DNA of 64,000 nt from a virus (taxonomy: Duplodnaviria > Caudoviricetes): positions 101,185-165,184 of IMG/VR virus record IMGVR_UViG_2840842423_000001; one strand, written 5' to 3'. Below are positions 1 through 64,000 of this stretch, one piece after another (position 1 is the first letter of the stretch; each line of letters opens with the position of its first letter). A program made the position numbers and the translations under genes. The notes under the pieces were generated by a model that saw only the letters and a list, made by a program, of their open reading frames with translations, was not told the DNA's origin and made no database searches.

Positions 1-2
1 TA

Positions 3-1172
3 ACAGAATTATACTATGACTTAAGACACAAAGAATATTGGATTAAGCGCAATCTAAAGGATGTAAAATTTAGCGAAAGGAATATTGATACAATCTTTCC
101 CAATTCCTATAAAGATAGAGAAGAGATATTCACTAAACTATCCACCAAGCACAATCAAGGATTGTATACTAACGCATACAGATACCTTGGTGCTATGGGA
201 GAGGAATATTCAAATCGTATCAGCAGATTTTTCTATAGATTAATAACACGACACAGCTACTTTGAAATTTTATATAAGGCTGGACTTAATTTAAATAGCA
301 ACCGATATTATTACTCTGATGTTATCAATCCAGATGAGACTTCACCACGAGGTATTCTAGGTGTATCTAAAACAAGATGGAAGATGATTTCTCGATATGG
401 TATCTACCCAAGAGACCTTAGAAACTTGGGTATAAACGATAAAGCAGATCAGAGAATGATTAACCTGTTGAGCTATGTTGCCAAGTTGGGAGAAAAATAT
501 GGGGTTGATAAATCACAGACATTTTTCGATAATGAATCCGACTATACTTATGGGAGAAATATGTATCGATATGAATCATGTATAAAAACAAGTGAAGATT
601 ACAATCTCAGTGAGAAAAGGGTTATTGAATATGTATATTTTGAGTGTGAGACAACTCAAGGATTAAGCGAAAGACATTCTGTAGATACATACCACGACTA
701 TGTTCGTATGAATGTAGAAATGGACAATATTAATTTTGAACGTTATCCTAGATACTTAAGAACAATGCACGATATTGCAGCAATGAACTATAAGATCAAT
801 TTGGATGAAATTCAGAAAAAGAATTGGGAGAAAAAAGTTAAAGAACATAAAAAGTATGAATATAATTACAAAGGGTATAAGCTATTTCCTCCACAAGAAC
901 CGGAAGACTTAGTAAAAGAAGGTAACGCTTTATCACATTGCATTGGGAGTTATATAAGAAATGTTACCAATGGGAGTTCTACAATTTTATTCTTACGTAA
1001 TAAGGAAGAAGTAGACAAATCACTGGTGACAGTTGAATTGCGTGATGGAATGATTACCCAAGCAAGAGGGAAAATGAATCAAGATGTAACAGAAGAACAG
1101 AGTCGTGTACTAAGTTATTTTGCAAAAAAGTTTGAATTAAAATATAAACCAATATATGAGGAGGCAATTTAA
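3..1172 (+). CDS. PcfJ-domain protein (5' end outside window)
   Basis: C-terminal L..EG..L.HCIGSY ... ILFLR ... LVTVEL ... Q.RG..N motif; frame is open back to the window start. Confidence 0.8.
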   Translation, partial: TELYYDLRHKEYWIKRNLKDVKFSERNIDTIFPNSYKDREEIFTKLSTKHNQGLYTNAYRYLGAMGEEYSNRISRFFYRLITRHSYFEILYKAGLNLNSNRYYYSDVINPDETSPRGILGVSKTRWKMISRYGIYPRDLRNLGINDKADQRMINLLSYVAKLGEKYGVDKSQTFFDNESDYTYGRNMYRYESCIKTSEDYNLSEKRVIEYVYFECETTQGLSERHSVDTYHDYVRMNVEMDNINFERYPRYLRTMHDIAAMNYKINLDEIQKKNWEKKVKEHKKYEYNYKGYKLFPPQEPEDLVKEGNALSHCIGSYIRNVTNGSSTILFLRNKEEVDKSLVTVELRDGMITQARGKMNQDVTEEQSRVLSYFAKKFELKYKPIYEEAI

Positions 1173-1384
1173 TATGAAACAAATGAAATGTACTAAAGAC
1201 GTTGTTGTACAAGGTAGGACGGTGTTTGTTAAAGAGAAGGTTTATGATTTTGAAGCAGTGAAAACGAATGGTGTATCGGCTTATGAGGTAAATGGTGAAG
1301 GCGGAGTAGGTGTTATTTCTAAAGATGATAAAATCTTGAAGAAGAATTTTGTTAAAGTGAAGAAGAAGTTGTTTAGAAAGTAAG

Positions 1385-1413
1385 TTGACAATAGCTAATA
1401 AATATTATATAAT
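1385..1413 (+). promoter_or_regulatory. sigmaA promoter with phage box in spacer
   Basis: TTGACA-17-TATAAT, spacer atagctaataaatatta. Confidence 0.85.
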
Positions 1414-1885
1414 ATATACAGATAAATAAAACCAATCCACAGCACACAACAGAAAAGAGGTGAACATATGAAAATTTGGAGTTCTAACAACAAAAATCAC
1501 AAACAAGACTTCACTGAACTACTTCGAGACGTATTAACAAACAAAGATACAGACAACTCTGACACGCCTCAGAAGTGTGACTATGTAACAGTAGTCGATA
1601 ACGACACAGGTGCAGAAACAAGTGGCAGAATTGTCGACTACACCAAAGACAGTATTGTATTAAAAACAATCACAGAGTTTGATGCGCATAAGGTACATTT
1701 CAAATAACTTTACCAAGAGGTGAAAGAGGATTATTAATTTGTACACTGTATATTATCAAAGACCAGATGGACTAGTTTGCAGCATAGAAACAATAGGTAG
1801 ATATGAAAATGAAGTGTTAGCACAGTTTGAAAGGTTTGACGACTATAATGTAATTTACATAATCGAGACTAATAAACTCATCTAA

Positions 1886-1901
1886 TAAAGCTACGATTTT
1901 A
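1886..1901. repeat. TAAA-N8-TTTA intergenic site
   Basis: tctaataaa-gctacgat-tttattaga, perfect 9-bp arms, immediately after a stop codon. Confidence 0.7.
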
Positions 1902-2578
1902 TTAGATAAAAAATATTATACTGGAAGGAAGTTATACAATGGATGTTTACATAGTGCTTTATGAACACCACAAAGATGGGATAGTAGATGTGTTAGACGT
2001 TTACTCAGATGAAGAAAGAGCGAATAGACGAGTTAGATTTGAGAGAAGTGTGATTGAGTCCAATCCTGAAACATATTTTAGAAATGAGTGTTGGTATCAG
2101 GGAAGAGAGATTATACCACCAGTACAATTAAACACGAATGCGATTATCAAGGAGTGAAGTTATGAGCACATGGATACCCATAACGTTATTTTATGCATTA
2201 TTGTCTTTTGTGAACTTAATCTTAGCTGACGGTCAGGACAACAAATATTGGAAAATCGCACATGTAGTAGTTGCATTGTTTTGTCTAGGAATGTTTATAA
2301 GAAATGTTATTGTGTATATTTGACAAAAATGCGACATAGAAAGGATGGAATTATGAGTAAATACAAATTAGCTTTTTCAATTGATATGCATGATTCAGAT
2401 GGAGACACTTATGAGGAAGGAATCTTATTACACCTTGGAAATGGAGTTATTCTACATTTCAATAACTTAAAAGAATATGACAATTTTATTGATAGTATGC
2501 AAGGTATGCGGGATGAAATTAGAGAAAATCTGTAACGTTGTATTCCGACTTAAAGTAGACAAGAAAGGAGCGATCAAT

Positions 2579-2995
2579 ATTTGTAAACATGGTACACATA
2601 CATACGTAAATATAATCAATAAAGGGCAAAACAGAAGTAGTGTTCCTGTTGATGCTTGTATAGCCGAAGAGATCAGAGAACTTAATGACGCAGGAATTAT
2701 AACATTAGGCTGTTGTTGTGGACATGGTAGGGCTGGACAACTTATTGAATGGGAGAATGGCTTCGGGAAGTGGAAAGGTTATTACGATCCACCTCATGCA
2801 TTAATAAGAGCTGAGAGTGTTGTATTAGCTAAAGAAATGGGATATCAGCCCTATCCATATTATTATGCAGATGGTGTACATAATGATGTTTGGCAAATGC
2901 ACTTAAAGACTGGATGCATCACAGAAGAAGATGTGAAAGAGTGGCATAAAACTGACAAAGGGGTTTATAACATTGAATCAAGAAATAATTATTAA
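2579..2995 (+). CDS. CCGHG-motif protein (TYW3-like signature), probable ATT start
   Basis: VDACIAEEIRELNDAGIITLGCCCGHG; AAGGAG 8 nt before ATT at 2579. Confidence 0.55.
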   Translation: MCKHGTHTYVNIINKGQNRSSVPVDACIAEEIRELNDAGIITLGCCCGHGRAGQLIEWENGFGKWKGYYDPPHALIRAESVVLAKEMGYQPYPYYYADGVHNDVWQMHLKTGCITEEDVKEWHKTDKGVYNIESRNNY

Positions 2996-4370
2996 ACGTG
3001 AACAATATTATACTGAGACTGAGGAGAAGAATATTTCGAAATTACAAATGGAATTTAGGCATATGCATTTCAGTACTTACGATGCTTATAGAAACTATTT
3101 GCATGTTCGAGTAGGAGAGTATGACGATTTTAATTTTTATCTTGAAATGTCACCCCGTGAAGCTGAGAAGTTATTCTTGAAGTTAGCAGAAAAAGCAGGC
3201 AATGTAGAAAGAGGTTTTTGATTTGACGAGACAGGACGTAACAATATTGAAATACGACTATCAACTAATAGGTGGAAAATTAAAGGTTAAAGTGACAGAT
3301 GTTGAAATGTGGGATATTATAGCAATCCGAAGTGATGATGGAAAAGAAGATATTTTTCCATTGGGATATTTTCAGAAACATTTTAAAAAGATTGATAAGG
3401 AGTGAAAATGAATGTCAATAGGAACATTAATGTTAAATCTAATTACCATAATTATCTTATATTTACTTATCGCATTCTCATGGCAAGGTGCGGAGAGGTT
3501 AATTTACGGTAAAATCACATCAAGAATTATAGATGATGTAGTTGCTATAATTCTAGCTGTATCAATATTCACCAATTTAAATTAAGACAAATAATAAATA
3601 GCCAAAAGGAGGAAACCAAAATGACAATGAAAGTATACAAAATGAACAATATAGAAAACGTTGCAGCTAACTCAGCAGAGGAAGCCAAGCAATTCTATGC
3701 CGAGCTTTGCGGATACACATATGATGAAGTGCAAGAGGATTTTGAAGGTGAAGTTGATCTGCAAACTAAAATGTTAGTAGATGTGAAAGATTTACCAGAT
3801 GATGTATTCATTAGAGTAAACAACTTAGAGTTTAAATATGGAACAGCTTGGGCATATATGACGTTCCAATGGGTATTAGAAAATGATCTATATGATGATA
3901 GTGAACCATTCGTAATTAGCTCAACGGAGCACTAGAAGGAGATAACAATGAGTAAACAATATTATGTTTCTATAGTACGGGATCATGATGGCGGATGGAG
4001 ATTAATTATGGATGGATTGTGTATACATACATTCTATAGAAAGAGTAATGTTAAGGCATTCGTTGTAGAGATGATTGATACGAATAAGAATGTTGAGTTT
4101 GTTATTGAGGCTGATGATTAGAATGACAGACTTAACTATTGTTCTAATCCTCTTGGTTGTTAATGTGATATCGGTATGTGTGATTGTAACAAGCGAAGAA
4201 AGAAAATATTCCAATATTCATATTGATATACTTTTTGTAGTTATTATGAATACAATTGCAATAGTAATTATACTTGTGATTGTGTATTTGCTCAATGTAT
4301 AAGTTGCATGGGGGATGTTTTGTAGTGGGACAGAAAGGTGAATAATAATTAAAATAGTTTGTGGATTAGG

Positions 4371-4399
4371 TTGACTATAAGTAATAAATATTATATAAT
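4371..4399 (+). promoter_or_regulatory. sigmaA promoter with phage box
   Basis: TTGACT-17-TATAAT, spacer ataagtaataaatatta. Confidence 0.85.
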
Positions 4400-4450
4400 G
4401 TATATAGATAGTAAATAGGTTAAAATTATATTCTAAAAGGAGAATTAAAA

Positions 4451-4633
4451 ATGGATCAACAACCATCAAGCAGCGAATTTCTGTTTTGTTATAACCCAAA
4501 ACTCTCAAAGCATTTAAGTAATTTGGGAATAAGGTACATAACGAAAGGAATTAGCCCAAAGGAAAAAAGGATATTCACTTTATACTACAAGAATAAGGAG
4601 TTACAGGAAGCACTAGATAGCTACCAAGGATAA
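4451..4633 (+). CDS. small protein (DUF5659-like) upstream of helicase
   Basis: 60 aa with AAGGAG RBS; F.CYN..L...L...G..Y ... L..AL..Y pattern. Confidence 0.5.
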   Translation: MDQQPSSSEFLFCYNPKLSKHLSNLGIRYITKGISPKEKRIFTLYYKNKELQEALDSYQG

Positions 4634-4657
4634 AATTAAATTAAAGGAGATTCTAAT

Positions 4658-6151
4658 ATGAGAGTAACAGACAAAGTAACGGATTACAAAGATTGGCAAC
4701 AAGGAGACTTAATTACAATATCAGCCGGAACAGGCAAAGGAAAAAGTTATTTTGTAAAACATAGGCTATACGAACATGCCAAAGCAAACGGTAAAAAGAT
4801 ACTGTTTTTAGTGCATAGGTTAAACTGTTTGAAACAATTTCAAATGGAGATTGAAGAAGATAACAAGACAGATGTAATAACATTGACTACATATCAAGCT
4901 ATTGAACATAGAAAAATCAAAAGAAGTAACAAAGAAAACATTGATCCTAGCACATATGATTATATAGTTTGCGATGAATTTCATTACTTCTTTAGCGACG
5001 CATCATTCAGTCGAACAACAGACCTATCACTTGAATCAATCCTCGATGCCAGTAATAGTATTAGGATTTTTATGAGTGCAACAGGAGATTATGTGGAGAG
5101 ATACTTAGAGAATTACAGGAAGTTGAACATACGTCATAAATATGAATTGCAAACTGAATATGATTTCATTAAAACTTTAACATTATATAACAAAGCAGAT
5201 GATCTAGAAAGTTTTGTTGAAGAGGCAATAAAAGGAAAATATAAATCAATTTTCTTTATCAATAACACAAAACTTGCTGTTGAATTACATAAAAAGTATA
5301 AGAAGCATTCTATGTTTAATTGTTCGCCACACAATAGTTCCTATAAACATGTTGATGAAGATAAAGTCAACAGTATGCTGAAAAATGAACGCTTTGAGGA
5401 TTTAATTCTTTTTACGACTAGTGTTCTAGACACAGGAGTAAGCATAAAAGACTCGGAAGTAACTAATATAGTCTGTCATAACTTTAGGGATGTTCGAGTA
5501 TTAACGCAATGTATCGGCAGGAAAAGGCTTGTAGATGATAACGATCATTTACATTTAGTGTTAAGTAATTTGAACAATAAGCAATTAGGCGGCAGCAAAG
5601 GGAATATTAGGAAGATGATAGAGAAAGCGAATTATCTTAGAGAATATGGTGTAGAAGATTACAATAAGAAATATTATCGTCAGGTTGATAAGACTAATAT
5701 AATTTACGATGAGACAGATGAAAAATCAGCCAACAGAAAAGTAATTAAGAAAGTAAACGAATTAGCATACTTTAAGTGTCTTATTGACATAGAGGACATT
5801 AATTTGATGCTTACTAAAGGTAAATATGGTTATACAGAGTTTATCAAGGAGTGGTTCGATATGAGTAAGGTTTTCATTGAGACTGACGAAAGTTACAAAG
5901 AAAACTTGGAGTTTTACTTGGATAGCATAGTTGACAAGAGATTATTTAAAGACGAACAGAAAGAGTTAATCAACAAGATTCTACTTAAAGATTCAAGAGG
6001 TAGACTTCAGAAAGGGATAAGCACAATTAATGCTTATTTTAAAGAAAATAAGTTAAGGTATGAAATTGTGAGTAAAAGAACTAGCGAAAGAGTAGAAGGG
6101 AAAGTCAAATCTTTAAGATACTGGCAGGTGATAGGCGATATTGACATATAA
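4658..6151 (+). CDS. SF2 DEAD/DEAH-box helicase (origin-binding-protein-like)
   Basis: Walker A AGTGKGKS, Walker B DEFH, motif III MSAT, motif V TSVLDTG, motif VI QCIGRKR. Confidence 0.85.
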   Translation: MRVTDKVTDYKDWQQGDLITISAGTGKGKSYFVKHRLYEHAKANGKKILFLVHRLNCLKQFQMEIEEDNKTDVITLTTYQAIEHRKIKRSNKENIDPSTYDYIVCDEFHYFFSDASFSRTTDLSLESILDASNSIRIFMSATGDYVERYLENYRKLNIRHKYELQTEYDFIKTLTLYNKADDLESFVEEAIKGKYKSIFFINNTKLAVELHKKYKKHSMFNCSPHNSSYKHVDEDKVNSMLKNERFEDLILFTTSVLDTGVSIKDSEVTNIVCHNFRDVRVLTQCIGRKRLVDDNDHLHLVLSNLNNKQLGGSKGNIRKMIEKANYLREYGVEDYNKKYYRQVDKTNIIYDETDEKSANRKVIKKVNELAYFKCLIDIEDINLMLTKGKYGYTEFIKEWFDMSKVFIETDESYKENLEFYLDSIVDKRLFKDEQKELINKILLKDSRGRLQKGISTINAYFKENKLRYEIVSKRTSERVEGKVKSLRYWQVIGDIDI

Positions 6152-6337
6152 TCTCGTATGTCAAAAATAGGAATAAGCTATTAATAAGGATAATCCATTT
6201 ATTAGCATACACAGATCAGCAAAGAAAAGCGTTTGCCGATCTTTTCTCTACGCTACCTGTTAGGTAGCTAGGAGAGATATTGTTTTATGGATAGAGAAAT
6301 CATTCCATCTATACCTCTAAAGGTTTTACATTTAGGG
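6141..6337. other. tandem hairpin array downstream of helicase
   Basis: Five to six consecutive inverted repeats, e.g. ttgacata-8-tatgtcaa and gctacct-gtt-aggtagc. Confidence 0.55.
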
Positions 6338-6627
6338 AAAGAAGTGGAATGTTTTTGAAAATCTTTCTTACTAGAAGTGGTTGGTCAAATTATGAGAGAA
6401 GGTGAACAAATGAATAAAAAGAACAAAAGGATTCTCAAAGAAGCATTCATATATTTCGGAGTTTTCGTTGGTTTAATTGCATTAGTTATGGGAATCTTAG
6501 CGTTAGCGGCATTAGAAAGTATGGTTCTATTTGTGATAGTGTCATTGATCGTTATTTTTATCTTATGCTATGTAATGGCTTGGTTGGGAAATAATTATTG
6601 AAGATTAAAATATAAACAATACTATAA

Positions 6628-6643
6628 TAAAAGGTCAATTTTA
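6628..6643. repeat. TAAA-N8-TTTA intergenic site
   Basis: taaa-aggtcaat-ttta, directly before RBS aaggagg. Confidence 0.65.
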
Positions 6644-7060
6644 ATTAAAGGAGGGTGAGTACAGATGTTTATTAAAAATGAAATAGAACTACACCAGAAT
6701 AGCGTTGATCATATAGAAGAAACGTTCGCAATGTATACAGAGATATATCAAATAAGCGAACAAATAAAGAATCCAATTATGCATATGTATCCGATCAAAG
6801 ATACTTATGATCCTGATGGTGGACTCAGTGGATACATTGACGCTTTATTTTTCAAGATGAATGTGTACGACACAGAGAATATGACAGTTTACAAAGACGA
6901 GAATCTTCATGATGGGATTCTACCTTTTAAAGAGTTAAATGTGTCTCAGATTAAAATCTTTAAAGACTTGAGTACTATGATTGTATTAAGAGGTGAGTAT
7001 GCTATTTCAACCCATCATACAGATGTTAATATTTACATTAAGGAATAATTTATCCAATGC

Positions 7061-7089
7061 TTGACTATAACTAAATAATATTATATACT
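7061..7089 (+). promoter_or_regulatory. sigmaA promoter with phage box
   Basis: TTGACT-17-TATACT, spacer ataactaaataatatta. Confidence 0.85.
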
Positions 7090-7142
7090 GTATTAATATA
7101 CGGAATTGATTTACAAATAATATAAAAGGAGGAATAAATTAA

Positions 7143-7583
7143 ATGGATAAAACAATTAAAAGAATCATAATCACATTAGCAACAATTTTACTACTATCGG
7201 GTGTATTTGCAGTAGGAGCATACGCAAGTGCAACATGGCTATCGTTTGAGGGTGATGAGAAGGTAAGTAACACAGAAAGTAATATTGATGAGATTATGGA
7301 TATTCTACGTCAGGTGAATGAGGATAAATTGTCTGCTGAGGAAGCTTTGGAGGAATTAGAGGATATGAATCCTCCGGGATTAGTTGAGCAGATTAAAGAA
7401 CTAGAAGAACAGATTGAAGTGTTGAAAGATGAGAAACAAGTGTTAGTAGATGAGAATGAAGCTTTAAATGAGTATGTAGAACATTTGGAAACAGAGTTGA
7501 CTAGAGCAAATGAGAAAGTTGATGGATTGAGTGGTAGGTCGGAAGATGCTGTGGAAGAAGCTAGAGAGATTGTTGGAGAGTAA
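7143..7583 (+). CDS. exported/membrane-anchored coiled-coil protein
   Basis: N-terminal signal-like hydrophobic helix ending A-Y-A; acidic heptad repeats. Confidence 0.6.
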   Translation: MDKTIKRIIITLATILLLSGVFAVGAYASATWLSFEGDEKVSNTESNIDEIMDILRQVNEDKLSAEEALEELEDMNPPGLVEQIKELEEQIEVLKDEKQVLVDENEALNEYVEHLETELTRANEKVDGLSGRSEDAVEEAREIVGE

Positions 7584-7610
7584 TTGATTGTGAAATTAGT
7601 AAATTAGTAG

Positions 7611-7639
7611 CTGACAATAAAATAATAATGTTATATAAT
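7611..7639 (+). promoter_or_regulatory. sigmaA promoter with variant box
   Basis: CTGACA-17-TATAAT, spacer ataaaataataatgtta. Confidence 0.7.
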
Positions 7640-7992
7640 TAAGTCAGATGAGAAAAGGAGGTGCTTAAATGGAATACACTACACGTCCAAAATCGTATGA
7701 GCAATCTATCAAAGAGAAAGTCGAAATATTCTTCAAGGTGTTGACAGGTGGTATTTATATTGTGGAGAAGGATCGGCATGATGTATTTGGCGAAGGAGCT
7801 TTTGTAACAACTGAGGAGTTGGTAAAAGTGTTAAATACATCAGCAATGACAATTGGAATTTATACTGGAAGAGGAATTAAGGTGGTAACCAATAATGAAG
7901 ATGAGTTGAATTCGATTGCGGGAAATGAGAGTGATATGTATTTGGAAAGAAGTCGAGGGATTGATTACATGTAAGATGGAGGAGGCAATAAG

Positions 7993-9045
7993 GTGATCTC
8001 AGAGAAGATTAATGAGATGGTGAACGAAGAAGTTGGAAGAGTTATTGGCGATAAAATAGCAGAATTAGACGAAGCGAGAAAACATTTATGCGATGTAGAA
8101 GAGAAAACTCGTTATTTAGACAATGATAACTATGAATTAAATCAGAAAGTAAGATCATTGAGCAAAGCAGAGGATCTCATCGCTAAATTTACACCTTTGG
8201 TAAACAAAGACAACTTTGAGGATTTTCTGGATAGTTTAAATTTAGAAGGTACAGGAATTGTAATAGATGGAATGGATAGTGGAAAGATTCCTGTATGGTT
8301 TCAAGCAGTGGTGAAATATTATGATCATAAAGAATTGGTTATTAGTTTAATGAATTTGTTTAATATTGACTATCCTAACTGGGCTGCAAATTTCAAGTTA
8401 CCATATGATTACAATGAAGAAGAATTGGATTTATTCTTTAGGAATATTAGCTATGCTAGTGTGACTAATGGTGCAGATTTTCAACATAATACAGGTTTCT
8501 TTTATGAAAAACTAAAGAGAAACAATGGTGATGTGAAGCTGTTGTTGACAAAATCTGATTACTTTAATATTCCATGGAATTTGTTATTGCAGAATAAATT
8601 GTTAGTTACAGGTGAATATTTCAATAAGATTCTAAATGAGTTGAAAGAGAATAGCATGGGTTACATGAATTCATTTAACTTTTTCTACATACAAAAGTAT
8701 CAAGAGTTAAGCAGTTATCAAGTGTCGCAAATGTTGGATTTACTACCTGAGAAAAGGTTAATGGATTGTCATAGAGCATTTATTAATCAAAATGTAGATA
8801 TATTCAAAATTAAACCTGAGTTGGTAAATAGATTCTTGAATAAGATTAGTGATAATCAATTCTCTACATTTTATTATTTAAATTATCCAGTGGAGATACA
8901 GAAGGATTATGTTAAAGATTACACTGAAAGATATGGATATAGAGATAAATTTGAAATGGTGAAGAAGATGGATATTAGTAAAGAGGATAAGATAAAATTG
9001 CTTAGTGAGATTGCTGAGATGGAGTTGGGAGAATCAGAGGATTGA
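7993..9045 (+). CDS. hypothetical phage protein (350 aa)
   Basis: Long ORF with GGAGG RBS; no motif recognised. Confidence 0.6.
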   Translation: MISEKINEMVNEEVGRVIGDKIAELDEARKHLCDVEEKTRYLDNDNYELNQKVRSLSKAEDLIAKFTPLVNKDNFEDFLDSLNLEGTGIVIDGMDSGKIPVWFQAVVKYYDHKELVISLMNLFNIDYPNWAANFKLPYDYNEEELDLFFRNISYASVTNGADFQHNTGFFYEKLKRNNGDVKLLLTKSDYFNIPWNLLLQNKLLVTGEYFNKILNELKENSMGYMNSFNFFYIQKYQELSSYQVSQMLDLLPEKRLMDCHRAFINQNVDIFKIKPELVNRFLNKISDNQFSTFYYLNYPVEIQKDYVKDYTERYGYRDKFEMVKKMDISKEDKIKLLSEIAEMELGESED

Positions 9046-9514
9046 TAGAAAATACGATATAATGGAAAGGGGATGGAGACAATGGTAGAAATAATGGGGC
9101 AAAATTTAGATAATGCATTTGAACAATTAGATGTTAATGCAGACAGGATGGTTGAAACAGAAGAAACTAAATTGCAAGTTTGGCAAATGTCTGAATTAGA
9201 GTTTGATAGGTTAGCGGCTATTCCCGATGAAGATTGGCATGAAGATTTCGGATGGTGGCGTAATGGCAGATGTATTTATGAAGGACGTGCAACTACTGAA
9301 TACATTGTCAATGGTGAAAAAATGCTGGGATATGGATCTGATATGGAGTTATTCGGGAATGAATTTATAACCTATTCTCAATGGTTTAATGAAGCGATGA
9401 ATCTATCCACAGATACGAATCTCGTTATATTCGCAAAGAGTTTAGCAAGTGATAATGGAATGAGTTTATCTGAGTTTATTTCCAAATATGAGAAGTAATA
9501 TATTGCGGTTCAAA

Positions 9515-9530
9515 TAAAAGATGGCTTTTA
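9515..9530. repeat. TAAA-N8-TTTA intergenic site
   Basis: ttcaaataaa-agatggct-tttatatgaa, arms match 9/10. Confidence 0.7.
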
Positions 9531-9558
9531 TATGAATTAATCAGAGAGGATGATAACA

Positions 9559-9720
9559 ATGAGTAGTGCAGAATTGGAAATTGCAAGAGAACAAAGAGCA
9601 TGGGAGAAATATTGGAAAAGTTATCGAAGTAGTTTGTTTTGTGAAAACTGTGAAAAGAAAATACCTGAATCGTTTTTCTCTCTTTCATATTGTTCTCAAT
9701 TGTGTAGAGATAAATCATGA
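9559..9720 (+). CDS. small Cys-rich (CxxC...CxxxC) protein not in ORF track
   Basis: GAGG RBS; MSSAELEIAREQRAWEKYW...FCENCEK...YCSQLCRDKS. Confidence 0.55.
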   Translation: MSSAELEIAREQRAWEKYWKSYRSSLFCENCEKKIPESFFSLSYCSQLCRDKS

Positions 9721-10040
9721 ACCGATGCCCTAACGAAATTGGAACATACAAAGGCTGTATATACCTTGAGTTCCCTAAACACATGTTGAAAGAATACGAT
9801 GGATTCTATGAAACCGTATTTGGATGTGATGTTGATTACTGTATTGCTGGTGAGATTCAGGATTTGTGGGATCAAGGTGTTACAACATATGGCTCTTGTT
9901 GTGGTCATGGGATCAATGAAGGAATGATAAATGTGGATGAGAAAGATGTATCTAAGATGTATAAACTGGGTTATAAATTGTTTCCATCTCAAAAAGGGAT
10001 GTATCCATATACTTTTATTCCGAAGTCTCGACATAAGTAA
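9717..10040 (+). CDS. CCGHG-motif protein (TYW3-like signature)
   Basis: VDYCIAGEIQDLWDQGVTTYGSCCGHG, paralogous to the 2579 ORF. Confidence 0.55.
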   Translation: MNRCPNEIGTYKGCIYLEFPKHMLKEYDGFYETVFGCDVDYCIAGEIQDLWDQGVTTYGSCCGHGINEGMINVDEKDVSKMYKLGYKLFPSQKGMYPYTFIPKSRHK

Positions 10041-11433
10041 GGTGGTGAATACGCAGTGTTAAAAATATTTGAAACCAAAAATAAGAAAGAACATGATAAT
10101 GTGATGGAACATCTAAATAATTGGGCATCTCAAATGTATAGTAGTGAATATGATAGATGTATGAAAGTAGCTAAATCACGCAATGAAAATGTTGTTGCTA
10201 TTTTTGATGATTGGTGGCATGGTAAGCGTGTGTATACTGATGAGTATAGATTAAAATATTCTAAAGATGATTATGATAATGCAAGTGGTATTATATTAGA
10301 AACTGTTTCTAATGGATTTGGGTAACAAATGGAGATGATTATAGATGGATGTAGAATGGAAGATGAATGGTGAGATTGTGATTAAGCTTAGAGAAGATGA
10401 TTTGTTGGATGAAGATAAGAGACAGAAGATAGCTGAGTTTATATCGGAGCAGTTAGGGTTTCAGGTATGCGATGTTAAACAAACAGTAGAAAGGAGAATA
10501 AATATGGGAGATTGGCTAACTACTGGGCAAATGATTGATAAGTTAAAGGTTGGTGAGAGAGCAGATTCTGTTAAAAAGTTTACAGGTTATAATGTCACAA
10601 AAACAAATCGAGGAATAGTTTTTGGTGATGGTGAGCCTTTATTTATGAATAGTGTGGCATTAGATATTAAGTGGAAAATCACTCCAGTGTATGTGACTTT
10701 TGAAGAGGCGATGAAAGCATTGAAAGAAGGTAAAGAAAAAGTTTTCTTTCATGATGGAGAATGGAAAGCACACGTAGTTTATGATGAGTGGATTGAAAAT
10801 AGTTATGTCAGTGGATATACATTTGAACAGCTATTAACAGGAAATTGGACTGTTGAAGACTGAATGAATTTCAATTTACACATGGAAGGTGATAGTCAAT
10901 CATAGACTTAATAGATGCAGTTACATATGCACTGAAAGAAACAAAATGGAGTTTGCCAAATATAAATAAAAATACAGAGGAGAGAGTGAATATGAGTAAA
11001 ATTACACCTACGAAAGAAAAGTATGAGGAAGCGTGGGAGATTGTGCAGCGATACGAGGATAGACAAAAGGATTTAGCAAAGTTGAACAAGGATTTAGGAT
11101 TCTGTTTGAAACAATTTGTTCAGTTTAAATTTGATGTGAATGAGGGCAAAGGCGAGGTTACGTTTAGTGGATTGACTAAAAGTGGAGAATTGAAACTGAC
11201 TAAGAGTGCAGTGAGACATGGAGATAAGTTTGAAGATGTTATTGGGAAATTGATTTGTGTCAAACGTGCGATTGGAGAAGATGTAGAATATTTAGAAAGA
11301 TATATCGAAGGCGAACTGATTATAGGAGTGTTACATACTGATATAGTCAATGGATTGGCTTTAAGAAATCCATTGGGGAATGGAAAAACTTATTACAAAG
11401 CATAAAAATAATTAAAAGAAATTTTAAATCTGG

Positions 11434-11462
11434 TTGACTATAGGTAAATAATATTATATAAT
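11434..11462 (+). promoter_or_regulatory. sigmaA promoter with phage box
   Basis: TTGACT-17-TATAAT, spacer ataggtaaataatatta. Confidence 0.85.
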
Positions 11463-11993
11463 GTATATAGAGTAGTTGGTTCTATTAATTTTAAGGTGGT
11501 GAGATAAATGACAAATAACGCAGAGAATGCCATTAACATTATTAAAGGTGCTACAGTATATGGTGCTTTAAATTCTTCAGAGATTGTTACTAGAGAGGAT
11601 GGGAGTACAACTTATACTCAGAAGAATGAACATGGACATACACAAGTTGACGTATCATTTGATGGGATTGAGATCAGTATGAAGAAGTATCAATAAATGA
11701 ACAATATTATATATAATACGTTCGGAGAGAGGGTGAGGTAAATGGAAGATAGATTAAGTAAATTGGAATCAGAGGTTGATTCGTTACACAGCGTTGTTAA
11801 GCAGCTTAGTTCAGGTTTGAGTGAAAGAATCAGTAATGTGGAAGCTGATTTAGATTCTCTTGCTGGGCAAGTGGCATTGAAAAGTGATGCGCACTGATTG
11901 ATAGGAGTTTTAATGGTAAATTAATAATATATAATTGTTTTGTAGTATATAGAGCAAAAATAAAATTAGAAGAAAAAGGGAGATTGAATACAT

Positions 11994-12938
11994 ATGACAA
12001 CAGAAAACAATGGTAATACAACGATCCGTGAGGCAAAGAATATTGTGACCGTGGAAGGTTTGTTACTTGAAATGGAAAGTCGAGAAGGAACTTCGGCTGC
12101 GGGCAAGGATTTCCTTTCGGCTAAATTAACTGTAGCAACAAATGAAGAAAAAACAGAACAACATGTCATCGAATTGTTTTCAATGAAATTGAAGGCAGAC
12201 GGAAATGTGAATGGTATCTACAGTAGCTTAAAGACTGTTGTTGATGAGTATAAATCGGTAGCACAGCACGGAGATCAGGCTGATTATGTGCGAACTACAA
12301 CTGGTAAAATTGCCCTGAACGACTATGTGGGTGGAGATGGACAATTAAAATCGTTTCCTCAAATTAGTGCAACATTTGTAAATCGTTTAGACGCAGGCGA
12401 GGAACCGAATTACCATGCAGGCTTTGAAACGGAACTAGTTGTATCCAAGGTAGTTGAGGAAATTAACCAAGATGAAGAAGAGACTGGTAGAGTTAAATTA
12501 GGTGGATATATTCCATTATATGGTGGAAAAGTAATTCCATTTGAATTTGTAGTCAATGAAGATGGATCACCTTACGTACTGGATAATTATGAAAATGGTG
12601 ACACTGTTTTCGTTTATGGAGATATTATCAACTTTAAAGAGAAGACTGTGAAGACTATTGAGTCGGCGTTTGGCGCAGATAAACAGGAAGTAAATTACAA
12701 AACGACCAGATCTTGGACTGTGAGTGGTGGTGTCGAACCATACGAAGAAGATAATGTTAATACATATAATGTAGATGCTATTAAGAAAGCGTTAGCTGAG
12801 CGAGAAGTTTACTTAGAAGGATTGAAAGAAAAAAAGAAAAAAGGTGGAGAGAAGAAGAAAGGCGGATTTGATACAAAGAGTAAGACTAAGAAGAAATCTG
12901 GGGCTGCCAGTATAGACCAGGATTCACTACCTTTTTGA
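11994..12938 (+). CDS. single-stranded DNA-binding protein (SPbeta YorF-like)
   Basis: Beta-rich OB-like body, basic/acidic tail ending DSLPF; upstream of the Sak4-like ATPase. Confidence 0.7.
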   Translation: MTTENNGNTTIREAKNIVTVEGLLLEMESREGTSAAGKDFLSAKLTVATNEEKTEQHVIELFSMKLKADGNVNGIYSSLKTVVDEYKSVAQHGDQADYVRTTTGKIALNDYVGGDGQLKSFPQISATFVNRLDAGEEPNYHAGFETELVVSKVVEEINQDEEETGRVKLGGYIPLYGGKVIPFEFVVNEDGSPYVLDNYENGDTVFVYGDIINFKEKTVKTIESAFGADKQEVNYKTTRSWTVSGGVEPYEEDNVNTYNVDAIKKALAEREVYLEGLKEKKKKGGEKKKGGFDTKSKTKKKSGAASIDQDSLPF

Positions 12939-13067
12939 TAGCAATAATGAGGTAAATAATACATATGATATGTTTAGTTATTTAGAAGTTGATCCATGGT
13001 GGATGAATGTAATGGGGTATTAATAACCAAATAATGATATATTATATAACGGAAGGAGGTGGTTTCG

Positions 13068-14255
13068 ATCACCAACAAACAAGAAGAAAGAGAGAAAAGA
13101 ATTATACAAGGAATAAAAGATGCGCAAAAACTAATCCAATGTGAAGACAGGATGCCGAGCGCTACTGAATTAAGCAATAATAACTATGAATGGTTAAGAA
13201 GCTTGATTGGGACTAACGGTGGATTTAAAAGGTGGTCAAAAGAGCTAGAACTCCCATTAAAAGATTATAGAAAAACAGGAGCAACTGACGAAGAAATTGA
13301 ACAAGAGATACGAGATGTAATGAAAAAAGGTAATTTTAACAGAATGATGACCAAAAAAGAAATTAGAGAAGCTAGTGGAAACAACTCTCTTAATTCTAGA
13401 ATTGATAGAACATATGGCTATTCAGGTTGGGCAAAACGTCTAGGGGTTGACATGAAAACCCGAGAGGGCTATTCTGAACCAAAAGAAAAACAAGAGCTTC
13501 AGATTAAAGAAGGAATTAAAGAGGCACAAAAAGAACTAATGATTGAAAGAATGCCCACATCTTTAGAGTTGAGAAGTGGCAGGTTTGGTCGGTTAAATTC
13601 ACTCATTACGAAAAACAAAGGTTTCCTATACTGGGCAAAAGAACTGAACCTTGAGAGGAAACAAGGAAGTCCCACCAAAAGAATGAATGATAGTGAAATC
13701 GTTAGTGCGATCAAGATCATCCTAAGCTCTCTTAGCATAGACAGAATGCCTTCTTCTTCTGAAGTTCACCAGTCTGAGTTTGGTGGAAAACTACATAACA
13801 GCATTGTTAGAACATACGGCTATAGAGAATGGGCAAAGAAGTTGAGCCTAAAGTTAAAAGAATCAGAAACTCAACTTGGCAATGATTATGAGCGTATAGT
13901 CGTTGATATGTTAAGAGATAAAGGGTACGAGGTTGACAAAATGACAACTAATCACCCTTTCGACCTACTAGTTAACAAATCTATAAAAGTTGATACTAAA
14001 GTTGCTAATCCACATATGTTAAAAGGGAAAGACAGGGTTCACACTTTTGCAACGAACAAAAGATTTGGTTCTTGTGATTTATACATAATGGTAGCTTTGG
14101 ATGAAAAAGAAGAAATAGAGAAAGTGTTGATTATACCAAGTCACAGGCTGCAAATCGTTACACTTTGTATTGGCAGAAATAGTAAGTATGATGTGTATGA
14201 CTATCGGTTTGATATGATAGATAAGTACACCGAGTTTTTTGACTTAATTAAGTAA
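13068..14255 (+). CDS. free-standing homing endonuclease, repeated DNA-binding modules plus PD-(D/E)xK domain
   Basis: Four RMP/RMM...G...WA..L.L repeats; C-terminal PFDLLV...KVDTK; probable ATC start after GGAGGTG. Confidence 0.65.
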   Translation: MTNKQEEREKRIIQGIKDAQKLIQCEDRMPSATELSNNNYEWLRSLIGTNGGFKRWSKELELPLKDYRKTGATDEEIEQEIRDVMKKGNFNRMMTKKEIREASGNNSLNSRIDRTYGYSGWAKRLGVDMKTREGYSEPKEKQELQIKEGIKEAQKELMIERMPTSLELRSGRFGRLNSLITKNKGFLYWAKELNLERKQGSPTKRMNDSEIVSAIKIILSSLSIDRMPSSSEVHQSEFGGKLHNSIVRTYGYREWAKKLSLKLKESETQLGNDYERIVVDMLRDKGYEVDKMTTNHPFDLLVNKSIKVDTKVANPHMLKGKDRVHTFATNKRFGSCDLYIMVALDEKEEIEKVLIIPSHRLQIVTLCIGRNSKYDVYDYRFDMIDKYTEFFDLIK

Positions 14256-14782
14256 TACATATGAATAAACAATAATATAACAGGGGATTTTTGATTGGCT
14301 AAAATTTTAGGATTAAAACATAAATATTCGGACATGTATGAGTCAATTTACTATTATAATGATGCTCTACTATCAGACGGAATAGTGTTTAAAGAAGAAA
14401 ATACCGATTATGAAGATAGGAATGGCAACCTACAGATTAGAGCAGAGCTTAATATAAAAGTTATTGACGAGAATGACGCACAACATTTAGGAATATATTG
14501 TGGAGATATATTAGACAAAATTCAAACACATCTAATGCTTAAAGAAATACTGGGATGGTATGAAAGTTATTCAAGAGAAGAGTTTGTAAAATTATTGCAG
14601 GAGTTTTCATCAACTTCCATGACTTCAAAATCTCAAAGTACAAAAGCACACCAAGATAATATAAGGCAGTGGGTTGAAGAAGAATTTGAGTTTGTTGAGA
14701 ATGACGATCTTGGTCACACTGACTAAAAATAATTTCAATACATTGCTAAAAAATAAAAAAGGATAAGAAGGAGAAATGTTAA

Positions 14783-15766
14783 ATGTCATTAGATATATTT
14801 GCGCCTAGTAAAAGTGTAGTTAGTAAGGGGTTATTTGGGAAGAAAATTATGGTATATGGTTTTAATGATTTAGGCAAAACTTATCAGACTTCACGGATGG
14901 AAAAACCATATTTTCTCAGTTTTGAAAAAGGCTTGTCGGCAATAGACGGTGTTCCATTTGCCAATATTAAAAAGTGGTCGGATTTCACAAAGGTGCTAAA
15001 ACAGTTCGCCAGAAACTCTGAGAAAGCAAAAGAGCTTTATCAAACCATTATCATTGACGGAACAGACATCATGGCTAAGTATTGCGAGAAGTATGTTAGT
15101 AACGCTTACGGTGTTAACCGAATTAAGGACGGAAATGAGGGGTTCGGTTTATGGAAGGAACTGGAAACGGAGTTATTCTTTGCAATTGATGAATTGATTT
15201 CACTTGATTTTACAGTTGTTTTTATCGCTCATGAAATGGTAGAGAGTAAAGACAGTGATAGAAAAGTTCCTAAAGGTGACAAGCGATTAATGCCTTTAAT
15301 TCAAGACAATTGTGACTATGTGATCTACCTAAAAGGAAATAATGTGGACGAAGACAATAATGTTATTCTTTCATCAGCTTATACTGTGCAAACTGACGAA
15401 TTTTTTGCTAGAAGTCGTTTTACTCAAACACCACCATTTATAGAAGAATTCACCGCAGAGAATCTAGAAGCTGCCATTGTTGAGGGAATCGAGAAGGAAA
15501 GTAAGGTTCAAGGGTTTAGTTTAGTAAGCGAAGATGAGAAGCGAAACGTGTACAAAGAAACTAAATTAAACTACGACGAACTAATGTCTGAAATCAAACA
15601 GGTTGGAGGACAATTGGTTGAAATTGACAAGTTGGACGAAATGAATAATATCGCAGAGAAACAATTAGGTATTGGAAATAGAGTGACAGAATGTAAAAAA
15701 GGTCAAGAGGAAGTAATGTCTGTCATCTTAGATGAAATGAAAGAGTTGCTTGAAGAAGCTGAATAG
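14783..15766 (+). CDS. Sak4-like AAA ATPase recombinase (YorG-like)
   Basis: P-loop YG...LGKT, IIIDG Walker B, VFIAHE motif. Confidence 0.75.
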   Translation: MSLDIFAPSKSVVSKGLFGKKIMVYGFNDLGKTYQTSRMEKPYFLSFEKGLSAIDGVPFANIKKWSDFTKVLKQFARNSEKAKELYQTIIIDGTDIMAKYCEKYVSNAYGVNRIKDGNEGFGLWKELETELFFAIDELISLDFTVVFIAHEMVESKDSDRKVPKGDKRLMPLIQDNCDYVIYLKGNNVDEDNNVILSSAYTVQTDEFFARSRFTQTPPFIEEFTAENLEAAIVEGIEKESKVQGFSLVSEDEKRNVYKETKLNYDELMSEIKQVGGQLVEIDKLDEMNNIAEKQLGIGNRVTECKKGQEEVMSVILDEMKELLEEAE

Positions 15767-15772
15767 TTACCA

Positions 15773-15801
15773 TTGACAATAACTAAATAATATTATATAA
15801 T
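15773..15801 (+). promoter_or_regulatory. sigmaA promoter with phage box
   Basis: TTGACA-17-TATAAT, spacer ataactaaataatatta. Confidence 0.85.
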
Positions 15802-15832
15802 GTATTCAACAAGCAATACATACACAACAAAC

Positions 15833-15871
15833 AAAATAGGAGAGTATCCCACACGATCACTCTCCTATTTT
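15833..15871 (+). terminator. 13-bp leader hairpin (terminator/attenuator-like)
   Basis: aaaataggagagt ... actctcctatttt. Confidence 0.5.
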
Positions 15872-15922
15872 CATTATCATCTACACTAACACATCTGCAC
15901 CAGTAAAAGGAGGCGACACACA

Positions 15923-16114
15923 ATCAACATACAACAAGCTTTACCATACATATTAATCTACACACCACTTATCATTCTCTACCTGTTATTCCTATTCTTC
16001 CCAACATCTAAACTGGGAAGTAGCCTAGCAGCTAAACTGTATCTTCACATAGAGGATAGTAAACAAATATTATACGACAGAATGGAAGAGGAGCATAACA
16101 AAAAGGATGAATAA
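15923..16114 (+). CDS. small membrane protein with ATC start, not in ORF track
   Basis: AAGGAGG 9 nt before ATC; 63 open codons with a hydrophobic segment. Confidence 0.5.
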   Translation: MNIQQALPYILIYTPLIILYLLFLFFPTSKLGSSLAAKLYLHIEDSKQILYDRMEEEHNKKDE

Positions 16115-16450
16115 TATCATATAAAATAATAGTAATATATCAGATATTCAAGCAAGTAGTCAAAAATATTGGAAATTCCGGTATGCAACTTTGACACAAA
16201 ATGCGAAGGAGTGGAAGAATTGAAAGAAAATGATTTTATAACAAGAGAAGAAGCATTAAAAGCTTTAAAAAAAGGAAAAAGAGTGCAATTTCATTGGAAA
16301 GATAAAGTTGCAGAAATAAGCCCTGATACTACTCTTAACGAATTACGTTGGAACTTAATGGCTAATTTAAAACTCCTTGTAAGTGACGTTGTGAATGGTA
16401 AATATTCAATTATTAATTAATGTCGCATTCCGAACAAAGAATGAATTAAA

Positions 16451-16466
16451 TAAAACACATATTTTA
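16451..16466. repeat. TAAA-N8-TTTA intergenic site
   Basis: taaa-acacatat-ttta, upstream of the MTase. Confidence 0.65.
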
Positions 16467-16512
16467 ATTGAGCATTATAGTCAAATAATATTGTAATAAA
16501 GGAGTGAATTAG

Positions 16513-17301
16513 TTGATTAAAGAAAACAGTGTAAACTGCTATGATGCAATTGATTTCATGAGAATGACATACGAAGAACTCGGAGACAATTCTGTTCAAA
16601 TGTTCTTAGTTGATTTTCCATATACATTTAAAGGTAAAAATAGAGTAACAGCAAACAAATGGGATTTGCCTGTTGATGATAAAGAGTTCTTTGAGATTGC
16701 AACTAAGATGTTGGCTGATGATGGAGTTATCGCTTTGACTGCCACTAATCCATTTGCCAGCTATTTAATATCAAATCACTTAGACATGTTCAAGTATGAA
16801 TGGATATGGGAGAAAGACAATGGTAGTAACTTTATGCACACGAAATATCAACCAATGAAAGTACATGAGCAAGTATTGATCTTTGGTAAAAGTGCTACTA
16901 CATATACTAAAAAGGGAAACAATATGAAATATAATCCACAATTCACTGAAGGAAAACCTTATGAAGTTAAACGTAAAGGGATGACAGAAAACTTAGCTAC
17001 AGGAAAAGGATATGAGCGAACTAGTGGCAAGTATGAAGGTAAACGACATCCTAGAAGTGTTCAAAAGGTAAGCTTAGAGAGAGGTTTACATCCAACTCAG
17101 AAACCTGCTGGACTATTTGAATTTTTAATTCGTACATACACAGATGAAAATGATATTGTAATAGATTGTTGTGCAGGAAGTGGAACGACAGCTATTGCAG
17201 CAATCGATTCAAATAGACAATACATAGTGAATGACAATAGTTATGATTATGAAGTGCTAATAAATGATCGTATTGAAAAACATGTAAGCAAACCACGATG
17301 A
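16513..17301 (+). CDS. N4/N6 DNA methyltransferase, beta class (orphan)
   Basis: Motif IV variant DFPY, HPTQKP, motif I DCCAGSGTT. Confidence 0.88.
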   Translation: MIKENSVNCYDAIDFMRMTYEELGDNSVQMFLVDFPYTFKGKNRVTANKWDLPVDDKEFFEIATKMLADDGVIALTATNPFASYLISNHLDMFKYEWIWEKDNGSNFMHTKYQPMKVHEQVLIFGKSATTYTKKGNNMKYNPQFTEGKPYEVKRKGMTENLATGKGYERTSGKYEGKRHPRSVQKVSLERGLHPTQKPAGLFEFLIRTYTDENDIVIDCCAGSGTTAIAAIDSNRQYIVNDNSYDYEVLINDRIEKHVSKPR

Positions 17302-17959
17302 TTGTATAATACTATAAATTAAAGGAGGCACACAAAATGGAAATACTAACACAAACAGAACACACATTTCAATTTTATTTCATCATATTATTATCAATAC
17401 TCTCTATTCTATTTCTTCTATTCTTAGGAATAGGCACACTAGTTGAGATGATATCAAAAAGAAAATTTACTCCTTTAGGCATCTTTGGAGTAACATTCGC
17501 ATTGTGTTTAACAGCAATAATAGTATTTGGTGTAGTCATGCACATAGATCGTGGTGCAGAAGTTACATACAAAGCTACAGTGGATGATTTTAACGAAGTC
17601 TATGAGAGTGGATATAAGGTTATAGGTCAAGAAGATAAGATTTACTTGTTGAAGAAAATAGATTGAAAGGAGGAAGTTAAGTGAAAGCAATATTAAAACA
17701 TAGTTTTTCAGCAATATTTATCTATGGTGGCAATCATTTGCCATCTGGATTACCTGATAGTCTCGATGAAGTAGATTCTCAAGACATTTATGAGTTTAAA
17801 AAGGGTGATGAGGTAGATGTAATCAAGGTTGTAAATAATCCTATTTATGATAGCGGCAAAGGATATGTAATTATGAATCAACGGAGTGAAACGGTTACTG
17901 TAGATGAGTTGTTCTTGGAGATCAATCAATAAATTATAGTTTAAACAGGAGGATTTCAA

Positions 17960-18316
17960 ATGAAAGAATTAAAACATGATTTGTTAACCAGTAAGTACAC
18001 GAAAGTTTACCATGAAGAAGATTTTCAATTTAATGCGCCGCATCACTTTGATGTTGTATCAAGCGAAGATGAGACCAATCTACTGGCAGGAATTAACTTC
18101 CAAGAAGGTGTAATCAAAGAACACGGTGTAAATGGTGTTATGAATGAAGATTTGATTGCTGTGATTATTACACGATTAGAACATTTTAATCAATCTGATT
18201 TTCGCTGTAGAGAAAACTCAATGGCGATTACCAAATTGGAAGAAGCGTTGCTATGGTTGCGGAAGAGAACAATGGGTAGAGAGCAGCGTGGAGTTGAAGG
18301 AAAACATGTCAAATAA
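17960..18316 (+). CDS. tad1: Tad1/Acb2-family anti-defence nucleotide sponge
   Basis: FQEG...GV..EDL......RL..F....F.CREN..A.TKLEEAL.WL..R...R..R.VEG pattern and size match Tad1 as I recall it. Confidence 0.8.
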   Translation: MKELKHDLLTSKYTKVYHEEDFQFNAPHHFDVVSSEDETNLLAGINFQEGVIKEHGVNGVMNEDLIAVIITRLEHFNQSDFRCRENSMAITKLEEALLWLRKRTMGREQRGVEGKHVK

Positions 18317-18583
18317 GGAGTGTGAATAATTTGGTAAACGAAAAAACATGGAAAGACTTTAGAGATTCAGGGTTACTGTGGTTTATCAATCAAACATTAC
18401 ATTTGTTCGGTTGGGCTTTAGTTGCAGAAATAGAAGAAGATGAGATTAAAAGAGTTTATCCAGCTAGAGTTAAGTTTAGAGGGTTTGATGAAGATACGAA
18501 TAGCAATGGTTATGTTAAGTTATCAGAATATCTCAAGAATAATATTGATGATTTACATAAAGAATCTAAAGAATAAATTACAA

Positions 18584-18599
18584 TAAAAGTTAAATTTTA
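18584..18599. repeat. TAAA-N8-TTTA intergenic site
   Basis: caataaa-agttaaat-tttattg, between stop and RBS. Confidence 0.7.
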
Positions 18600-18842
18600 T
18601 TGGAAATTAAAAGGAGAATACACAAATGAATATTTGGTTTTTAGTTTTGATCGGATTATTTTTATTAAGCTTAGGGATAACATTGGCTAAACATGGTGAA
18701 CAAAAACGAGAGGTACACAATTTTTGGGTGGTATTGATTAGTGGTTTAATACAGGTTTGGCTAATCTATATGGCAGTTTCAGTAGGGTTTTAACTAGTCG
18801 AAGAGGAGGACAGTATGACAGAAACAAATGAGGTGAATTACA

Positions 18843-19397
18843 ATCGCAAAAACAGATACAACTCTTAAACTTGAAAGAAGTGTATGGAATGCAACAAATA
18901 AGATGGGAACGTTTGGTTGTTTTGAAGTGACTATCGGATTTGGCAGTGGCAAGGAGCGTGTCGATTATATTACATATGATACAAAAGGCGTATGGAAATG
19001 TTATGAAATTAAAGTTTCCAAGTCAGATTTCTACAGTAAAGCAGCAAAGACATTTGTAGGTCATTATAATTATTATGTTCTGACAAACGAATTATATAAA
19101 CTAGTAAAAGATGATATACCAAACCATATAGGTGTATATGTAGGAGAGCAAAGTGTAAAACGTGCAAAGAAACAAGAGTTGGCTGTAGATGAGCAAATAC
19201 TGAAGGATTCAATGATTCGATCTCTTGCAAGAGAGTTTCAGAAGCAATATAGGAGTGGCAATCCGAATGTGGTTGAAAGCTTAGAGAGACAGCTAAGAAA
19301 TGCGCGAGAGGAAGCAAGAGGAGACAGGAAAAGATTGCAAGAGTTAATGAATTTTGGTAGAGATAAATACGGTAGGAATTGGTATATGGATGAATAG
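18843..19397 (+). CDS. PD-(D/E)xK nuclease-fold protein (MmcB-like), probable ATC start
   Basis: FEV...RVD...CYEIKVSKSDF; GAGGTG 7 nt before in-frame ATC. Confidence 0.6.
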   Translation: MAKTDTTLKLERSVWNATNKMGTFGCFEVTIGFGSGKERVDYITYDTKGVWKCYEIKVSKSDFYSKAAKTFVGHYNYYVLTNELYKLVKDDIPNHIGVYVGEQSVKRAKKQELAVDEQILKDSMIRSLAREFQKQYRSGNPNVVESLERQLRNAREEARGDRKRLQELMNFGRDKYGRNWYMDE

Positions 19398-20293
19398 AAA
19401 GGAGAATTACATATGAAAGTTTTAGCAACGGCATCACTTAGATATTGGGACGGAGAAGCTATATCGACTGCACCCGAAAGATTAGAAATAATTGTTAAGT
19501 TTAAAGAAAAAGGGAAGTTGTTTAAGACTAAATTAGGTGAAACCTTAGTTACAACAAGAGACAGTATATTTTCAGACATTAGTATGACATATGACGAATT
19601 TCTAGATGAAATGAATCATGTTGTTAGTGATAAAGAAATTATTGAGGAAAGGGCAGAAACTATGATTAAAGAATACTTTAAGTATGAGGCAAGGCATGTA
19701 GCCGCAAATGTTAAGAAACAGGGCATCCTCGATAAAGTTGACAAATTAAACGATATTAAAGTAAAAGTGAAAATTGATTAACAGATAGATACATAATAGG
19801 AGGAATACAAATGGAAAATAAAACATTAAAAGAAAAGTTTATCGAAGAGATGAAAGTAGCAAGTATACCCAAATTGATTACAGTTGCAGTAAAATTGCCT
19901 AGTGGAGCTATTGAGACGATTACAAATACAGAAGATACTGTAACTAAGGCTTTATATTATACAGATAAATATGATGAAGAATTTAGATTGAAACATAACA
20001 CAGATGTACAAATAGTTGGATATATGATCGTATAGAGGGAGGGTAAATAAACTATGACAGTAAAAGAATTGGTCACCGAGTTGTTGGAATACGACATGGG
20101 AGCAAATGTTGAGATTAAAGCCAAGTTTAATGATGATGAAGAAATGACTGACTTTAAAGTTGAAAAACCATTGTACAATGACGTAGTTGAGCTGTTTGTA
20201 GATTTGAGTGACTATGAGATGATCACAAAGGAAGACTTGGAGGATTTAGTGAAGGAAACGGATGAATACAATGAGTTGAAATCTCATATGTAG

Positions 20294-20322
20294 TTGACTA
20301 TAGATGATAAATATTATATAAT
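20294..20322 (+). promoter_or_regulatory. sigmaA promoter with phage box
   Basis: TTGACT-17-TATAAT. Confidence 0.85.
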
Positions 20323-20996
20323 GTATATGAGAGGAGAATGATAATGGAATTTTTATACGTTTATGGCGATGAGTGCGCAGCAATGGATTTTAAAGAACAT
20401 TTTGATGTGAGCTCAATTGTCAAACAATTAAGAGCAAGCACTGATAAGCGAATCACATTGGAAGATAGCAATGAAAACGAGTATACATTTAAGTTGTTGG
20501 AATTTGGAGATGTTGATCCCAAGTTTGTTAATTTTGTTAGAAATGAAATGATTGATTATGACCATGCAAAACAAAAAGACTTCTTTGAGATTGTGGAAGG
20601 TGGATAAATATGCAATGTCCTATCTGTGATAAGAAACTGCAACCGGAACATGAAGATTATATGATAACATCTTACTGGAAGAAAGCTATAAATGTGAGGA
20701 TAAATACCATAGTTATAGCTATTTGTATGTAACTGGAGCTACATTAGAAACCATAGATGATGTGAAATTCCATCACAGTTATACGTATGATGAGGAAAGA
20801 GATGTAAGGTTAATAAAGCAATATAACGCTGTAGTTAAAGTGACTAGAGAGATGTATTGGATGAATACTGATAGGATTGCTAGTGAGTTAGAACAGAGTT
20901 GGATTGGAAGTAAATTACATGAAGTATTGAACAAATTGGAAAAGTGGTTGGGTAAGTATAAAAATAAATAGTATTATATTTAATAAGAAAGGTGGT

Positions 20997-21500
20997 TTGG
21001 AGATGGAAGAAAAACCACAGACGAACAAGAAGGAAGCTAAGTGTGGAAGATGTAGTGAGAAGATACCAAAAGGTGAAGGGATAAAGCATAGTAGTAGATA
21101 TTATCATGAGGATTGTTATAAGGAGTGGAGAGGTCAGGCTGATGATCGTACACAGTTGATTGAATTTATAATGACACTTCTAGACTTAAAGAAACCCACA
21201 GGCATGATACTGATGCAGATTAAAAGGTTTCAAGATGAATTTGGGTATACATATAAGGGGATGGAATTATCACTTAGATACTTCCATGAGATATTAGGAA
21301 ATGAAGTACAGGAGAATGGTGGAATAGGGATTATTCCATATATTTATGAGGACGCGACAAGACAGTATGTTCAGCAAATGAAGATCAATGAAGCTGCACA
21401 GAATGAGGATAACTACAAGAATGAGGAGAGAGTGGTTTATATATCTCCTAAAGGACAACCAAAGAAAAACAACAAGTTAATCGACATAGATAGATTGTAG
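20997..21500 (+). CDS. YorH-like zinc-binding replication protein
   Basis: CxxC...HxxC N-terminus; GIGIIPY motif; directly upstream of the helicase. Confidence 0.65.
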   Translation: MEMEEKPQTNKKEAKCGRCSEKIPKGEGIKHSSRYYHEDCYKEWRGQADDRTQLIEFIMTLLDLKKPTGMILMQIKRFQDEFGYTYKGMELSLRYFHEILGNEVQENGGIGIIPYIYEDATRQYVQQMKINEAAQNEDNYKNEERVVYISPKGQPKKNNKLIDIDRL

Positions 21501-21511
21501 GGAGTGGGAGA

Positions 21512-23059
21512 ATGGCGATTCAAGAGAAGAGCAGCACGATTCAGGTACTTGGGAGCTTAATAAAACAACCTGATTTATTATCGGAAACGAATGAATATAA
21601 GATTGAAGTAAACGATTTTCCAGAGAAGTTTCATAGAATAATATTTGCAGCAATACATAATTTATACAACTCAGGAGATGTAGAGGTAATTGACTCAGTG
21701 GTGATTGATGGGTTCTTGAGTCAATATGATGTTCAGTATGAGATATTTAATCAGAATAAAGGATTGGAATACTTAGAAACAATACAGGAAATGGCTGAAG
21801 TTGAAAATTTTGATTATTATTATGGTAGATTGAAAAAATTTTCACTTATTCGAGAGATGGATGGATTAGGGTTTGACATTAGCGAAGTCTATGATGAAAC
21901 AATAATGAATCCTAGAGAAGCTGAAGAATTACAGAAGAAATTTGATAAGATGAGTATTGAGGATATTCTTGGAATATATGAAAATAAAATGGTTGAGATT
22001 AAGGACAAGTTTGAAAGTGATTCTGAGGCTCGTGGAATACAGGCAGGTGACGGTGTAGATGAATTACTTGATAGATTAAAAGGTTCTCCCAACGTTGGTT
22101 TGCCGCTGAACAGCCCAATGCTTACAGCAGCGGCATCTGGTGCAAGATTAAAAAAATTCTATATTAGGAGTGCTCCGACTGGTCATGGAAAGAGTCGTAA
22201 TTTAATCGGAGATGCTTGCAAAATGTCAGCCAAAGGTTGGTATGATTCCAAGTTAGGTGAATGGGTGCAAAATCAATTTGATGTAAACAGTGTTGTTATT
22301 TCTACTGAAATGTTGTTTGAAGAACTACAAACTCCTGCTATTGCTTACATTGCAGATGTAGAAGAAGATAAAATATTACTAGATACAATGACCGAAGAAG
22401 AAGAAGAAAGAGTAAGATATGCAGCTAATATTCTTAAATCATCAAATATTTTCTTTGAATTTTTACCAAACTTTGATGTTACAGATATTGAAAGAACCGT
22501 AGAGAAAAATATAATCAAAAATGGCGTGGAATATGTATTTTTCGACTATATTCACTCCAGCATTTCTATACTTTCGAGCTTTGCCAAGGATAGTGGAATT
22601 AATTTAAGAGAAGACCAAATATTGCTTCTTATGGCAGATAAATTGAAGCAAATCTGCAACAAATATTCAATTTTCCTAATGAGTGCTACACAATTGAATG
22701 GTGAGTGGAAAGAGGCTTGGCGAAAAGGGCAAGAGATTGACCAATCTTTCATCAGATCAAGTAAGGGTTTGATCGACAAAGTTGATCTCGCTGCAATAAT
22801 GTTACCTTTGAGCAATAAGGAAGAAAAAGAAATCGAAGAAATACTTTCACAAGGCTTTTATAAGAAAAAACCAAACTTTGTCACTCACATATTTAAGAAT
22901 CGTGGAAACAAACATACAAAATTAAAGATATTTTCATACATAAATATGGGCACGATGAGAATTGTGGATTTGTTTGCTTGCGATATAGAGAACACATTAA
23001 TTCCTATGGACTTGCTAGAGATTAAAAATAAAGAAGTACAAGAAGTTGATACAGAATGA
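21512..23059 (+). CDS. dnaB: replicative DnaB-like helicase (YorI-like)
   Basis: Walker A APTGHGKS, STEM, FFDYI, ATQLN, KNR motifs. Confidence 0.88.
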   Translation: MAIQEKSSTIQVLGSLIKQPDLLSETNEYKIEVNDFPEKFHRIIFAAIHNLYNSGDVEVIDSVVIDGFLSQYDVQYEIFNQNKGLEYLETIQEMAEVENFDYYYGRLKKFSLIREMDGLGFDISEVYDETIMNPREAEELQKKFDKMSIEDILGIYENKMVEIKDKFESDSEARGIQAGDGVDELLDRLKGSPNVGLPLNSPMLTAAASGARLKKFYIRSAPTGHGKSRNLIGDACKMSAKGWYDSKLGEWVQNQFDVNSVVISTEMLFEELQTPAIAYIADVEEDKILLDTMTEEEEERVRYAANILKSSNIFFEFLPNFDVTDIERTVEKNIIKNGVEYVFFDYIHSSISILSSFAKDSGINLREDQILLLMADKLKQICNKYSIFLMSATQLNGEWKEAWRKGQEIDQSFIRSSKGLIDKVDLAAIMLPLSNKEEKEIEEILSQGFYKKKPNFVTHIFKNRGNKHTKLKIFSYINMGTMRIVDLFACDIENTLIPMDLLEIKNKEVQEVDTE

Positions 23060-24303
23060 CGCATGACAGACATGCAGTTTTAAGATTATCTTTTGAAGTG
23101 ATAGAAGGATACTTTTCTGTGCTAGGGTTGACAATAGTTGACGATTTAAATAATTATAAAAATACTAAAACCAAATTTACTGCAATTGATAAAGATGGTT
23201 ACAAAGTTTTCATGACAGTGAATTCAGCAAAAAATTCAAAAGGTTATCGCAAATTTGATAAAAGCAATCCATATACTATAGACAATATTAAGCTTTGGTT
23301 GATACTAAATGATCCAGATTATGAGTTACTCTCTACAGAATATTGTGGAACTGATGAAAAATATACTTGGAGGATGATATCGAGACCTGATCTAGAACCA
23401 TTTCGAACGACTTGGACTGATTTTAAATCTGACGGGAATAGACATCCAGATTTGGGGCGGCAAAGGTCGGCAGACGGAAAAAGAAGAAAACCTGATCAGG
23501 TTAAAAGAGACATAGACAAAAGGCTTGAAGAATCGTATCCCGATTGGCTTCTAGATGAAGGCGAGGAGTTTAAATATCGTACAGCCAAGAGCCCATATTT
23601 AAATTTTACACATAAGTTGGGATATAAGTCACAAACAACATATGCTCAAGTACACTCAGAAGTCCTAAGAACGTTAGTTTTATTTCATCCAAGCTACCCG
23701 GAGACTTCAATACATAATATGGAGCTATGGACACACCTAAACTCTAAGTACGAAATGGTTAAGGGGCAAGAATATACAGAGTACAGAGGAAAATACAAGT
23801 TTATCTGTGACATTCACAATGAGTTCACCAACAACTTTAGCACAGTGTATTCATATAACACGGGTTGTCAAGACTGTATCTCTGAAGCTCATTATGGGGA
23901 AGGTAACCCAAATTGGAAGCCATTTATCACGGACGAAGAAAGAGAGAATAGACACACTAGAGAAATGTATGTTGATGGATATGCAAGATGGCGAACAGAC
24001 TCTTTGAAGCGAGATGCTTACTCTTGTCAAATTTGTGGGCACACAGAAGAACTAGTTGTACATCACAAAGATGGTTTTCATTGGAACGTAGATCGAAGAG
24101 CAGACCTATCCAATTCAGTGACCTTATGTTCTACTTGTCATGATGATTTTCACACCCAATACGGTTATTTTTATAATACAGAGGAACAGTTCAACGAATA
24201 TTTTACCGACATGCAAAAGATAATCGAAGACGTTATAAAAGATGCAAAAGAGTATCACCAAAGAAAAGATAATAAATACCATACAGAATTACATAAAGAA
24301 TAG
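23056..24303 (+). CDS. HNH homing endonuclease, free-standing
   Basis: C-terminal CQICG...VHHKDG...TLCSTCHDDFH; inserted between helicase and primase. Confidence 0.8.
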   Translation: MTHDRHAVLRLSFEVIEGYFSVLGLTIVDDLNNYKNTKTKFTAIDKDGYKVFMTVNSAKNSKGYRKFDKSNPYTIDNIKLWLILNDPDYELLSTEYCGTDEKYTWRMISRPDLEPFRTTWTDFKSDGNRHPDLGRQRSADGKRRKPDQVKRDIDKRLEESYPDWLLDEGEEFKYRTAKSPYLNFTHKLGYKSQTTYAQVHSEVLRTLVLFHPSYPETSIHNMELWTHLNSKYEMVKGQEYTEYRGKYKFICDIHNEFTNNFSTVYSYNTGCQDCISEAHYGEGNPNWKPFITDEERENRHTREMYVDGYARWRTDSLKRDAYSCQICGHTEELVVHHKDGFHWNVDRRADLSNSVTLCSTCHDDFHTQYGYFYNTEEQFNEYFTDMQKIIEDVIKDAKEYHQRKDNKYHTELHKE

Positions 24304-24319
24304 TGGTGATTAATCCTGT

Positions 24320-25453
24320 ATGAGTAGACTAGACAAAGACAAAATAAAAGAATCGCTCACATTATCCGACATAAACTTAATCCTATCTGACTTAGGTTCT
24401 TCTTCTCCTAGACAAGATAGCCAAGGCAATCCAATATACAGTACGGTGTGTCATCATGGAAATAGCAGTGATCATAAACATAAATTATATTATTATCCTT
24501 CTTCGTATAATTTTCATTGCTATTCCAATTGTGCAAGCATGGACATATATGAGGTAATTATTCAAGCTAAAGAACAACAAGGATACACCTTTAGCTTCTA
24601 CGAGTCTATCAAATACGTAACAGAATTAACTCATAAAAGTTTTACAATGAACGATAGCAGTAAAGGCAAACAATCAGATAAAATTTCAGACTGGAATTGG
24701 CTTAATCGCTTCAAACCTAAGAAAAAAATGACAACTCAACTACCATCATTCAACGAGAATGTACTGGATGTATTCTTACCTTATCTCAACAATTGGATCG
24801 GCGAAGGAATTACACCGAAAACTGCAAATCTATTCAATGTGCGCTACTACTTCAAGGAAGAACAAATAATTCTTCCACACTATGATATCAATAGTAGATT
24901 AATCGGCATTCGTTCCAGAAATACAGATGAACGTGCAGATTCAGGAGCAAAATATATTCCTACGATTGTGGAGAATACTCAATATAATCATGTATTATCT
25001 CATTCGCTTTATGGAATTCATCTTACACAAGAAGCCGTAAAATCTAGTCGTAAATGTATGTTGGTGGAAGGCGAGAAAAGTGTATTAAAAGGAACAGAAT
25101 TCTATGGAGAAGATAATTTCACAGTTGCAGTATGTGGCAGCAACATAAGCACAGTTCAACGAGATTTAGTACTTTCTTTAAATGTTGAAGAAGTATTTAT
25201 AGCATTTGACAAGTTTAGAGGGCAGAAAGATATGGAATCGGATGAAAAGTATGAAAAAGCATTGCTAGAGTATCAGAAGAAATTGGTGAGGTTAGCGCAT
25301 ATGTTTACTGCATTCGTGAGAGTGTACATTTTATATGATGATTATGGGGTGCTCAATCCCAAGGATTCACCACTGGATCAGTCAAAAGGCGCACTAGAAC
25401 TTCTTATGATGAATAAAAATGAAATTACTACTAAGGAAGGAATGGTAACTTGA
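24320..25453 (+). CDS. dnaG: DNA primase (YorJ-like)
   Basis: CHH...FHCYSNC zinc finger; TOPRIM LVEGEKS and AFD. Confidence 0.85.
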   Translation: MSRLDKDKIKESLTLSDINLILSDLGSSSPRQDSQGNPIYSTVCHHGNSSDHKHKLYYYPSSYNFHCYSNCASMDIYEVIIQAKEQQGYTFSFYESIKYVTELTHKSFTMNDSSKGKQSDKISDWNWLNRFKPKKKMTTQLPSFNENVLDVFLPYLNNWIGEGITPKTANLFNVRYYFKEEQIILPHYDINSRLIGIRSRNTDERADSGAKYIPTIVENTQYNHVLSHSLYGIHLTQEAVKSSRKCMLVEGEKSVLKGTEFYGEDNFTVAVCGSNISTVQRDLVLSLNVEEVFIAFDKFRGQKDMESDEKYEKALLEYQKKLVRLAHMFTAFVRVYILYDDYGVLNPKDSPLDQSKGALELLMMNKNEITTKEGMVT

Positions 25454-27185
25454 AGTATAATTTAAAAGGAAATAATAACATATTGTCTCCTTTAGAACAA
25501 ATATTACATAATCGAGGAGTCACAGATGTAGATGGATTCCTGAAAGCAGGAAGTGACCATAGCGTAACAAATCATTATTCTAAATTGGATAACATTGATA
25601 AAGCAGTAGATTGTCTACTAAAGCATATTGGAGGTGATAACAACATCTGGGTGCAAGTAGACCCGGATGTTTAGTTGACGGATATACATCTTCCGCAATG
25701 TTAATTAATTACTTACATAAAATCAAACCAAGCATCAACATACAATATAGACAACAAGACGGAAAGGAACATGGTATTAATGCTAATCATGTTCCTTCTG
25801 GTGTAGATTTAGTGTTGCTTCCTGACTCTGGGAGTGCAGATTTTGCAGAACACAAGAAACTACGCGAACGTGGCATTGATATCATTGTACTTGATCACCA
25901 TGAAGTAGAAAACAATCAAGAATCGAAACATGCAATTGTAGTAAACAATCAATTGTCACCTAAATTTGATAATAATAGCTTCAGTGGTGCAGGTGTCACA
26001 TTCAAGTTTCTGGAAGCATTAGATGACAGGTTAGAAGTAGACTATGCCAATACATATTTAGATTTATTAGCTTTAGGAATAATTGGCGACAGTATGCTAG
26101 TTTCAGAAAAAGAAAATAGATACTACATTACAAAAGGATTAAAAAGAATAAAAAACCCTTTAGTAAAAGAGATATTAAAATCGCAAGAATATTCAACTGG
26201 TGGAGTGGTAGATATAACCAGCATCTCATTTTTTATTAACCCACTGTTTAACGCAGTTGTCAGATCAGGAAGCAAAGAGGAAAAGAATCAGGTATTTGAA
26301 GCATTGCTAGGAGATGGTACTGAGGAAGTATACTATGAACGCGGGAAGAAATATGAACCTTTAACAACAAATACAGTGCGTATGATGAAGCGTGTACGTG
26401 TAAGACAAAACAAACTAAGAGACAAAGGTGTAGAAGCAATCGAAGAGAAAATTGCAGAAAAGAATCTGTTGAACAATAAAATATTGACTGTAGAGGTTAC
26501 AAATGTTTTAGATCCCAATTTAAGTGGGTTGGTAGCCAATAGGCTTGCGCAGAGTTATAAGCGTCCAACATTGCTTGTTAGGTGGGATGATGACAATGCA
26601 ACATTAAGTGGCAGCGCAAGAGGATATGAGAATGGTTATATTAAAGACCTTAAAGGATATTTAGATTCTATGAATCAGTTTATTTATCTTCGTGGACATC
26701 CTAATGCGCATGGCGTAAAAATCATTCCAAACAATCTCATAGAAGTAAACAATATGATAAACAAAGATTTGAAAAATATCGAGTTAGATACAGGCTCATA
26801 CGATGTTGATTTTGAGATTGACATGAAACATCTTACAAAAGGTTTTATAACCACTCTAAATGACTACAGTGATCTTTGGGGCAAAGGTGTTGAATCTCCG
26901 TTGCTTATGATTCACTCAATCAATGTAAATAAAACTGCCGTTTTATTGCAGGGTAAATCGAAAAATGTACTCAAATTTGCAGTAAATGGAATAGAATTTA
27001 TCAAGTTTGGGAGCAGTGAGGAAGAGTATAAGAGTATTGTTGATGTTGAAGAAAAGAAATCACGCCAAGTTTCTATTAATGTTATAGGAAAAGCATCTAT
27101 GAATACCTTCAGGGGACAAAAGACCCCACAAATTATGATTGAAGACTTTGAAGTAGAAGAAGCTGAAGATAAGTTGTTATTTTAG
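25450..27185 (+). CDS. recJ: RecJ-like ssDNA exonuclease (YorK-like), split by a 5-nt gap at 25672-25676
   Basis: Part 1 ends VQVDPDV*; part 2 frame reads VDGYTSSAML; DHH, SGAGV, SGSAR and GH.NA.G motifs intact. Confidence 0.88.
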
Positions 27186-27186
27186 A

Positions 27187-27215
27187 TTGACAATAGATAA
27201 TAAATATTATACAAT
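27187..27215 (+). promoter_or_regulatory. sigmaA promoter with phage box
   Basis: TTGACA-17-TACAAT; overlaps the track's TTG start, so the true start is likely 27232. Confidence 0.8.
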
Positions 27216-27231
27216 AAAAGGAGATAGACAA

Positions 27232-28512
27232 ATGAGCTATAGTGGATACGTTGTTAAGGTTAAAGAATTAAGAAAACATTCTAACGCCGATAGATTGCAA
27301 GTTCTTACAGTATTCGGAAACGATGTTATTGTGGGATTGAATGTAGAAGTGGGTGACGTTGGAATTTACTTTCCGACGGATGGAAAGTTGAATTATGATT
27401 TTGCTAAGAAGAATAATCTATTACGAGAACAAGATGCAGAGGGCAATCAAGTTGGTGGTTATCTTGATCCAGATAAACGACATGTATCTAGTATTCGCTT
27501 ACGTGGTGAAAAGTCTGATGGATTATATATGCCGATTAGCAGTTTAAATAATTTCTGCGATGTATCAAAACTGAATGAAGGTGATAAGATTGACACAATT
27601 AACGGAAAACAGGTCTGTGAAAAATATGTGCCCAGAGGAGAGGTTAAGAACAGCAATCCTACTGGTAAGCAAACTAAGAAGAAAGAAAAGGAATCTTACC
27701 CGTTCTTTGAGCAACATGTAGATACTCAACAACTGGCATATAACACTAATTCATTCAAAGAGGGAGATTTATGCTACATTACTCTGAAACTTCATGGGAC
27801 ATCACAAAGAACAAGCCACGCCATCAAGAAAGAAGTCAACCCACTACATAAATTCTTGAGGCTATTTGGTGTTAAGAAACACAAGAAAGATTGGGAGTAT
27901 GTAACAGGCACACGTAGAGTAATGCTTAAAGATTATAACGGTGGATATTATGGCGGAAATGCTTTCAGAAAGCAATGGCATGATTTCTTTGTTGATAAAC
28001 TTCCCAAAGGAGTCTCCGTATATTATGAAGTCGTAGGATACACAGGCACTGGTCAATTGATTATGCCAGAAGTAAACAATAAGAAAACGAAAGATAAAGA
28101 GTTCATTAAGAAATATGGTAAGACTACAAAATATACATATGGGCTAGAAGAAGGGCAAAGCGATATTTATGTTTATAGAATGACTATGACCAATGAGGAT
28201 GGCGAGGTTGTTGAAATCCCTTGGGAAACAGTGAAGCTATACTGTGAGAAAATGGGTGTAAAATATACTCCTGAGTTAGATAAATTCTTCTTTACTACTG
28301 TAGAAGATATGATGGAACGAGTTGGAGAATATGAAGATGGTATTGATCCAATTGGTAAGACTCATATCCGTGAAGGAGTAGTTGTTAGAGTAGAGAATCA
28401 TGAGAGGTTTACGGCATATAAACAAAAGAACTTCAGTTTCAAGGTTTTGGAGGGCATTGTTAAACAAGATGATGTGTTAGACATGGAAGAGGAAAATTCA
28501 TTAGAGGTTTAA
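27232..28512 (+). CDS. ATP-dependent RNA ligase (DRB0094/Rnl5-like, N-terminal OB domain)
   Basis: H.NADRLQ and RLRGEKS.G N-terminal motifs, motif I KLHGTS, YYEVVG, REGVVVR, K.KN..F. Confidence 0.8.
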   Translation: MSYSGYVVKVKELRKHSNADRLQVLTVFGNDVIVGLNVEVGDVGIYFPTDGKLNYDFAKKNNLLREQDAEGNQVGGYLDPDKRHVSSIRLRGEKSDGLYMPISSLNNFCDVSKLNEGDKIDTINGKQVCEKYVPRGEVKNSNPTGKQTKKKEKESYPFFEQHVDTQQLAYNTNSFKEGDLCYITLKLHGTSQRTSHAIKKEVNPLHKFLRLFGVKKHKKDWEYVTGTRRVMLKDYNGGYYGGNAFRKQWHDFFVDKLPKGVSVYYEVVGYTGTGQLIMPEVNNKKTKDKEFIKKYGKTTKYTYGLEEGQSDIYVYRMTMTNEDGEVVEIPWETVKLYCEKMGVKYTPELDKFFFTTVEDMMERVGEYEDGIDPIGKTHIREGVVVRVENHERFTAYKQKNFSFKVLEGIVKQDDVLDMEEENSLEV

Positions 28513-28536
28513 TATGTAAATAATATTACAAAGGAG

Positions 28537-29367
28537 ATGAAATCAATGAGTAAATTAATCAACAATCTCAGCGAACAAAAAGAAATCTTAGAATCGCAAG
28601 GCTACTCAGTAGCATATATTTGTATTTATGGCAGCCAAAATTACAACCTTGATATCCACACAGATGATTATCAATCTGATATTGATATGAAAGCAATCAT
28701 CGTTCCAACATTAGACGATCTAATCCAAGATAGTAAACCAGTTTCTACAGTAGTTGACACAGAATGGGGTCAATGTGACATCAAAGATATAAGACTATAT
28801 TTTAAAACTTTATTGAAAGCTAATCCCGCATATATTGAAACATTATACACTGATTACTATGTAGTTGATAGTAAGTTTGACAACGAATTTGAACAGATTT
28901 TTAATCTTAGGGATAATTTAGTTGAAACACTGAAAGCTCAAATGATACGTGCTATGTATGGCATGATGAAAGAGAAAGAGAAAGCCATGTGTCATCCATA
29001 TCCTACAATTGCACACAAGATTGAGAAGTATAAATTTGATGGCAAGCAGACACACCACATTTTGAGATTGTGGCTAATGATGGAAGATTACTATAATCAT
29101 GGAAAAAACATGAAAGAATGTATGTATCCAGATGCAAAATTAACAGAGTTGCTCATCGATCATAAGTTAAATAAATTGCCTTTTGAAACAGCTTTAGAAG
29201 ATGTTAACGATGTAATGAAACTGGCAAAGGAATTTAAAGATGAAGTTTTAAATAATATTGATGAGAATAAGGTTGATTATTCAGTAAAGGGTGATTTTCT
29301 AAAATTGTCTCAGGAGATTATTAAAAGTAGAATAATCGAAGAATCGAAAGGAGTACAATATGACTAA
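28537..29367 (+). CDS. Pol-beta superfamily nucleotidyltransferase (RlaP/YcgL-like)
   Basis: YGSQNY.L......SD.D motif, K.NP..IE.L, H..RL. Confidence 0.75.
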   Translation: MKSMSKLINNLSEQKEILESQGYSVAYICIYGSQNYNLDIHTDDYQSDIDMKAIIVPTLDDLIQDSKPVSTVVDTEWGQCDIKDIRLYFKTLLKANPAYIETLYTDYYVVDSKFDNEFEQIFNLRDNLVETLKAQMIRAMYGMMKEKEKAMCHPYPTIAHKIEKYKFDGKQTHHILRLWLMMEDYYNHGKNMKECMYPDAKLTELLIDHKLNKLPFETALEDVNDVMKLAKEFKDEVLNNIDENKVDYSVKGDFLKLSQEIIKSRIIEESKGVQYD

Positions 29368-30334
29368 ATTAATAGTAATGGTGGGCTTACCAGCTTCTTT
29401 TAAGTCTACCTATGCCAAACAATTAGCTAAAGAACACAATGCGACAATACTATCCTCTGATGATATTCGAGAAGAGTTGCTAAATGATGTCAATAATCAA
29501 GATAATAACTCTAAGGTGTTTGAAGTAATGAATAAACGTGCTAAACAGTTACTCCAAAAAGGCAATAATGTCATACTAGACGCAACGAATATTAATCGCA
29601 AACGCCGCAAACATCTAATCAATCATGAGTTGAAAATGGCAGATGAGAAGATCGTATATTACATGAATACCCATGTAGACGATTGTGTAGAGAGCGACTT
29701 AAATAGAGATAGATCTGTAGGTAAAGAAGTGATTATGAAGATGTATAAATCGATGCAGATCCCTGTGAAAAACGAAGGTTGGGATGAGGTTGTCATAATT
29801 AATCCTGAGATGAATGAAGCTCACGAGGAAAGAAAAACCTTAGAGAATATTATAACTCAGAACAAAAATTATGAGACAGTAATGAGTACGCTTTCTCATT
29901 ATATGAACGACTTCAAGAAAATTCATGAACTTCCACACGATTCTAAATATCATTCATTTTCGGTTAGTAGGCATACTTATCATGTGTTTGATTATATAAG
30001 AGATCGTACAGATGATTTAAGACTGCTGTGGGCTGCACTGTTTCATGATGTTGGAAAGGGATATACTAAGTCGTTTATCAATTATAAAGGTGAGAAGACT
30101 AGATATGCGAGCTTTTTGGGGCATGAAAATATTTCTGCACAGATTGCTTTATACGCTTTATTGGAATTAGGATATGATACTGAATTTGCTACAAGGGTGT
30201 CTGCTTTGTGTCAGTTTCATATGTATCTTATGAGTGCAGGAGATAAGAAGATGAATGAGATTCAAGAAATGTTGGGCAATGATTTATATGAGGATTTGAT
30301 GATATTGCATTGGGCTGATATGCAAGCGAAGTAA
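29360..30334 (+). CDS. polynucleotide kinase (AAA_33) fused to HD phosphohydrolase
   Basis: GLPASFKST P-loop, SSDDIR, DATN; H..H ... LFHDVGK ... GHE ... HM ... AD. Confidence 0.85.
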   Translation: MTKLIVMVGLPASFKSTYAKQLAKEHNATILSSDDIREELLNDVNNQDNNSKVFEVMNKRAKQLLQKGNNVILDATNINRKRRKHLINHELKMADEKIVYYMNTHVDDCVESDLNRDRSVGKEVIMKMYKSMQIPVKNEGWDEVVIINPEMNEAHEERKTLENIITQNKNYETVMSTLSHYMNDFKKIHELPHDSKYHSFSVSRHTYHVFDYIRDRTDDLRLLWAALFHDVGKGYTKSFINYKGEKTRYASFLGHENISAQIALYALLELGYDTEFATRVSALCQFHMYLMSAGDKKMNEIQEMLGNDLYEDLMILHWADMQAK

Positions 30335-30814
30335 AGGTTGACAATGGTCTATGGATAATAAATAATATAATACATATAATAGGAGTGTGATGTCATAATG
30401 AGCAATAAAGAATATCCAACAGCAAAAGAGTTGTTAGACAGTGGAAAATGGAAGCTACATAAGACGATTAAAGATAAGCTTGCAGGTTTGTATGTATATG
30501 TAGAAGAAATCAATGAAGGTGAGAGTAAGAAATATAGAATACATAAGATGAATTTCTTCACAAAACGTGGTGTGCTAGTATATGGAAGTTTGAGTGTTAT
30601 TTTAGGGTCAGTTAAATGGTTGTTGAATCTCATACAGAAAGAAATGGGTGATGCAGCGTTGGGTGAAATATTGGATGAGATTAAAGAGATGAGATTGGCG
30701 AGGAAGCATAGGTTGGATACAGGGAAGTCGTTTGGAACTGGGCAGGGATTTAGGAGTATGGATGATGTGGATAGGGAAGTTGAGAGGATTTTAAGGAAGG
30801 TTAGTAAATAACAG

Positions 30815-30843
30815 TTGACTATAGATAAATAATGTTATATAAT
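30815..30843 (+). promoter_or_regulatory. sigmaA promoter with variant box, upstream of dnaE
   Basis: TTGACT-17-TATAAT. Confidence 0.85.
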
Positions 30844-30870
30844 CTATACATAAAGAAAGGAGATGTTCAA

Positions 30871-32787
30871 TTGTTGCAAAACAAACCAAAATTCATAAAC
30901 CTCCATTGCCACTCGGATGTGTCAAATATTCGGCTTTTGGATTCTACAAATTCAATTCAAGCTTTACTAGAGACGGCAGTAAAGATGAATTATCAGGGGC
31001 TGGCACTAACGGATCATGAGGCATTGTCAAATCATCTTAAAGCTATTAAAACAGCGAGAAAAATGAAAGAGAACGGTACTATGTCAGAATCGTTCCGTAT
31101 TATTCTTGGAAATGAATTGTACCTTATAGATTCGTTAGAAGAAGTGAGAGATAACTATCAATCTGGAGTAACTAAATTTCCACACTTCTTAATTCTTAGT
31201 AGATCGGAAGTCGGTCATGAGCAAATGCGTATACTCAGTAGTCGTGCATGGTCACGAAGTTTCAGAACTGGGCTTATGGAAAGAACGGTAACACTCAAGT
31301 CAGATATTGAAGAAATTGTAAAGCCAAATCAAGGTCATATTATTGCAAGCTCTGCCTGTCTCGGGAGCGAAATCAATATAAGATTACTTGCTATTAAAGA
31401 AGCTAATGAGAATAGTGATGAACAAGCTGCACAATTACATAGAAATAAATTAAATGAATTTATACTATGGTGTATTGATGTATTCGGTCAAGATTACTTC
31501 TTTATTGAATTGCAACCAGCTTTAAGTGAAGAACAAATATATTGTAATAAAGAATTAATCAAAATTGCAGATTTCTATAAGTTGAAACGAATTATAACAA
31601 CAGATGCACATTATCCCCGTCCAGAAGATCGTGCTATTCATGAAGCATTTTTAAACGCTAAGGAAGCAGAGAGGGAAGTTGCTAGTTTTTACGAAGCGTG
31701 TTTTTTAGCCAATGTGGATGAAATTTATGAAAGAATGAGTTATATAGATACAGAGATTCTTGACGACGCCATCTCCAATACACAATTAATTGGAGATATG
31801 GTAGAAGATTATACATTAGAGAAAGATACAGTAATACCTAAAATTGATTTACCAAAGTTTGAAGTTAGACATATATTTAAACCAGCTTATAGCAAATATG
31901 AATATATTGAAAAAATGGCAAATTCTGATGAAGAACAGAACAGATATTTAGTAAAGCTAATCGAAGATGGGTTCGAGGAAAAACTAAAGACTCCTGAACT
32001 AACACAAGAAAAGTTTCACCAAATTTTAGCAAGAATTGATATAGAACTAAGTGAACTATGGGAAATAGGACAGGAAATCAATCAAGCTATGGGCAGTTAT
32101 TATATTACGGTTTCTGAAATAATCAGAATAATATGGGATGATGAATGTGGAGGTGACAGTCTCGTTGCTCCGGGTAGAGGATCAAGTTCAGGATTTATTT
32201 TAAATTATTTACTTGATATTACTCAAATTAACCCATTAGAATATGGAATTGAAATGCCACACTGGAGACATTTACATAAAAGTCGTCCCGATATTGGAGC
32301 ATTGGACATTGACATTGATACAGAAGCAAATAAACGTCCTAGAATTATTCAAGCTCTAAAAGACCATTTTGGAGAAGATAGAATCTTACAAGTAGCTACA
32401 TTTGGAACAGAAACATCTAAAGCAGCTATAACAACAGCGTGTAGAGGATTAGGATATGATTCAGATATTGCCTTACACTTAGGTAGCATGATTCCTTTTG
32501 AGCGTGGTAAAAATTGGAGTATAAGCGATTGTTTGTATGGCAATGAAGAGAAAGATAGAAAACCAGTTAAAGAGTTTATTAATGAGATTGAACGCTATCC
32601 TAAGTTAAAAGAAACTGCATTGGGATTGAATGGTCTAATTTCCAAGAGGGGAGTACACGCGGGAGGAGTCGTATTATTTCCTGATATATACTACAAAACT
32701 AGCTCATTAATGCGAGCACCCAATGGAACTCCTATTACAGCCTATTCGTTAGATGATGTTCAGGCTATGTCGAATATTAAATTTGAT
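30871..32787 (+). CDS. dnaE: DNA polymerase III alpha (YorL-like), exon 1
   Basis: PHP motifs HCHS, TDH, TTDAHY; GRGS; DIDID; HAGGV; ends ...KFD before the intron. Confidence 0.92.
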
Positions 32788-34139
32788 TAACATTATATTG
32801 CTCGCAACTCACACAATAATGAGAGGGGCGAGAAAATGGCAAAAATTCACAGAGAAAAATATTACAATCAAATCTTAGAGTTATTTAGAAAAGGAAATAA
32901 CATGTCCACTATAGCAGAAATACTTAATATTAATCGATTAGATGTAAGAAAGGTTTTGGAGGAGAATAAATTATATCAGCCAAGCTATTTAAAATTACGA
33001 AATGACTATGATAAGATGGTTATTAAAGTTAAAAAATATTATGTTGACGATAACCTTTCTGCGGTTGAAGTTGCTGAAAAAGCAGGTATTTCTGACAGGT
33101 CTGTTATTAGATTATTAAAAGGCATGAATATTCCAATCAGACCTCAATCTTATTACGTGACAACAAATTCAGTTAACGAGAAAGCTTTTTCAGAATACAC
33201 TCCCGAAAGCGTGTATTGGCAGGGTTTATTGCTGGTGATGGCTGTGTGTTCAATCGTCGAACAGATAGAGATGCAGATTATGCACATGTGTTAACCATTG
33301 GACTCTCGTATAAAGATAAGTCACACTTAGAAAAGTTTAAGGAATTTGTTGATTTTTCAGGAGATTTATACATAGATAAAGATCGCACTAAAATTACAAT
33401 AACAATAAATAGCAGGCGGTTGGTAAAAGACATAATGGAAAAATATGATATAACTAAAAATAAAACAGATACTTATACACCTCCTGACAAAATCCCATCT
33501 CATCTAAAAAAATATTTTGTGTTAGGTCTTTTTGATTCAGACGGTTCAATGACAAAAATAAATAGACCCAACAAAGCTGTAAACGGACATGTTAAAGGAT
33601 TATATGTTTTTGGAATGAGTTTTACAGGCACTATGGAAACAATTATCTATATTAGAAATTTTTTTGGTAGTACTGTAAAAGAAACTAAAAGACGTGAAAA
33701 TGATTCAAACAATTATACAATCTTGTTTCAGGGTAATATTCAATTAATCAAATATGGCTCTAAGTTGTATGATAAATACTCTAAAAAGTTTTGTATGAAA
33801 AGAAAATATAAAAAATACTGTGAGTTGCTTGAGCAATATAATATAGTCGTCCATGATGGTAACATTATGGATTATGAGCTGGTGAACCTGTAAATGCAGG
33901 GTGTGTCTTAGATAAGATGCTAACAGGGGAAGCCTAAGTCATAATTAAAAAATATGATATGGTAATCCTGTGCCAAGCCTTTGTGTACAAAGGAAGGTGC
34001 AACGACTATTCCGAGAGGAAGTAGGTTATGGGTGAAATTCCTATAGCCGAAGTGCCAGCCAGCCCCAAGGGTTGAAGATATAGTCTACTCCGACTGAATC
34101 AATCAGTGTTAAAGTATCTCGAAAGAGACGGTAGAGAGG
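32788..34139 (+). ncRNA. group I self-splicing intron in dnaE (1352 nt)
   Basis: 5' exon ends in T, intron ends in G, splicing gives KFD|LLTIEALDK in frame; P7 gactat(34004)/atagtc(34080); P3 gctggt/gccagc; long-range P1. Confidence 0.92.
32836..33893 (+). pseudogene. intron-encoded LAGLIDADG homing endonuclease with 1-nt frameshift near 33219
   Basis: VYW|AGFIAGDG restored by one extra G; second motif LGLFDSDGS; N-terminal HTHs. Confidence 0.8.
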
Positions 34140-36191
34140 TTACTTACAATTGAAGCATTAGATAAAATACGTGTTACATTAGACTTGCTTGTTGAAAACG
34201 GAGAAATAGAAAAACAAGAAACATTGAAAGATACATTTAACAAATATTTACACCCAGACGCAATAGACAAAGAAAGTAAAGAGGTTTATAAAATTTTGGG
34301 AAATGATACTACAGCAGATATTTTTCAGTTCAGTACAGATTTGGCACGAGACGCGATTACCAAGGTTAAACCTAGTAACTTAATTGAGACAGCATCTGTA
34401 AATTCACTTATGAGGCTAATGTCAGATACTGGGGAGCAACCAATTGATACCTTTGTTCGATTCAAAAACGATATAAGCTTATGGTATCAAGAGATGAAAG
34501 ATTACGGCTTGAATGAATCAGAGATTGAGGTAATGGAAGAACATTTACTGATTTTAAATGGAATTTCCGAAAGTCAGGAAAATATTATGACTATTACAAT
34601 GGATAAACGAGTTGCAGGCTTCTCAGTCAAAGATGCGAACCGCCTTAGAAAAATTATCGCAAAGAGTAATCGAGATGCAGTTGCGGATATGAAGCAGTAT
34701 TTTATGGACAGTGGATTAAAATTAGGGAACAGGCAAGAAATTTTAAATTATGTGTGGAACGTGCAGGTGTTCCGACAATTATTATACAGTTTTTCCACAT
34801 TACACGTAATTCCATATACGTTAGTAGCTTTGCAGGAAATCAACCTTAATTTACATTACAATCCTATTTATTGGCAGACGGCTTGCTTAACTGTTAACAG
34901 CGGTGGCATGGATGATGAAGAAGAGGCTATTAAAAAACAATCCTCAAATTATGGGAAAGTCGCAGCGAGTATAGGAGAAATGCAGGAACGTAACGTAAAA
35001 GTGTCCTTGCCCAACATCAATAAAGCAGGTTTTGGCTTTACGCCAGATATTGAAAATAATGCAATCATATTCGGATTAAAGGGTCTCGTGGGCGTAGGGG
35101 ATGACGCAGTACACACAATAATCCAAAATCGTCCATACACATCATTCTCAGATTTCCTAACTAGACTACACACCACCAAACTACTTAAGAATGGTCACGT
35201 TGTACAACTAATCAAAGCAGGATGTTTCGACGAATTTGATTCACGTATCAACATAATGAAACAATATGTAAATCACACATTTGCACCTAGAAAGAACTTA
35301 ACATTAGCATCCTTTAACACAATATTACAGCTAGGCAACGATATACTACCAGACGAGTTATCTATCAATGTACGCTATTATCGTTACAGACAGCACATAT
35401 ACAAGCACTCAATAGGCAAGTCACCTGATCGTAAAACTAAGAATCGGCTATTCTTATTAGACAACATCTCAACTGAGTTTCTATATGAGCATTTCTCAGA
35501 GTCCTGTATAGTAGACTACGATGAGAATACAAGTTTACCAATAGTAGCTGAGTGGCTCTTTGAAAAAGAATATGATAAGAAGATGGAAGTTGTAAAAGAA
35601 TGGTTGACTCAAGAATCAACTTTACAATTGGTTAATGATAAATTGTATCAAGAGGAATGGGATAATACAACTAAGAATGAGAGCATGGAAGCTGGAGAAA
35701 TGTCAAGCCTATCTTATTATTACACAGGGCATGAGTTAGAACACCTAGACACAGAGAAATATGATATATCCAACTTCTCTGAGCTTTCAGAAGAACCGAT
35801 ACCGGTACGTGATTTCCAATATAAAGGACAGACAAGACATGAATATCAAATTTCTAGGCTGGCAGGGACTATCTTAGACAAAGACAAAAACAGACATACA
35901 GTAACCATCCTAACAACTGATGGGGTAGTTGTTGTCAAAATGTACGCAGGTGCGTACAGTCACTACTCAAGACAGATATCGGAACGTGGAGCAAATGGTA
36001 AGAAAACTGTTATTGACAAGAGTTGGTTCAATCGTGGCAACAAAGCACTTTTTGTGGGATTCAGACGTGGCAATCAATTCGTCTTACGTAAGTATCGTAA
36101 TACGATTTATCAACACACTATTGCTTTGATTGATGATATAGATGAGAATGGTGACTTATCACTTACAACTGAGCGTGTTAATATGGATTAA
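34140..36191 (+). CDS. dnaE: DNA polymerase III alpha, exon 2
   Basis: IFQF, YSFS..H...Y, LPNINK, FGL..L.GVG, LIKAGCFD, C-terminal OB fold. Confidence 0.92.
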   Translation, partial: LLTIEALDKIRVTLDLLVENGEIEKQETLKDTFNKYLHPDAIDKESKEVYKILGNDTTADIFQFSTDLARDAITKVKPSNLIETASVNSLMRLMSDTGEQPIDTFVRFKNDISLWYQEMKDYGLNESEIEVMEEHLLILNGISESQENIMTITMDKRVAGFSVKDANRLRKIIAKSNRDAVADMKQYFMDSGLKLGNRQEILNYVWNVQVFRQLLYSFSTLHVIPYTLVALQEINLNLHYNPIYWQTACLTVNSGGMDDEEEAIKKQSSNYGKVAASIGEMQERNVKVSLPNINKAGFGFTPDIENNAIIFGLKGLVGVGDDAVHTIIQNRPYTSFSDFLTRLHTTKLLKNGHVVQLIKAGCFDEFDSRINIMKQYVNHTFAPRKNLTLASFNTILQLGNDILPDELSINVRYYRYRQHIYKHSIGKSPDRKTKNRLFLLDNISTEFLYEHFSESCIVDYDENTSLPIVAEWLFEKEYDKKMEVVKEWLTQESTLQLVNDKLYQEEWDNTTKNESMEAGEMSSLSYYYTGHELEHLDTEKYDISNFSELSEEPIPVRDFQYKGQTRHEYQISRLAGTILDKDKNRHTVTILTTDGVVVVKMYAGAYSHYSRQISERGANGKKTVIDKSWFNRGNKALFVGFRRGNQFVLRKYRNTIYQHTIALIDDIDENGDLSLTTERVNMD

Positions 36192-36213
36192 AAACAAATC
36201 TTCCAAATAACAG

Positions 36214-36242
36214 TTGACTATAACTAAACAATATTATATAAT
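36214..36242 (+). promoter_or_regulatory. sigmaA promoter with phage box
   Basis: TTGACT-17-TATAAT. Confidence 0.85.
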
Positions 36243-36342
36243 GTATATACAACATCAAATACATATCAAGAGGAGGTGAACATCTTCACCAAGATTAACA
36301 CAGTTATCATCAATAAGCTCCACCAACTGAAAGGACGGTTTC

Positions 36343-37059
36343 ATGCTACACAATAATATGAACAACATCAATACAATCAACAACACAAGAACAACAGTTT
36401 TTACTTTTATCTGCGCAACTATCATCTTAACAACAGGGTTAATCAATTATCAAGTTACACAGAAGAAAGAAGAATTGGAAGAAGCAAATGAAGGATTAGG
36501 GAATAATGTGTCTGAATTGGACGCAGAGGTCAATGACTTATCCAGTGATATATCTGAACTTAATACAGATATAAAAGAATATAATAATACTATCACAAAA
36601 CAACAAGAAAAACTTAAAGAATTGAAAACAGATAAGGAACAACTCAAAAAAGATAATAAAAAACTAAACAATACTATACAAAAGAAAGATGAAAAGTTAG
36701 ATGGTTTAGTCCAATTATCAAACACTTCGAGGAATAAGTCTAAGTCAGCTAAAACCACAAGTACGACCAAGACAATGGAAGTTACTGCTTATACCGCATC
36801 TTGCAAAGGCTGCTCGGGGATTACTTATAAAGGAACTAATGTTCAAAATACAAAGTATCACCCCAGTGGATATAGAATCGTAGCAGTTGATCCGAATGTT
36901 GTTCCATTGGGTACATTGATTGAAGTTAATGGTGAAACCTACATCGCAGACGACATTGGCAGCGCCATAAAAGGAAATCGTTTAGATTTACTATTCAGTT
37001 CTAAATCGAATGCATTACAGTTCGGAAGGCAGCAATTGAAAGTTAACATCTTAAATTAA
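36343..37059 (+). CDS. membrane-anchored coiled-coil 3D-domain muralytic protein (YorM-like)
   Basis: TM helix, coiled coil, TAYT...AVDP.V.PLG...A.D.GSAIKGNRLD. Confidence 0.85.
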   Translation: MLHNNMNNINTINNTRTTVFTFICATIILTTGLINYQVTQKKEELEEANEGLGNNVSELDAEVNDLSSDISELNTDIKEYNNTITKQQEKLKELKTDKEQLKKDNKKLNNTIQKKDEKLDGLVQLSNTSRNKSKSAKTTSTTKTMEVTAYTASCKGCSGITYKGTNVQNTKYHPSGYRIVAVDPNVVPLGTLIEVNGETYIADDIGSAIKGNRLDLLFSSKSNALQFGRQQLKVNILN

Positions 37060-37073
37060 AAGGAGGGTCTCAC

Positions 37074-37604
37074 ATGAATATTTTGATAGATGGAGTAGAT
37101 GCTTCAGGCAAGAGCACTGTAGCACATAAATTAAGCGATAAGCTAAATATGTTAGAAGTAAGAGGATCTTCCTTTGAATTGGCTGACTGCACCAACGAAG
37201 AATTATACAAACACTTCACAAAGGTTGCCAACCTAGACAATGCAATAATTCAGAGGGGAATCTACTCTAATCGCACGTATGCAACTCTATACCAAGATTA
37301 CGCAATCTTATCACATGAACAACGTACAACAATCGAAGATAAATTTAAAGACAATACAGTGGTCATCTATTTAACCGCACCAGAAGAAACAATCATCAAC
37401 AGACTAGAAGAACGTGGAGATGATTATGTCACCACTGACAAAGTTTCATCTATTCTAGGATTATACAAAACTGTAATGACAGATGCAATCTCCAACAGTG
37501 TGGCAGTATTAACATATGATACATCCAAGTTATCCAGTGATGAAATTGTGGAAGATATCATTAAAGTCATACAAGAGCCTGAAGAACATTTATCAGATGA
37601 ATAA
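37074..37604 (+). CDS. deoxynucleoside monophosphate kinase (YorR-like)
   Basis: DGVDASGKST P-loop, RL.ERGD lid. Confidence 0.8.
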   Translation: MNILIDGVDASGKSTVAHKLSDKLNMLEVRGSSFELADCTNEELYKHFTKVANLDNAIIQRGIYSNRTYATLYQDYAILSHEQRTTIEDKFKDNTVVIYLTAPEETIINRLEERGDDYVTTDKVSSILGLYKTVMTDAISNSVAVLTYDTSKLSSDEIVEDIIKVIQEPEEHLSDE

Positions 37605-39804
37605 TAATATATTAACAAACGTAAAGTACATATTGGATAATTATGGAGAACATATTACTAATGACAAACAACTCATTCTAATGTATTGGAAGATAATCGA
37701 TGAGGTTGAAATAAGCAAAACGTTTATCTCAACCGTCGATTTTCTAAATCTTAGCACAAATGTAGCAGATATTCTAAGCGGCAAGATACTATTAGAAATC
37801 ATGGAAAAGGAAGGACTATAAATTATGATGATATTTTTTGGATTGGTATTATTAATCACATATCTATGTCTACTCACAGTAGGTAATATTAAATTAGATG
37901 GTACTGATAAAGAAACAGAATCCATGTCTACAGAGGAGCAAATTAAGCTTATCATTAAAATGGGCGTTTTTGTTATCGGAGTATTTTCCATATTAATAAT
38001 CGAGGCGCTCTTTTTAATCAACGCATTAAGTATTGACATGTTCCTATACCCAACAGTGGGCATGTTAGTTTTAGCGATCATCGGTTGGGTGAGAGGCGTA
38101 ACAACTGTAAAGAAACATAAAAAGCATCCAGAACTAAAAGAATATAATAAAAAGAAAAATCGCACAGTATTTGGAACAATTGCACAGATACTAAAAATAG
38201 CATATTTTGCTTACATACTATTTCTATTAATATTCTAAGGAGGGAAATGTATTGTTTCTAATCAGAGACCATGACGGACATGTACATAGCAAAGTTAAAG
38301 ATCCCGGTGTAGTAATAGATAAGAAAACTGGAACACTCATTATGATAGGTGAGGCTTCAAAGATGGAAGATTATCGTTTATCACTCAAAAACAGATACGA
38401 ATCCTTTGGTGCATTTGCATTATCCAAAGATTTAGTTACTATGAAAATCTCCAAAGATCAAGATGAGATTGATAAAGTGTTTCAGATTACTGGTTATGTT
38501 AAAACATTGTATGATAATTTGATTAAAACAGTAGAAGAGGAGGTGTGAATATGATTTATCCCATTATTACTATGATCTTGTGGTTGATTATTAGAGTTAT
38601 ACATTCTCTAGATCACAAAAACACAAATCCAGCAACTTTATTGTTTGGTTTATGGTTGGCAATATCTGTGATAATTATGAGTCAAATTAGCATAATTATG
38701 TATTAACTTTAAACAACAATCAATTTCCATAGAAAGGATGTTACTTAGTGAAGCAAATACAAACAATTGAAATCAACTTAGAAAATTTAGAGACAATTAT
38801 TATACATAGGCAGCATGTTGGATATTTTGAATTAAATAATATCACAAGAAATTTACGCAGAAAAACTCTCAAAGACGTAAGTGAAAATTTTATTGTTTTA
38901 GAAGTGTTTATGCAAATCTCATCTGAAGCTAATACAATGGACAGTTATGTAGAGGATGATTATAGTCTCAAACCATTTGAGCGAATCGTCTCACATAGCG
39001 ATATCACATATTTTGTTATTAATTATGATGATGGATCGCAAGAAGAATTGCATTTACATTGGCATGGGAAAAATGATAGCGCAAATGATGCACAGTCTAG
39101 CGTTATAAACGAAGCTACTGGTGATTTATATTTAGCAATCAGTCAAACCGAACCAGTGCAAACTTACTTCAAAGAGGAAATAGAAGATAAACGTAAGTTG
39201 AGATTGTGGAAAGAATTAAAAGAGGATTAATATTATATAATTAAAAGGAGAGATAATATGTATTCATCGGAAGATGTTCAAAAAGCTACATCATTTACAC
39301 TTATTACTGGCGTAGGATTTAATGAGGATACAAGGTTACATAAAGTTTACGATCTATGCGAATTAAGCAATGGCGGAGAAGTGGTTCACAAAGATGATAA
39401 AGGATATACTTGGCTACATGCATACAATGATGAGTTAACCAATGAAGCAAAATGCGCAATTCAATCTGGGGCTATTATTTATCACATTCCAGATGAAGAA
39501 CCAACTAAAGCAGATGATGAAATCAATACAACTCAGATCAACACATTCCATATTAACCAAATCGATAAAGTACACCATTCTGATCCATTGTTGTTTGAGC
39601 TTACGGTACGAACAGATGCAGCAGGAAAAGCATTGTTGGATTCCATTCAGACAGAAATCGAAGCTAACGGTGAACTGGAAACATTACACAAGCAACGTGA
39701 AGTTATAGATGAACGAATTGATGAACTGCAAGCCAAGTTGAGAGGATATTAATTAGTAATCACCAATAAACGAAAATAATATTATACATAAGGAGAATGT
39801 TAAA

Positions 39805-40344
39805 ATGATACAAGATAGTTGGGAACTAGAAGTAACAGAAGAAGAAATTGAAAATATTGACTTTGCACAACTAGAAAGTTGGAAAGTGGATAAATACATT
39901 GAACTTGTCAAAGAAAATAACGAAACAATTAAAAAATACGAAGAGATATTAGAAAAACGTAAAGCTGAATTAGATTTTCATTTTAAAACTAAAGAGGAAA
40001 AATTACTGAAGACGAATCACTTTTTGCTGACTACATTGAATACATATGCAAAAACACAAAAAATGCAGAAAGCAAAAACACAGAGTAAATACACTTCGCT
40101 TGCGGGTGACATAGTTATTAAACAGCCACAAGACAAACTAGTGAAACCAACCACTAAAGATATTGAAGCAATTGAAAAACTATACCCTGAATTTGTTGAA
40201 AAGGTAGAAACAAAGAAAATAAATTGGAAAGACTTAAAACCTAAATTTGTTATACAGGCTGGCACGGTCTACGATCAAGAGACCGGAGAGGCAATCGAAG
40301 CAATTAAATATGAAACAACCGAAGAAACTACAGAAGTAAAATAA
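39805..40344 (+). CDS. Mu Gam-like host-nuclease inhibitor
   Basis: N-terminal coiled coil; C-terminal K.INWKDLK...V.D..TGE.IE pattern. Confidence 0.65.
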   Translation: MIQDSWELEVTEEEIENIDFAQLESWKVDKYIELVKENNETIKKYEEILEKRKAELDFHFKTKEEKLLKTNHFLLTTLNTYAKTQKMQKAKTQSKYTSLAGDIVIKQPQDKLVKPTTKDIEAIEKLYPEFVEKVETKKINWKDLKPKFVIQAGTVYDQETGEAIEAIKYETTEETTEVK

Positions 40345-40363
40345 TCACATACAAAAAACATTT

Positions 40364-40449
40364 TAAATATAATATTATTTATCCATTGACATAATCTAAT
40401 AACCATGTTATTCTATTAATAGACATAAAGATAAATAATATTATATTTA
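40364..40449 (+). promoter_or_regulatory. sigmaA promoter bracketed by a perfect 20-bp inverted repeat of the phage box
   Basis: taaatataatattatttatc (40364-83) / gataaataatattatattta (40430-49); TTGACA 40386-17-TATTCT with TG extension. Confidence 0.8.
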
Positions 40450-40658
40450 TTTATATAAGAAGCTTAATCAAGTCACAATATAGAAACACTCGTTCCAATT
40501 TAAGGTAAAATCATCCTATTTTCTCGTATCGTCACACACAAGCCGATACAGACGTTTTATAATTTTACAACCTATTGCATGTAAAGTTAATTAGGACTAT
40601 CACATGACACCTTGAAACGACCCAGTATTCAAAAATAGACCGAAATTTCATCACACAA

Positions 40659-40674
40659 TAAAAGACGCATTTTA
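40659..40674. repeat. TAAA-N8-TTTA intergenic site
   Basis: caataaa-agacgcat-tttaatg, then RBS ggaggg. Confidence 0.65.
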
Positions 40675-42463
40675 ATGGGAGGGATAAATATGAAAATATT
40701 CAAACGATTATTTAAAAGCGATAAAGAAACCATCGATTCAGATACTTCTTCTAGTTTTTCTGATGAAATAAATCCAAAGGTAGAATTAAAATGTGTTGGT
40801 ACATATAGTTTTGATGTTATCGAAAATCCAGAAAGTGTAGAGGAATTTACTCAAAGAATGAGTGAGGAAGGTTTTCGTGGTTGGTACGCTCCTCCATATT
40901 ATACGTATCATATCATTGTGAATTTTAAAGCAAATGTGAAATACAACAATTCCAATTTTGATGTTGCTGATGGCTTTAAAATGGGCACATACTCAGAAAA
41001 CGAAGCCTATACTTATCTATACAGATTGCTAAAAGAAGGTGGGGAAGCAGAAGTGTTTAACGATAAACTGAAGAATAATATTGTAGCAAGTTTAGACAAC
41101 CAACTTCAAGAAAATAGTATAGAGTCGATTAAATCATATCTGGAAAACAACGAACCATTAGCTTTCGACTTTACATTTAAAACAGATAAGACTGAAAATA
41201 TGCAGTAGAAAGGAAAACAACCAATGAAAATCGGAGACAAAGTTAGAAACATTCACAACAATACAGAAGGTTATCTAGTTTACTCGACTTTTGGCGCAAG
41301 TGTTAGTGGTTTTGATACGAATGAAGATGATGTCACATATCATTTTCAAACACTTGGACAGTCGATCGACAACTATGCTAAAGATTGGGAACGAATATAT
41401 AAATTTAAATATAATATGAAAGGGAGGTGACTATAGATGAATATACAAACTACGCTTTATCCGGATAGCAGGGTTATCTACAACTCAGACAACCACATAT
41501 TAACAATCATGAGCAGCAATAACAAATTTGAACTTAAAGTACATCCAATGGTGTTAGAAGGTATCGTTGAAAATTTAAGTGAAGAATTAAAACTAAAGGA
41601 GGATGAATAGTGGGGAAGATTAAAGTTACGAAGAAACAGGCTAAAATACTAGACTATTTTAAAAAGAATTACGAAAGAACTATGGGAGATTTAACATATG
41701 GCAATTTTTATTTAGCTTTATGCGATGGATACGAAGTTGAACCAGAGTTTGAGATTGGGGAATTTACAAAGATCAATAATGATGAATTAAATCTCACAAG
41801 GAAAATACTCAGTATATACCAGATCAATAAAACAAAATTTGCGGATCTAGAGAGTGCGGAACAAATACCAATAAGCATGTTAATTAAACTGTCGCCAGAG
41901 GAAATCAAACAGGAAAGAGAGTGGAGATGGTGGAATAAACATGATAGAAAAATAGGCGAATTGAGAAAAGGCGACACCTTAATTAGTAATACAGGATGCT
42001 TATTCTTTGTTCGGGATTCAAATGGTATAGCAGCTACAGTGACTAACGCAACAACAACGCAACGATCCGAAGCTACAATCAATATTAAAACATACTTCAA
42101 TGATGGTGCTAAGGTGCATTGTTTTGCTGAAGGCAGATTGGATTTGAATGTAGATGAGTAAACGAATGGAAGAGATAAAGGAACGTTTTAAGTCAGTCGG
42201 AGATGGGGACATTAATTGGCTTATCCAACAAACAGAGCATGTGAAGGAATTAGAGAGGCGAATATCATTTGATGAAAAGTTCTATAGTGGTAAGATTAAA
42301 GAACTCTTGGCAAAAAAGATCCACTACAAACAGGCATTGGAGTTTTATGCAGATGAAGAAAACTATGAATTATGGGGAGATTTTGATGGTTTAAACGAAC
42401 ATATCCATAATGTTGATTTTGATAAAGGAGATAAGGCGCGTCAAACACTAAAAGGAGAATCAA

Positions 42464-42781
42464 ATGGTTAAATCATATCTGAGAGGTCACGCAATTGAAT
42501 ATGTGAATGATCAATGGAAATACAGTGACACAAAAGAGTTAACAGCAGAAACTCATCATCTAAGATCATGTGGATACTGCCACAAGAAGGCAACGCCAGA
42601 AGGTCATGACGCTTGCTTAGGAACATTGCCAAATGTGATGAACGCATGTTGTGGACATGGAGAAACAAATGAAGCGTATGCACAATATTGGGATAAGTCA
42701 ATAATTCGTGGTGTTGAAGCTATTAAAACTTTTGAGGTTTTGAAAGGAGAGTCAAAATGTCTAAATTTGAATTGTCAATAG
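42464..42781 (+). CDS. CCGHG-motif, Cys/His-rich protein
   Basis: CGYC...GHDACLGTLPNVMNACCGHG. Confidence 0.55.
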   Translation: MVKSYLRGHAIEYVNDQWKYSDTKELTAETHHLRSCGYCHKKATPEGHDACLGTLPNVMNACCGHGETNEAYAQYWDKSIIRGVEAIKTFEVLKGESKCLNLNCQ

Positions 42782-43869
42782 CTAAAGATTATGTGCCAAC
42801 GTGGAACTACATAGATGCTGTTCGAGAGCTATTTCAGAACGCATTAGATCAACAGACTATCACTGAAGACAATGAAATGTTTTTTGACTACAATCCAGAA
42901 ACAGAAATTTTATCAATTGGGAATAAATTATCTATATTGGATACCAGCTCACTACTACTTGGTGCTACAACTAAAGCAGATGAAGATGAAACAATTGGTC
43001 AATTCGGTGAAGGTTATAAGATTGCAACTTTAGTGTTAACAAGAGAGAATCATCCAGTAACATTTTACAACTATGGAGCTAAAGAAGTTTGGCAACCAAG
43101 GTTTGTTAACTCAAGGAAATATAGAGCAGAGGTGCTTACATTCTTTGTAGATAAAAAATATCCGTGGCAAGGAATACCTCATCACAATCTTGTCATTACA
43201 GTTGAGAATATTACTCAAGAACAATATGACAGTATAATTGAAACTAACTTACACCTACAGGATATCGGAGAACATTTTAGCACAGATAAAGGCAGGATCT
43301 TATTGGATGATAGATATAAAGGAAAAGTGTTCGTCAGTGGACTGTTTATTTGTGATTACTCTAATTATCATCACGGATACGATTTTAAACCTAAAGAGTT
43401 ATCCATTGACCGAGATAGAAAACTGGTTGACAACTTTGATTTAAGATGGTTAGCTTCTCAGATGTGGCTAAAACAAACTAGCGATGAAATGAGAGAGATC
43501 GCATCCGATCTAATAATAAGTGACGCTGCCGACACGGAGTTTGTAAAACACGTAGGATTTGACAGAGAGAATTTTGTAAAAACGGCTAACCATGTATATA
43601 GTTCCTTCAAGAAAGAATATGGAGATGGTGCAATTCCTATATCCAGTCAAGAGGAATTAGAGAGTATTAGTGGTAATGTTAAACCTATTATGGTGTCAAG
43701 TGAATATAAAAATGTTGTCAAATCTAGTTCACATTATGCAGAGCCTGTTAGATTGTATAAACCGTCTCCAAAAGAACGAATGGAAGAGTGGTTGGAAAAA
43801 TATGAGCAACAAATACCTAGTGAAGCTTTTTATGAGCTGGAATTGATTGTGAAGGACTTAGAGAATTGA
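42757..43869 (+). CDS. GHKL-fold ATPase
   Basis: N-box RELFQNALD, G-box LLG.TTK...IGQFGEGYK. Confidence 0.75.
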   Translation: MSKFELSIAKDYVPTWNYIDAVRELFQNALDQQTITEDNEMFFDYNPETEILSIGNKLSILDTSSLLLGATTKADEDETIGQFGEGYKIATLVLTRENHPVTFYNYGAKEVWQPRFVNSRKYRAEVLTFFVDKKYPWQGIPHHNLVITVENITQEQYDSIIETNLHLQDIGEHFSTDKGRILLDDRYKGKVFVSGLFICDYSNYHHGYDFKPKELSIDRDRKLVDNFDLRWLASQMWLKQTSDEMREIASDLIISDAADTEFVKHVGFDRENFVKTANHVYSSFKKEYGDGAIPISSQEELESISGNVKPIMVSSEYKNVVKSSSHYAEPVRLYKPSPKERMEEWLEKYEQQIPSEAFYELELIVKDLEN

Positions 43870-46179
43870 GGTGAACAAATGAATAATTATCGAATAGCGG
43901 GATTCCTAAAAATATTGATGATATGGATAATTGTTATGACAGCACTAACAGGGATTTATGCTGCTTCAGGATCAGGTTTGACATTGCTTATAGGAGTAAT
44001 CTTTTCATGGCTTGTGGCAGGGGCAATGTATGTTCAGGATAAGCAATTGAAGAAAATTTGGAATGACAATAACTAATAAGTATTATAAAATGAGGGGAAA
44101 TATGCGCAAATATGAGTGTACCATGTCGTTTGATCTAGAAGAATACGATGAGAACGGAAATTCAATTGAAAACGAAACATTAACTGTGAATGTTGGAACT
44201 GTCTGGAGTGAAGATGATAAATCCTCATACAACTTTGTTGCAGGTAGTGACGCTTATCGACTTGTTCAAATCACTAAGGATGAACATAGCAGATGGATCG
44301 AGATATATGGAGATAGGTTGGAAGAGTGTTTTACAGAATTAGAGGAGGATAAATAAATGAGCTTGGTAAAAATTGATTTATATGGCGGGAAGTATACAGC
44401 ATTACATGACGAAGGTCATGGTGGAGTCACTGTTTTGCGTTACGGTGAAGCATGGAGAAATGAAACTGGTGATGGATTTATTCTTGCTATGATTCAGGAG
44501 ATTATAAGTCTACGAGAAGAATTAGAAATCGCAAGGGAAACGGGCAACGAAAGAGAAGCTCTTGCATATGAACGAGGGTTAATTGGCGGTACAAAATAAA
44601 ATATAAATTCTTTATGAGGTGAAGAAATGCTTGATGAATCAAAATACAATGAATTTGAATTGAGCATTATGTCGCTACATGACCATGCACTAATCATGAA
44701 TGAGTACAAGAATATTGGGATAGATACTGTCCCTGTAGATATTTATTTAGAATTATTGGGCTTAATGATCAACTATGTAAGAGATATTTGCAATGTGGTA
44801 AACGAATATGATGATAAAATGCTATCACAGGAGGAGCAGTTAAATAGTCTCTTGGATTACATCAAGAAAAAACAAAATAATTGAGAAAAGGAGAGGAATT
44901 AAAATGAGTGACCACTTTAACAATAACAAGAAAGTACTTTGGCTAGGTGTAAATGGAATGGAATATATTAGTTGGGAAAACTCAGATGTAATTATTGAGT
45001 TTGATCCATATTATTATCCGATGCCGTCACATGTTATCCAACACAGTAAAAAAATACTGACTGAAGACGACATGTTTGATGCTTTAAGCAATGGAAAATG
45101 GCATGTAAATACTTATGAAGAAGTGTTGCATGAGTAACATAATTTATCGAGAAAGGATGCGAACTCAATTGGAAATTGAATTAAATCGAAAAGAACTTGA
45201 AACAGCAATACAAGATTATATTTTTAAAAAGCTAGGTAATGCAGCTTATATTGATGGGTTTAAAACAATTGCAGGCAATAGTTATGTCAGTATTGACTGC
45301 GTTGTTGCGGAAGTGAAGGAATGACTAAAACACGAATCAAGACAAGAGGGGGTTGACTAAATGAATAATAATGTAATTTTAACAGATGATGAGCTATCTT
45401 TAATAATGACATCTTTAGTTTTCATCAGTGTTAGCTATGATAAATACTTTGAGAAGAATGGCGTTGAAGGTTTGGACAACGAAACAATTGACGCTTACAG
45501 TGATTTTAAAAGGTTGCATGAGAAACTGCACAAGGAATATTTTGACTTAAATCAATAATTCTGTAAGAAGGAGGAAGTAAAATGAAAAACATTCGACACT
45601 GGATCAGGTTCAAGATTAGAAATTATTTGGGGGTAAATCAACTGGAAAATAACTACAAGCGAGAAAAGAAAAAGTTGCAGGATAAGTTGGATATTACATA
45701 TGATGAACTGCAATATTTAAAAGCCGACATTGAAATAGCCGAAACAACTATTGCAACCATGAGTGGTGAAATCGAATTACTTGCCACTAGCAAAGCGGAT
45801 ATCTTGTTTGTGGGAGATATTGCAGATCAAATGGATGATATTGCAACTAAGACAAGCAATAGAAAATAGAAATGAATCATATCGAGAAAGGAGATGATTA
45901 AATGGAGCTAGGTAGCAAAGAATGGTTCGAAGCATTGGAGAAGAATGTAAAATTTCCTAAAACTGTTGCATTTTACGTATCAAATCGAGGAAAAGTATAC
46001 TCGCAAATTGTAGATACTAAAGCAGAATCTCCTATGAATATAAAATATGAGAAAATACAGCCTTCTTTATTACTAAGTGGCGAACGAACTGCGCTGGTAA
46101 GAGTTAAGCGACTTGATAACTCGAAAGAATACTATAGTTTGAGCAAAGAGTTGCATGAGGCTTGGGGTAAATAGCACCT

Positions 46180-46195
46180 TAAAATAATGAATTTA
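46180..46195. repeat. TAAA-N8-TTTA intergenic site
   Basis: taaa-ataatgaa-ttta, between stop and RBS. Confidence 0.6.
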
Positions 46196-46377
46196 TCGAG
46201 GAAAAGGAGGAGTAATTAATGAAATTGTTAGATCATTTAAATTTATACTTTGGGAATGAAGCAAGTAATATGAAGGAATTTGTTAAAGACTTCAAAGATG
46301 AGTACGAAGGTGGAGAAGAAGATGCCTTTATAGCTTTATTGATGTTTCTTAACTCTTATAGCAAAGTAGAATCACAA

Positions 46378-46393
46378 TAAGAGATTTCATTTA
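46378..46393. repeat. TAAG-N8-TTTA variant site
   Basis: caataag-agatttca-tttaatg; the TAA is the upstream stop codon. Confidence 0.5.
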
Positions 46394-46599
46394 ATGAGAA
46401 AGGAGAGAAGAGAATGGATGAACAGTTATCTAAAGCTCTGAATGACATCTTTGCGTGGTCACAGCATATTAGGGTAGAGGCACAGAAAAAAGGAAATGAT
46501 GGCATTGACGACGATGCGCTGATAATCCAAGAAATAATTGAAGACTATCTTCACGGACTTAATATTGATCCAACAGAAGTAATTGATTTAAACTCACGT

Positions 46600-46615
46600 T
46601 AAAAGGATTGTTTTA
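46600..46615. repeat. TAAA-N8-TTTA intergenic site
   Basis: taaa-aggattgt-ttta; TAA is the stop of 46414..46602 and AGGAG follows. Confidence 0.65.
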
Positions 46616-46765
46616 TAGGAGATGATTAAATGGAACTCACAGACTTAGCATTAGAGATTGAAAGGTTTTTAGTTAGTAAAGACATAAAGGCTTCAGATAT
46701 AACAGTTAACCAGTTAATAGATGAGTTATACAACGATGGATTTGAAGAGTTATAAAATTAATACC

Positions 46766-46845
46766 ATATAATATTATTTGTCTATTGACAGATTGAAACC
46801 ACCGTGGTAAGATGAATACAGATTGATGGACAAATAATATTATAT
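46766..46845 (+). promoter_or_regulatory. sigmaA promoter bracketed by a perfect 17-bp inverted repeat of the phage box
   Basis: atataatattatttgtc (46766-82) / gacaaataatattatat (46829-45); TTGACA 46785-17-TAAGAT. Confidence 0.8.
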
Positions 46846-47741
46846 AGGAGGAGTACAGATGGAAATTGATTATGAAGAAAGTCTTAAGGCAGTTAGAGAT
46901 GTCTTGGTAAACTTTCCAAAACAACATAAGTTTAATCTAGAAGAATTAGATAGGTTACATAAAGAGGAGATTGATTTACTTCACGTAATTGAGCTAGTAT
47001 CGCTGAATGCCGCAGAGGTATTTTTAATTCCCTACAAGCAATTGCAAACAGTTTTGCAAGAAAGAAGGAAGTTGAAAAAGGAAAATGAATTTCTTGAACG
47101 TATCTTACAACTTACAAAACAGCCTAAAATGGGCGAAAAGCAAATTAACCAAGCTATTGGGGATGTTAGGAACATTAAACATAATCAGAGTATTAGAACT
47201 TATAGGATGAAAGCTCGTAAGGATTTACAACACCTGATTGATAATCGTTCCATTAAAATTAAAGTGGGGAACTGAATCATGAGAAACATACTAGGCTACA
47301 TATCAATCGTTATAGCGGTACTTGTTGGTATTAATATAGGATTATACTTCACAGCAAGTGGGTACTATGATATTGCCACATCGGCGCAGCAAGGATACAT
47401 GAATTCTATATTCAGTAATGGTACTTTTATGTTGGGAGTAGCTAAGATTATATTTGCAGGAACAGTGGGATTTATATCATCAATTATAGCTTTAATTCCT
47501 GCATGGTTGTTGTTAAGAAATGAAGGAGGCGGAAACAAATGAAAGCAGAAATTAATGGAATTGTAGTAGAAGGTACACCGGAAGAAATTTACGAATATGT
47601 TAAGCTGTCAAAACGAGATAAAAAGTCTACAAAATCAAAAGCAGACTCAGAATTTGTTAAGCGGTTAGTATTTGGTGATCTACAAGCCAATGAAATCATC
47701 AAAGATATAAACAACAGCTATTCATAATTCTGATGATAAGC

Positions 47742-47770
47742 TTGACAATAGACAAATAATATTATATAAT
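47742..47770 (+). promoter_or_regulatory. sigmaA promoter with phage box
   Basis: TTGACA-17-TATAAT, spacer atagacaaataatatta. Confidence 0.85.
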
Positions 47771-48660
47771 TAACATATACTAATTAAGAAAGGAGAATTC
47801 ATATGAGTGAAATTTCACAACAAGAAGGATTACTAGATTTATTAAATCAGGCACAAGCGACATTGGATGAAGTTTTCTTCCAGTTAGATGGCGGTCATAT
47901 CACAGTTTCTGAGGAAGCGTTGAGCGATATGGAAAGTGTATTAGGAAGAGCGAAGCTGGTGCAATATCAGCTAACATCAAATGTGGAAACAAGTTAAATG
48001 TATACGTACATATGCGATCTGTGCGGTGGTAGTCCGAGTGCAAAAGATAGATATGCATTAATATTCAATGATGGTAAAGATAAGGCACAAATTAGAGGAC
48101 ATAAAGATTGTATTGATCAAATCGAAGCTCAGTTTGCCAAAGTAAGACAAAAGATTAAGAAGAAAAGTAAAGGTAAAACTGAGAAAATTGTATCGGTAAA
48201 AGAACAGTTTGCAGCAATGGAGATGGAGTTAGAAGATTACAGGGTAGAAATGTAACAGTAGATTGACAACACCTTTAAAGGAGGTGAGAATAATGCAAAC
48301 AACTAGCGAGTTAAAGACAGAAATTTTAGATGATCAATTGTTTAATGCAGATAAATCTAATTTAGACAATAGATTGCGAGAATTAGTGTCAATTGATGAT
48401 GTTATAGGCTTGTGGAATGACGAAATCATTCAATAGTTAAATAATATTATAATGGAGGTAATCACAATGAATCAGACAGACTTAGATAATCGATATAAGA
48501 CGGATACGCAGGCTTTAAGAGAACAGTATGAGTTAGAGGTAGGTAAAGCTTATACCGAGGTTGTGAGTAGCTTAGAACAAGAAGAAGATGATGATTACTT
48601 AGATGGTACGCTTAAAGTATCTAGAAATAATAAGTACGATGATGAAGGAGACTTGATTTA

Positions 48661-49935
48661 ATGACGGCTATTGCTAAGGATAGGGGTAATAAAATCAGGA
48701 AGAGAAATGGCTTACTAGTTGATTTTCAAACAAGCAAAATCACACAGGCTATTGAAAATGCAGGAGAGGAAACAGGAGAATTTGGGGGAAAAGAGTCAGA
48801 AAAATTGTCTCAGCAAGTAGTGAATAGTTTGGGTGAAATAAATGAGCTTACAGTGGAGAATATACAAGACATTGTAGAATCTGTTTTGCTCGATTCAAAA
48901 TATAAGACTACCGCTAAAGCGTATATCATTTATCGTGAACAAAGAAATCAACTACGTAAACCTGATGTTTTTAAACAGAGATTAAACTTAAAACCTTATG
49001 AGTATCCTCAAGTTATTGAGTATCAACATGCAATTCAACACTCGTATTGGCTACATACAGAATTTAACTATACGTCAGATATTCAAGATTTCAAGACTAA
49101 TGTAACTGAATCTGAGCGTAATGCAATTAAGAATGCAATGCTAGCTATTGCACAGGTTGAAGTAGCTGTAAAAAACTTTTGGGGAGATCTACATAATCGT
49201 ATGCCTAAGCCTGAGATTGGAGCTGTAGGAGCAACGTTTAGCGCAAATGAAGTCATTCACCATGATGCATACTCTCATCTACTAGAGATTCTAGGATTGA
49301 ATAGTGAGTTTGAACGTATCCAAGAGATTCCTGCCTTGTCCAAACGTGTAAACCATTTAACACAAGCATCTAAGTATGCCAAGTCGGAAAGCGATAGGGA
49401 CTTTACAATTTCAGTGGTTCTGTTCTCTCTATTCATTGAACACGTATCACTATTCTCCCAGTTTTTGATCATCATGTCTTTCAACAAGCATAAAAATATC
49501 TTCAAAGGTGTTTCAAACGTCATTGAGGCGACTTCTAAAGAAGAGCAGATTCATGGATTGTTTGGAATTGAGTTGGTAAATATCATCAGAGAAGAAAATC
49601 CCGAATGGTTTGACGAAGATATGAAAAGAAAAGTTTATGAAGCTTGTCAAAATTCTTTTGAGTCAGAGATGGAGGTTATTGATTGGATCTATGAAGGTGG
49701 AGATTTAGACTTCCTTCCGAAAAATATAGTAAAAGAGTTTATCAAAAATCGTCTAAACAACTCTCTGAAAGGTACGGGTTTTGATCCTATCTTTGAAGTT
49801 GATGAGGAATTAGTAGAAAAGACTGACTGGTATGATGATGAAATTTTGGCTACAAAGCATGTTGATTTCTTTGTCAAAAGATCTGTTAACTATACCAAGA
49901 GAAGCCAAAGCTTTGACGCAAGCGACTTGTTCTAA
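48661..49935 (+). CDS. nrdB: class I ribonucleotide reductase beta subunit with N-terminal ATP-cone (NrdBi/class Id-like)
   Basis: I.KRNG..V.F...KI..AI ATP-cone; IAQVEVAVK.FW, EVIH..AY, E..SLFSQF, EEQIH. Confidence 0.88.
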   Translation: MTAIAKDRGNKIRKRNGLLVDFQTSKITQAIENAGEETGEFGGKESEKLSQQVVNSLGEINELTVENIQDIVESVLLDSKYKTTAKAYIIYREQRNQLRKPDVFKQRLNLKPYEYPQVIEYQHAIQHSYWLHTEFNYTSDIQDFKTNVTESERNAIKNAMLAIAQVEVAVKNFWGDLHNRMPKPEIGAVGATFSANEVIHHDAYSHLLEILGLNSEFERIQEIPALSKRVNHLTQASKYAKSESDRDFTISVVLFSLFIEHVSLFSQFLIIMSFNKHKNIFKGVSNVIEATSKEEQIHGLFGIELVNIIREENPEWFDEDMKRKVYEACQNSFESEMEVIDWIYEGGDLDFLPKNIVKEFIKNRLNNSLKGTGFDPIFEVDEELVEKTDWYDDEILATKHVDFFVKRSVNYTKRSQSFDASDLF

Positions 49936-49945
49936 AGGAGGAAAC

Positions 49946-50119
49946 ATGCGTAATTATGAATTAACATTTTTATATGATTGTATAGTTGGCAGTGTTCCCA
50001 TGTATGAGGGTGAAAAGATGTTGGTTCGAGAAGTGAGTTTTAAAGGTGATAACGTCTCACTGATAAATGACGGGTACGCAGTGATAACTAAAATTGTAGA
50101 GGGAGATAGTAACATATGA
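49946..50119 (+). CDS. small hypothetical ORF between nrdB and nrdA
   Basis: AAGGAGG RBS, ATG 49946, ATGA overlap with nrdA. Confidence 0.55.
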   Translation: MRNYELTFLYDCIVGSVPMYEGEKMLVREVSFKGDNVSLINDGYAVITKIVEGDSNI

Positions 50120-51792
50120 CATTTGAATGGCTAAATAAAGACAGCAGACATTTTTTAGAAAGTGGGTATTTAGAGGAAGGGGTAACTCCTGAACAACGTA
50201 TCCGAGAAATTGCAGATAACGCAGAAAAAATCTTAGGTATTAAAGGTTTTTCTGACAAGTTTTATAGTTATATGAGCAAGGGGTATTACTCCCTATCATC
50301 ACCTGTGTGGGCTAACTTTGGTAATGAGCGAGGTTTGCCGATTTCCTGCTATAGTGTTGATGTACAGGATAATTTCGGAGATATTATGAGAGCTACAGGT
50401 GAAGTAGGAGTGATGAGTAAACTAGGAGGAGGAACTGGTGGCTTCTTTGGTAAGCTTCGTCCACGAGGAGCTAAGATTACAGGTAATGGAAAGTCATCGG
50501 GAGCGGTTCACTTTGTAGAACTGTTTGAATCTCTTATGGACGTGGCGACTCAAGGGTCAGTTCGCCGCGGAGCATTCTCACCATATTTACCTGTTGAACA
50601 TCCTGACATAGATGAATTCTTAGACATTGGAACAGAAGGCAACCCCATTCAAAAGTTAACTCACGCTGTAACAGTAACAGATGAATGGATGCAACAGATG
50701 ATTGATGGAGATGCTGATAAACGAAAAATTTGGGCTAAAGTGTTACAACGAAGAGTTGAAATGGGTTATCCGTATATTTTCTTCAAGAGTACAGTAAATA
50801 ACAACACTGTTGATGTATACAAAGATAAAGGTTTGGAGATCAATCACTCAAATTTATGCTCAGAAATCGCCCTACCAACTAACGTTGAGTGGTCATTTGT
50901 ATGCTGTTTATCATCGGTGAACCTACTTCACTATGATGAATGGAAAGACACAGATGCAGTAGAAACACTTACATATTTCCTAGACGCTGTTATGGAAGAG
51001 TTCACCACTAAGCTTGAAGGAATGCGAGATTCCGATAACAAAGAAGACCAGCAAGCATTTTATTTTATGGAAAAGGCATATAAATTCGCTAAGACAAACC
51101 GCTCATTAGGCATTGGGGGACTAGGTTGGCACTCATATTTGCAGTCGAACATGATTCCATTTGAGAGTATTGAAGCTAGTCGAAAGAATATTGAAGTCTT
51201 CCGACTGATTAAAGAAAAAACTTACAAAGCCTCAGAAGAATTAGCCGAACTATTCGGAGAACCCGAACTGTTAAAAGGGTATAGAAGACGTAATGCGACT
51301 TTACTTGCTCCAGCTCCGACAACTTCATCAGCATTTATCTTAGGTCAAGTTTCGCAGTCTATTGAGCCCTTAATGAGTAATTATTATGTAAAAGACATGG
51401 CTAAAACCAAAGTTACTGTACGTAATCCATACTTAAAAGAAGTGTTAACTAAACACAACAAGGATGATCGTGAGACATGGAACAGTATTCGTGATTATGA
51501 TGGCTCAGTGCAACATTTAGACTTCTTATCAGAGCATGAAAAGAATGTGTTCAAGACTTTCAGTGAGATTGATCAATATGCAGTACTAGACCAAGCAGCT
51601 ATGCGACAACAGTTTATTGACCAGTCCCAGTCGCTTAACTTAATGATTAATCCAAGTACACCAGCCAAAGAGATTAATAATTTATATATTTTTGCATGGC
51701 AAAATGGAATTAAGACCCTCTATTACCAGCATGGTACAAATGCAGCGCAACAGTTCAATAAAGATTTGAATTGTATCATGTGTGAGGCATAA
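50116..51792 (+). CDS. nrdA: class I ribonucleotide reductase alpha subunit without ATP-cone
   Basis: SSP, PISC, GGGTG, RRGA, SNLCSEI, APT.SS, KTLYY, C-terminal CxxC. Confidence 0.92.
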   Translation: MTFEWLNKDSRHFLESGYLEEGVTPEQRIREIADNAEKILGIKGFSDKFYSYMSKGYYSLSSPVWANFGNERGLPISCYSVDVQDNFGDIMRATGEVGVMSKLGGGTGGFFGKLRPRGAKITGNGKSSGAVHFVELFESLMDVATQGSVRRGAFSPYLPVEHPDIDEFLDIGTEGNPIQKLTHAVTVTDEWMQQMIDGDADKRKIWAKVLQRRVEMGYPYIFFKSTVNNNTVDVYKDKGLEINHSNLCSEIALPTNVEWSFVCCLSSVNLLHYDEWKDTDAVETLTYFLDAVMEEFTTKLEGMRDSDNKEDQQAFYFMEKAYKFAKTNRSLGIGGLGWHSYLQSNMIPFESIEASRKNIEVFRLIKEKTYKASEELAELFGEPELLKGYRRRNATLLAPAPTTSSAFILGQVSQSIEPLMSNYYVKDMAKTKVTVRNPYLKEVLTKHNKDDRETWNSIRDYDGSVQHLDFLSEHEKNVFKTFSEIDQYAVLDQAAMRQQFIDQSQSLNLMINPSTPAKEINNLYIFAWQNGIKTLYYQHGTNAAQQFNKDLNCIMCEA

Positions 51793-51812
51793 AAGCATTT
51801 CCATTGTTAATT

Positions 51813-51853
51813 GTTGTAATAGGGGATTAGCTATTAACACCTCCTATTACAAC
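51813..51853 (+). terminator. 13-bp hairpin after nrdA
   Basis: gttgtaatagggg ... ctcctattacaac. Confidence 0.5.
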
Positions 51854-51898
51854 TTCTTATTACTGTTACTTATATTAAAGATGAAGAGGAGAAATATA

Positions 51899-52129
51899 AT
51901 GAGTAAACCAATCTTATTTACAAAACGAGGCTGTGTACCTTGTTCAAGCCTGAAGCGCTTTTTATTGACGGAAACAGAGTTGGACTATGAGGAGATAGAT
52001 GTTGATAAAGAACCTCAAACATTAGAAGAATACGATATTATGTCTGTACCCACACTTATTATTGGAGACAAGCGTGTCACAGGGTTTGTCCCACATGAAA
52101 TTATACAGTTAATTAACGAAGCCGAATAG
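51899..52129 (+). CDS. nrdH: glutaredoxin-like NrdH/thioredoxin
   Basis: CVPC active site, SVPT, GF; GAGGAG RBS before ATG 51899. Confidence 0.8.
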   Translation: MSKPILFTKRGCVPCSSLKRFLLTETELDYEEIDVDKEPQTLEEYDIMSVPTLIIGDKRVTGFVPHEIIQLINEAE

Positions 52130-52238
52130 GAGATACACACCCTCACTAAATAAGCTTAAATAAATATGATTATAATACATAATAGGGAGATTAATTTCTC
52201 CCTAATCTACAATATTTAAAAAGGAGATTTAAACACAC

Positions 52239-52739
52239 ATGAACAAACATTATAAACAAGTTCGAGACTTCCATGAAGCATTTGGACATGAACAAGCAAA
52301 CACACCCACAGAGATTGATTACAGCACAGCTCTAAATCGTGCAATTTGGACAGGGGAGGAACTTGTAGAATTTTTGTATGCTACTGTAGATGGTAACAAA
52401 GAAGAGTTTAGCAGAACATTAAACGAATTTCATAAAGGCTTAGACAAAGCAGCAGTTAAAACAATCGAGAAAAATCCTGACGTAGACAATAAACTTGTAG
52501 CCCAAATGGATGCCTTAACTGATGTTAGCTACTTCAACTACGGTTCATTTGCAGTTGCTGGGGTTGACCCTGAACCTTTGTTTGATATTGTTCAAGATGC
52601 TAACATGGGTAAACTTTGGGAAGATGGCAAACCAAGATATCGTGAAGAGGACAACAAAATCCAAAAACCACCATATTGGGAATTTCTATATGCTCCCGAA
52701 GCCAAACTAGAAGCTGAAATAGAACGTCAATCTAAATAG
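52239..52739 (+). CDS. MazG/PRA-PH-like all-alpha NTP pyrophosphatase
   Basis: V.DFH.AF, EELVEF, DAL.D..Y, V..ANM.K...DGK...K..KP. Confidence 0.75.
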   Translation: MNKHYKQVRDFHEAFGHEQANTPTEIDYSTALNRAIWTGEELVEFLYATVDGNKEEFSRTLNEFHKGLDKAAVKTIEKNPDVDNKLVAQMDALTDVSYFNYGSFAVAGVDPEPLFDIVQDANMGKLWEDGKPRYREEDNKIQKPPYWEFLYAPEAKLEAEIERQSK

Positions 52740-52747
52740 CCCAACCA

Positions 52748-52776
52748 TTGACAACAACCAAATAATATTATATTAT
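52748..52776 (+). promoter_or_regulatory. sigmaA promoter with phage box
   Basis: TTGACA-17-TATTAT. Confidence 0.8.
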
Positions 52777-52865
52777 AATTTATGAGAGGAAGTATTGATC
52801 TACAACTAAGCATAACAACAACTTAGAATCAATATCCTCTCATATTTTATAGACAGGAGGATTCA

Positions 52866-53462
52866 GTGGAAAACTCTAATCAATCACCTGAGCAACTGTT
52901 CCACGATCATCAACACTTAGCAACAGCAACACTATATCGCACACTAGGTCAGCCACACAACGTTGCAAAGAGTAAGCTGATAGAATATGAGGATTTGTTA
53001 CAAGTCACCTACATAGGCTTATGGAAAGCATGTACTACATATAGCCCAAGCAAAGGTAAATTCAAATCTCATGCAATCAATCATATGAAATGGACTCTAC
53101 TTCCGGCACTCAACAACGATTTTAACACATTCAAGTATGCTTCTAACAATACACCAGAAGAAGAATATGAGCTTGCTAGTATGGATGCAGAGATTGGATT
53201 GAATGGAGATTCTAGTAGAACAATGCATGAATCTATTGCAGCAGAAGTCATAGATGATATTGAATCAACCATCATACATAAATCTGAAGTTGAAGAAGCT
53301 ATGGGATTGTTAAATGAAAGACAGAGAGAAATAGTTGAGTTGAAGTCAATGGGTTGGTATGACGCTGATATTGGAAAACAGTTAGGAATATCTAAACAAG
53401 CAGTCAATCAAGGGTATAATAATATTATAAAGAAGATGAGAGAGATAGGAGAGATAGCTTGA
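52866..53462 (+). CDS. sigma-70 family RNA polymerase sigma factor
   Basis: Region 2 EDLLQ...IGLWKA..TY...KF; region 4 L.ERQREIV...DIG..LGISKQAV. Confidence 0.8.
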   Translation: MENSNQSPEQLFHDHQHLATATLYRTLGQPHNVAKSKLIEYEDLLQVTYIGLWKACTTYSPSKGKFKSHAINHMKWTLLPALNNDFNTFKYASNNTPEEEYELASMDAEIGLNGDSSRTMHESIAAEVIDDIESTIIHKSEVEEAMGLLNERQREIVELKSMGWYDADIGKQLGISKQAVNQGYNNIIKKMREIGEIA

Positions 53463-54298
53463 ATAAAGCAGATATTATTTTTAAACAACAAATTGAAGAT
53501 GTATTAAATAATGGAACATGGGATGAGAATCCCAGACCAAGATATGAGAGTGATGGAGAAATAGCTTACACTAAATTCATTTCACAAGTGTATGAGGATT
53601 ACCATTTAGATAAAGGTGAATTTCCAATAACAACTTTGCGTCCGATTGGTTGGAAGAGTGCGATTAAGGAGCTCCTTTGGATATATTCAGATCAAACTAA
53701 TGAATTAAGTGTGCTAAAAGATAAATATAATATTCACTGGTGGGATAGTTGGCAAGTCGAGGGTACAGGTAATATTGGGCAGAGATACGGTGCTACAGTA
53801 AAACGCTATGATCTCATCAATAAGCTAATTAAAGGACTAAAAGAAAACCCATTTGGTAGGAGACACTTGCTAAACTTATGGCAGGAACAAGACTTTTCTG
53901 AGACAGATGGATTGTTACCTTGTGCTATGTTGTCTTCCTACACTGTAAGAAAAGTAGGAGATGATTACTATCTAGATGCTACACTATTCCAACGCAGCTC
54001 AGATTATCTTGTAGCTGGACATATTAACATGGTTCAATATGTAGCATTACAAATGATGCTTGCTCATGAATGTGGAATGAAGGTTGGTAAGTTTGTTAGG
54101 TTTACTCAGAATATACATATATACGACAGACACTATGAACAAGCTCATGAATTACTATCAAGACCAGTAACAACAAAGCAACCTAGATTAATTCTCAATG
54201 CAGAAGGTAAATCATTTTACGATATTAACATAGATGACTTTGAGATGATTGACTATGAACCTACTAGACCACAATTGAAATTTGATTTAGGAATATAA
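53459..54298 (+). CDS. thyA: thymidylate synthase (Bacillus ThyA/phi3T type)
   Basis: FPITTLR, RRH, LLPC, FQRSSD, HIYDRH; 279 aa. Confidence 0.93.
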   Translation: MNKADIIFKQQIEDVLNNGTWDENPRPRYESDGEIAYTKFISQVYEDYHLDKGEFPITTLRPIGWKSAIKELLWIYSDQTNELSVLKDKYNIHWWDSWQVEGTGNIGQRYGATVKRYDLINKLIKGLKENPFGRRHLLNLWQEQDFSETDGLLPCAMLSSYTVRKVGDDYYLDATLFQRSSDYLVAGHINMVQYVALQMMLAHECGMKVGKFVRFTQNIHIYDRHYEQAHELLSRPVTTKQPRLILNAEGKSFYDINIDDFEMIDYEPTRPQLKFDLGI

Positions 54299-54312
54299 AG
54301 GAGAATTACAAC

Positions 54313-54804
54313 ATGATTTTATCATTAATAGCAGCAGTCGATGATTCATTAGGCTTAGGGTTTGAAAATGATTTACTATGGAAGAATAAAGAGGACTTAG
54401 CGTTCTTCAAGCAACATACAAATAACAAGGTTTGTATTATGGGTAGAAAAACTTATGAATCGATTGGCTCTCCACTCAAAGGAAGAATCAACATTGTGCT
54501 AACGTCAGACAAAACATACAATCCACATCCCAACGCATTAGTTAGACACAATTTGTCAGAAGTGTTGCATGAGTTTCGCAACGTCCCTGAGTTAGTCTGT
54601 ATTGGAGGTGAACAGCTATATACAACACTACTTCCATTAGCAGACAGACTATACTTAACTAAAGTACATCACACTTTCAGCCAAGTTGACACCCATTTTC
54701 CAACGATAGACGAAGATGAGTGGTCTGAATACTTCTATAAACAAGGCACAGAGAAAAGTAAATACAAATACACCTTTCATGTATATTCGAGAAAAGCAAA
54801 TTAA
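54313..54804 (+). CDS. dfrA: dihydrofolate reductase
   Basis: LIAA, DL.FFK..T, MGRKTYES, L.GR.NIVL, IGGE, D.LYLT. Confidence 0.92.
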   Translation: MILSLIAAVDDSLGLGFENDLLWKNKEDLAFFKQHTNNKVCIMGRKTYESIGSPLKGRINIVLTSDKTYNPHPNALVRHNLSEVLHEFRNVPELVCIGGEQLYTTLLPLADRLYLTKVHHTFSQVDTHFPTIDEDEWSEYFYKQGTEKSKYKYTFHVYSRKAN

Positions 54805-54817
54805 TATCAATTTTCTA

Positions 54818-54846
54818 TTGACAATAACCAAATAATATTATATGAT
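54818..54846 (+). promoter_or_regulatory. sigmaA promoter with phage box
   Basis: TTGACA-17-TATGAT. Confidence 0.8.
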
Positions 54847-55892
54847 ATATACAACAACAAAAACAACATTAAAGAAAGGAGGTATCACCCATGATTTTTA
54901 GAAATGAGCTAGGACAAATATTAGGCAATGGTGCTGAATTCTTCCATAACGAAGATTCATCATACACAAATATCAAGTGTCCTAATGTAATATTCTCAGA
55001 GAATGACAGAAATTATCTTGGCGTTCAACTCGATTACTCATTCGATGATGGATTCACTCTAGACGAATTATTAGCACTATAACAATTAGTAATCAGTCAC
55101 TGAGTAAATAATATCATATAAATAACAAATGTCATACACAAGTAGGTGAATAAAGTGAAATTCAAGGTTAACGAAAGAGTTGCAATCAAAGATACAGAAT
55201 TAGAAGGTGTCATAACAGATGTATTTGAAAGAAGATCGGTCAATATTCTGGGAGATACAACAACTATCAAATATAAGGTTCAATGTATTGGGCAGCCTTT
55301 GATGTTATTTAGAGAAGATCAACTGTACAGAAAAAGTGAGAAGAGTATCGTTGTACATAGCAAGAGAATTGATAAGGACGCGTCTATACCTCTTAAGCTT
55401 GAGATTGAGTTGTTAGACACGTTGATTGATGGAAGCTTGGATAGGGATGATAAAGAAGCATTTGAAGAGTATACAAAAATGAAGAAAGTGTTGTTGGATG
55501 TATATGAGAATATGGATGTAAGTGGAGGTGTATAGATGGAGACTGTAAAAGTTGAAGCAAAATTAAAGTTTAAATTAGGAGGATATGGTGACAAACTGTT
55601 ACTAAAAATAAAATTTAAATCGCCAGACAAGATTTTAAAAGTGTACAGAAAGTTGATTCTTGAGAGTACAAATTGGGATTATACATATGAGAACTACAAA
55701 GAATTCAATGAGCGTTGTCTACTTTGGTTTACAACAGACAATGAAGGCGCAGTGAGAGAAGTTGTTCAAGAGGAAGTCATCAAATATTTTAAAGGTAAGG
55801 TTGAACAGATTGAAATTAAGGAAATTCAGAAACAAATCAAAGGTGTTAAGAAGATGGAATTTCAAATTGAGATGAAAGAAAATTAATAGCAA

Positions 55893-55908
55893 TAAAATGA
55901 TACTTTTA
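55893..55908. repeat. TAAA-N8-TTTA intergenic site
   Basis: caataaa-atgatact-tttatc, upstream of the C5 MTase. Confidence 0.65.
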
Positions 55909-55952
55909 TCTGAATGAATAAATAATAATATATTATGAACAGGAGATATTTA

Positions 55953-56846
55953 ATGAGAATTTTAAGCCTTTTTGACGGTATCAGTGTAGCGCAAGTTGCT
56001 TTAGAAAAAGCTGGTATTACATACAACGAGTATTTTGCAAGTGAAATTAATAAAGATTCAATCACCGTAACCAAAGACAATTATCCTAACACAGTACATA
56101 TTGGCGACGTAACAAAAATAGATAAAAGTATCATTTCTAACTTAGGTAAAATTGATTTATTGGTAGGAGGTTCTCCATGCCAAGGGATTTCCAGATCCAA
56201 GAATGGAAGACTTAATCTTGATGATCCACGCAGTAAATTATTCTTTGAATATGTAAGGATACGAGATTGGATCATTAAAAACAACAATCCAGATGTTAAA
56301 TTCTTACTAGAAAATGTTAAACCAAATAAAGAAACATTAGAAATTATGAATGAGCATATGGGTTGTGAAGCCACCGAGATTGATAGTGTTCTAGTTTCTG
56401 CACAAAGAAGAAAACGGCTATATTGGACGAATATATACTTTGGTGACTTACCAGAAGATAAAGGAATCAAGATTAAAGATATTGTTTACGACAATACATA
56501 TAAAGTGTTCCAAGATGAACGAATAGAAAACACAAAAACATTCACCAAGAATTATGTTAAATGGGATATAAGTGGTAAAGGTTACGGGTCACAACAAGAT
56601 AGAGCATATTACTTAGATGGAACAATGTGTACAATTCCAAAGCAACAAACAGAGAGTAAAACAAGTATATATCTAGGCGGAGATAAATATAGAAGGAGTC
56701 ACCCAATCGAAATTGAGAGAATGCAAAATTTACCGGATAATTATACTTCAATAATTAAATCACCAAATAAGCGCATGGGATTATGTGGAGATGGGTGGAC
56801 TGCCGATGTGGTGGCTCACATGTTTAAAGGATTAAAAGTTAAATAA
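55953..56846 (+). CDS. C5-cytosine DNA methyltransferase (orphan)
   Basis: LSLFDG, GGSPCQ, LLENV, Q.R.RLYW, ERMQ..P; AGGAG RBS before ATG 55953. Confidence 0.9.
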   Translation: MRILSLFDGISVAQVALEKAGITYNEYFASEINKDSITVTKDNYPNTVHIGDVTKIDKSIISNLGKIDLLVGGSPCQGISRSKNGRLNLDDPRSKLFFEYVRIRDWIIKNNNPDVKFLLENVKPNKETLEIMNEHMGCEATEIDSVLVSAQRRKRLYWTNIYFGDLPEDKGIKIKDIVYDNTYKVFQDERIENTKTFTKNYVKWDISGKGYGSQQDRAYYLDGTMCTIPKQQTESKTSIYLGGDKYRRSHPIEIERMQNLPDNYTSIIKSPNKRMGLCGDGWTADVVAHMFKGLKVK

Positions 56847-56888
56847 TATCATATATAAAAAAATTATTCAACAGAAGGAGATCAAACA

Positions 56889-57155
56889 TTGAGAGAAGTG
56901 GAAATTGCAAAAGTATACCGACACTATAAAGGAAATTATTATTACGTCTTAGGAATAGCCGAGTACACTGAAAAGTATGACATACTTGTAATTTATCATG
57001 CTTTATATGATGAATGTGATACTTATGCTAGACCACTAGAGATGTTCATTGAAGAAGTCCCTGAAGACAAGGAGAACCCTACTGGACAAAAATATAGATT
57101 TGAAGTAGTTGGTGAGATAGACAGAGATGCAACCAATCAAACAAGAAGAGTCTAA
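56889..57155 (+). CDS. DUF1653-family protein
   Basis: YRHYKG..Y...A..TE...V.Y.ALY...ARP..MF ... YRFE. Confidence 0.8.
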   Translation: MREVEIAKVYRHYKGNYYYVLGIAEYTEKYDILVIYHALYDECDTYARPLEMFIEEVPEDKENPTGQKYRFEVVGEIDRDATNQTRRV

Positions 57156-57757
57156 AACGAGGTGTTACCAATAGACACGCTATTAGAAATTCACAATGAT
57201 GATTTTGAACTTTGGAAAGAAGAAAAATACGGTGTGAAGTTTTACCATGTATCAATCGAAGGCTACATAGGATTTGAGAAACTGGAAGATTTCATTGAGT
57301 TGTATGAACACTTTTTAGGGGAATTGCAACAGTATTTAATTGAAAACAATTATCCTAAAACAGAAAAGTCTGGATGGAAAAGGATTTACTCAAAACGAGC
57401 AATGGACATTTGTTATGGAAATGACTGTTATTGGATCTTTTTAGATGGATACGAGTCAGCAGAAATTTGGGACGCATATTATTATCTGGAAGATGTGATT
57501 AACCAATTAAGAGAGGTTAAAGCTTCAATTTAAAATTTAATGAGAAAGAAGGTTTTTTAAAGTGGATTCAATTTCATTTGATGAATTAAATGATAACCAG
57601 ATTAAAGAATTTGAAAAACTTGCTGACGACTACAGTTACAGTCTGCAAATGATTAATCTTTTTATCGAAAATAATAAATTAGATTGTGATGAAGTTTGGG
57701 ATAAGGCAAACCAAGCATATGACAATGACATGTCTTACGCACCGAACGAGGATTAAA

Positions 57758-57773
57758 TAAAATATCGATTTTA
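57758..57773. repeat. TAAA-N8-TTTA intergenic site
   Basis: taaa-atatcgat-ttta, 1 nt after a stop, RBS gggagg follows. Confidence 0.65.
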
Positions 57774-58973
57774 AAGGGAGGGCAACAAAAATGAATTATG
57801 AATCAATGTGGAACAACATGAAATCAACATACCAAGACCGATTAACGAAATTAGAATTAGAAGATAAAAAAGGTAGTAGTGCATGGATCAACGCCAAGCG
57901 ATTTGTTGATGTAATGGAAGGAATTGAACTGAATCAACCTGTTAGTGATGGTATAGATGATTAAGCTTATTAAAGAAAAGCGATATAGCAGGATGAAATC
58001 TCTATATAAATTGAAAAAAGAGCAAGCAGATTTATTTGAAAGAAAATATGTTGAAGAATAAAATAAGCGAGTTGATTTAGAGAACCATAGGTTAACAGAG
58101 TTAGATGTAAAATACCTTAAATCATTGATACAGTTTGATGAAACACTAAATGGTAAAAAGCATGGCAGAGAAGGACTATATTCTGAGGATAGCGTTGCAT
58201 TTCTAGATTATATTTGGGGGTTGCGAGATAAATTATCTAAGTTGGTTTAGTATGTAATTCGGATAATGTGTAGAAAAGGAGATGATAAAGTGGATATTCA
58301 CAAGTTATTTAAAGAAAAGGAATCGGATAAAATCAGTCGTGAAATTGCAAGCAAAATTTATCCTGTAGATCCATTGCAGGAACAATTTAAATATCGTAAC
58401 AAGAAAATATGAAGACGGAAAAACAGAATTATTCGCTAAGTATATGATTGTTCCTACAATTCCTCACGACACAATTGAAGAAATAAACGGAGCAACTTAT
58501 GTAAGAACTAATGTAAAAATAGATAAAGAGAGTGATGTATTTTGGGAAATTGTTTGGGAAGAAAAAGAGCATTTTATTAAACGTGTAAGAAGAGAAGAGT
58601 CTGAAAAGATGAAAACTGTGATAAGCAGTCAAAAAGATAGAATTGCTTATCTTGAAAAGGAAAATGGCGATTTAGCAAAGCTAAATAAAGAGATTTTCAT
58701 GTGGTTGATTATATCTTGCACAATAATAATCGTACTTGCTGGATTTGTCTCAATATAAAATACAATCTTAAACAGAAAAGAGGGAATCAAATGCTTAAAT
58801 TTGACAATATCTCAATTGAATTAAATTACGAAACACTTGAACTAGCTAAGAATAAGGTTGATCCAATATTAATCGATGACGAAAGCGATGTTGATTCTGC
58901 TGTTGGGTTGACTTTAGATCAAGCTAAATGGCTTAGAGACAATATTGATTATATAATAAAGAGATTTGAAGAT

Positions 58974-58989
58974 TAAATTCAGACTTTTA
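58974..58989. repeat. TAAA-N8-TTTA intergenic site
   Basis: taaa-ttcagact-ttta; TAA is the upstream stop and AGGAGG follows. Confidence 0.65.
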
Positions 58990-59845
58990 TTAGGAGGAGA
59001 TAAACAAATGAACGAGAAATTCTTTAATCAATTTAAACAATATTTATTAAACAGTCACATGGATGATTTAAAAAGTTTTATTCCATATTACGAAACATTA
59101 AAGCAGCAACAAGATAAACTAAAAGACTTCATTGACGATTGTGAACAATACGCCTTAGATATTCAATACGATGAAGATAAAACAGAAGGCTATACTGATG
59201 GATCATTACAGTTTTACCTATACAAAGACAACAATGATTGGACAAGTCGACTAGATTATCATTATGACTTAGAACTAGGGTACGATGAGCGATATTGGAA
59301 TTATTGCACATGTCAGTCAGGAGATGAAGGATACATAAAAGCATTGGGCTGTACGGGAGAAGGTTGTGATTGGATTGCGCCAGAAATTAGGTTGACGAAA
59401 GTGTCTAACGTCTGTTTTGGCTCATTTAATGGGCACGCAAAAGAAATGCACTACTTAGAAAAAGAATGGGATGAGTATCTAAAAGAAGATAGAGAGAAAC
59501 AGCGTCAGGCTCAATTAGAAAGAGTAGAACAAGAGATTGAAAGACTTAAGTCACAGAGAAGCATTCTTCTAAAAGGAGGAATAATAAATGAATAATAATA
59601 TAAAAGTTGCATTGTTTATTAAGAACGGTGGACAGGATTCAATAGTTTTACCTAAAGAGTTAATGTTCGATTTAGCTACAAATATCAGAGAGAACGGATC
59701 AGAATTTGTCCATCTGTCTAGTGGTAGATCATTAGAGGTGACAGGAATATTGATAACTGGATCAGACTTCCATAAGGAAGAAAGAGTTATAGTAGCTGGT
59801 GTAAATAAAGATGATGAATAGTATATCAAACAATATTATATTGAG

Positions 59846-61099
59846 GTGAGTGAAATAGCTAAGAGAAGAAAATGGAATAAAAATTTAATAATTGAAGAAT
59901 TAACTAAAATTTACATTGAAAATCCGCAAGAGTTTAACTCTGGACTAGTAAAGAAGAAAGATAGTAAATTAACGAATGCTATTTATAGAAAATTCGGCAA
60001 TTTTCAATCCGCGATAGAAGCAGCAAATATAAATTACACAACACGAGAAAGAATGCACTGGGACTTTGGAAAAGTGCAATTATTCGTAAAATCTCATAGT
60101 GAATGTGAACTTGTTTCAAACAACTATGTAGATATGAACACAATAATGGATTTTTTATGTAAATGTGGAAGACCATTCACAACAACGTTTTTAAGATTTG
60201 AGTCAAAGAGTAAAAGACAATGTGATACTTGTGGCTATAGAAAGTCTCACGAGACATTCAAGATTCAACTAGGAGATAGGTTTGGCGATGATATTGTAGC
60301 AACCGAAGAATATACGGGAAGTCTTACTCCGATGGAATTTATATGCAAAACACATGGAAAGTTTACTACAACTCCAAACAGTATTTTGGGAAATGTCTAT
60401 GGGTGTCAAAAATGTGCAAATGCAGCAATAAGCCAAACTCATTCTAAAGGCGAAAGATTTTGTGTTGTTTGTGGAAGCAATAATAGAGTGCAAGAATTTA
60501 AGAATAGCGAAAAAAACTACTGTGGCAAACACTATTCACAACTGGCTAAAAACGGAAAAATTTCAGATAAAACGGTTTACGATAAAAATGAAATAATTGT
60601 GCATGATGATTACGCAATTATTGTAATAAGAGACAAAGACAATAAGGACATTGCCGAGTGCAAAATATCTCTTAGTCACATTGAAAAAGTGTCGCGATAT
60701 AAATGGTATTTAACAAGTAACGGTTATGTTGCAAGCAAGTCTAGAAATGGTTATGAAGTGGATCTTTTACATCGTATTATTAAGAATCCTCAAGAAAAAG
60801 AGGTAGTAGACCATATTAATCATAACACCCTAGACAATGTTGACGAAAATTTACGCGTTGGTACACGAGCGCAAAATACATGGAATAGCAGAATGAAGTC
60901 AAATAACACATCAGGTGTAATAGGAGTTTATTCTAATTCTTATGGAAGATGGGTAGCCGAGATTTACGTAAACGGTAAAAAAATATCCTTGGGAAACTTT
61001 GATGATATAGAAGAAGCAAAAAAAGTCAGAAGAAACGCTGAATATCAATATTTTAAAGAGTTCGCACTAGAGAAGCAAGGTAAGATGAAGCATGAGTAA
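59846..61099 (+). CDS. HNH-AP2 homing endonuclease
   Basis: LHR...VDHINH..LDN..ENLR....N; SGVIGV...W.A.I......LG.F....EA...R AP2 domain. Confidence 0.85.
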   Translation: MSEIAKRRKWNKNLIIEELTKIYIENPQEFNSGLVKKKDSKLTNAIYRKFGNFQSAIEAANINYTTRERMHWDFGKVQLFVKSHSECELVSNNYVDMNTIMDFLCKCGRPFTTTFLRFESKSKRQCDTCGYRKSHETFKIQLGDRFGDDIVATEEYTGSLTPMEFICKTHGKFTTTPNSILGNVYGCQKCANAAISQTHSKGERFCVVCGSNNRVQEFKNSEKNYCGKHYSQLAKNGKISDKTVYDKNEIIVHDDYAIIVIRDKDNKDIAECKISLSHIEKVSRYKWYLTSNGYVASKSRNGYEVDLLHRIIKNPQEKEVVDHINHNTLDNVDENLRVGTRAQNTWNSRMKSNNTSGVIGVYSNSYGRWVAEIYVNGKKISLGNFDDIEEAKKVRRNAEYQYFKEFALEKQGKMKHE

Positions 61100-61655
61100 A
61101 ATAAACTACGGACAAAACTTTGAAAAAGACGTTCAGCAATCTTGCAAAAAAGAAAAAACTTGGTTCATGCGGATTAAAGATGTATACATACCATTCAACC
61201 TCCGCAACCGTATCAGGACATCACGCAACGATTATGACTGTTTAGTATTCAATAACAAAACGTTATTTCCATTAGAATTAAAAACAACTGATAAGAAATC
61301 CATATCCATGAAAGAAGAAATCATAAAAGCACATCAAGTTGAGAAACTAGCTGAGGCAAATACATATGAAGATGTCATTGCAGGATTCTTATTTAACTTT
61401 AGAAATGAAGAGAACAGTACATTCTTCGTGCCGATTGAAGAGTATCAAAGGTATAAAAACATTGCTCAGAACCAATTAGAGCACTCCTACAAGGCTAAAG
61501 TGAATCGTGCAAGCATTCCTATTGGAATATGTAAAGAGATCGGTGTAGAGGTGTTAAGTGTGAAGAAACGTGTGCATTATCATTACTTTATTAAACAATT
61601 AACTGAGGATTTGATTGCTAGAGAAAAAGAATTTGAAGATAAGTTTAATGGGTGA
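61092..61655 (+). CDS. recU: RecU-like Holliday junction resolvase
   Basis: G..FE, D.......ELKTT, I..HQV..L, GFLFNF. Confidence 0.75.
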   Translation: MSKINYGQNFEKDVQQSCKKEKTWFMRIKDVYIPFNLRNRIRTSRNDYDCLVFNNKTLFPLELKTTDKKSISMKEEIIKAHQVEKLAEANTYEDVIAGFLFNFRNEENSTFFVPIEEYQRYKNIAQNQLEHSYKAKVNRASIPIGICKEIGVEVLSVKKRVHYHYFIKQLTEDLIAREKEFEDKFNG

Positions 61656-61691
61656 ATAGTATTATATAATGATATAAAAGGGGAATAATAA

Positions 61692-61805
61692 GTGATTATT
61701 GAAGATAAAAAAATGTTAGAAAAATTTAAAATAGAGATAAATAAAATTATAACACAAGAACAATTAGAAAAAATAGCTAAAACTATAACAAAACACTACT
61801 CATAA
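61692..61805 (+). CDS. 37-aa ORF, candidate recombination directionality factor
   Basis: AAGGGG RBS, GTG start; last ORF before the terminator preceding the integrase module. Confidence 0.4.
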   Translation: MIIEDKKMLEKFKIEINKIITQEQLEKIAKTITKHYS

Positions 61806-61830
61806 ACGGGCTCAAGCTCGTTTTTTTTAT
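61804..61830 (+). terminator. intrinsic terminator ending the early operon
   Basis: aaacgggc-tcaa-gctcgttt followed by a T-run. Confidence 0.8.
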
Positions 61831-61859
61831 TTGTATTTATTATAGCTATATTGTATAAT
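61831..61859 (+). promoter_or_regulatory. sigmaA promoter for the Myb-repeat/integrase operon (no phage box)
   Basis: TTGTAT-17-TATAAT. Confidence 0.6.
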
Positions 61860-61889
61860 CAATACAAAATAGCTAGGGTGGTGTCTACT

Positions 61890-62498
61890 ATTACTAGAGT
61901 TGGTTGGACGGATGAAGAAGAAAAAATATTAAAAGAGAATTACGAACGTGCCACAATTGAAAAGTTAGAAGCATTGCTGCCAAGATATAGTATTACACAA
62001 ATAAGATCGAAAGCTAACAAATTAGGATTGAAAAGGAAAGCACCCAGACCTTCTCGAAAAAATGTAAAATTAAAACGTTGGACAGATGAAGAGATAGAGA
62101 ACTTAAAAAATATATATTCTACAACTAATAATGACGACTTGGCTAAAGTATTCTCACGATTCAACCCAAGAGAAATTAAACGTAAAGCAAATACATTGCG
62201 CTTAGAGAAGACTGCTCAAATAGAGAAGATTGATGAACAATTACGCAAACAAAAAATGGCTGGAGAAACAAGGTGGAAAGAAGAAGAAGATACTATATTG
62301 AGAGAAAACTATCCCACACTTGGACAAACTGGAACTCAAAGGTTGTTACCTCATCGTCCTATTGGTTCAATCAGATCAAGAGTAAATAGATTAGGATTAA
62401 CAAAAGTAACGTCGGCAACATGGAAAAGAATATCTATAACACCAGACAATAAAGACGTATTCTCCATTGAAATTATATATGAAAGGGTTGATGTGTAA
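61890..62498 (+). CDS. triple Myb/SANT-like repeat DNA-binding protein
   Basis: Three W(T/K).EE...L...Y...I..(K/R)...L.L repeats; TAATG coupling to the integrase; probable ATT start. Confidence 0.65.
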   Translation: MTRVGWTDEEEKILKENYERATIEKLEALLPRYSITQIRSKANKLGLKRKAPRPSRKNVKLKRWTDEEIENLKNIYSTTNNDDLAKVFSRFNPREIKRKANTLRLEKTAQIEKIDEQLRKQKMAGETRWKEEEDTILRENYPTLGQTGTQRLLPHRPIGSIRSRVNRLGLTKVTSATWKRISITPDNKDVFSIEIIYERVDV

Positions 62499-64000
62499 TG
62501 TTATTAGAACAGCATGAATCCGACTTTGAATCTATTAAACATGTAGCTGCGTATTTACGTAAGAGTCAGAGTATGGGAGATAAAGATGAAGACTTACTGA
62601 AGCATAAAAGTGTGATTGAAGAAGTATGTGAAAGTAGAGGGTGGTCTTATGTGCTGTATGAGGAGGTTGTAACAGGAGATACCATTGAGGGTAGACCTAA
62701 GATGTTAGAGTTATTAAGTGATGTAGAAAGATCCCAATATGATGCAATCTTTTGCTTTGATATAGATAGGTTGGGAAGAGGTGGTGGAGGAGATAGGGAA
62801 AAAATTGGAATTACATTGCAACATTCCGACACCTATTTAATTACTGCCAACCCTTATAAGATATATGATTTGAACAATGAGAATGATGATCAAGCATATG
62901 ACATGCAATCCTTTATGGGTAGATTTGAGTATAAGATGATCAAGAAGCGATTTAAAGCAGGCAAGAGGATTGGATTAAGATTGGGGCGATGGGTAAATGC
63001 ACAAGCACCTCATGGTTATACGTATAATAGAAAATTAAAACAGTTGGAAGTTGATGAAGAGAAAAGGCCAATTATACGAAAAATTGTAGAACATGCGTTG
63101 GAAGGGATGACATTGGCAGATATAGCTTGGGAATTAAATAAAAAACACATTCCATCACCTAGAAATAAGAAATGGGCGCCAATTACTATAAGCCGGATGT
63201 TGAAATCACAAGTATATCTTGGTCACATAGTTGGAAATAAATCTGAAGGTAATCGAAAAAGAGTTGCAACATCATCATCAAAGCCGTTCAAGTATTTGCC
63301 GGAAGACAAATGGGTTATTGTTAAAAATTGTCATGAACCACTTATTACAGAAGAAGAATATGATTTATTGATGAAAAGATTTAGCAACAGACCAAAACGA
63401 ATATACAATAACAAAATACACAGTTTTACAGGTTTAATCACTTGCGGAAAATGTAATAAAAATATGACAATGAAACGATTCGGCAATGGTAAATTAGGTG
63501 TAGCAAAATGTGAGTGTGGGAATCGTGGTGGAGACATCGAGTTGGTTGAAAAAGCAGTTATCGATACAGTCGAAGCATTGCGTGACAATTTGAATAATAT
63601 ACAAATAGACGATGTTGAAAAGCAAAAGAAAAACATGCTTAATAAAAAATTAGATGATTTAATCCAAGACTGTGATAAACAAGATTTAGCAATCGAGAGA
63701 ATTGAAGAAGCGTTTGAAAATGGATTGTATGATATTCAGAAGACTAGAAAGAAAACAGAAGAACGCCAACAAGAAAAATGGAAACTTGAAAAGGAAATAA
63801 GGAATATAAGAAAACAACTAACATCAGTTGATTCATTTGACAGCAAAGAAAGAATTACAGCCATTGATAAATTTATAAGCGATATAGAAAATGAGGACAG
63901 TGGAGAAATCAAAAACAAAATATATAAGGACATATTGAATAATATTGTCTGGACAAGGGATAATGAGAAGAGAGTGAGTGTGAAAGTAAATTTTCTTTAA
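62498..64000 (+). CDS. large serine recombinase (phage integrase, SprA-like)
   Basis: YLRKS catalytic Ser, DRLGR, AP.GY recombinase domain, CxxC...CxC zinc ribbon, coiled coil. Confidence 0.93.
   Translation: MLLEQHESDFESIKHVAAYLRKSQSMGDKDEDLLKHKSVIEEVCESRGWSYVLYEEVVTGDTIEGRPKMLELLSDVERSQYDAIFCFDIDRLGRGGGGDREKIGITLQHSDTYLITANPYKIYDLNNENDDQAYDMQSFMGRFEYKMIKKRFKAGKRIGLRLGRWVNAQAPHGYTYNRKLKQLEVDEEKRPIIRKIVEHALEGMTLADIAWELNKKHIPSPRNKKWAPITISRMLKSQVYLGHIVGNKSEGNRKRVATSSSKPFKYLPEDKWVIVKNCHEPLITEEEYDLLMKRFSNRPKRIYNNKIHSFTGLITCGKCNKNMTMKRFGNGKLGVAKCECGNRGGDIELVEKAVIDTVEALRDNLNNIQIDDVEKQKKNMLNKKLDDLIQDCDKQDLAIERIEEAFENGLYDIQKTRKKTEERQQEKWKLEKEIRNIRKQLTSVDSFDSKERITAIDKFISDIENEDSGEIKNKIYKDILNNIVWTRDNEKRVSVKVNFL

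What the first reader, a model, noticed from the sequence alone, without database searches (positions are those of the whole stretch)
25638..25700. recJ split inside its catalytic motif by GTT-TA-GTT at the foot of a hairpin: candidate programmed ribosomal bypass
Seen: the sequence reads GAC CCG GAT GTT(25669-71) TAG, and a second GTT (25674-76) reuses the G of the stop and continues GAC GGA TAT ACA TCT TCC GCA ATG in the frame of the 495-aa ORF. Skipping exactly 5 nt restores the DHH-family motif I, D-P-D-V-D-G. Take-off and landing codons are identical and the A-site codon is UAG. The take-off codon forms the 3' base of an 11-bp stem, aacatctgggt(25642-52)-gcaagtag-acccggatgtt(25661-71), with one G-U pair, which suggests selection at the RNA level. 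The stem extends across a 2-nt bulge so that aac pairs with the landing gtt. Both halves are otherwise intact, and 25698 has no RBS. Known: matched codons, a stop and a stem-loop drive T4 gene 60 bypassing, and tRNA-Val stop-hopping is known from reporter constructs. Inference: a minimal recoding signal tuning RecJ levels. Alternatives are a 5-nt excision and religation by the RNA-ligase cluster directly downstream, a scar of a lost intron or element, or a recent mutation.
Basis: partly seen in the sequence, partly recalled or inferred. Interest (0 to 1): 0.85.

Follow-up and report, generated by a model that had tools for sequence, protein, structure and literature searches.

The report
Candidate five-base ribosome hop in phage recJ
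A prophage exonuclease gene is broken by five extra bases inside its catalytic motif, and the surrounding signals, together with similar breaks at the same spot in related phages, suggest that ribosomes are meant to skip the break rather than that the gene is dead.

Summary
In an SPbeta-like prophage of Virgibacillus profundi, the yorK/recJ-like gene reads GAT GTT TAG and resumes at GTT GAC GGA. That is 5 nt more than intact homologues, and Val73 of SPbeta YorK is encoded twice.

Three results argue against a random lesion.

- **Breaks at motif I recur in relatives.** 16 of 41 small ORFs homologous to the N-terminal part end inside DHH motif I. All 6 truncated C-terminal fragments examined imply a shifty codon followed by TGA (CCC_TGA in five), a classical +1 frameshift site. 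This is inferred from protein sequences only.
- **The hairpin is exceptional.** The hairpin ending on the take-off codon folds at -16.8 kcal/mol, against -3.4 ± 2.1 in 64 intact relatives. It is one of three such places on the window's + strand.
- **A full Shine-Dalgarno sequence sits beside it.** The only GGAGGTGAT in the 64 kb lies 3 nt upstream of the hairpin. Split relatives are enriched for the potential to encode both signals.

Best reading (about 0.55): a recoding cassette of Shine-Dalgarno sequence, hairpin, shift codon and stop. The window's version needs a +5 hop of peptidyl-tRNA-Val.

The main rival (about 0.27) is a plain inactivating insertion.

No product has been shown, no reads were available, and I could not obtain DNA from any relative whose N-terminal fragment also ends in Val-stop.

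The parts
25450..25674 (+). N-terminal part of the yorK/recJ-like gene (74 codons). The TTG start overlaps the stop of the upstream primase-like ORF and the part ends ..VQVDPDV-TAG.
   Evidence: ORF list. Aligns to SPbeta YorK residues 1-73, 48% identity. Keeps the invariant residues of the N-terminal alignment.
25630..25638 (+). Internal Shine-Dalgarno-like sequence GGAGGTGAT inside the coding sequence (codons for I-G-G-D), 3 nt before the hairpin.
   Evidence: The only match in the 64 kb on either strand. That this 9-mer is the complement of the 16S rRNA 3' end is recalled, not from a call. Split relatives are enriched for the potential to encode such a sequence at the same distance.
25642..25671 (+). 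RNA hairpin: 5' arm 25642-52, loop 25653-60, 3' arm 25661-71. The 3' arm ends on the last base of the take-off codon.
   Evidence: MFE -18.4 kcal/mol, z -3.70. -16.8 kcal/mol for the 40 nt ending at 25671, against a mean of -3.4, sd 2.1, min -8.4 in 64 distinct intact relatives. One of 3 places on the + strand reaching -16.8.
25669..25671 (+). Proposed take-off codon GTT (Val, equivalent to YorK V73).
25672..25676 (+). The 5 surplus bases TAGTT: stop TAG 25672-74 overlapping the proposed landing codon GTT 25674-76.
25677..27185 (+). C-terminal part of the gene. The resume codon is GAC 25677, giving DGYTSSAMLINYL...; gene callers start it at ATG 25698.
   Evidence: BLASTP to YorK residues 73-574, 44% identity. 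Pfam DHH (profile positions 21-125 of 125 only) and RecJ_OB. Holds all invariant columns of alignment A1, including D66 H67 H68.

Best explanation
The break is a recoding cassette and not a dead end. A ribosome translating the yorK/recJ-like mRNA reaches GUU (25669-71) in its P site with UAG in the A site.

Three signals lie just upstream:
- a full Shine-Dalgarno sequence at 25630-38;
- a 30-nt hairpin whose 3' arm is, at that moment, still inside the ribosome;
- the slow-to-decode stop codon itself.

In a fraction of ribosomes, peptidyl-tRNA-Val leaves GUU, the mRNA slides 5 nt, and the tRNA re-pairs with the identical GUU at 25674-76. Decoding resumes at GAC GGA. The product is full-length enzyme with the canonical DHH motif I, D-P-D-V-D-G. 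The remaining ribosomes terminate and make a 74-aa fragment.

The likely purpose is to keep a potent ssDNA exonuclease at a low, set level. No active enzyme can arise from either piece alone.

Shown: the sequence anatomy; that the hairpin and the Shine-Dalgarno sequence are exceptional; and that relatives are split at the same motif.

Inferred: that the relatives use CCC_UGA +1 frameshifting (from protein sequences in two overlapping frames); that the hairpin and Shine-Dalgarno sequence push the ribosome forward; and that a hop occurs at all.
For: 1. Fit to homologues. The N part ends and the C part begins on the same YorK residue, V73. Only a +5 re-pairing gives DPDVDG. A +2 shift would give DPDVVDG and a -1 shift DPDVLVDG (read).

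2. The motif I break recurs in the family.
- A profile of the N-terminal 75 aa found 41 small proteins. 16 of them, including the window's own, end inside motif I before the final Asp-Gly. Their endings are ..DSDP..VDP..DPDV..DTDT and ..DSD.
- 6 of the 6 truncated C-fragments examined, read 1 nt upstream of their own frame, give D-x-D-P-stop; one gives D-x-D-[F/I/L]-stop. That implies CCC_TGA or NTT_TGA.
- The prefix of P0004 overlays P0127 over 14 codons, leaving three DNA solutions that differ only in the stop codon. I infer TGA from the Asp codon that follows in P0004's frame; the script did not check this. Both proteins lie on contigs of 12,234 and 17,438 nt.
- P0017 (split) has an intact sister of at least 90% identity, P0178.
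- CCC_UGA is a +1 site used in Listeria phage tail genes (PMC5009743, passages).

3. The split state persists. N-fragments only 32-73% identical to the window's keep the family's conserved residues. The DPDV-stop cluster of a Lachnospira MAG was seen on 27 contigs.

4. The hairpin is exceptional. It is better on the sense strand. Its register is the same as in the two junctions reconstructed from relatives, at -13.3 and -9.2 kcal/mol, with the 3' arm ending on the last base of CCC.
- The potential for a stem of at least 10 bp there was found in 7 of 15 split forms against 5 of 200 intact controls.
- P0134 carries N-I-R-V, the antisense reading of D-P-D-V. Its intact sister P0031 does not.

5. 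The Shine-Dalgarno sequence.
- It is the only GGAGGTGAT in the window.
- 1 of 68 intact loci has any Shine-Dalgarno core in the 60 nt upstream.
- The potential for at least 8 nt of complementarity 28-38 nt upstream was found in 10 of 15 split forms. The controls gave 2 of 242 intact forms, and 1 of 100 among near relatives.

6. Precedent.
- A stable upstream hairpin stimulates +1 frameshifting on 70S ribosomes (PMC6321510, abstract and section 2.1).
- The phiHau3 terminase has 10-nt inserts proposed to be bypassed, with a 5' stem loop and an internal Shine-Dalgarno sequence (PMC10732093, passages).

7. The prophage looks maintained. Its polymerase gene is split by a group I intron carrying a LAGLIDADG ORF, not by decay.
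Against: - No protein, RNA or read data. No sequencing run could be listed, so an assembly error or a strain-specific mutation is not excluded.
- I could not obtain DNA from any split relative. All claims about relatives' junctions, hairpins and Shine-Dalgarno sequences rest on back-translation of proteins, which gives 'potential' and not real sequence.
- The three other DPDV-stop lineages may use a different junction, for example an extra T giving GTT_TGA. That would leave the window as the odd one out.
- The split sequences are related to each other, so the Fisher tests overstate independence. I count perhaps 5-6 lineages.
- None of the 83 related phage and viral loci with real DNA is split at motif I. 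75 are intact under code 11. 6 of the 7 examined are open if TAG is read as Gln; L070, printed like L068, was not re-examined; and L062 is unclear.
- Stop-hops in reporter constructs are described as low-level, and no natural one is known (PMC5009743, passages).
- The Shine-Dalgarno sequence lies 30 nt from the take-off codon. In prfB the spacing is 3 nt (recalled). That it acts through the hairpin is my conjecture.
- P0125 carries a 2-nt insertion at the same codon boundary with no stop beside it. That looks like plain damage at this site.
Confidence: 0.55

Rival explanations
1. Plain inactivating 5-nt insertion. The prophage's RecJ-like gene is a recent pseudogene. It may be a decayed descendant of a formerly intact or +1-recoded gene, and the hairpin and Shine-Dalgarno sequence are relics or coincidence.
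For: - The element is a prophage in a draft genome, and phage recombination nucleases can be dispensable (general knowledge).
- None of the 83 loci with real DNA shows a motif I frame break.
- P0125 shows a non-decodable 2-nt insertion at the same codon boundary.
- Hops are inefficient in reporters (PMC5009743).
Against: - The inserted bases are exactly those needed for a stop plus a matched landing codon: 1 in 1024 for a random 5-mer (my calculation).
- Both parts are otherwise intact and keep all invariant residues.
- The hairpin ends on the last base of the take-off codon and is an extreme outlier.
- The only full Shine-Dalgarno 9-mer of the window lies beside it.
- N-fragments with the same DPDV-stop ending persist across roughly 30-57% divergence and on 27 contigs in one lineage.
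Confidence: 0.27
2. Recoding occurs, but by another route than a +5 hop. Candidates are a +2 shift (Val-tRNA reads the second GTT while peptidyl-tRNA stays put) or a -1 shift. Either would add one or two extra residues to motif I.
For: The frames allow it. Out-of-frame A-site binding without re-pairing is known for some +1 sites (PMC10732093, introduction passage).
Against: The products DPDVVDG and DPDVLVDG break the D-x-D-x-D-G spacing kept in 75 of 83 loci. No slippery X_XXY_YYZ heptamer is present (by eye).
Confidence: 0.05
3. Two-piece enzyme. The 74-aa fragment and a separately initiated C-fragment assemble without a covalent link.
For: Split phage genes are known, for example topoisomerase subunits split by homing-endonuclease cassettes (10.1101/2022.08.31.505936, abstract and outline).
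Against: The first start codon in the C frame is ATG 25698, with no Shine-Dalgarno sequence. A protein starting there lacks VDGYTSSA, so the final Asp-Gly of motif I would be in neither piece.
Confidence: 0.05
4. Assembly or sequencing artefact next to a strong hairpin.
For: The record is a draft SPAdes-style contig (its title). No reads could be inspected.
Against: The contig title gives coverage 113. A 5-nt insertion of mixed bases is not a usual short-read error (general knowledge). Splits at the same motif occur in many independent assemblies.
Confidence: 0.04
5. Removal of the 5 nt at the RNA level: cleavage, then religation by the RNA ligase / RlaP / kinase-phosphatase cluster immediately downstream.
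For: The cluster is real: RNA_ligase plus PHA02142 OB, RlaP, and AAA_33 plus HD.
Against: No endonuclease with such specificity is evident. Split relatives mostly need +1, not a 5-nt removal. SPbeta itself has yorK next to the polymerase with no such cluster. No mRNA splicing of this kind is known in bacteria (recalled).
Confidence: 0.03

Closest known systems
Synthetic stop-hops (Weiss et al. 1987, as described in the review PMC5009743; passages only)
   Same: Matched codons flank a stop codon. Peptidyl-tRNA re-pairs downstream, and a slow A-site codon triggers the event.
   Different: Those are reporter constructs with low yield, and the review says no natural case is known. Here the landing codon overlaps the stop by one base (5 nt, not 6), the frame changes, and there are an upstream hairpin and a Shine-Dalgarno sequence.
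Streptomyces phage phiHau3 terminase, with 10-nt inserts proposed to be bypassed (PMC10732093; passages)
   Same: A phage gene carries a short frame-disrupting insert that is absent from homologues, with a slow codon at the 5' end of the insert. Candidate signals are a 5' stem loop plus an internal Shine-Dalgarno sequence. The product is needed in small or regulated amounts.
   Different: The gap there is 10 nt and starts with the rare UUA codon, not a stop. The gene, host and proposed regulatory logic (tRNA availability) all differ.
Phage T4 gene 60 bypass (PMC5462505 and PMC6551183, abstracts in the search listing only; 10.1101/2022.08.31.505936, abstract and section 19; 10.1101/2024.12.09.627546, abstract)
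   Same: Matched take-off and landing codons; a stop directly after take-off; pairing of the mRNA leaving the ribosome proposed as the forward driver.
   Different: The gene 60 gap is 50 nt, with a take-off stem-loop inside it, a nascent-peptide signal and a MobA homing cassette. None of these fits a 5-nt gap.
+1 frameshifting at shifty stops: CCC_UGA in Listeria phage tsh, CUU_UGA in prfB with an upstream Shine-Dalgarno sequence (PMC5009743 passages; PMC6321510 section 2.1)
   Same: A stop in the A site with an upstream duplex as stimulator. The window's split relatives appear to use exactly this at the same motif.
   Different: The window needs +5 (or +2 or -1). GUU cannot re-pair at +1, the stop is UAG and not UGA, and the Shine-Dalgarno sequence is 30 nt away.
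SPbeta YorK / RecJ-like DHH exonucleases
   Same: 44% identity over the C part and 48% over the N part, in the same neighbourhood of helicase and primase-like genes.
   Different: YorK is one uninterrupted 576-codon ORF.

Membership tests
DHH / RecJ-like ssDNA exonuclease (YorK type) | DHH domain and RecJ OB domain | tested here: met
   Pfam DHH 7.5e-11 and RecJ_OB 1.6e-12 on the 495-aa part. 44% identity to YorK.
DHH / RecJ-like ssDNA exonuclease (YorK type) | Motif I, D-x-D-x-D-G, in one reading frame | tested here: not met
   The motif is split as DPDV-stop / (V)DG. It is restored only if 5 nt are skipped. The Pfam DHH match starts at profile position 21.
Translational bypassing or hopping in general | Identical take-off and landing codons that do not overlap | tested here: met
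   GTT 25669-71 and GTT 25674-76.
Translational bypassing or hopping in general | Slow-to-decode codon (a stop or a rare codon) in the A site at take-off | tested here: met
   TAG 25672-74.
Translational bypassing or hopping in general | A single polypeptide spanning the gap is made | not testable with these tools
   No proteomic or reporter data. No sequencing run was listed.
T4 gene 60 / MobA bypass cassette | Take-off stem-loop inside a gap of about 50 nt, a nascent-peptide signal, and an adjacent mobA | tested here: not met
   The gap is 5 nt. The hairpin lies upstream and not in the gap. The nearest homing-type ORF, an HNH at 23056-24303, lies two genes upstream and was not compared with mobA.
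phiHau3-type short bypass | A short frame-disrupting insert whose flanks are adjacent in homologues | tested here: met
   75 of 83 related loci have an uninterrupted D.D.DG.
phiHau3-type short bypass | A 5' stem loop plus an internal Shine-Dalgarno sequence near the site | tested here: met
   GGAGGTGAT at 25630-38 and the hairpin at 25642-71. Their function was not tested.
+1 programmed frameshift at a shifty stop (CCC_UGA or CUU_UGA) | The P-site codon can re-pair in the +1 frame, and the downstream ORF is in the +1 frame | tested here: not met
   The window's downstream frame is +2/-1 relative to the upstream frame, and GUU slipping to UUU is not cognate. The feature is met by inference in 6 of 6 truncated relatives.
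Intrinsic terminator or attenuator | A GC-rich stem directly followed by a U tract | tested here: not met
   Not reported by the terminator scan of 20000-32000. The tail after the stem is TAGTTGAC.

The most novel reading that the evidence does not exclude
Phage RecJ-like exonuclease genes have repeatedly acquired a compact, modular recoding cassette inside the codons of their catalytic motif I. The cassette has four parts: an internal Shine-Dalgarno anchor, a hairpin whose 3' arm is still inside the ribosome when the shift codon is in the P site, a shift-prone or matched codon, and a stop.

Most members would then use CCC_UGA +1 frameshifting. The window would carry the first natural stop-hop, a 5-nt translational bypass (GUU UAG UU). 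That ties nuclease output to release-factor activity and to mRNA refolding at the ribosome's exit.
Probability: 0.45. Interest if true: 0.85.

Novelty: new variant of a known kind. Interest (0 to 1): 0.77.

Why it matters
- **A natural stop-hop.** Natural translational hopping is known from very few genes, and the review I read says no natural stop-hop is known. A 5-nt hop with an identifiable Shine-Dalgarno-plus-hairpin driver would be the smallest natural bypass. It could be tested with a 90-nt cassette.
- **An overlooked recoding family.** The recurrent, apparently CCC_UGA-based split of the same catalytic motif in many SPbeta-like and gut phages would be a new family of recoded genes that annotation pipelines now file as two ORFs or as pseudogenes. 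The window's own halves, and relatives such as WP_289236600.1, stand in the databases as separate or truncated proteins.
- **A design principle.** Placing the recoding site inside the active-site motif means neither fragment can be active. That would be a neat way to dose a dangerous nuclease.

My literature searches found no report of recoding in recJ/yorK. They cover only open-access full text.

Tried and rejected
**Searches for DNA of split relatives (none succeeded)**
- megablast of the locus against phages: no match.
- tblastn of P0004, P0073, P0141 and P0144 against phages: only distant matches under annotated yorK genes.
- The search for related loci with P0017 and P0073 in viral contigs: nothing.
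- The search for related loci with P0017 in metagenome contigs: nothing.
- The search for related loci with P0165 in viral contigs: three intact relatives at 35-45% identity.
- Degenerate DNA patterns for IPDGYTSS, for GAT-CCC-TGA-TGG and for the window-like GTN-TAG-TN arrangement gave only chance matches outside recJ, or nothing.

**Reads and RNA**
- No sequencing run was listed, and no RNA holder was listed.

**Other searches that added little**
- The search of protein representatives with P0005: three N-truncated representatives at or just after motif I among the best 150. One (P0263) is, by my reading of its sequence, explained by TAG-as-Gln recoding. The other two carry no junction information.
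- Intragenic terminator: not flagged.
- Known RNA family at the site: none. The only Rfam match in the window is the group I intron.
- Suppressor tRNA: no tRNA genes in the window.

**Ideas I considered and dropped**
- Quasi-palindrome templated insertion: a copy templated from the 5' arm would give GTTGTT, not GTT-TA-GTT (reasoned).
- Transcriptional slippage: there is no long homopolymer.
- A split ribosome-binding site bridged by the hairpin: the TTG after the hairpin (25675) opens only a 9-codon ORF in the wrong frame.
- Hairpin 'potential' with the stem forced to end exactly on the shift codon did not separate all classes, so I also report the version allowing 3 nt of slack.
- The 8 loci with short upstream frames are not frameshifts. 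6 of the 7 examined have in-frame TAG where relatives have Gln. L070 was not re-examined. L062 remains unexplained.

**Supplements**
- Supplementary figures of PMC10732093 and PMC6321510 show the phiHau3 structures and the hairpin constructs. They may bear on spacing comparisons.
Full report
**What is there**

The window is part of NZ_NPOA01000004.1, a 286-kb contig of the Virgibacillus profundi P3-H5 draft genome (100% match). The region is an SPbeta-like prophage. The genes run, all on the + strand, in this order:
- DnaB-like helicase;
- a free-standing HNH ORF;
- a primase-like ORF;
- the broken yorK/recJ-like gene;
- an RNA ligase / RlaP / kinase-HD cluster;
- a PolIII-alpha-like polymerase.

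The best phage matches to the 495-aa ORF are SPbeta-group YorK proteins at about 44% identity. No near-identical phage record exists.

**The observation**

The sequence reads GAC CCG GAT GTT TAG TTG ACG GAT.
- The 74-codon ORF 25450..25674 aligns to YorK residues 1-73 and ends on V73.
- The translation starting at the second GTT (25674) aligns from V73 to residue 574.
- The Val codon is therefore present twice with TA between the copies, and the gene carries exactly 5 surplus bases inside DHH motif I. YorK has VQVDSDVDGYTSS.
- Skipping TAGTT gives VQVDPDVDGYTSS.
- The Pfam DHH match on the large ORF lacks the first 20 profile positions.
- There is no start codon in the downstream frame before ATG 25698, and no Shine-Dalgarno sequence in front of it.

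**The break recurs at this motif in relatives**

*C-terminal fragments.* Among the 120 best of 370 homologues of the large ORF, seven are N-terminally truncated to 493-515 aa. Six of them begin a few residues before the Asp-Gly of motif I. Four begin ..IPDG.., one begins ..LFRLIPDVDG.., and one begins ..IFDG...

*N-terminal fragments.* A profile of the N-terminal 75 residues, searched among proteins of 39-137 aa, returned 41 hits.
- 16, including the window's own, end inside motif I before the final Asp-Gly. Their endings are ..VDSDP, ..VDP, ..VDPDV, ..DTDT and ..VDSD.
- Two more end at ..VD.
- One ends right after DG.
- One (P0125) runs on in another frame from the same codon boundary, consistent with a 2-nt insertion.
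- The other 21 contain the whole motif and stop further on. Many are contig ends or TAG-recoded phages.

*The junction inferred from two frames.* Reading the six C-fragments one base upstream of their own frame gives D-x-D-P followed by a stop in five, and D-x-D-[F/I/L] followed by a stop in one. 'I-P-D-G' is ATC CCT GAT GG, which in the other frame is GAT CCC TGA TGG.
- The prefix of P0004 and the tail of P0127 fit one DNA sequence over 14 codons, apart from the stop codon. The following Asp codon in P0004's frame implies TGA, although the script did not check this. Both proteins lie on contigs of 12,234 and 17,438 nt.
- P0008 fits P0131 in the same way.

These relatives therefore carry one extra base that creates CCC_TGA (once NTT_TGA). 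According to the Atkins et al. review, this is the +1 site used in Listeria phage tail genes, and it shifts at 2-15% at the end of pheL (PMC5009743, passages). This is an inference from protein sequences. I never saw the DNA.

*Origin and persistence.*
- P0017 (split) sits in the same 90% cluster as the intact P0178, so the state arises from intact genes.
- P0129 and P0164 differ by one residue over the aligned stretch before the junction, yet carry different junction types, DPDV-stop and VDP-stop.
- Endings like the window's (DPDV-stop) occur in three other lineages: P0129 (69% identical, same last 11 residues), P0134 (69%; 68%), and the P0144/P0165 cluster of a Lachnospira MAG, seen on 27 contigs.

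**Most relatives are intact**

Of 83 related loci with real DNA (SPbeta plus 82 IMG/VR contigs), 75 have an uninterrupted D.D.DG with a proper N-terminus. Of the other 8, I re-examined 7.
- 6 have in-frame TAG at positions where relatives have Gln, so they are open under a TAG-as-Gln code.
- L062 shows no N-terminal domain.
- L070 prints like L068 and was not re-examined.

None of the 83 has a frame break at motif I. The split forms come from Logan, ENA, JGI and NCBI proteins whose DNA I could not reach.

**Signals around the site in the window**

*The hairpin, 25642-25671.*
- It is the MFE and centroid structure: -18.4 kcal/mol, z -3.70, 0 of 200 shuffles.
- It is weaker on the antisense strand because of the G-U pair (-12.6 kcal/mol).
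- The 40 nt ending on the take-off codon fold at -16.8 kcal/mol. The equivalent 40 nt of 64 distinct intact relatives average -3.4 (sd 2.1, best -8.4).
- Only three places on the + strand of the 64 kb reach -16.8.
- The 3' arm ends on the last base of the take-off codon. In the two junctions reconstructed from relatives, the predicted hairpins (-13.3 and -9.2 kcal/mol) likewise end on the last base of CCC.

*Hairpin potential across the family.* I computed the longest Watson-Crick stem that the peptide could encode over all synonymous codons, ending within 3 nt of the shift codon. It is at least 10 bp in 7 of 15 distinct split N-fragments and in 5 of 200 intact controls. All four DPDV-stop sequences score 11-13. 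In P0134 the family's usual I-F-V is replaced by N-I-R-V, the antisense reading of D-P-D-V. Its intact sister P0031 lacks this.

*The Shine-Dalgarno sequence.*
- GGAGGTGAT, which by recall is a full complement of the 16S rRNA 3' end, occurs once in the window. It sits at 25630-38, 3 nt before the hairpin.
- Only 1 of 68 intact loci has any Shine-Dalgarno core in the 60 nt upstream.
- The potential to encode at least 8 nt of such a sequence 28-38 nt upstream is found in 10 of 15 split N-fragments. The controls gave 2 of 242 intact sequences, and 1 of 100 among the near relatives. That one is P0031.

*Caveats.* These 'potential' statistics use protein sequences, and the split sequences are not independent. 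I count perhaps 5-6 lineages.

**Mechanism proposed**

With GUU in the P site and UAG in the A site, termination by RF1 competes with forward slippage. At that moment the hairpin's 3' arm (8 nt plus the P-site codon) lies in the E site and exit channel. The loop, the 5' arm and the Shine-Dalgarno sequence are already outside. I conjecture that Shine-Dalgarno/anti-Shine-Dalgarno pairing holds the hairpin's foot at the exit, and that zipping of the stem pulls the mRNA out. That moves the ribosome forward until peptidyl-tRNA-Val finds the next GUU, 5 nt on.

Precedent from the literature:
- A stable upstream hairpin reached about 60% of the +1 stimulation given by an internal Shine-Dalgarno sequence on 70S ribosomes, and only without RF2 (PMC6321510, section 2.1).
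- Pairing of mRNA leaving the ribosome is discussed as the forward driver in gene 60 (10.1101/2024.12.09.627546, abstract). However, the 5' stem-loop is not conserved among gene 60 homologues (10.1101/2022.08.31.505936, section 19).
- phiHau3 terminase has 10-nt inserts with a 5' stem loop and an internal Shine-Dalgarno sequence. A junction peptide was found by mass spectrometry in E. coli for a UAA variant (PMC10732093, passages).

**Rivals**

- *A plain lesion* remains quite possible. There is no product, no reads are available, no split form was found among loci with DNA, and P0125 shows undecodable damage at the same boundary. Against it stand the exact TAGTT, the intact halves, and the coincidence of two rare signals at the site.
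- *A two-piece enzyme* would lack the final Asp-Gly.
- *RNA-level excision* by the neighbouring RNA-repair genes has no support.
- *A terminator* is not predicted.

**Novelty**

Hopping, shifty stops and upstream stimulators are all known. New here would be a natural 5-nt stop-hop, and a recoding family seated in the catalytic motif of phage RecJ-like genes.

My searches found nothing on recoding in recJ/yorK. The GeneTack survey paper does not mention RecJ, exonuclease or DHH in its main text.

**Verdict**

The best explanation has probability about 0.55, and interest is 0.77.

Noticed in passing
window 32791-34184: The PolIII-alpha-like polymerase gene is in two ORFs (30832..32790 and 34185..36191). 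They are separated by a group I intron (Rfam RF00028 at 33817-34106, 64 bits) that carries a LAGLIDADG endonuclease ORF (33216..33893).
   Followed up: partly
window 23056-24303: A free-standing 415-aa ORF with an HNH motif lies between the DnaB-like helicase and the primase-like gene. SPbeta has no gene at that position.
   Followed up: no
window 25760-25800: A second strong hairpin lies about 90 nt after the break, inside the codons for GKEHGINANHVPS: -17.9 kcal/mol, z -3.87. The same stretch in 43 relatives averages -8.2 (sd 3.0, best -14.2).
   Followed up: partly
window 27187-30334: An RNA-repair-type cluster sits directly after recJ: RNA ligase with a PHA02142 OB domain, an RlaP-like nucleotidyltransferase, and an AAA_33 kinase fused to an HD domain. 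In SPbeta the polymerase gene follows yorK at this position.
   Followed up: no
L044, L052, L068, L072, L075, L079 (IMG/VR loci), about 300 nt before locus position 2501: The recJ-like genes of these viral contigs carry in-frame TAG codons where relatives have Gln (for example MEY*LI, LI*IDSD). These look like phages that read TAG as Gln.
   Followed up: partly
proteins P0139, P0149, P0150, P0154: Another recurrent end point occurs in a different lineage. Small ORFs stop just after DHH motif II, as ..PDAGRLSA..PDAGRLCL and ..PDAGR. The similar tails suggest a shared inserted sequence or a second recoding site.
   Followed up: no
proteins P0129 and P0164: These two N-fragments differ by one residue over the aligned stretch before the junction, yet end differently (..GGGNNIWVQVDPDV and ..GGDDNNQIFIMVDP). 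The junction region seems to be exchanged or to evolve fast.
   Followed up: partly
L062 (IMG/VR), locus 2200-2560: The recJ-like gene here has SDQDG in place of D.D.DG, and no recognisable N-terminal domain in any frame within 300 nt upstream.
   Followed up: no
window, 12 sites: GGAGGTG occurs 12 times against 3.0 expected from shuffles, 10 of them on the + strand. I did not sort them into ribosome-binding sites and intragenic sites.
   Followed up: no
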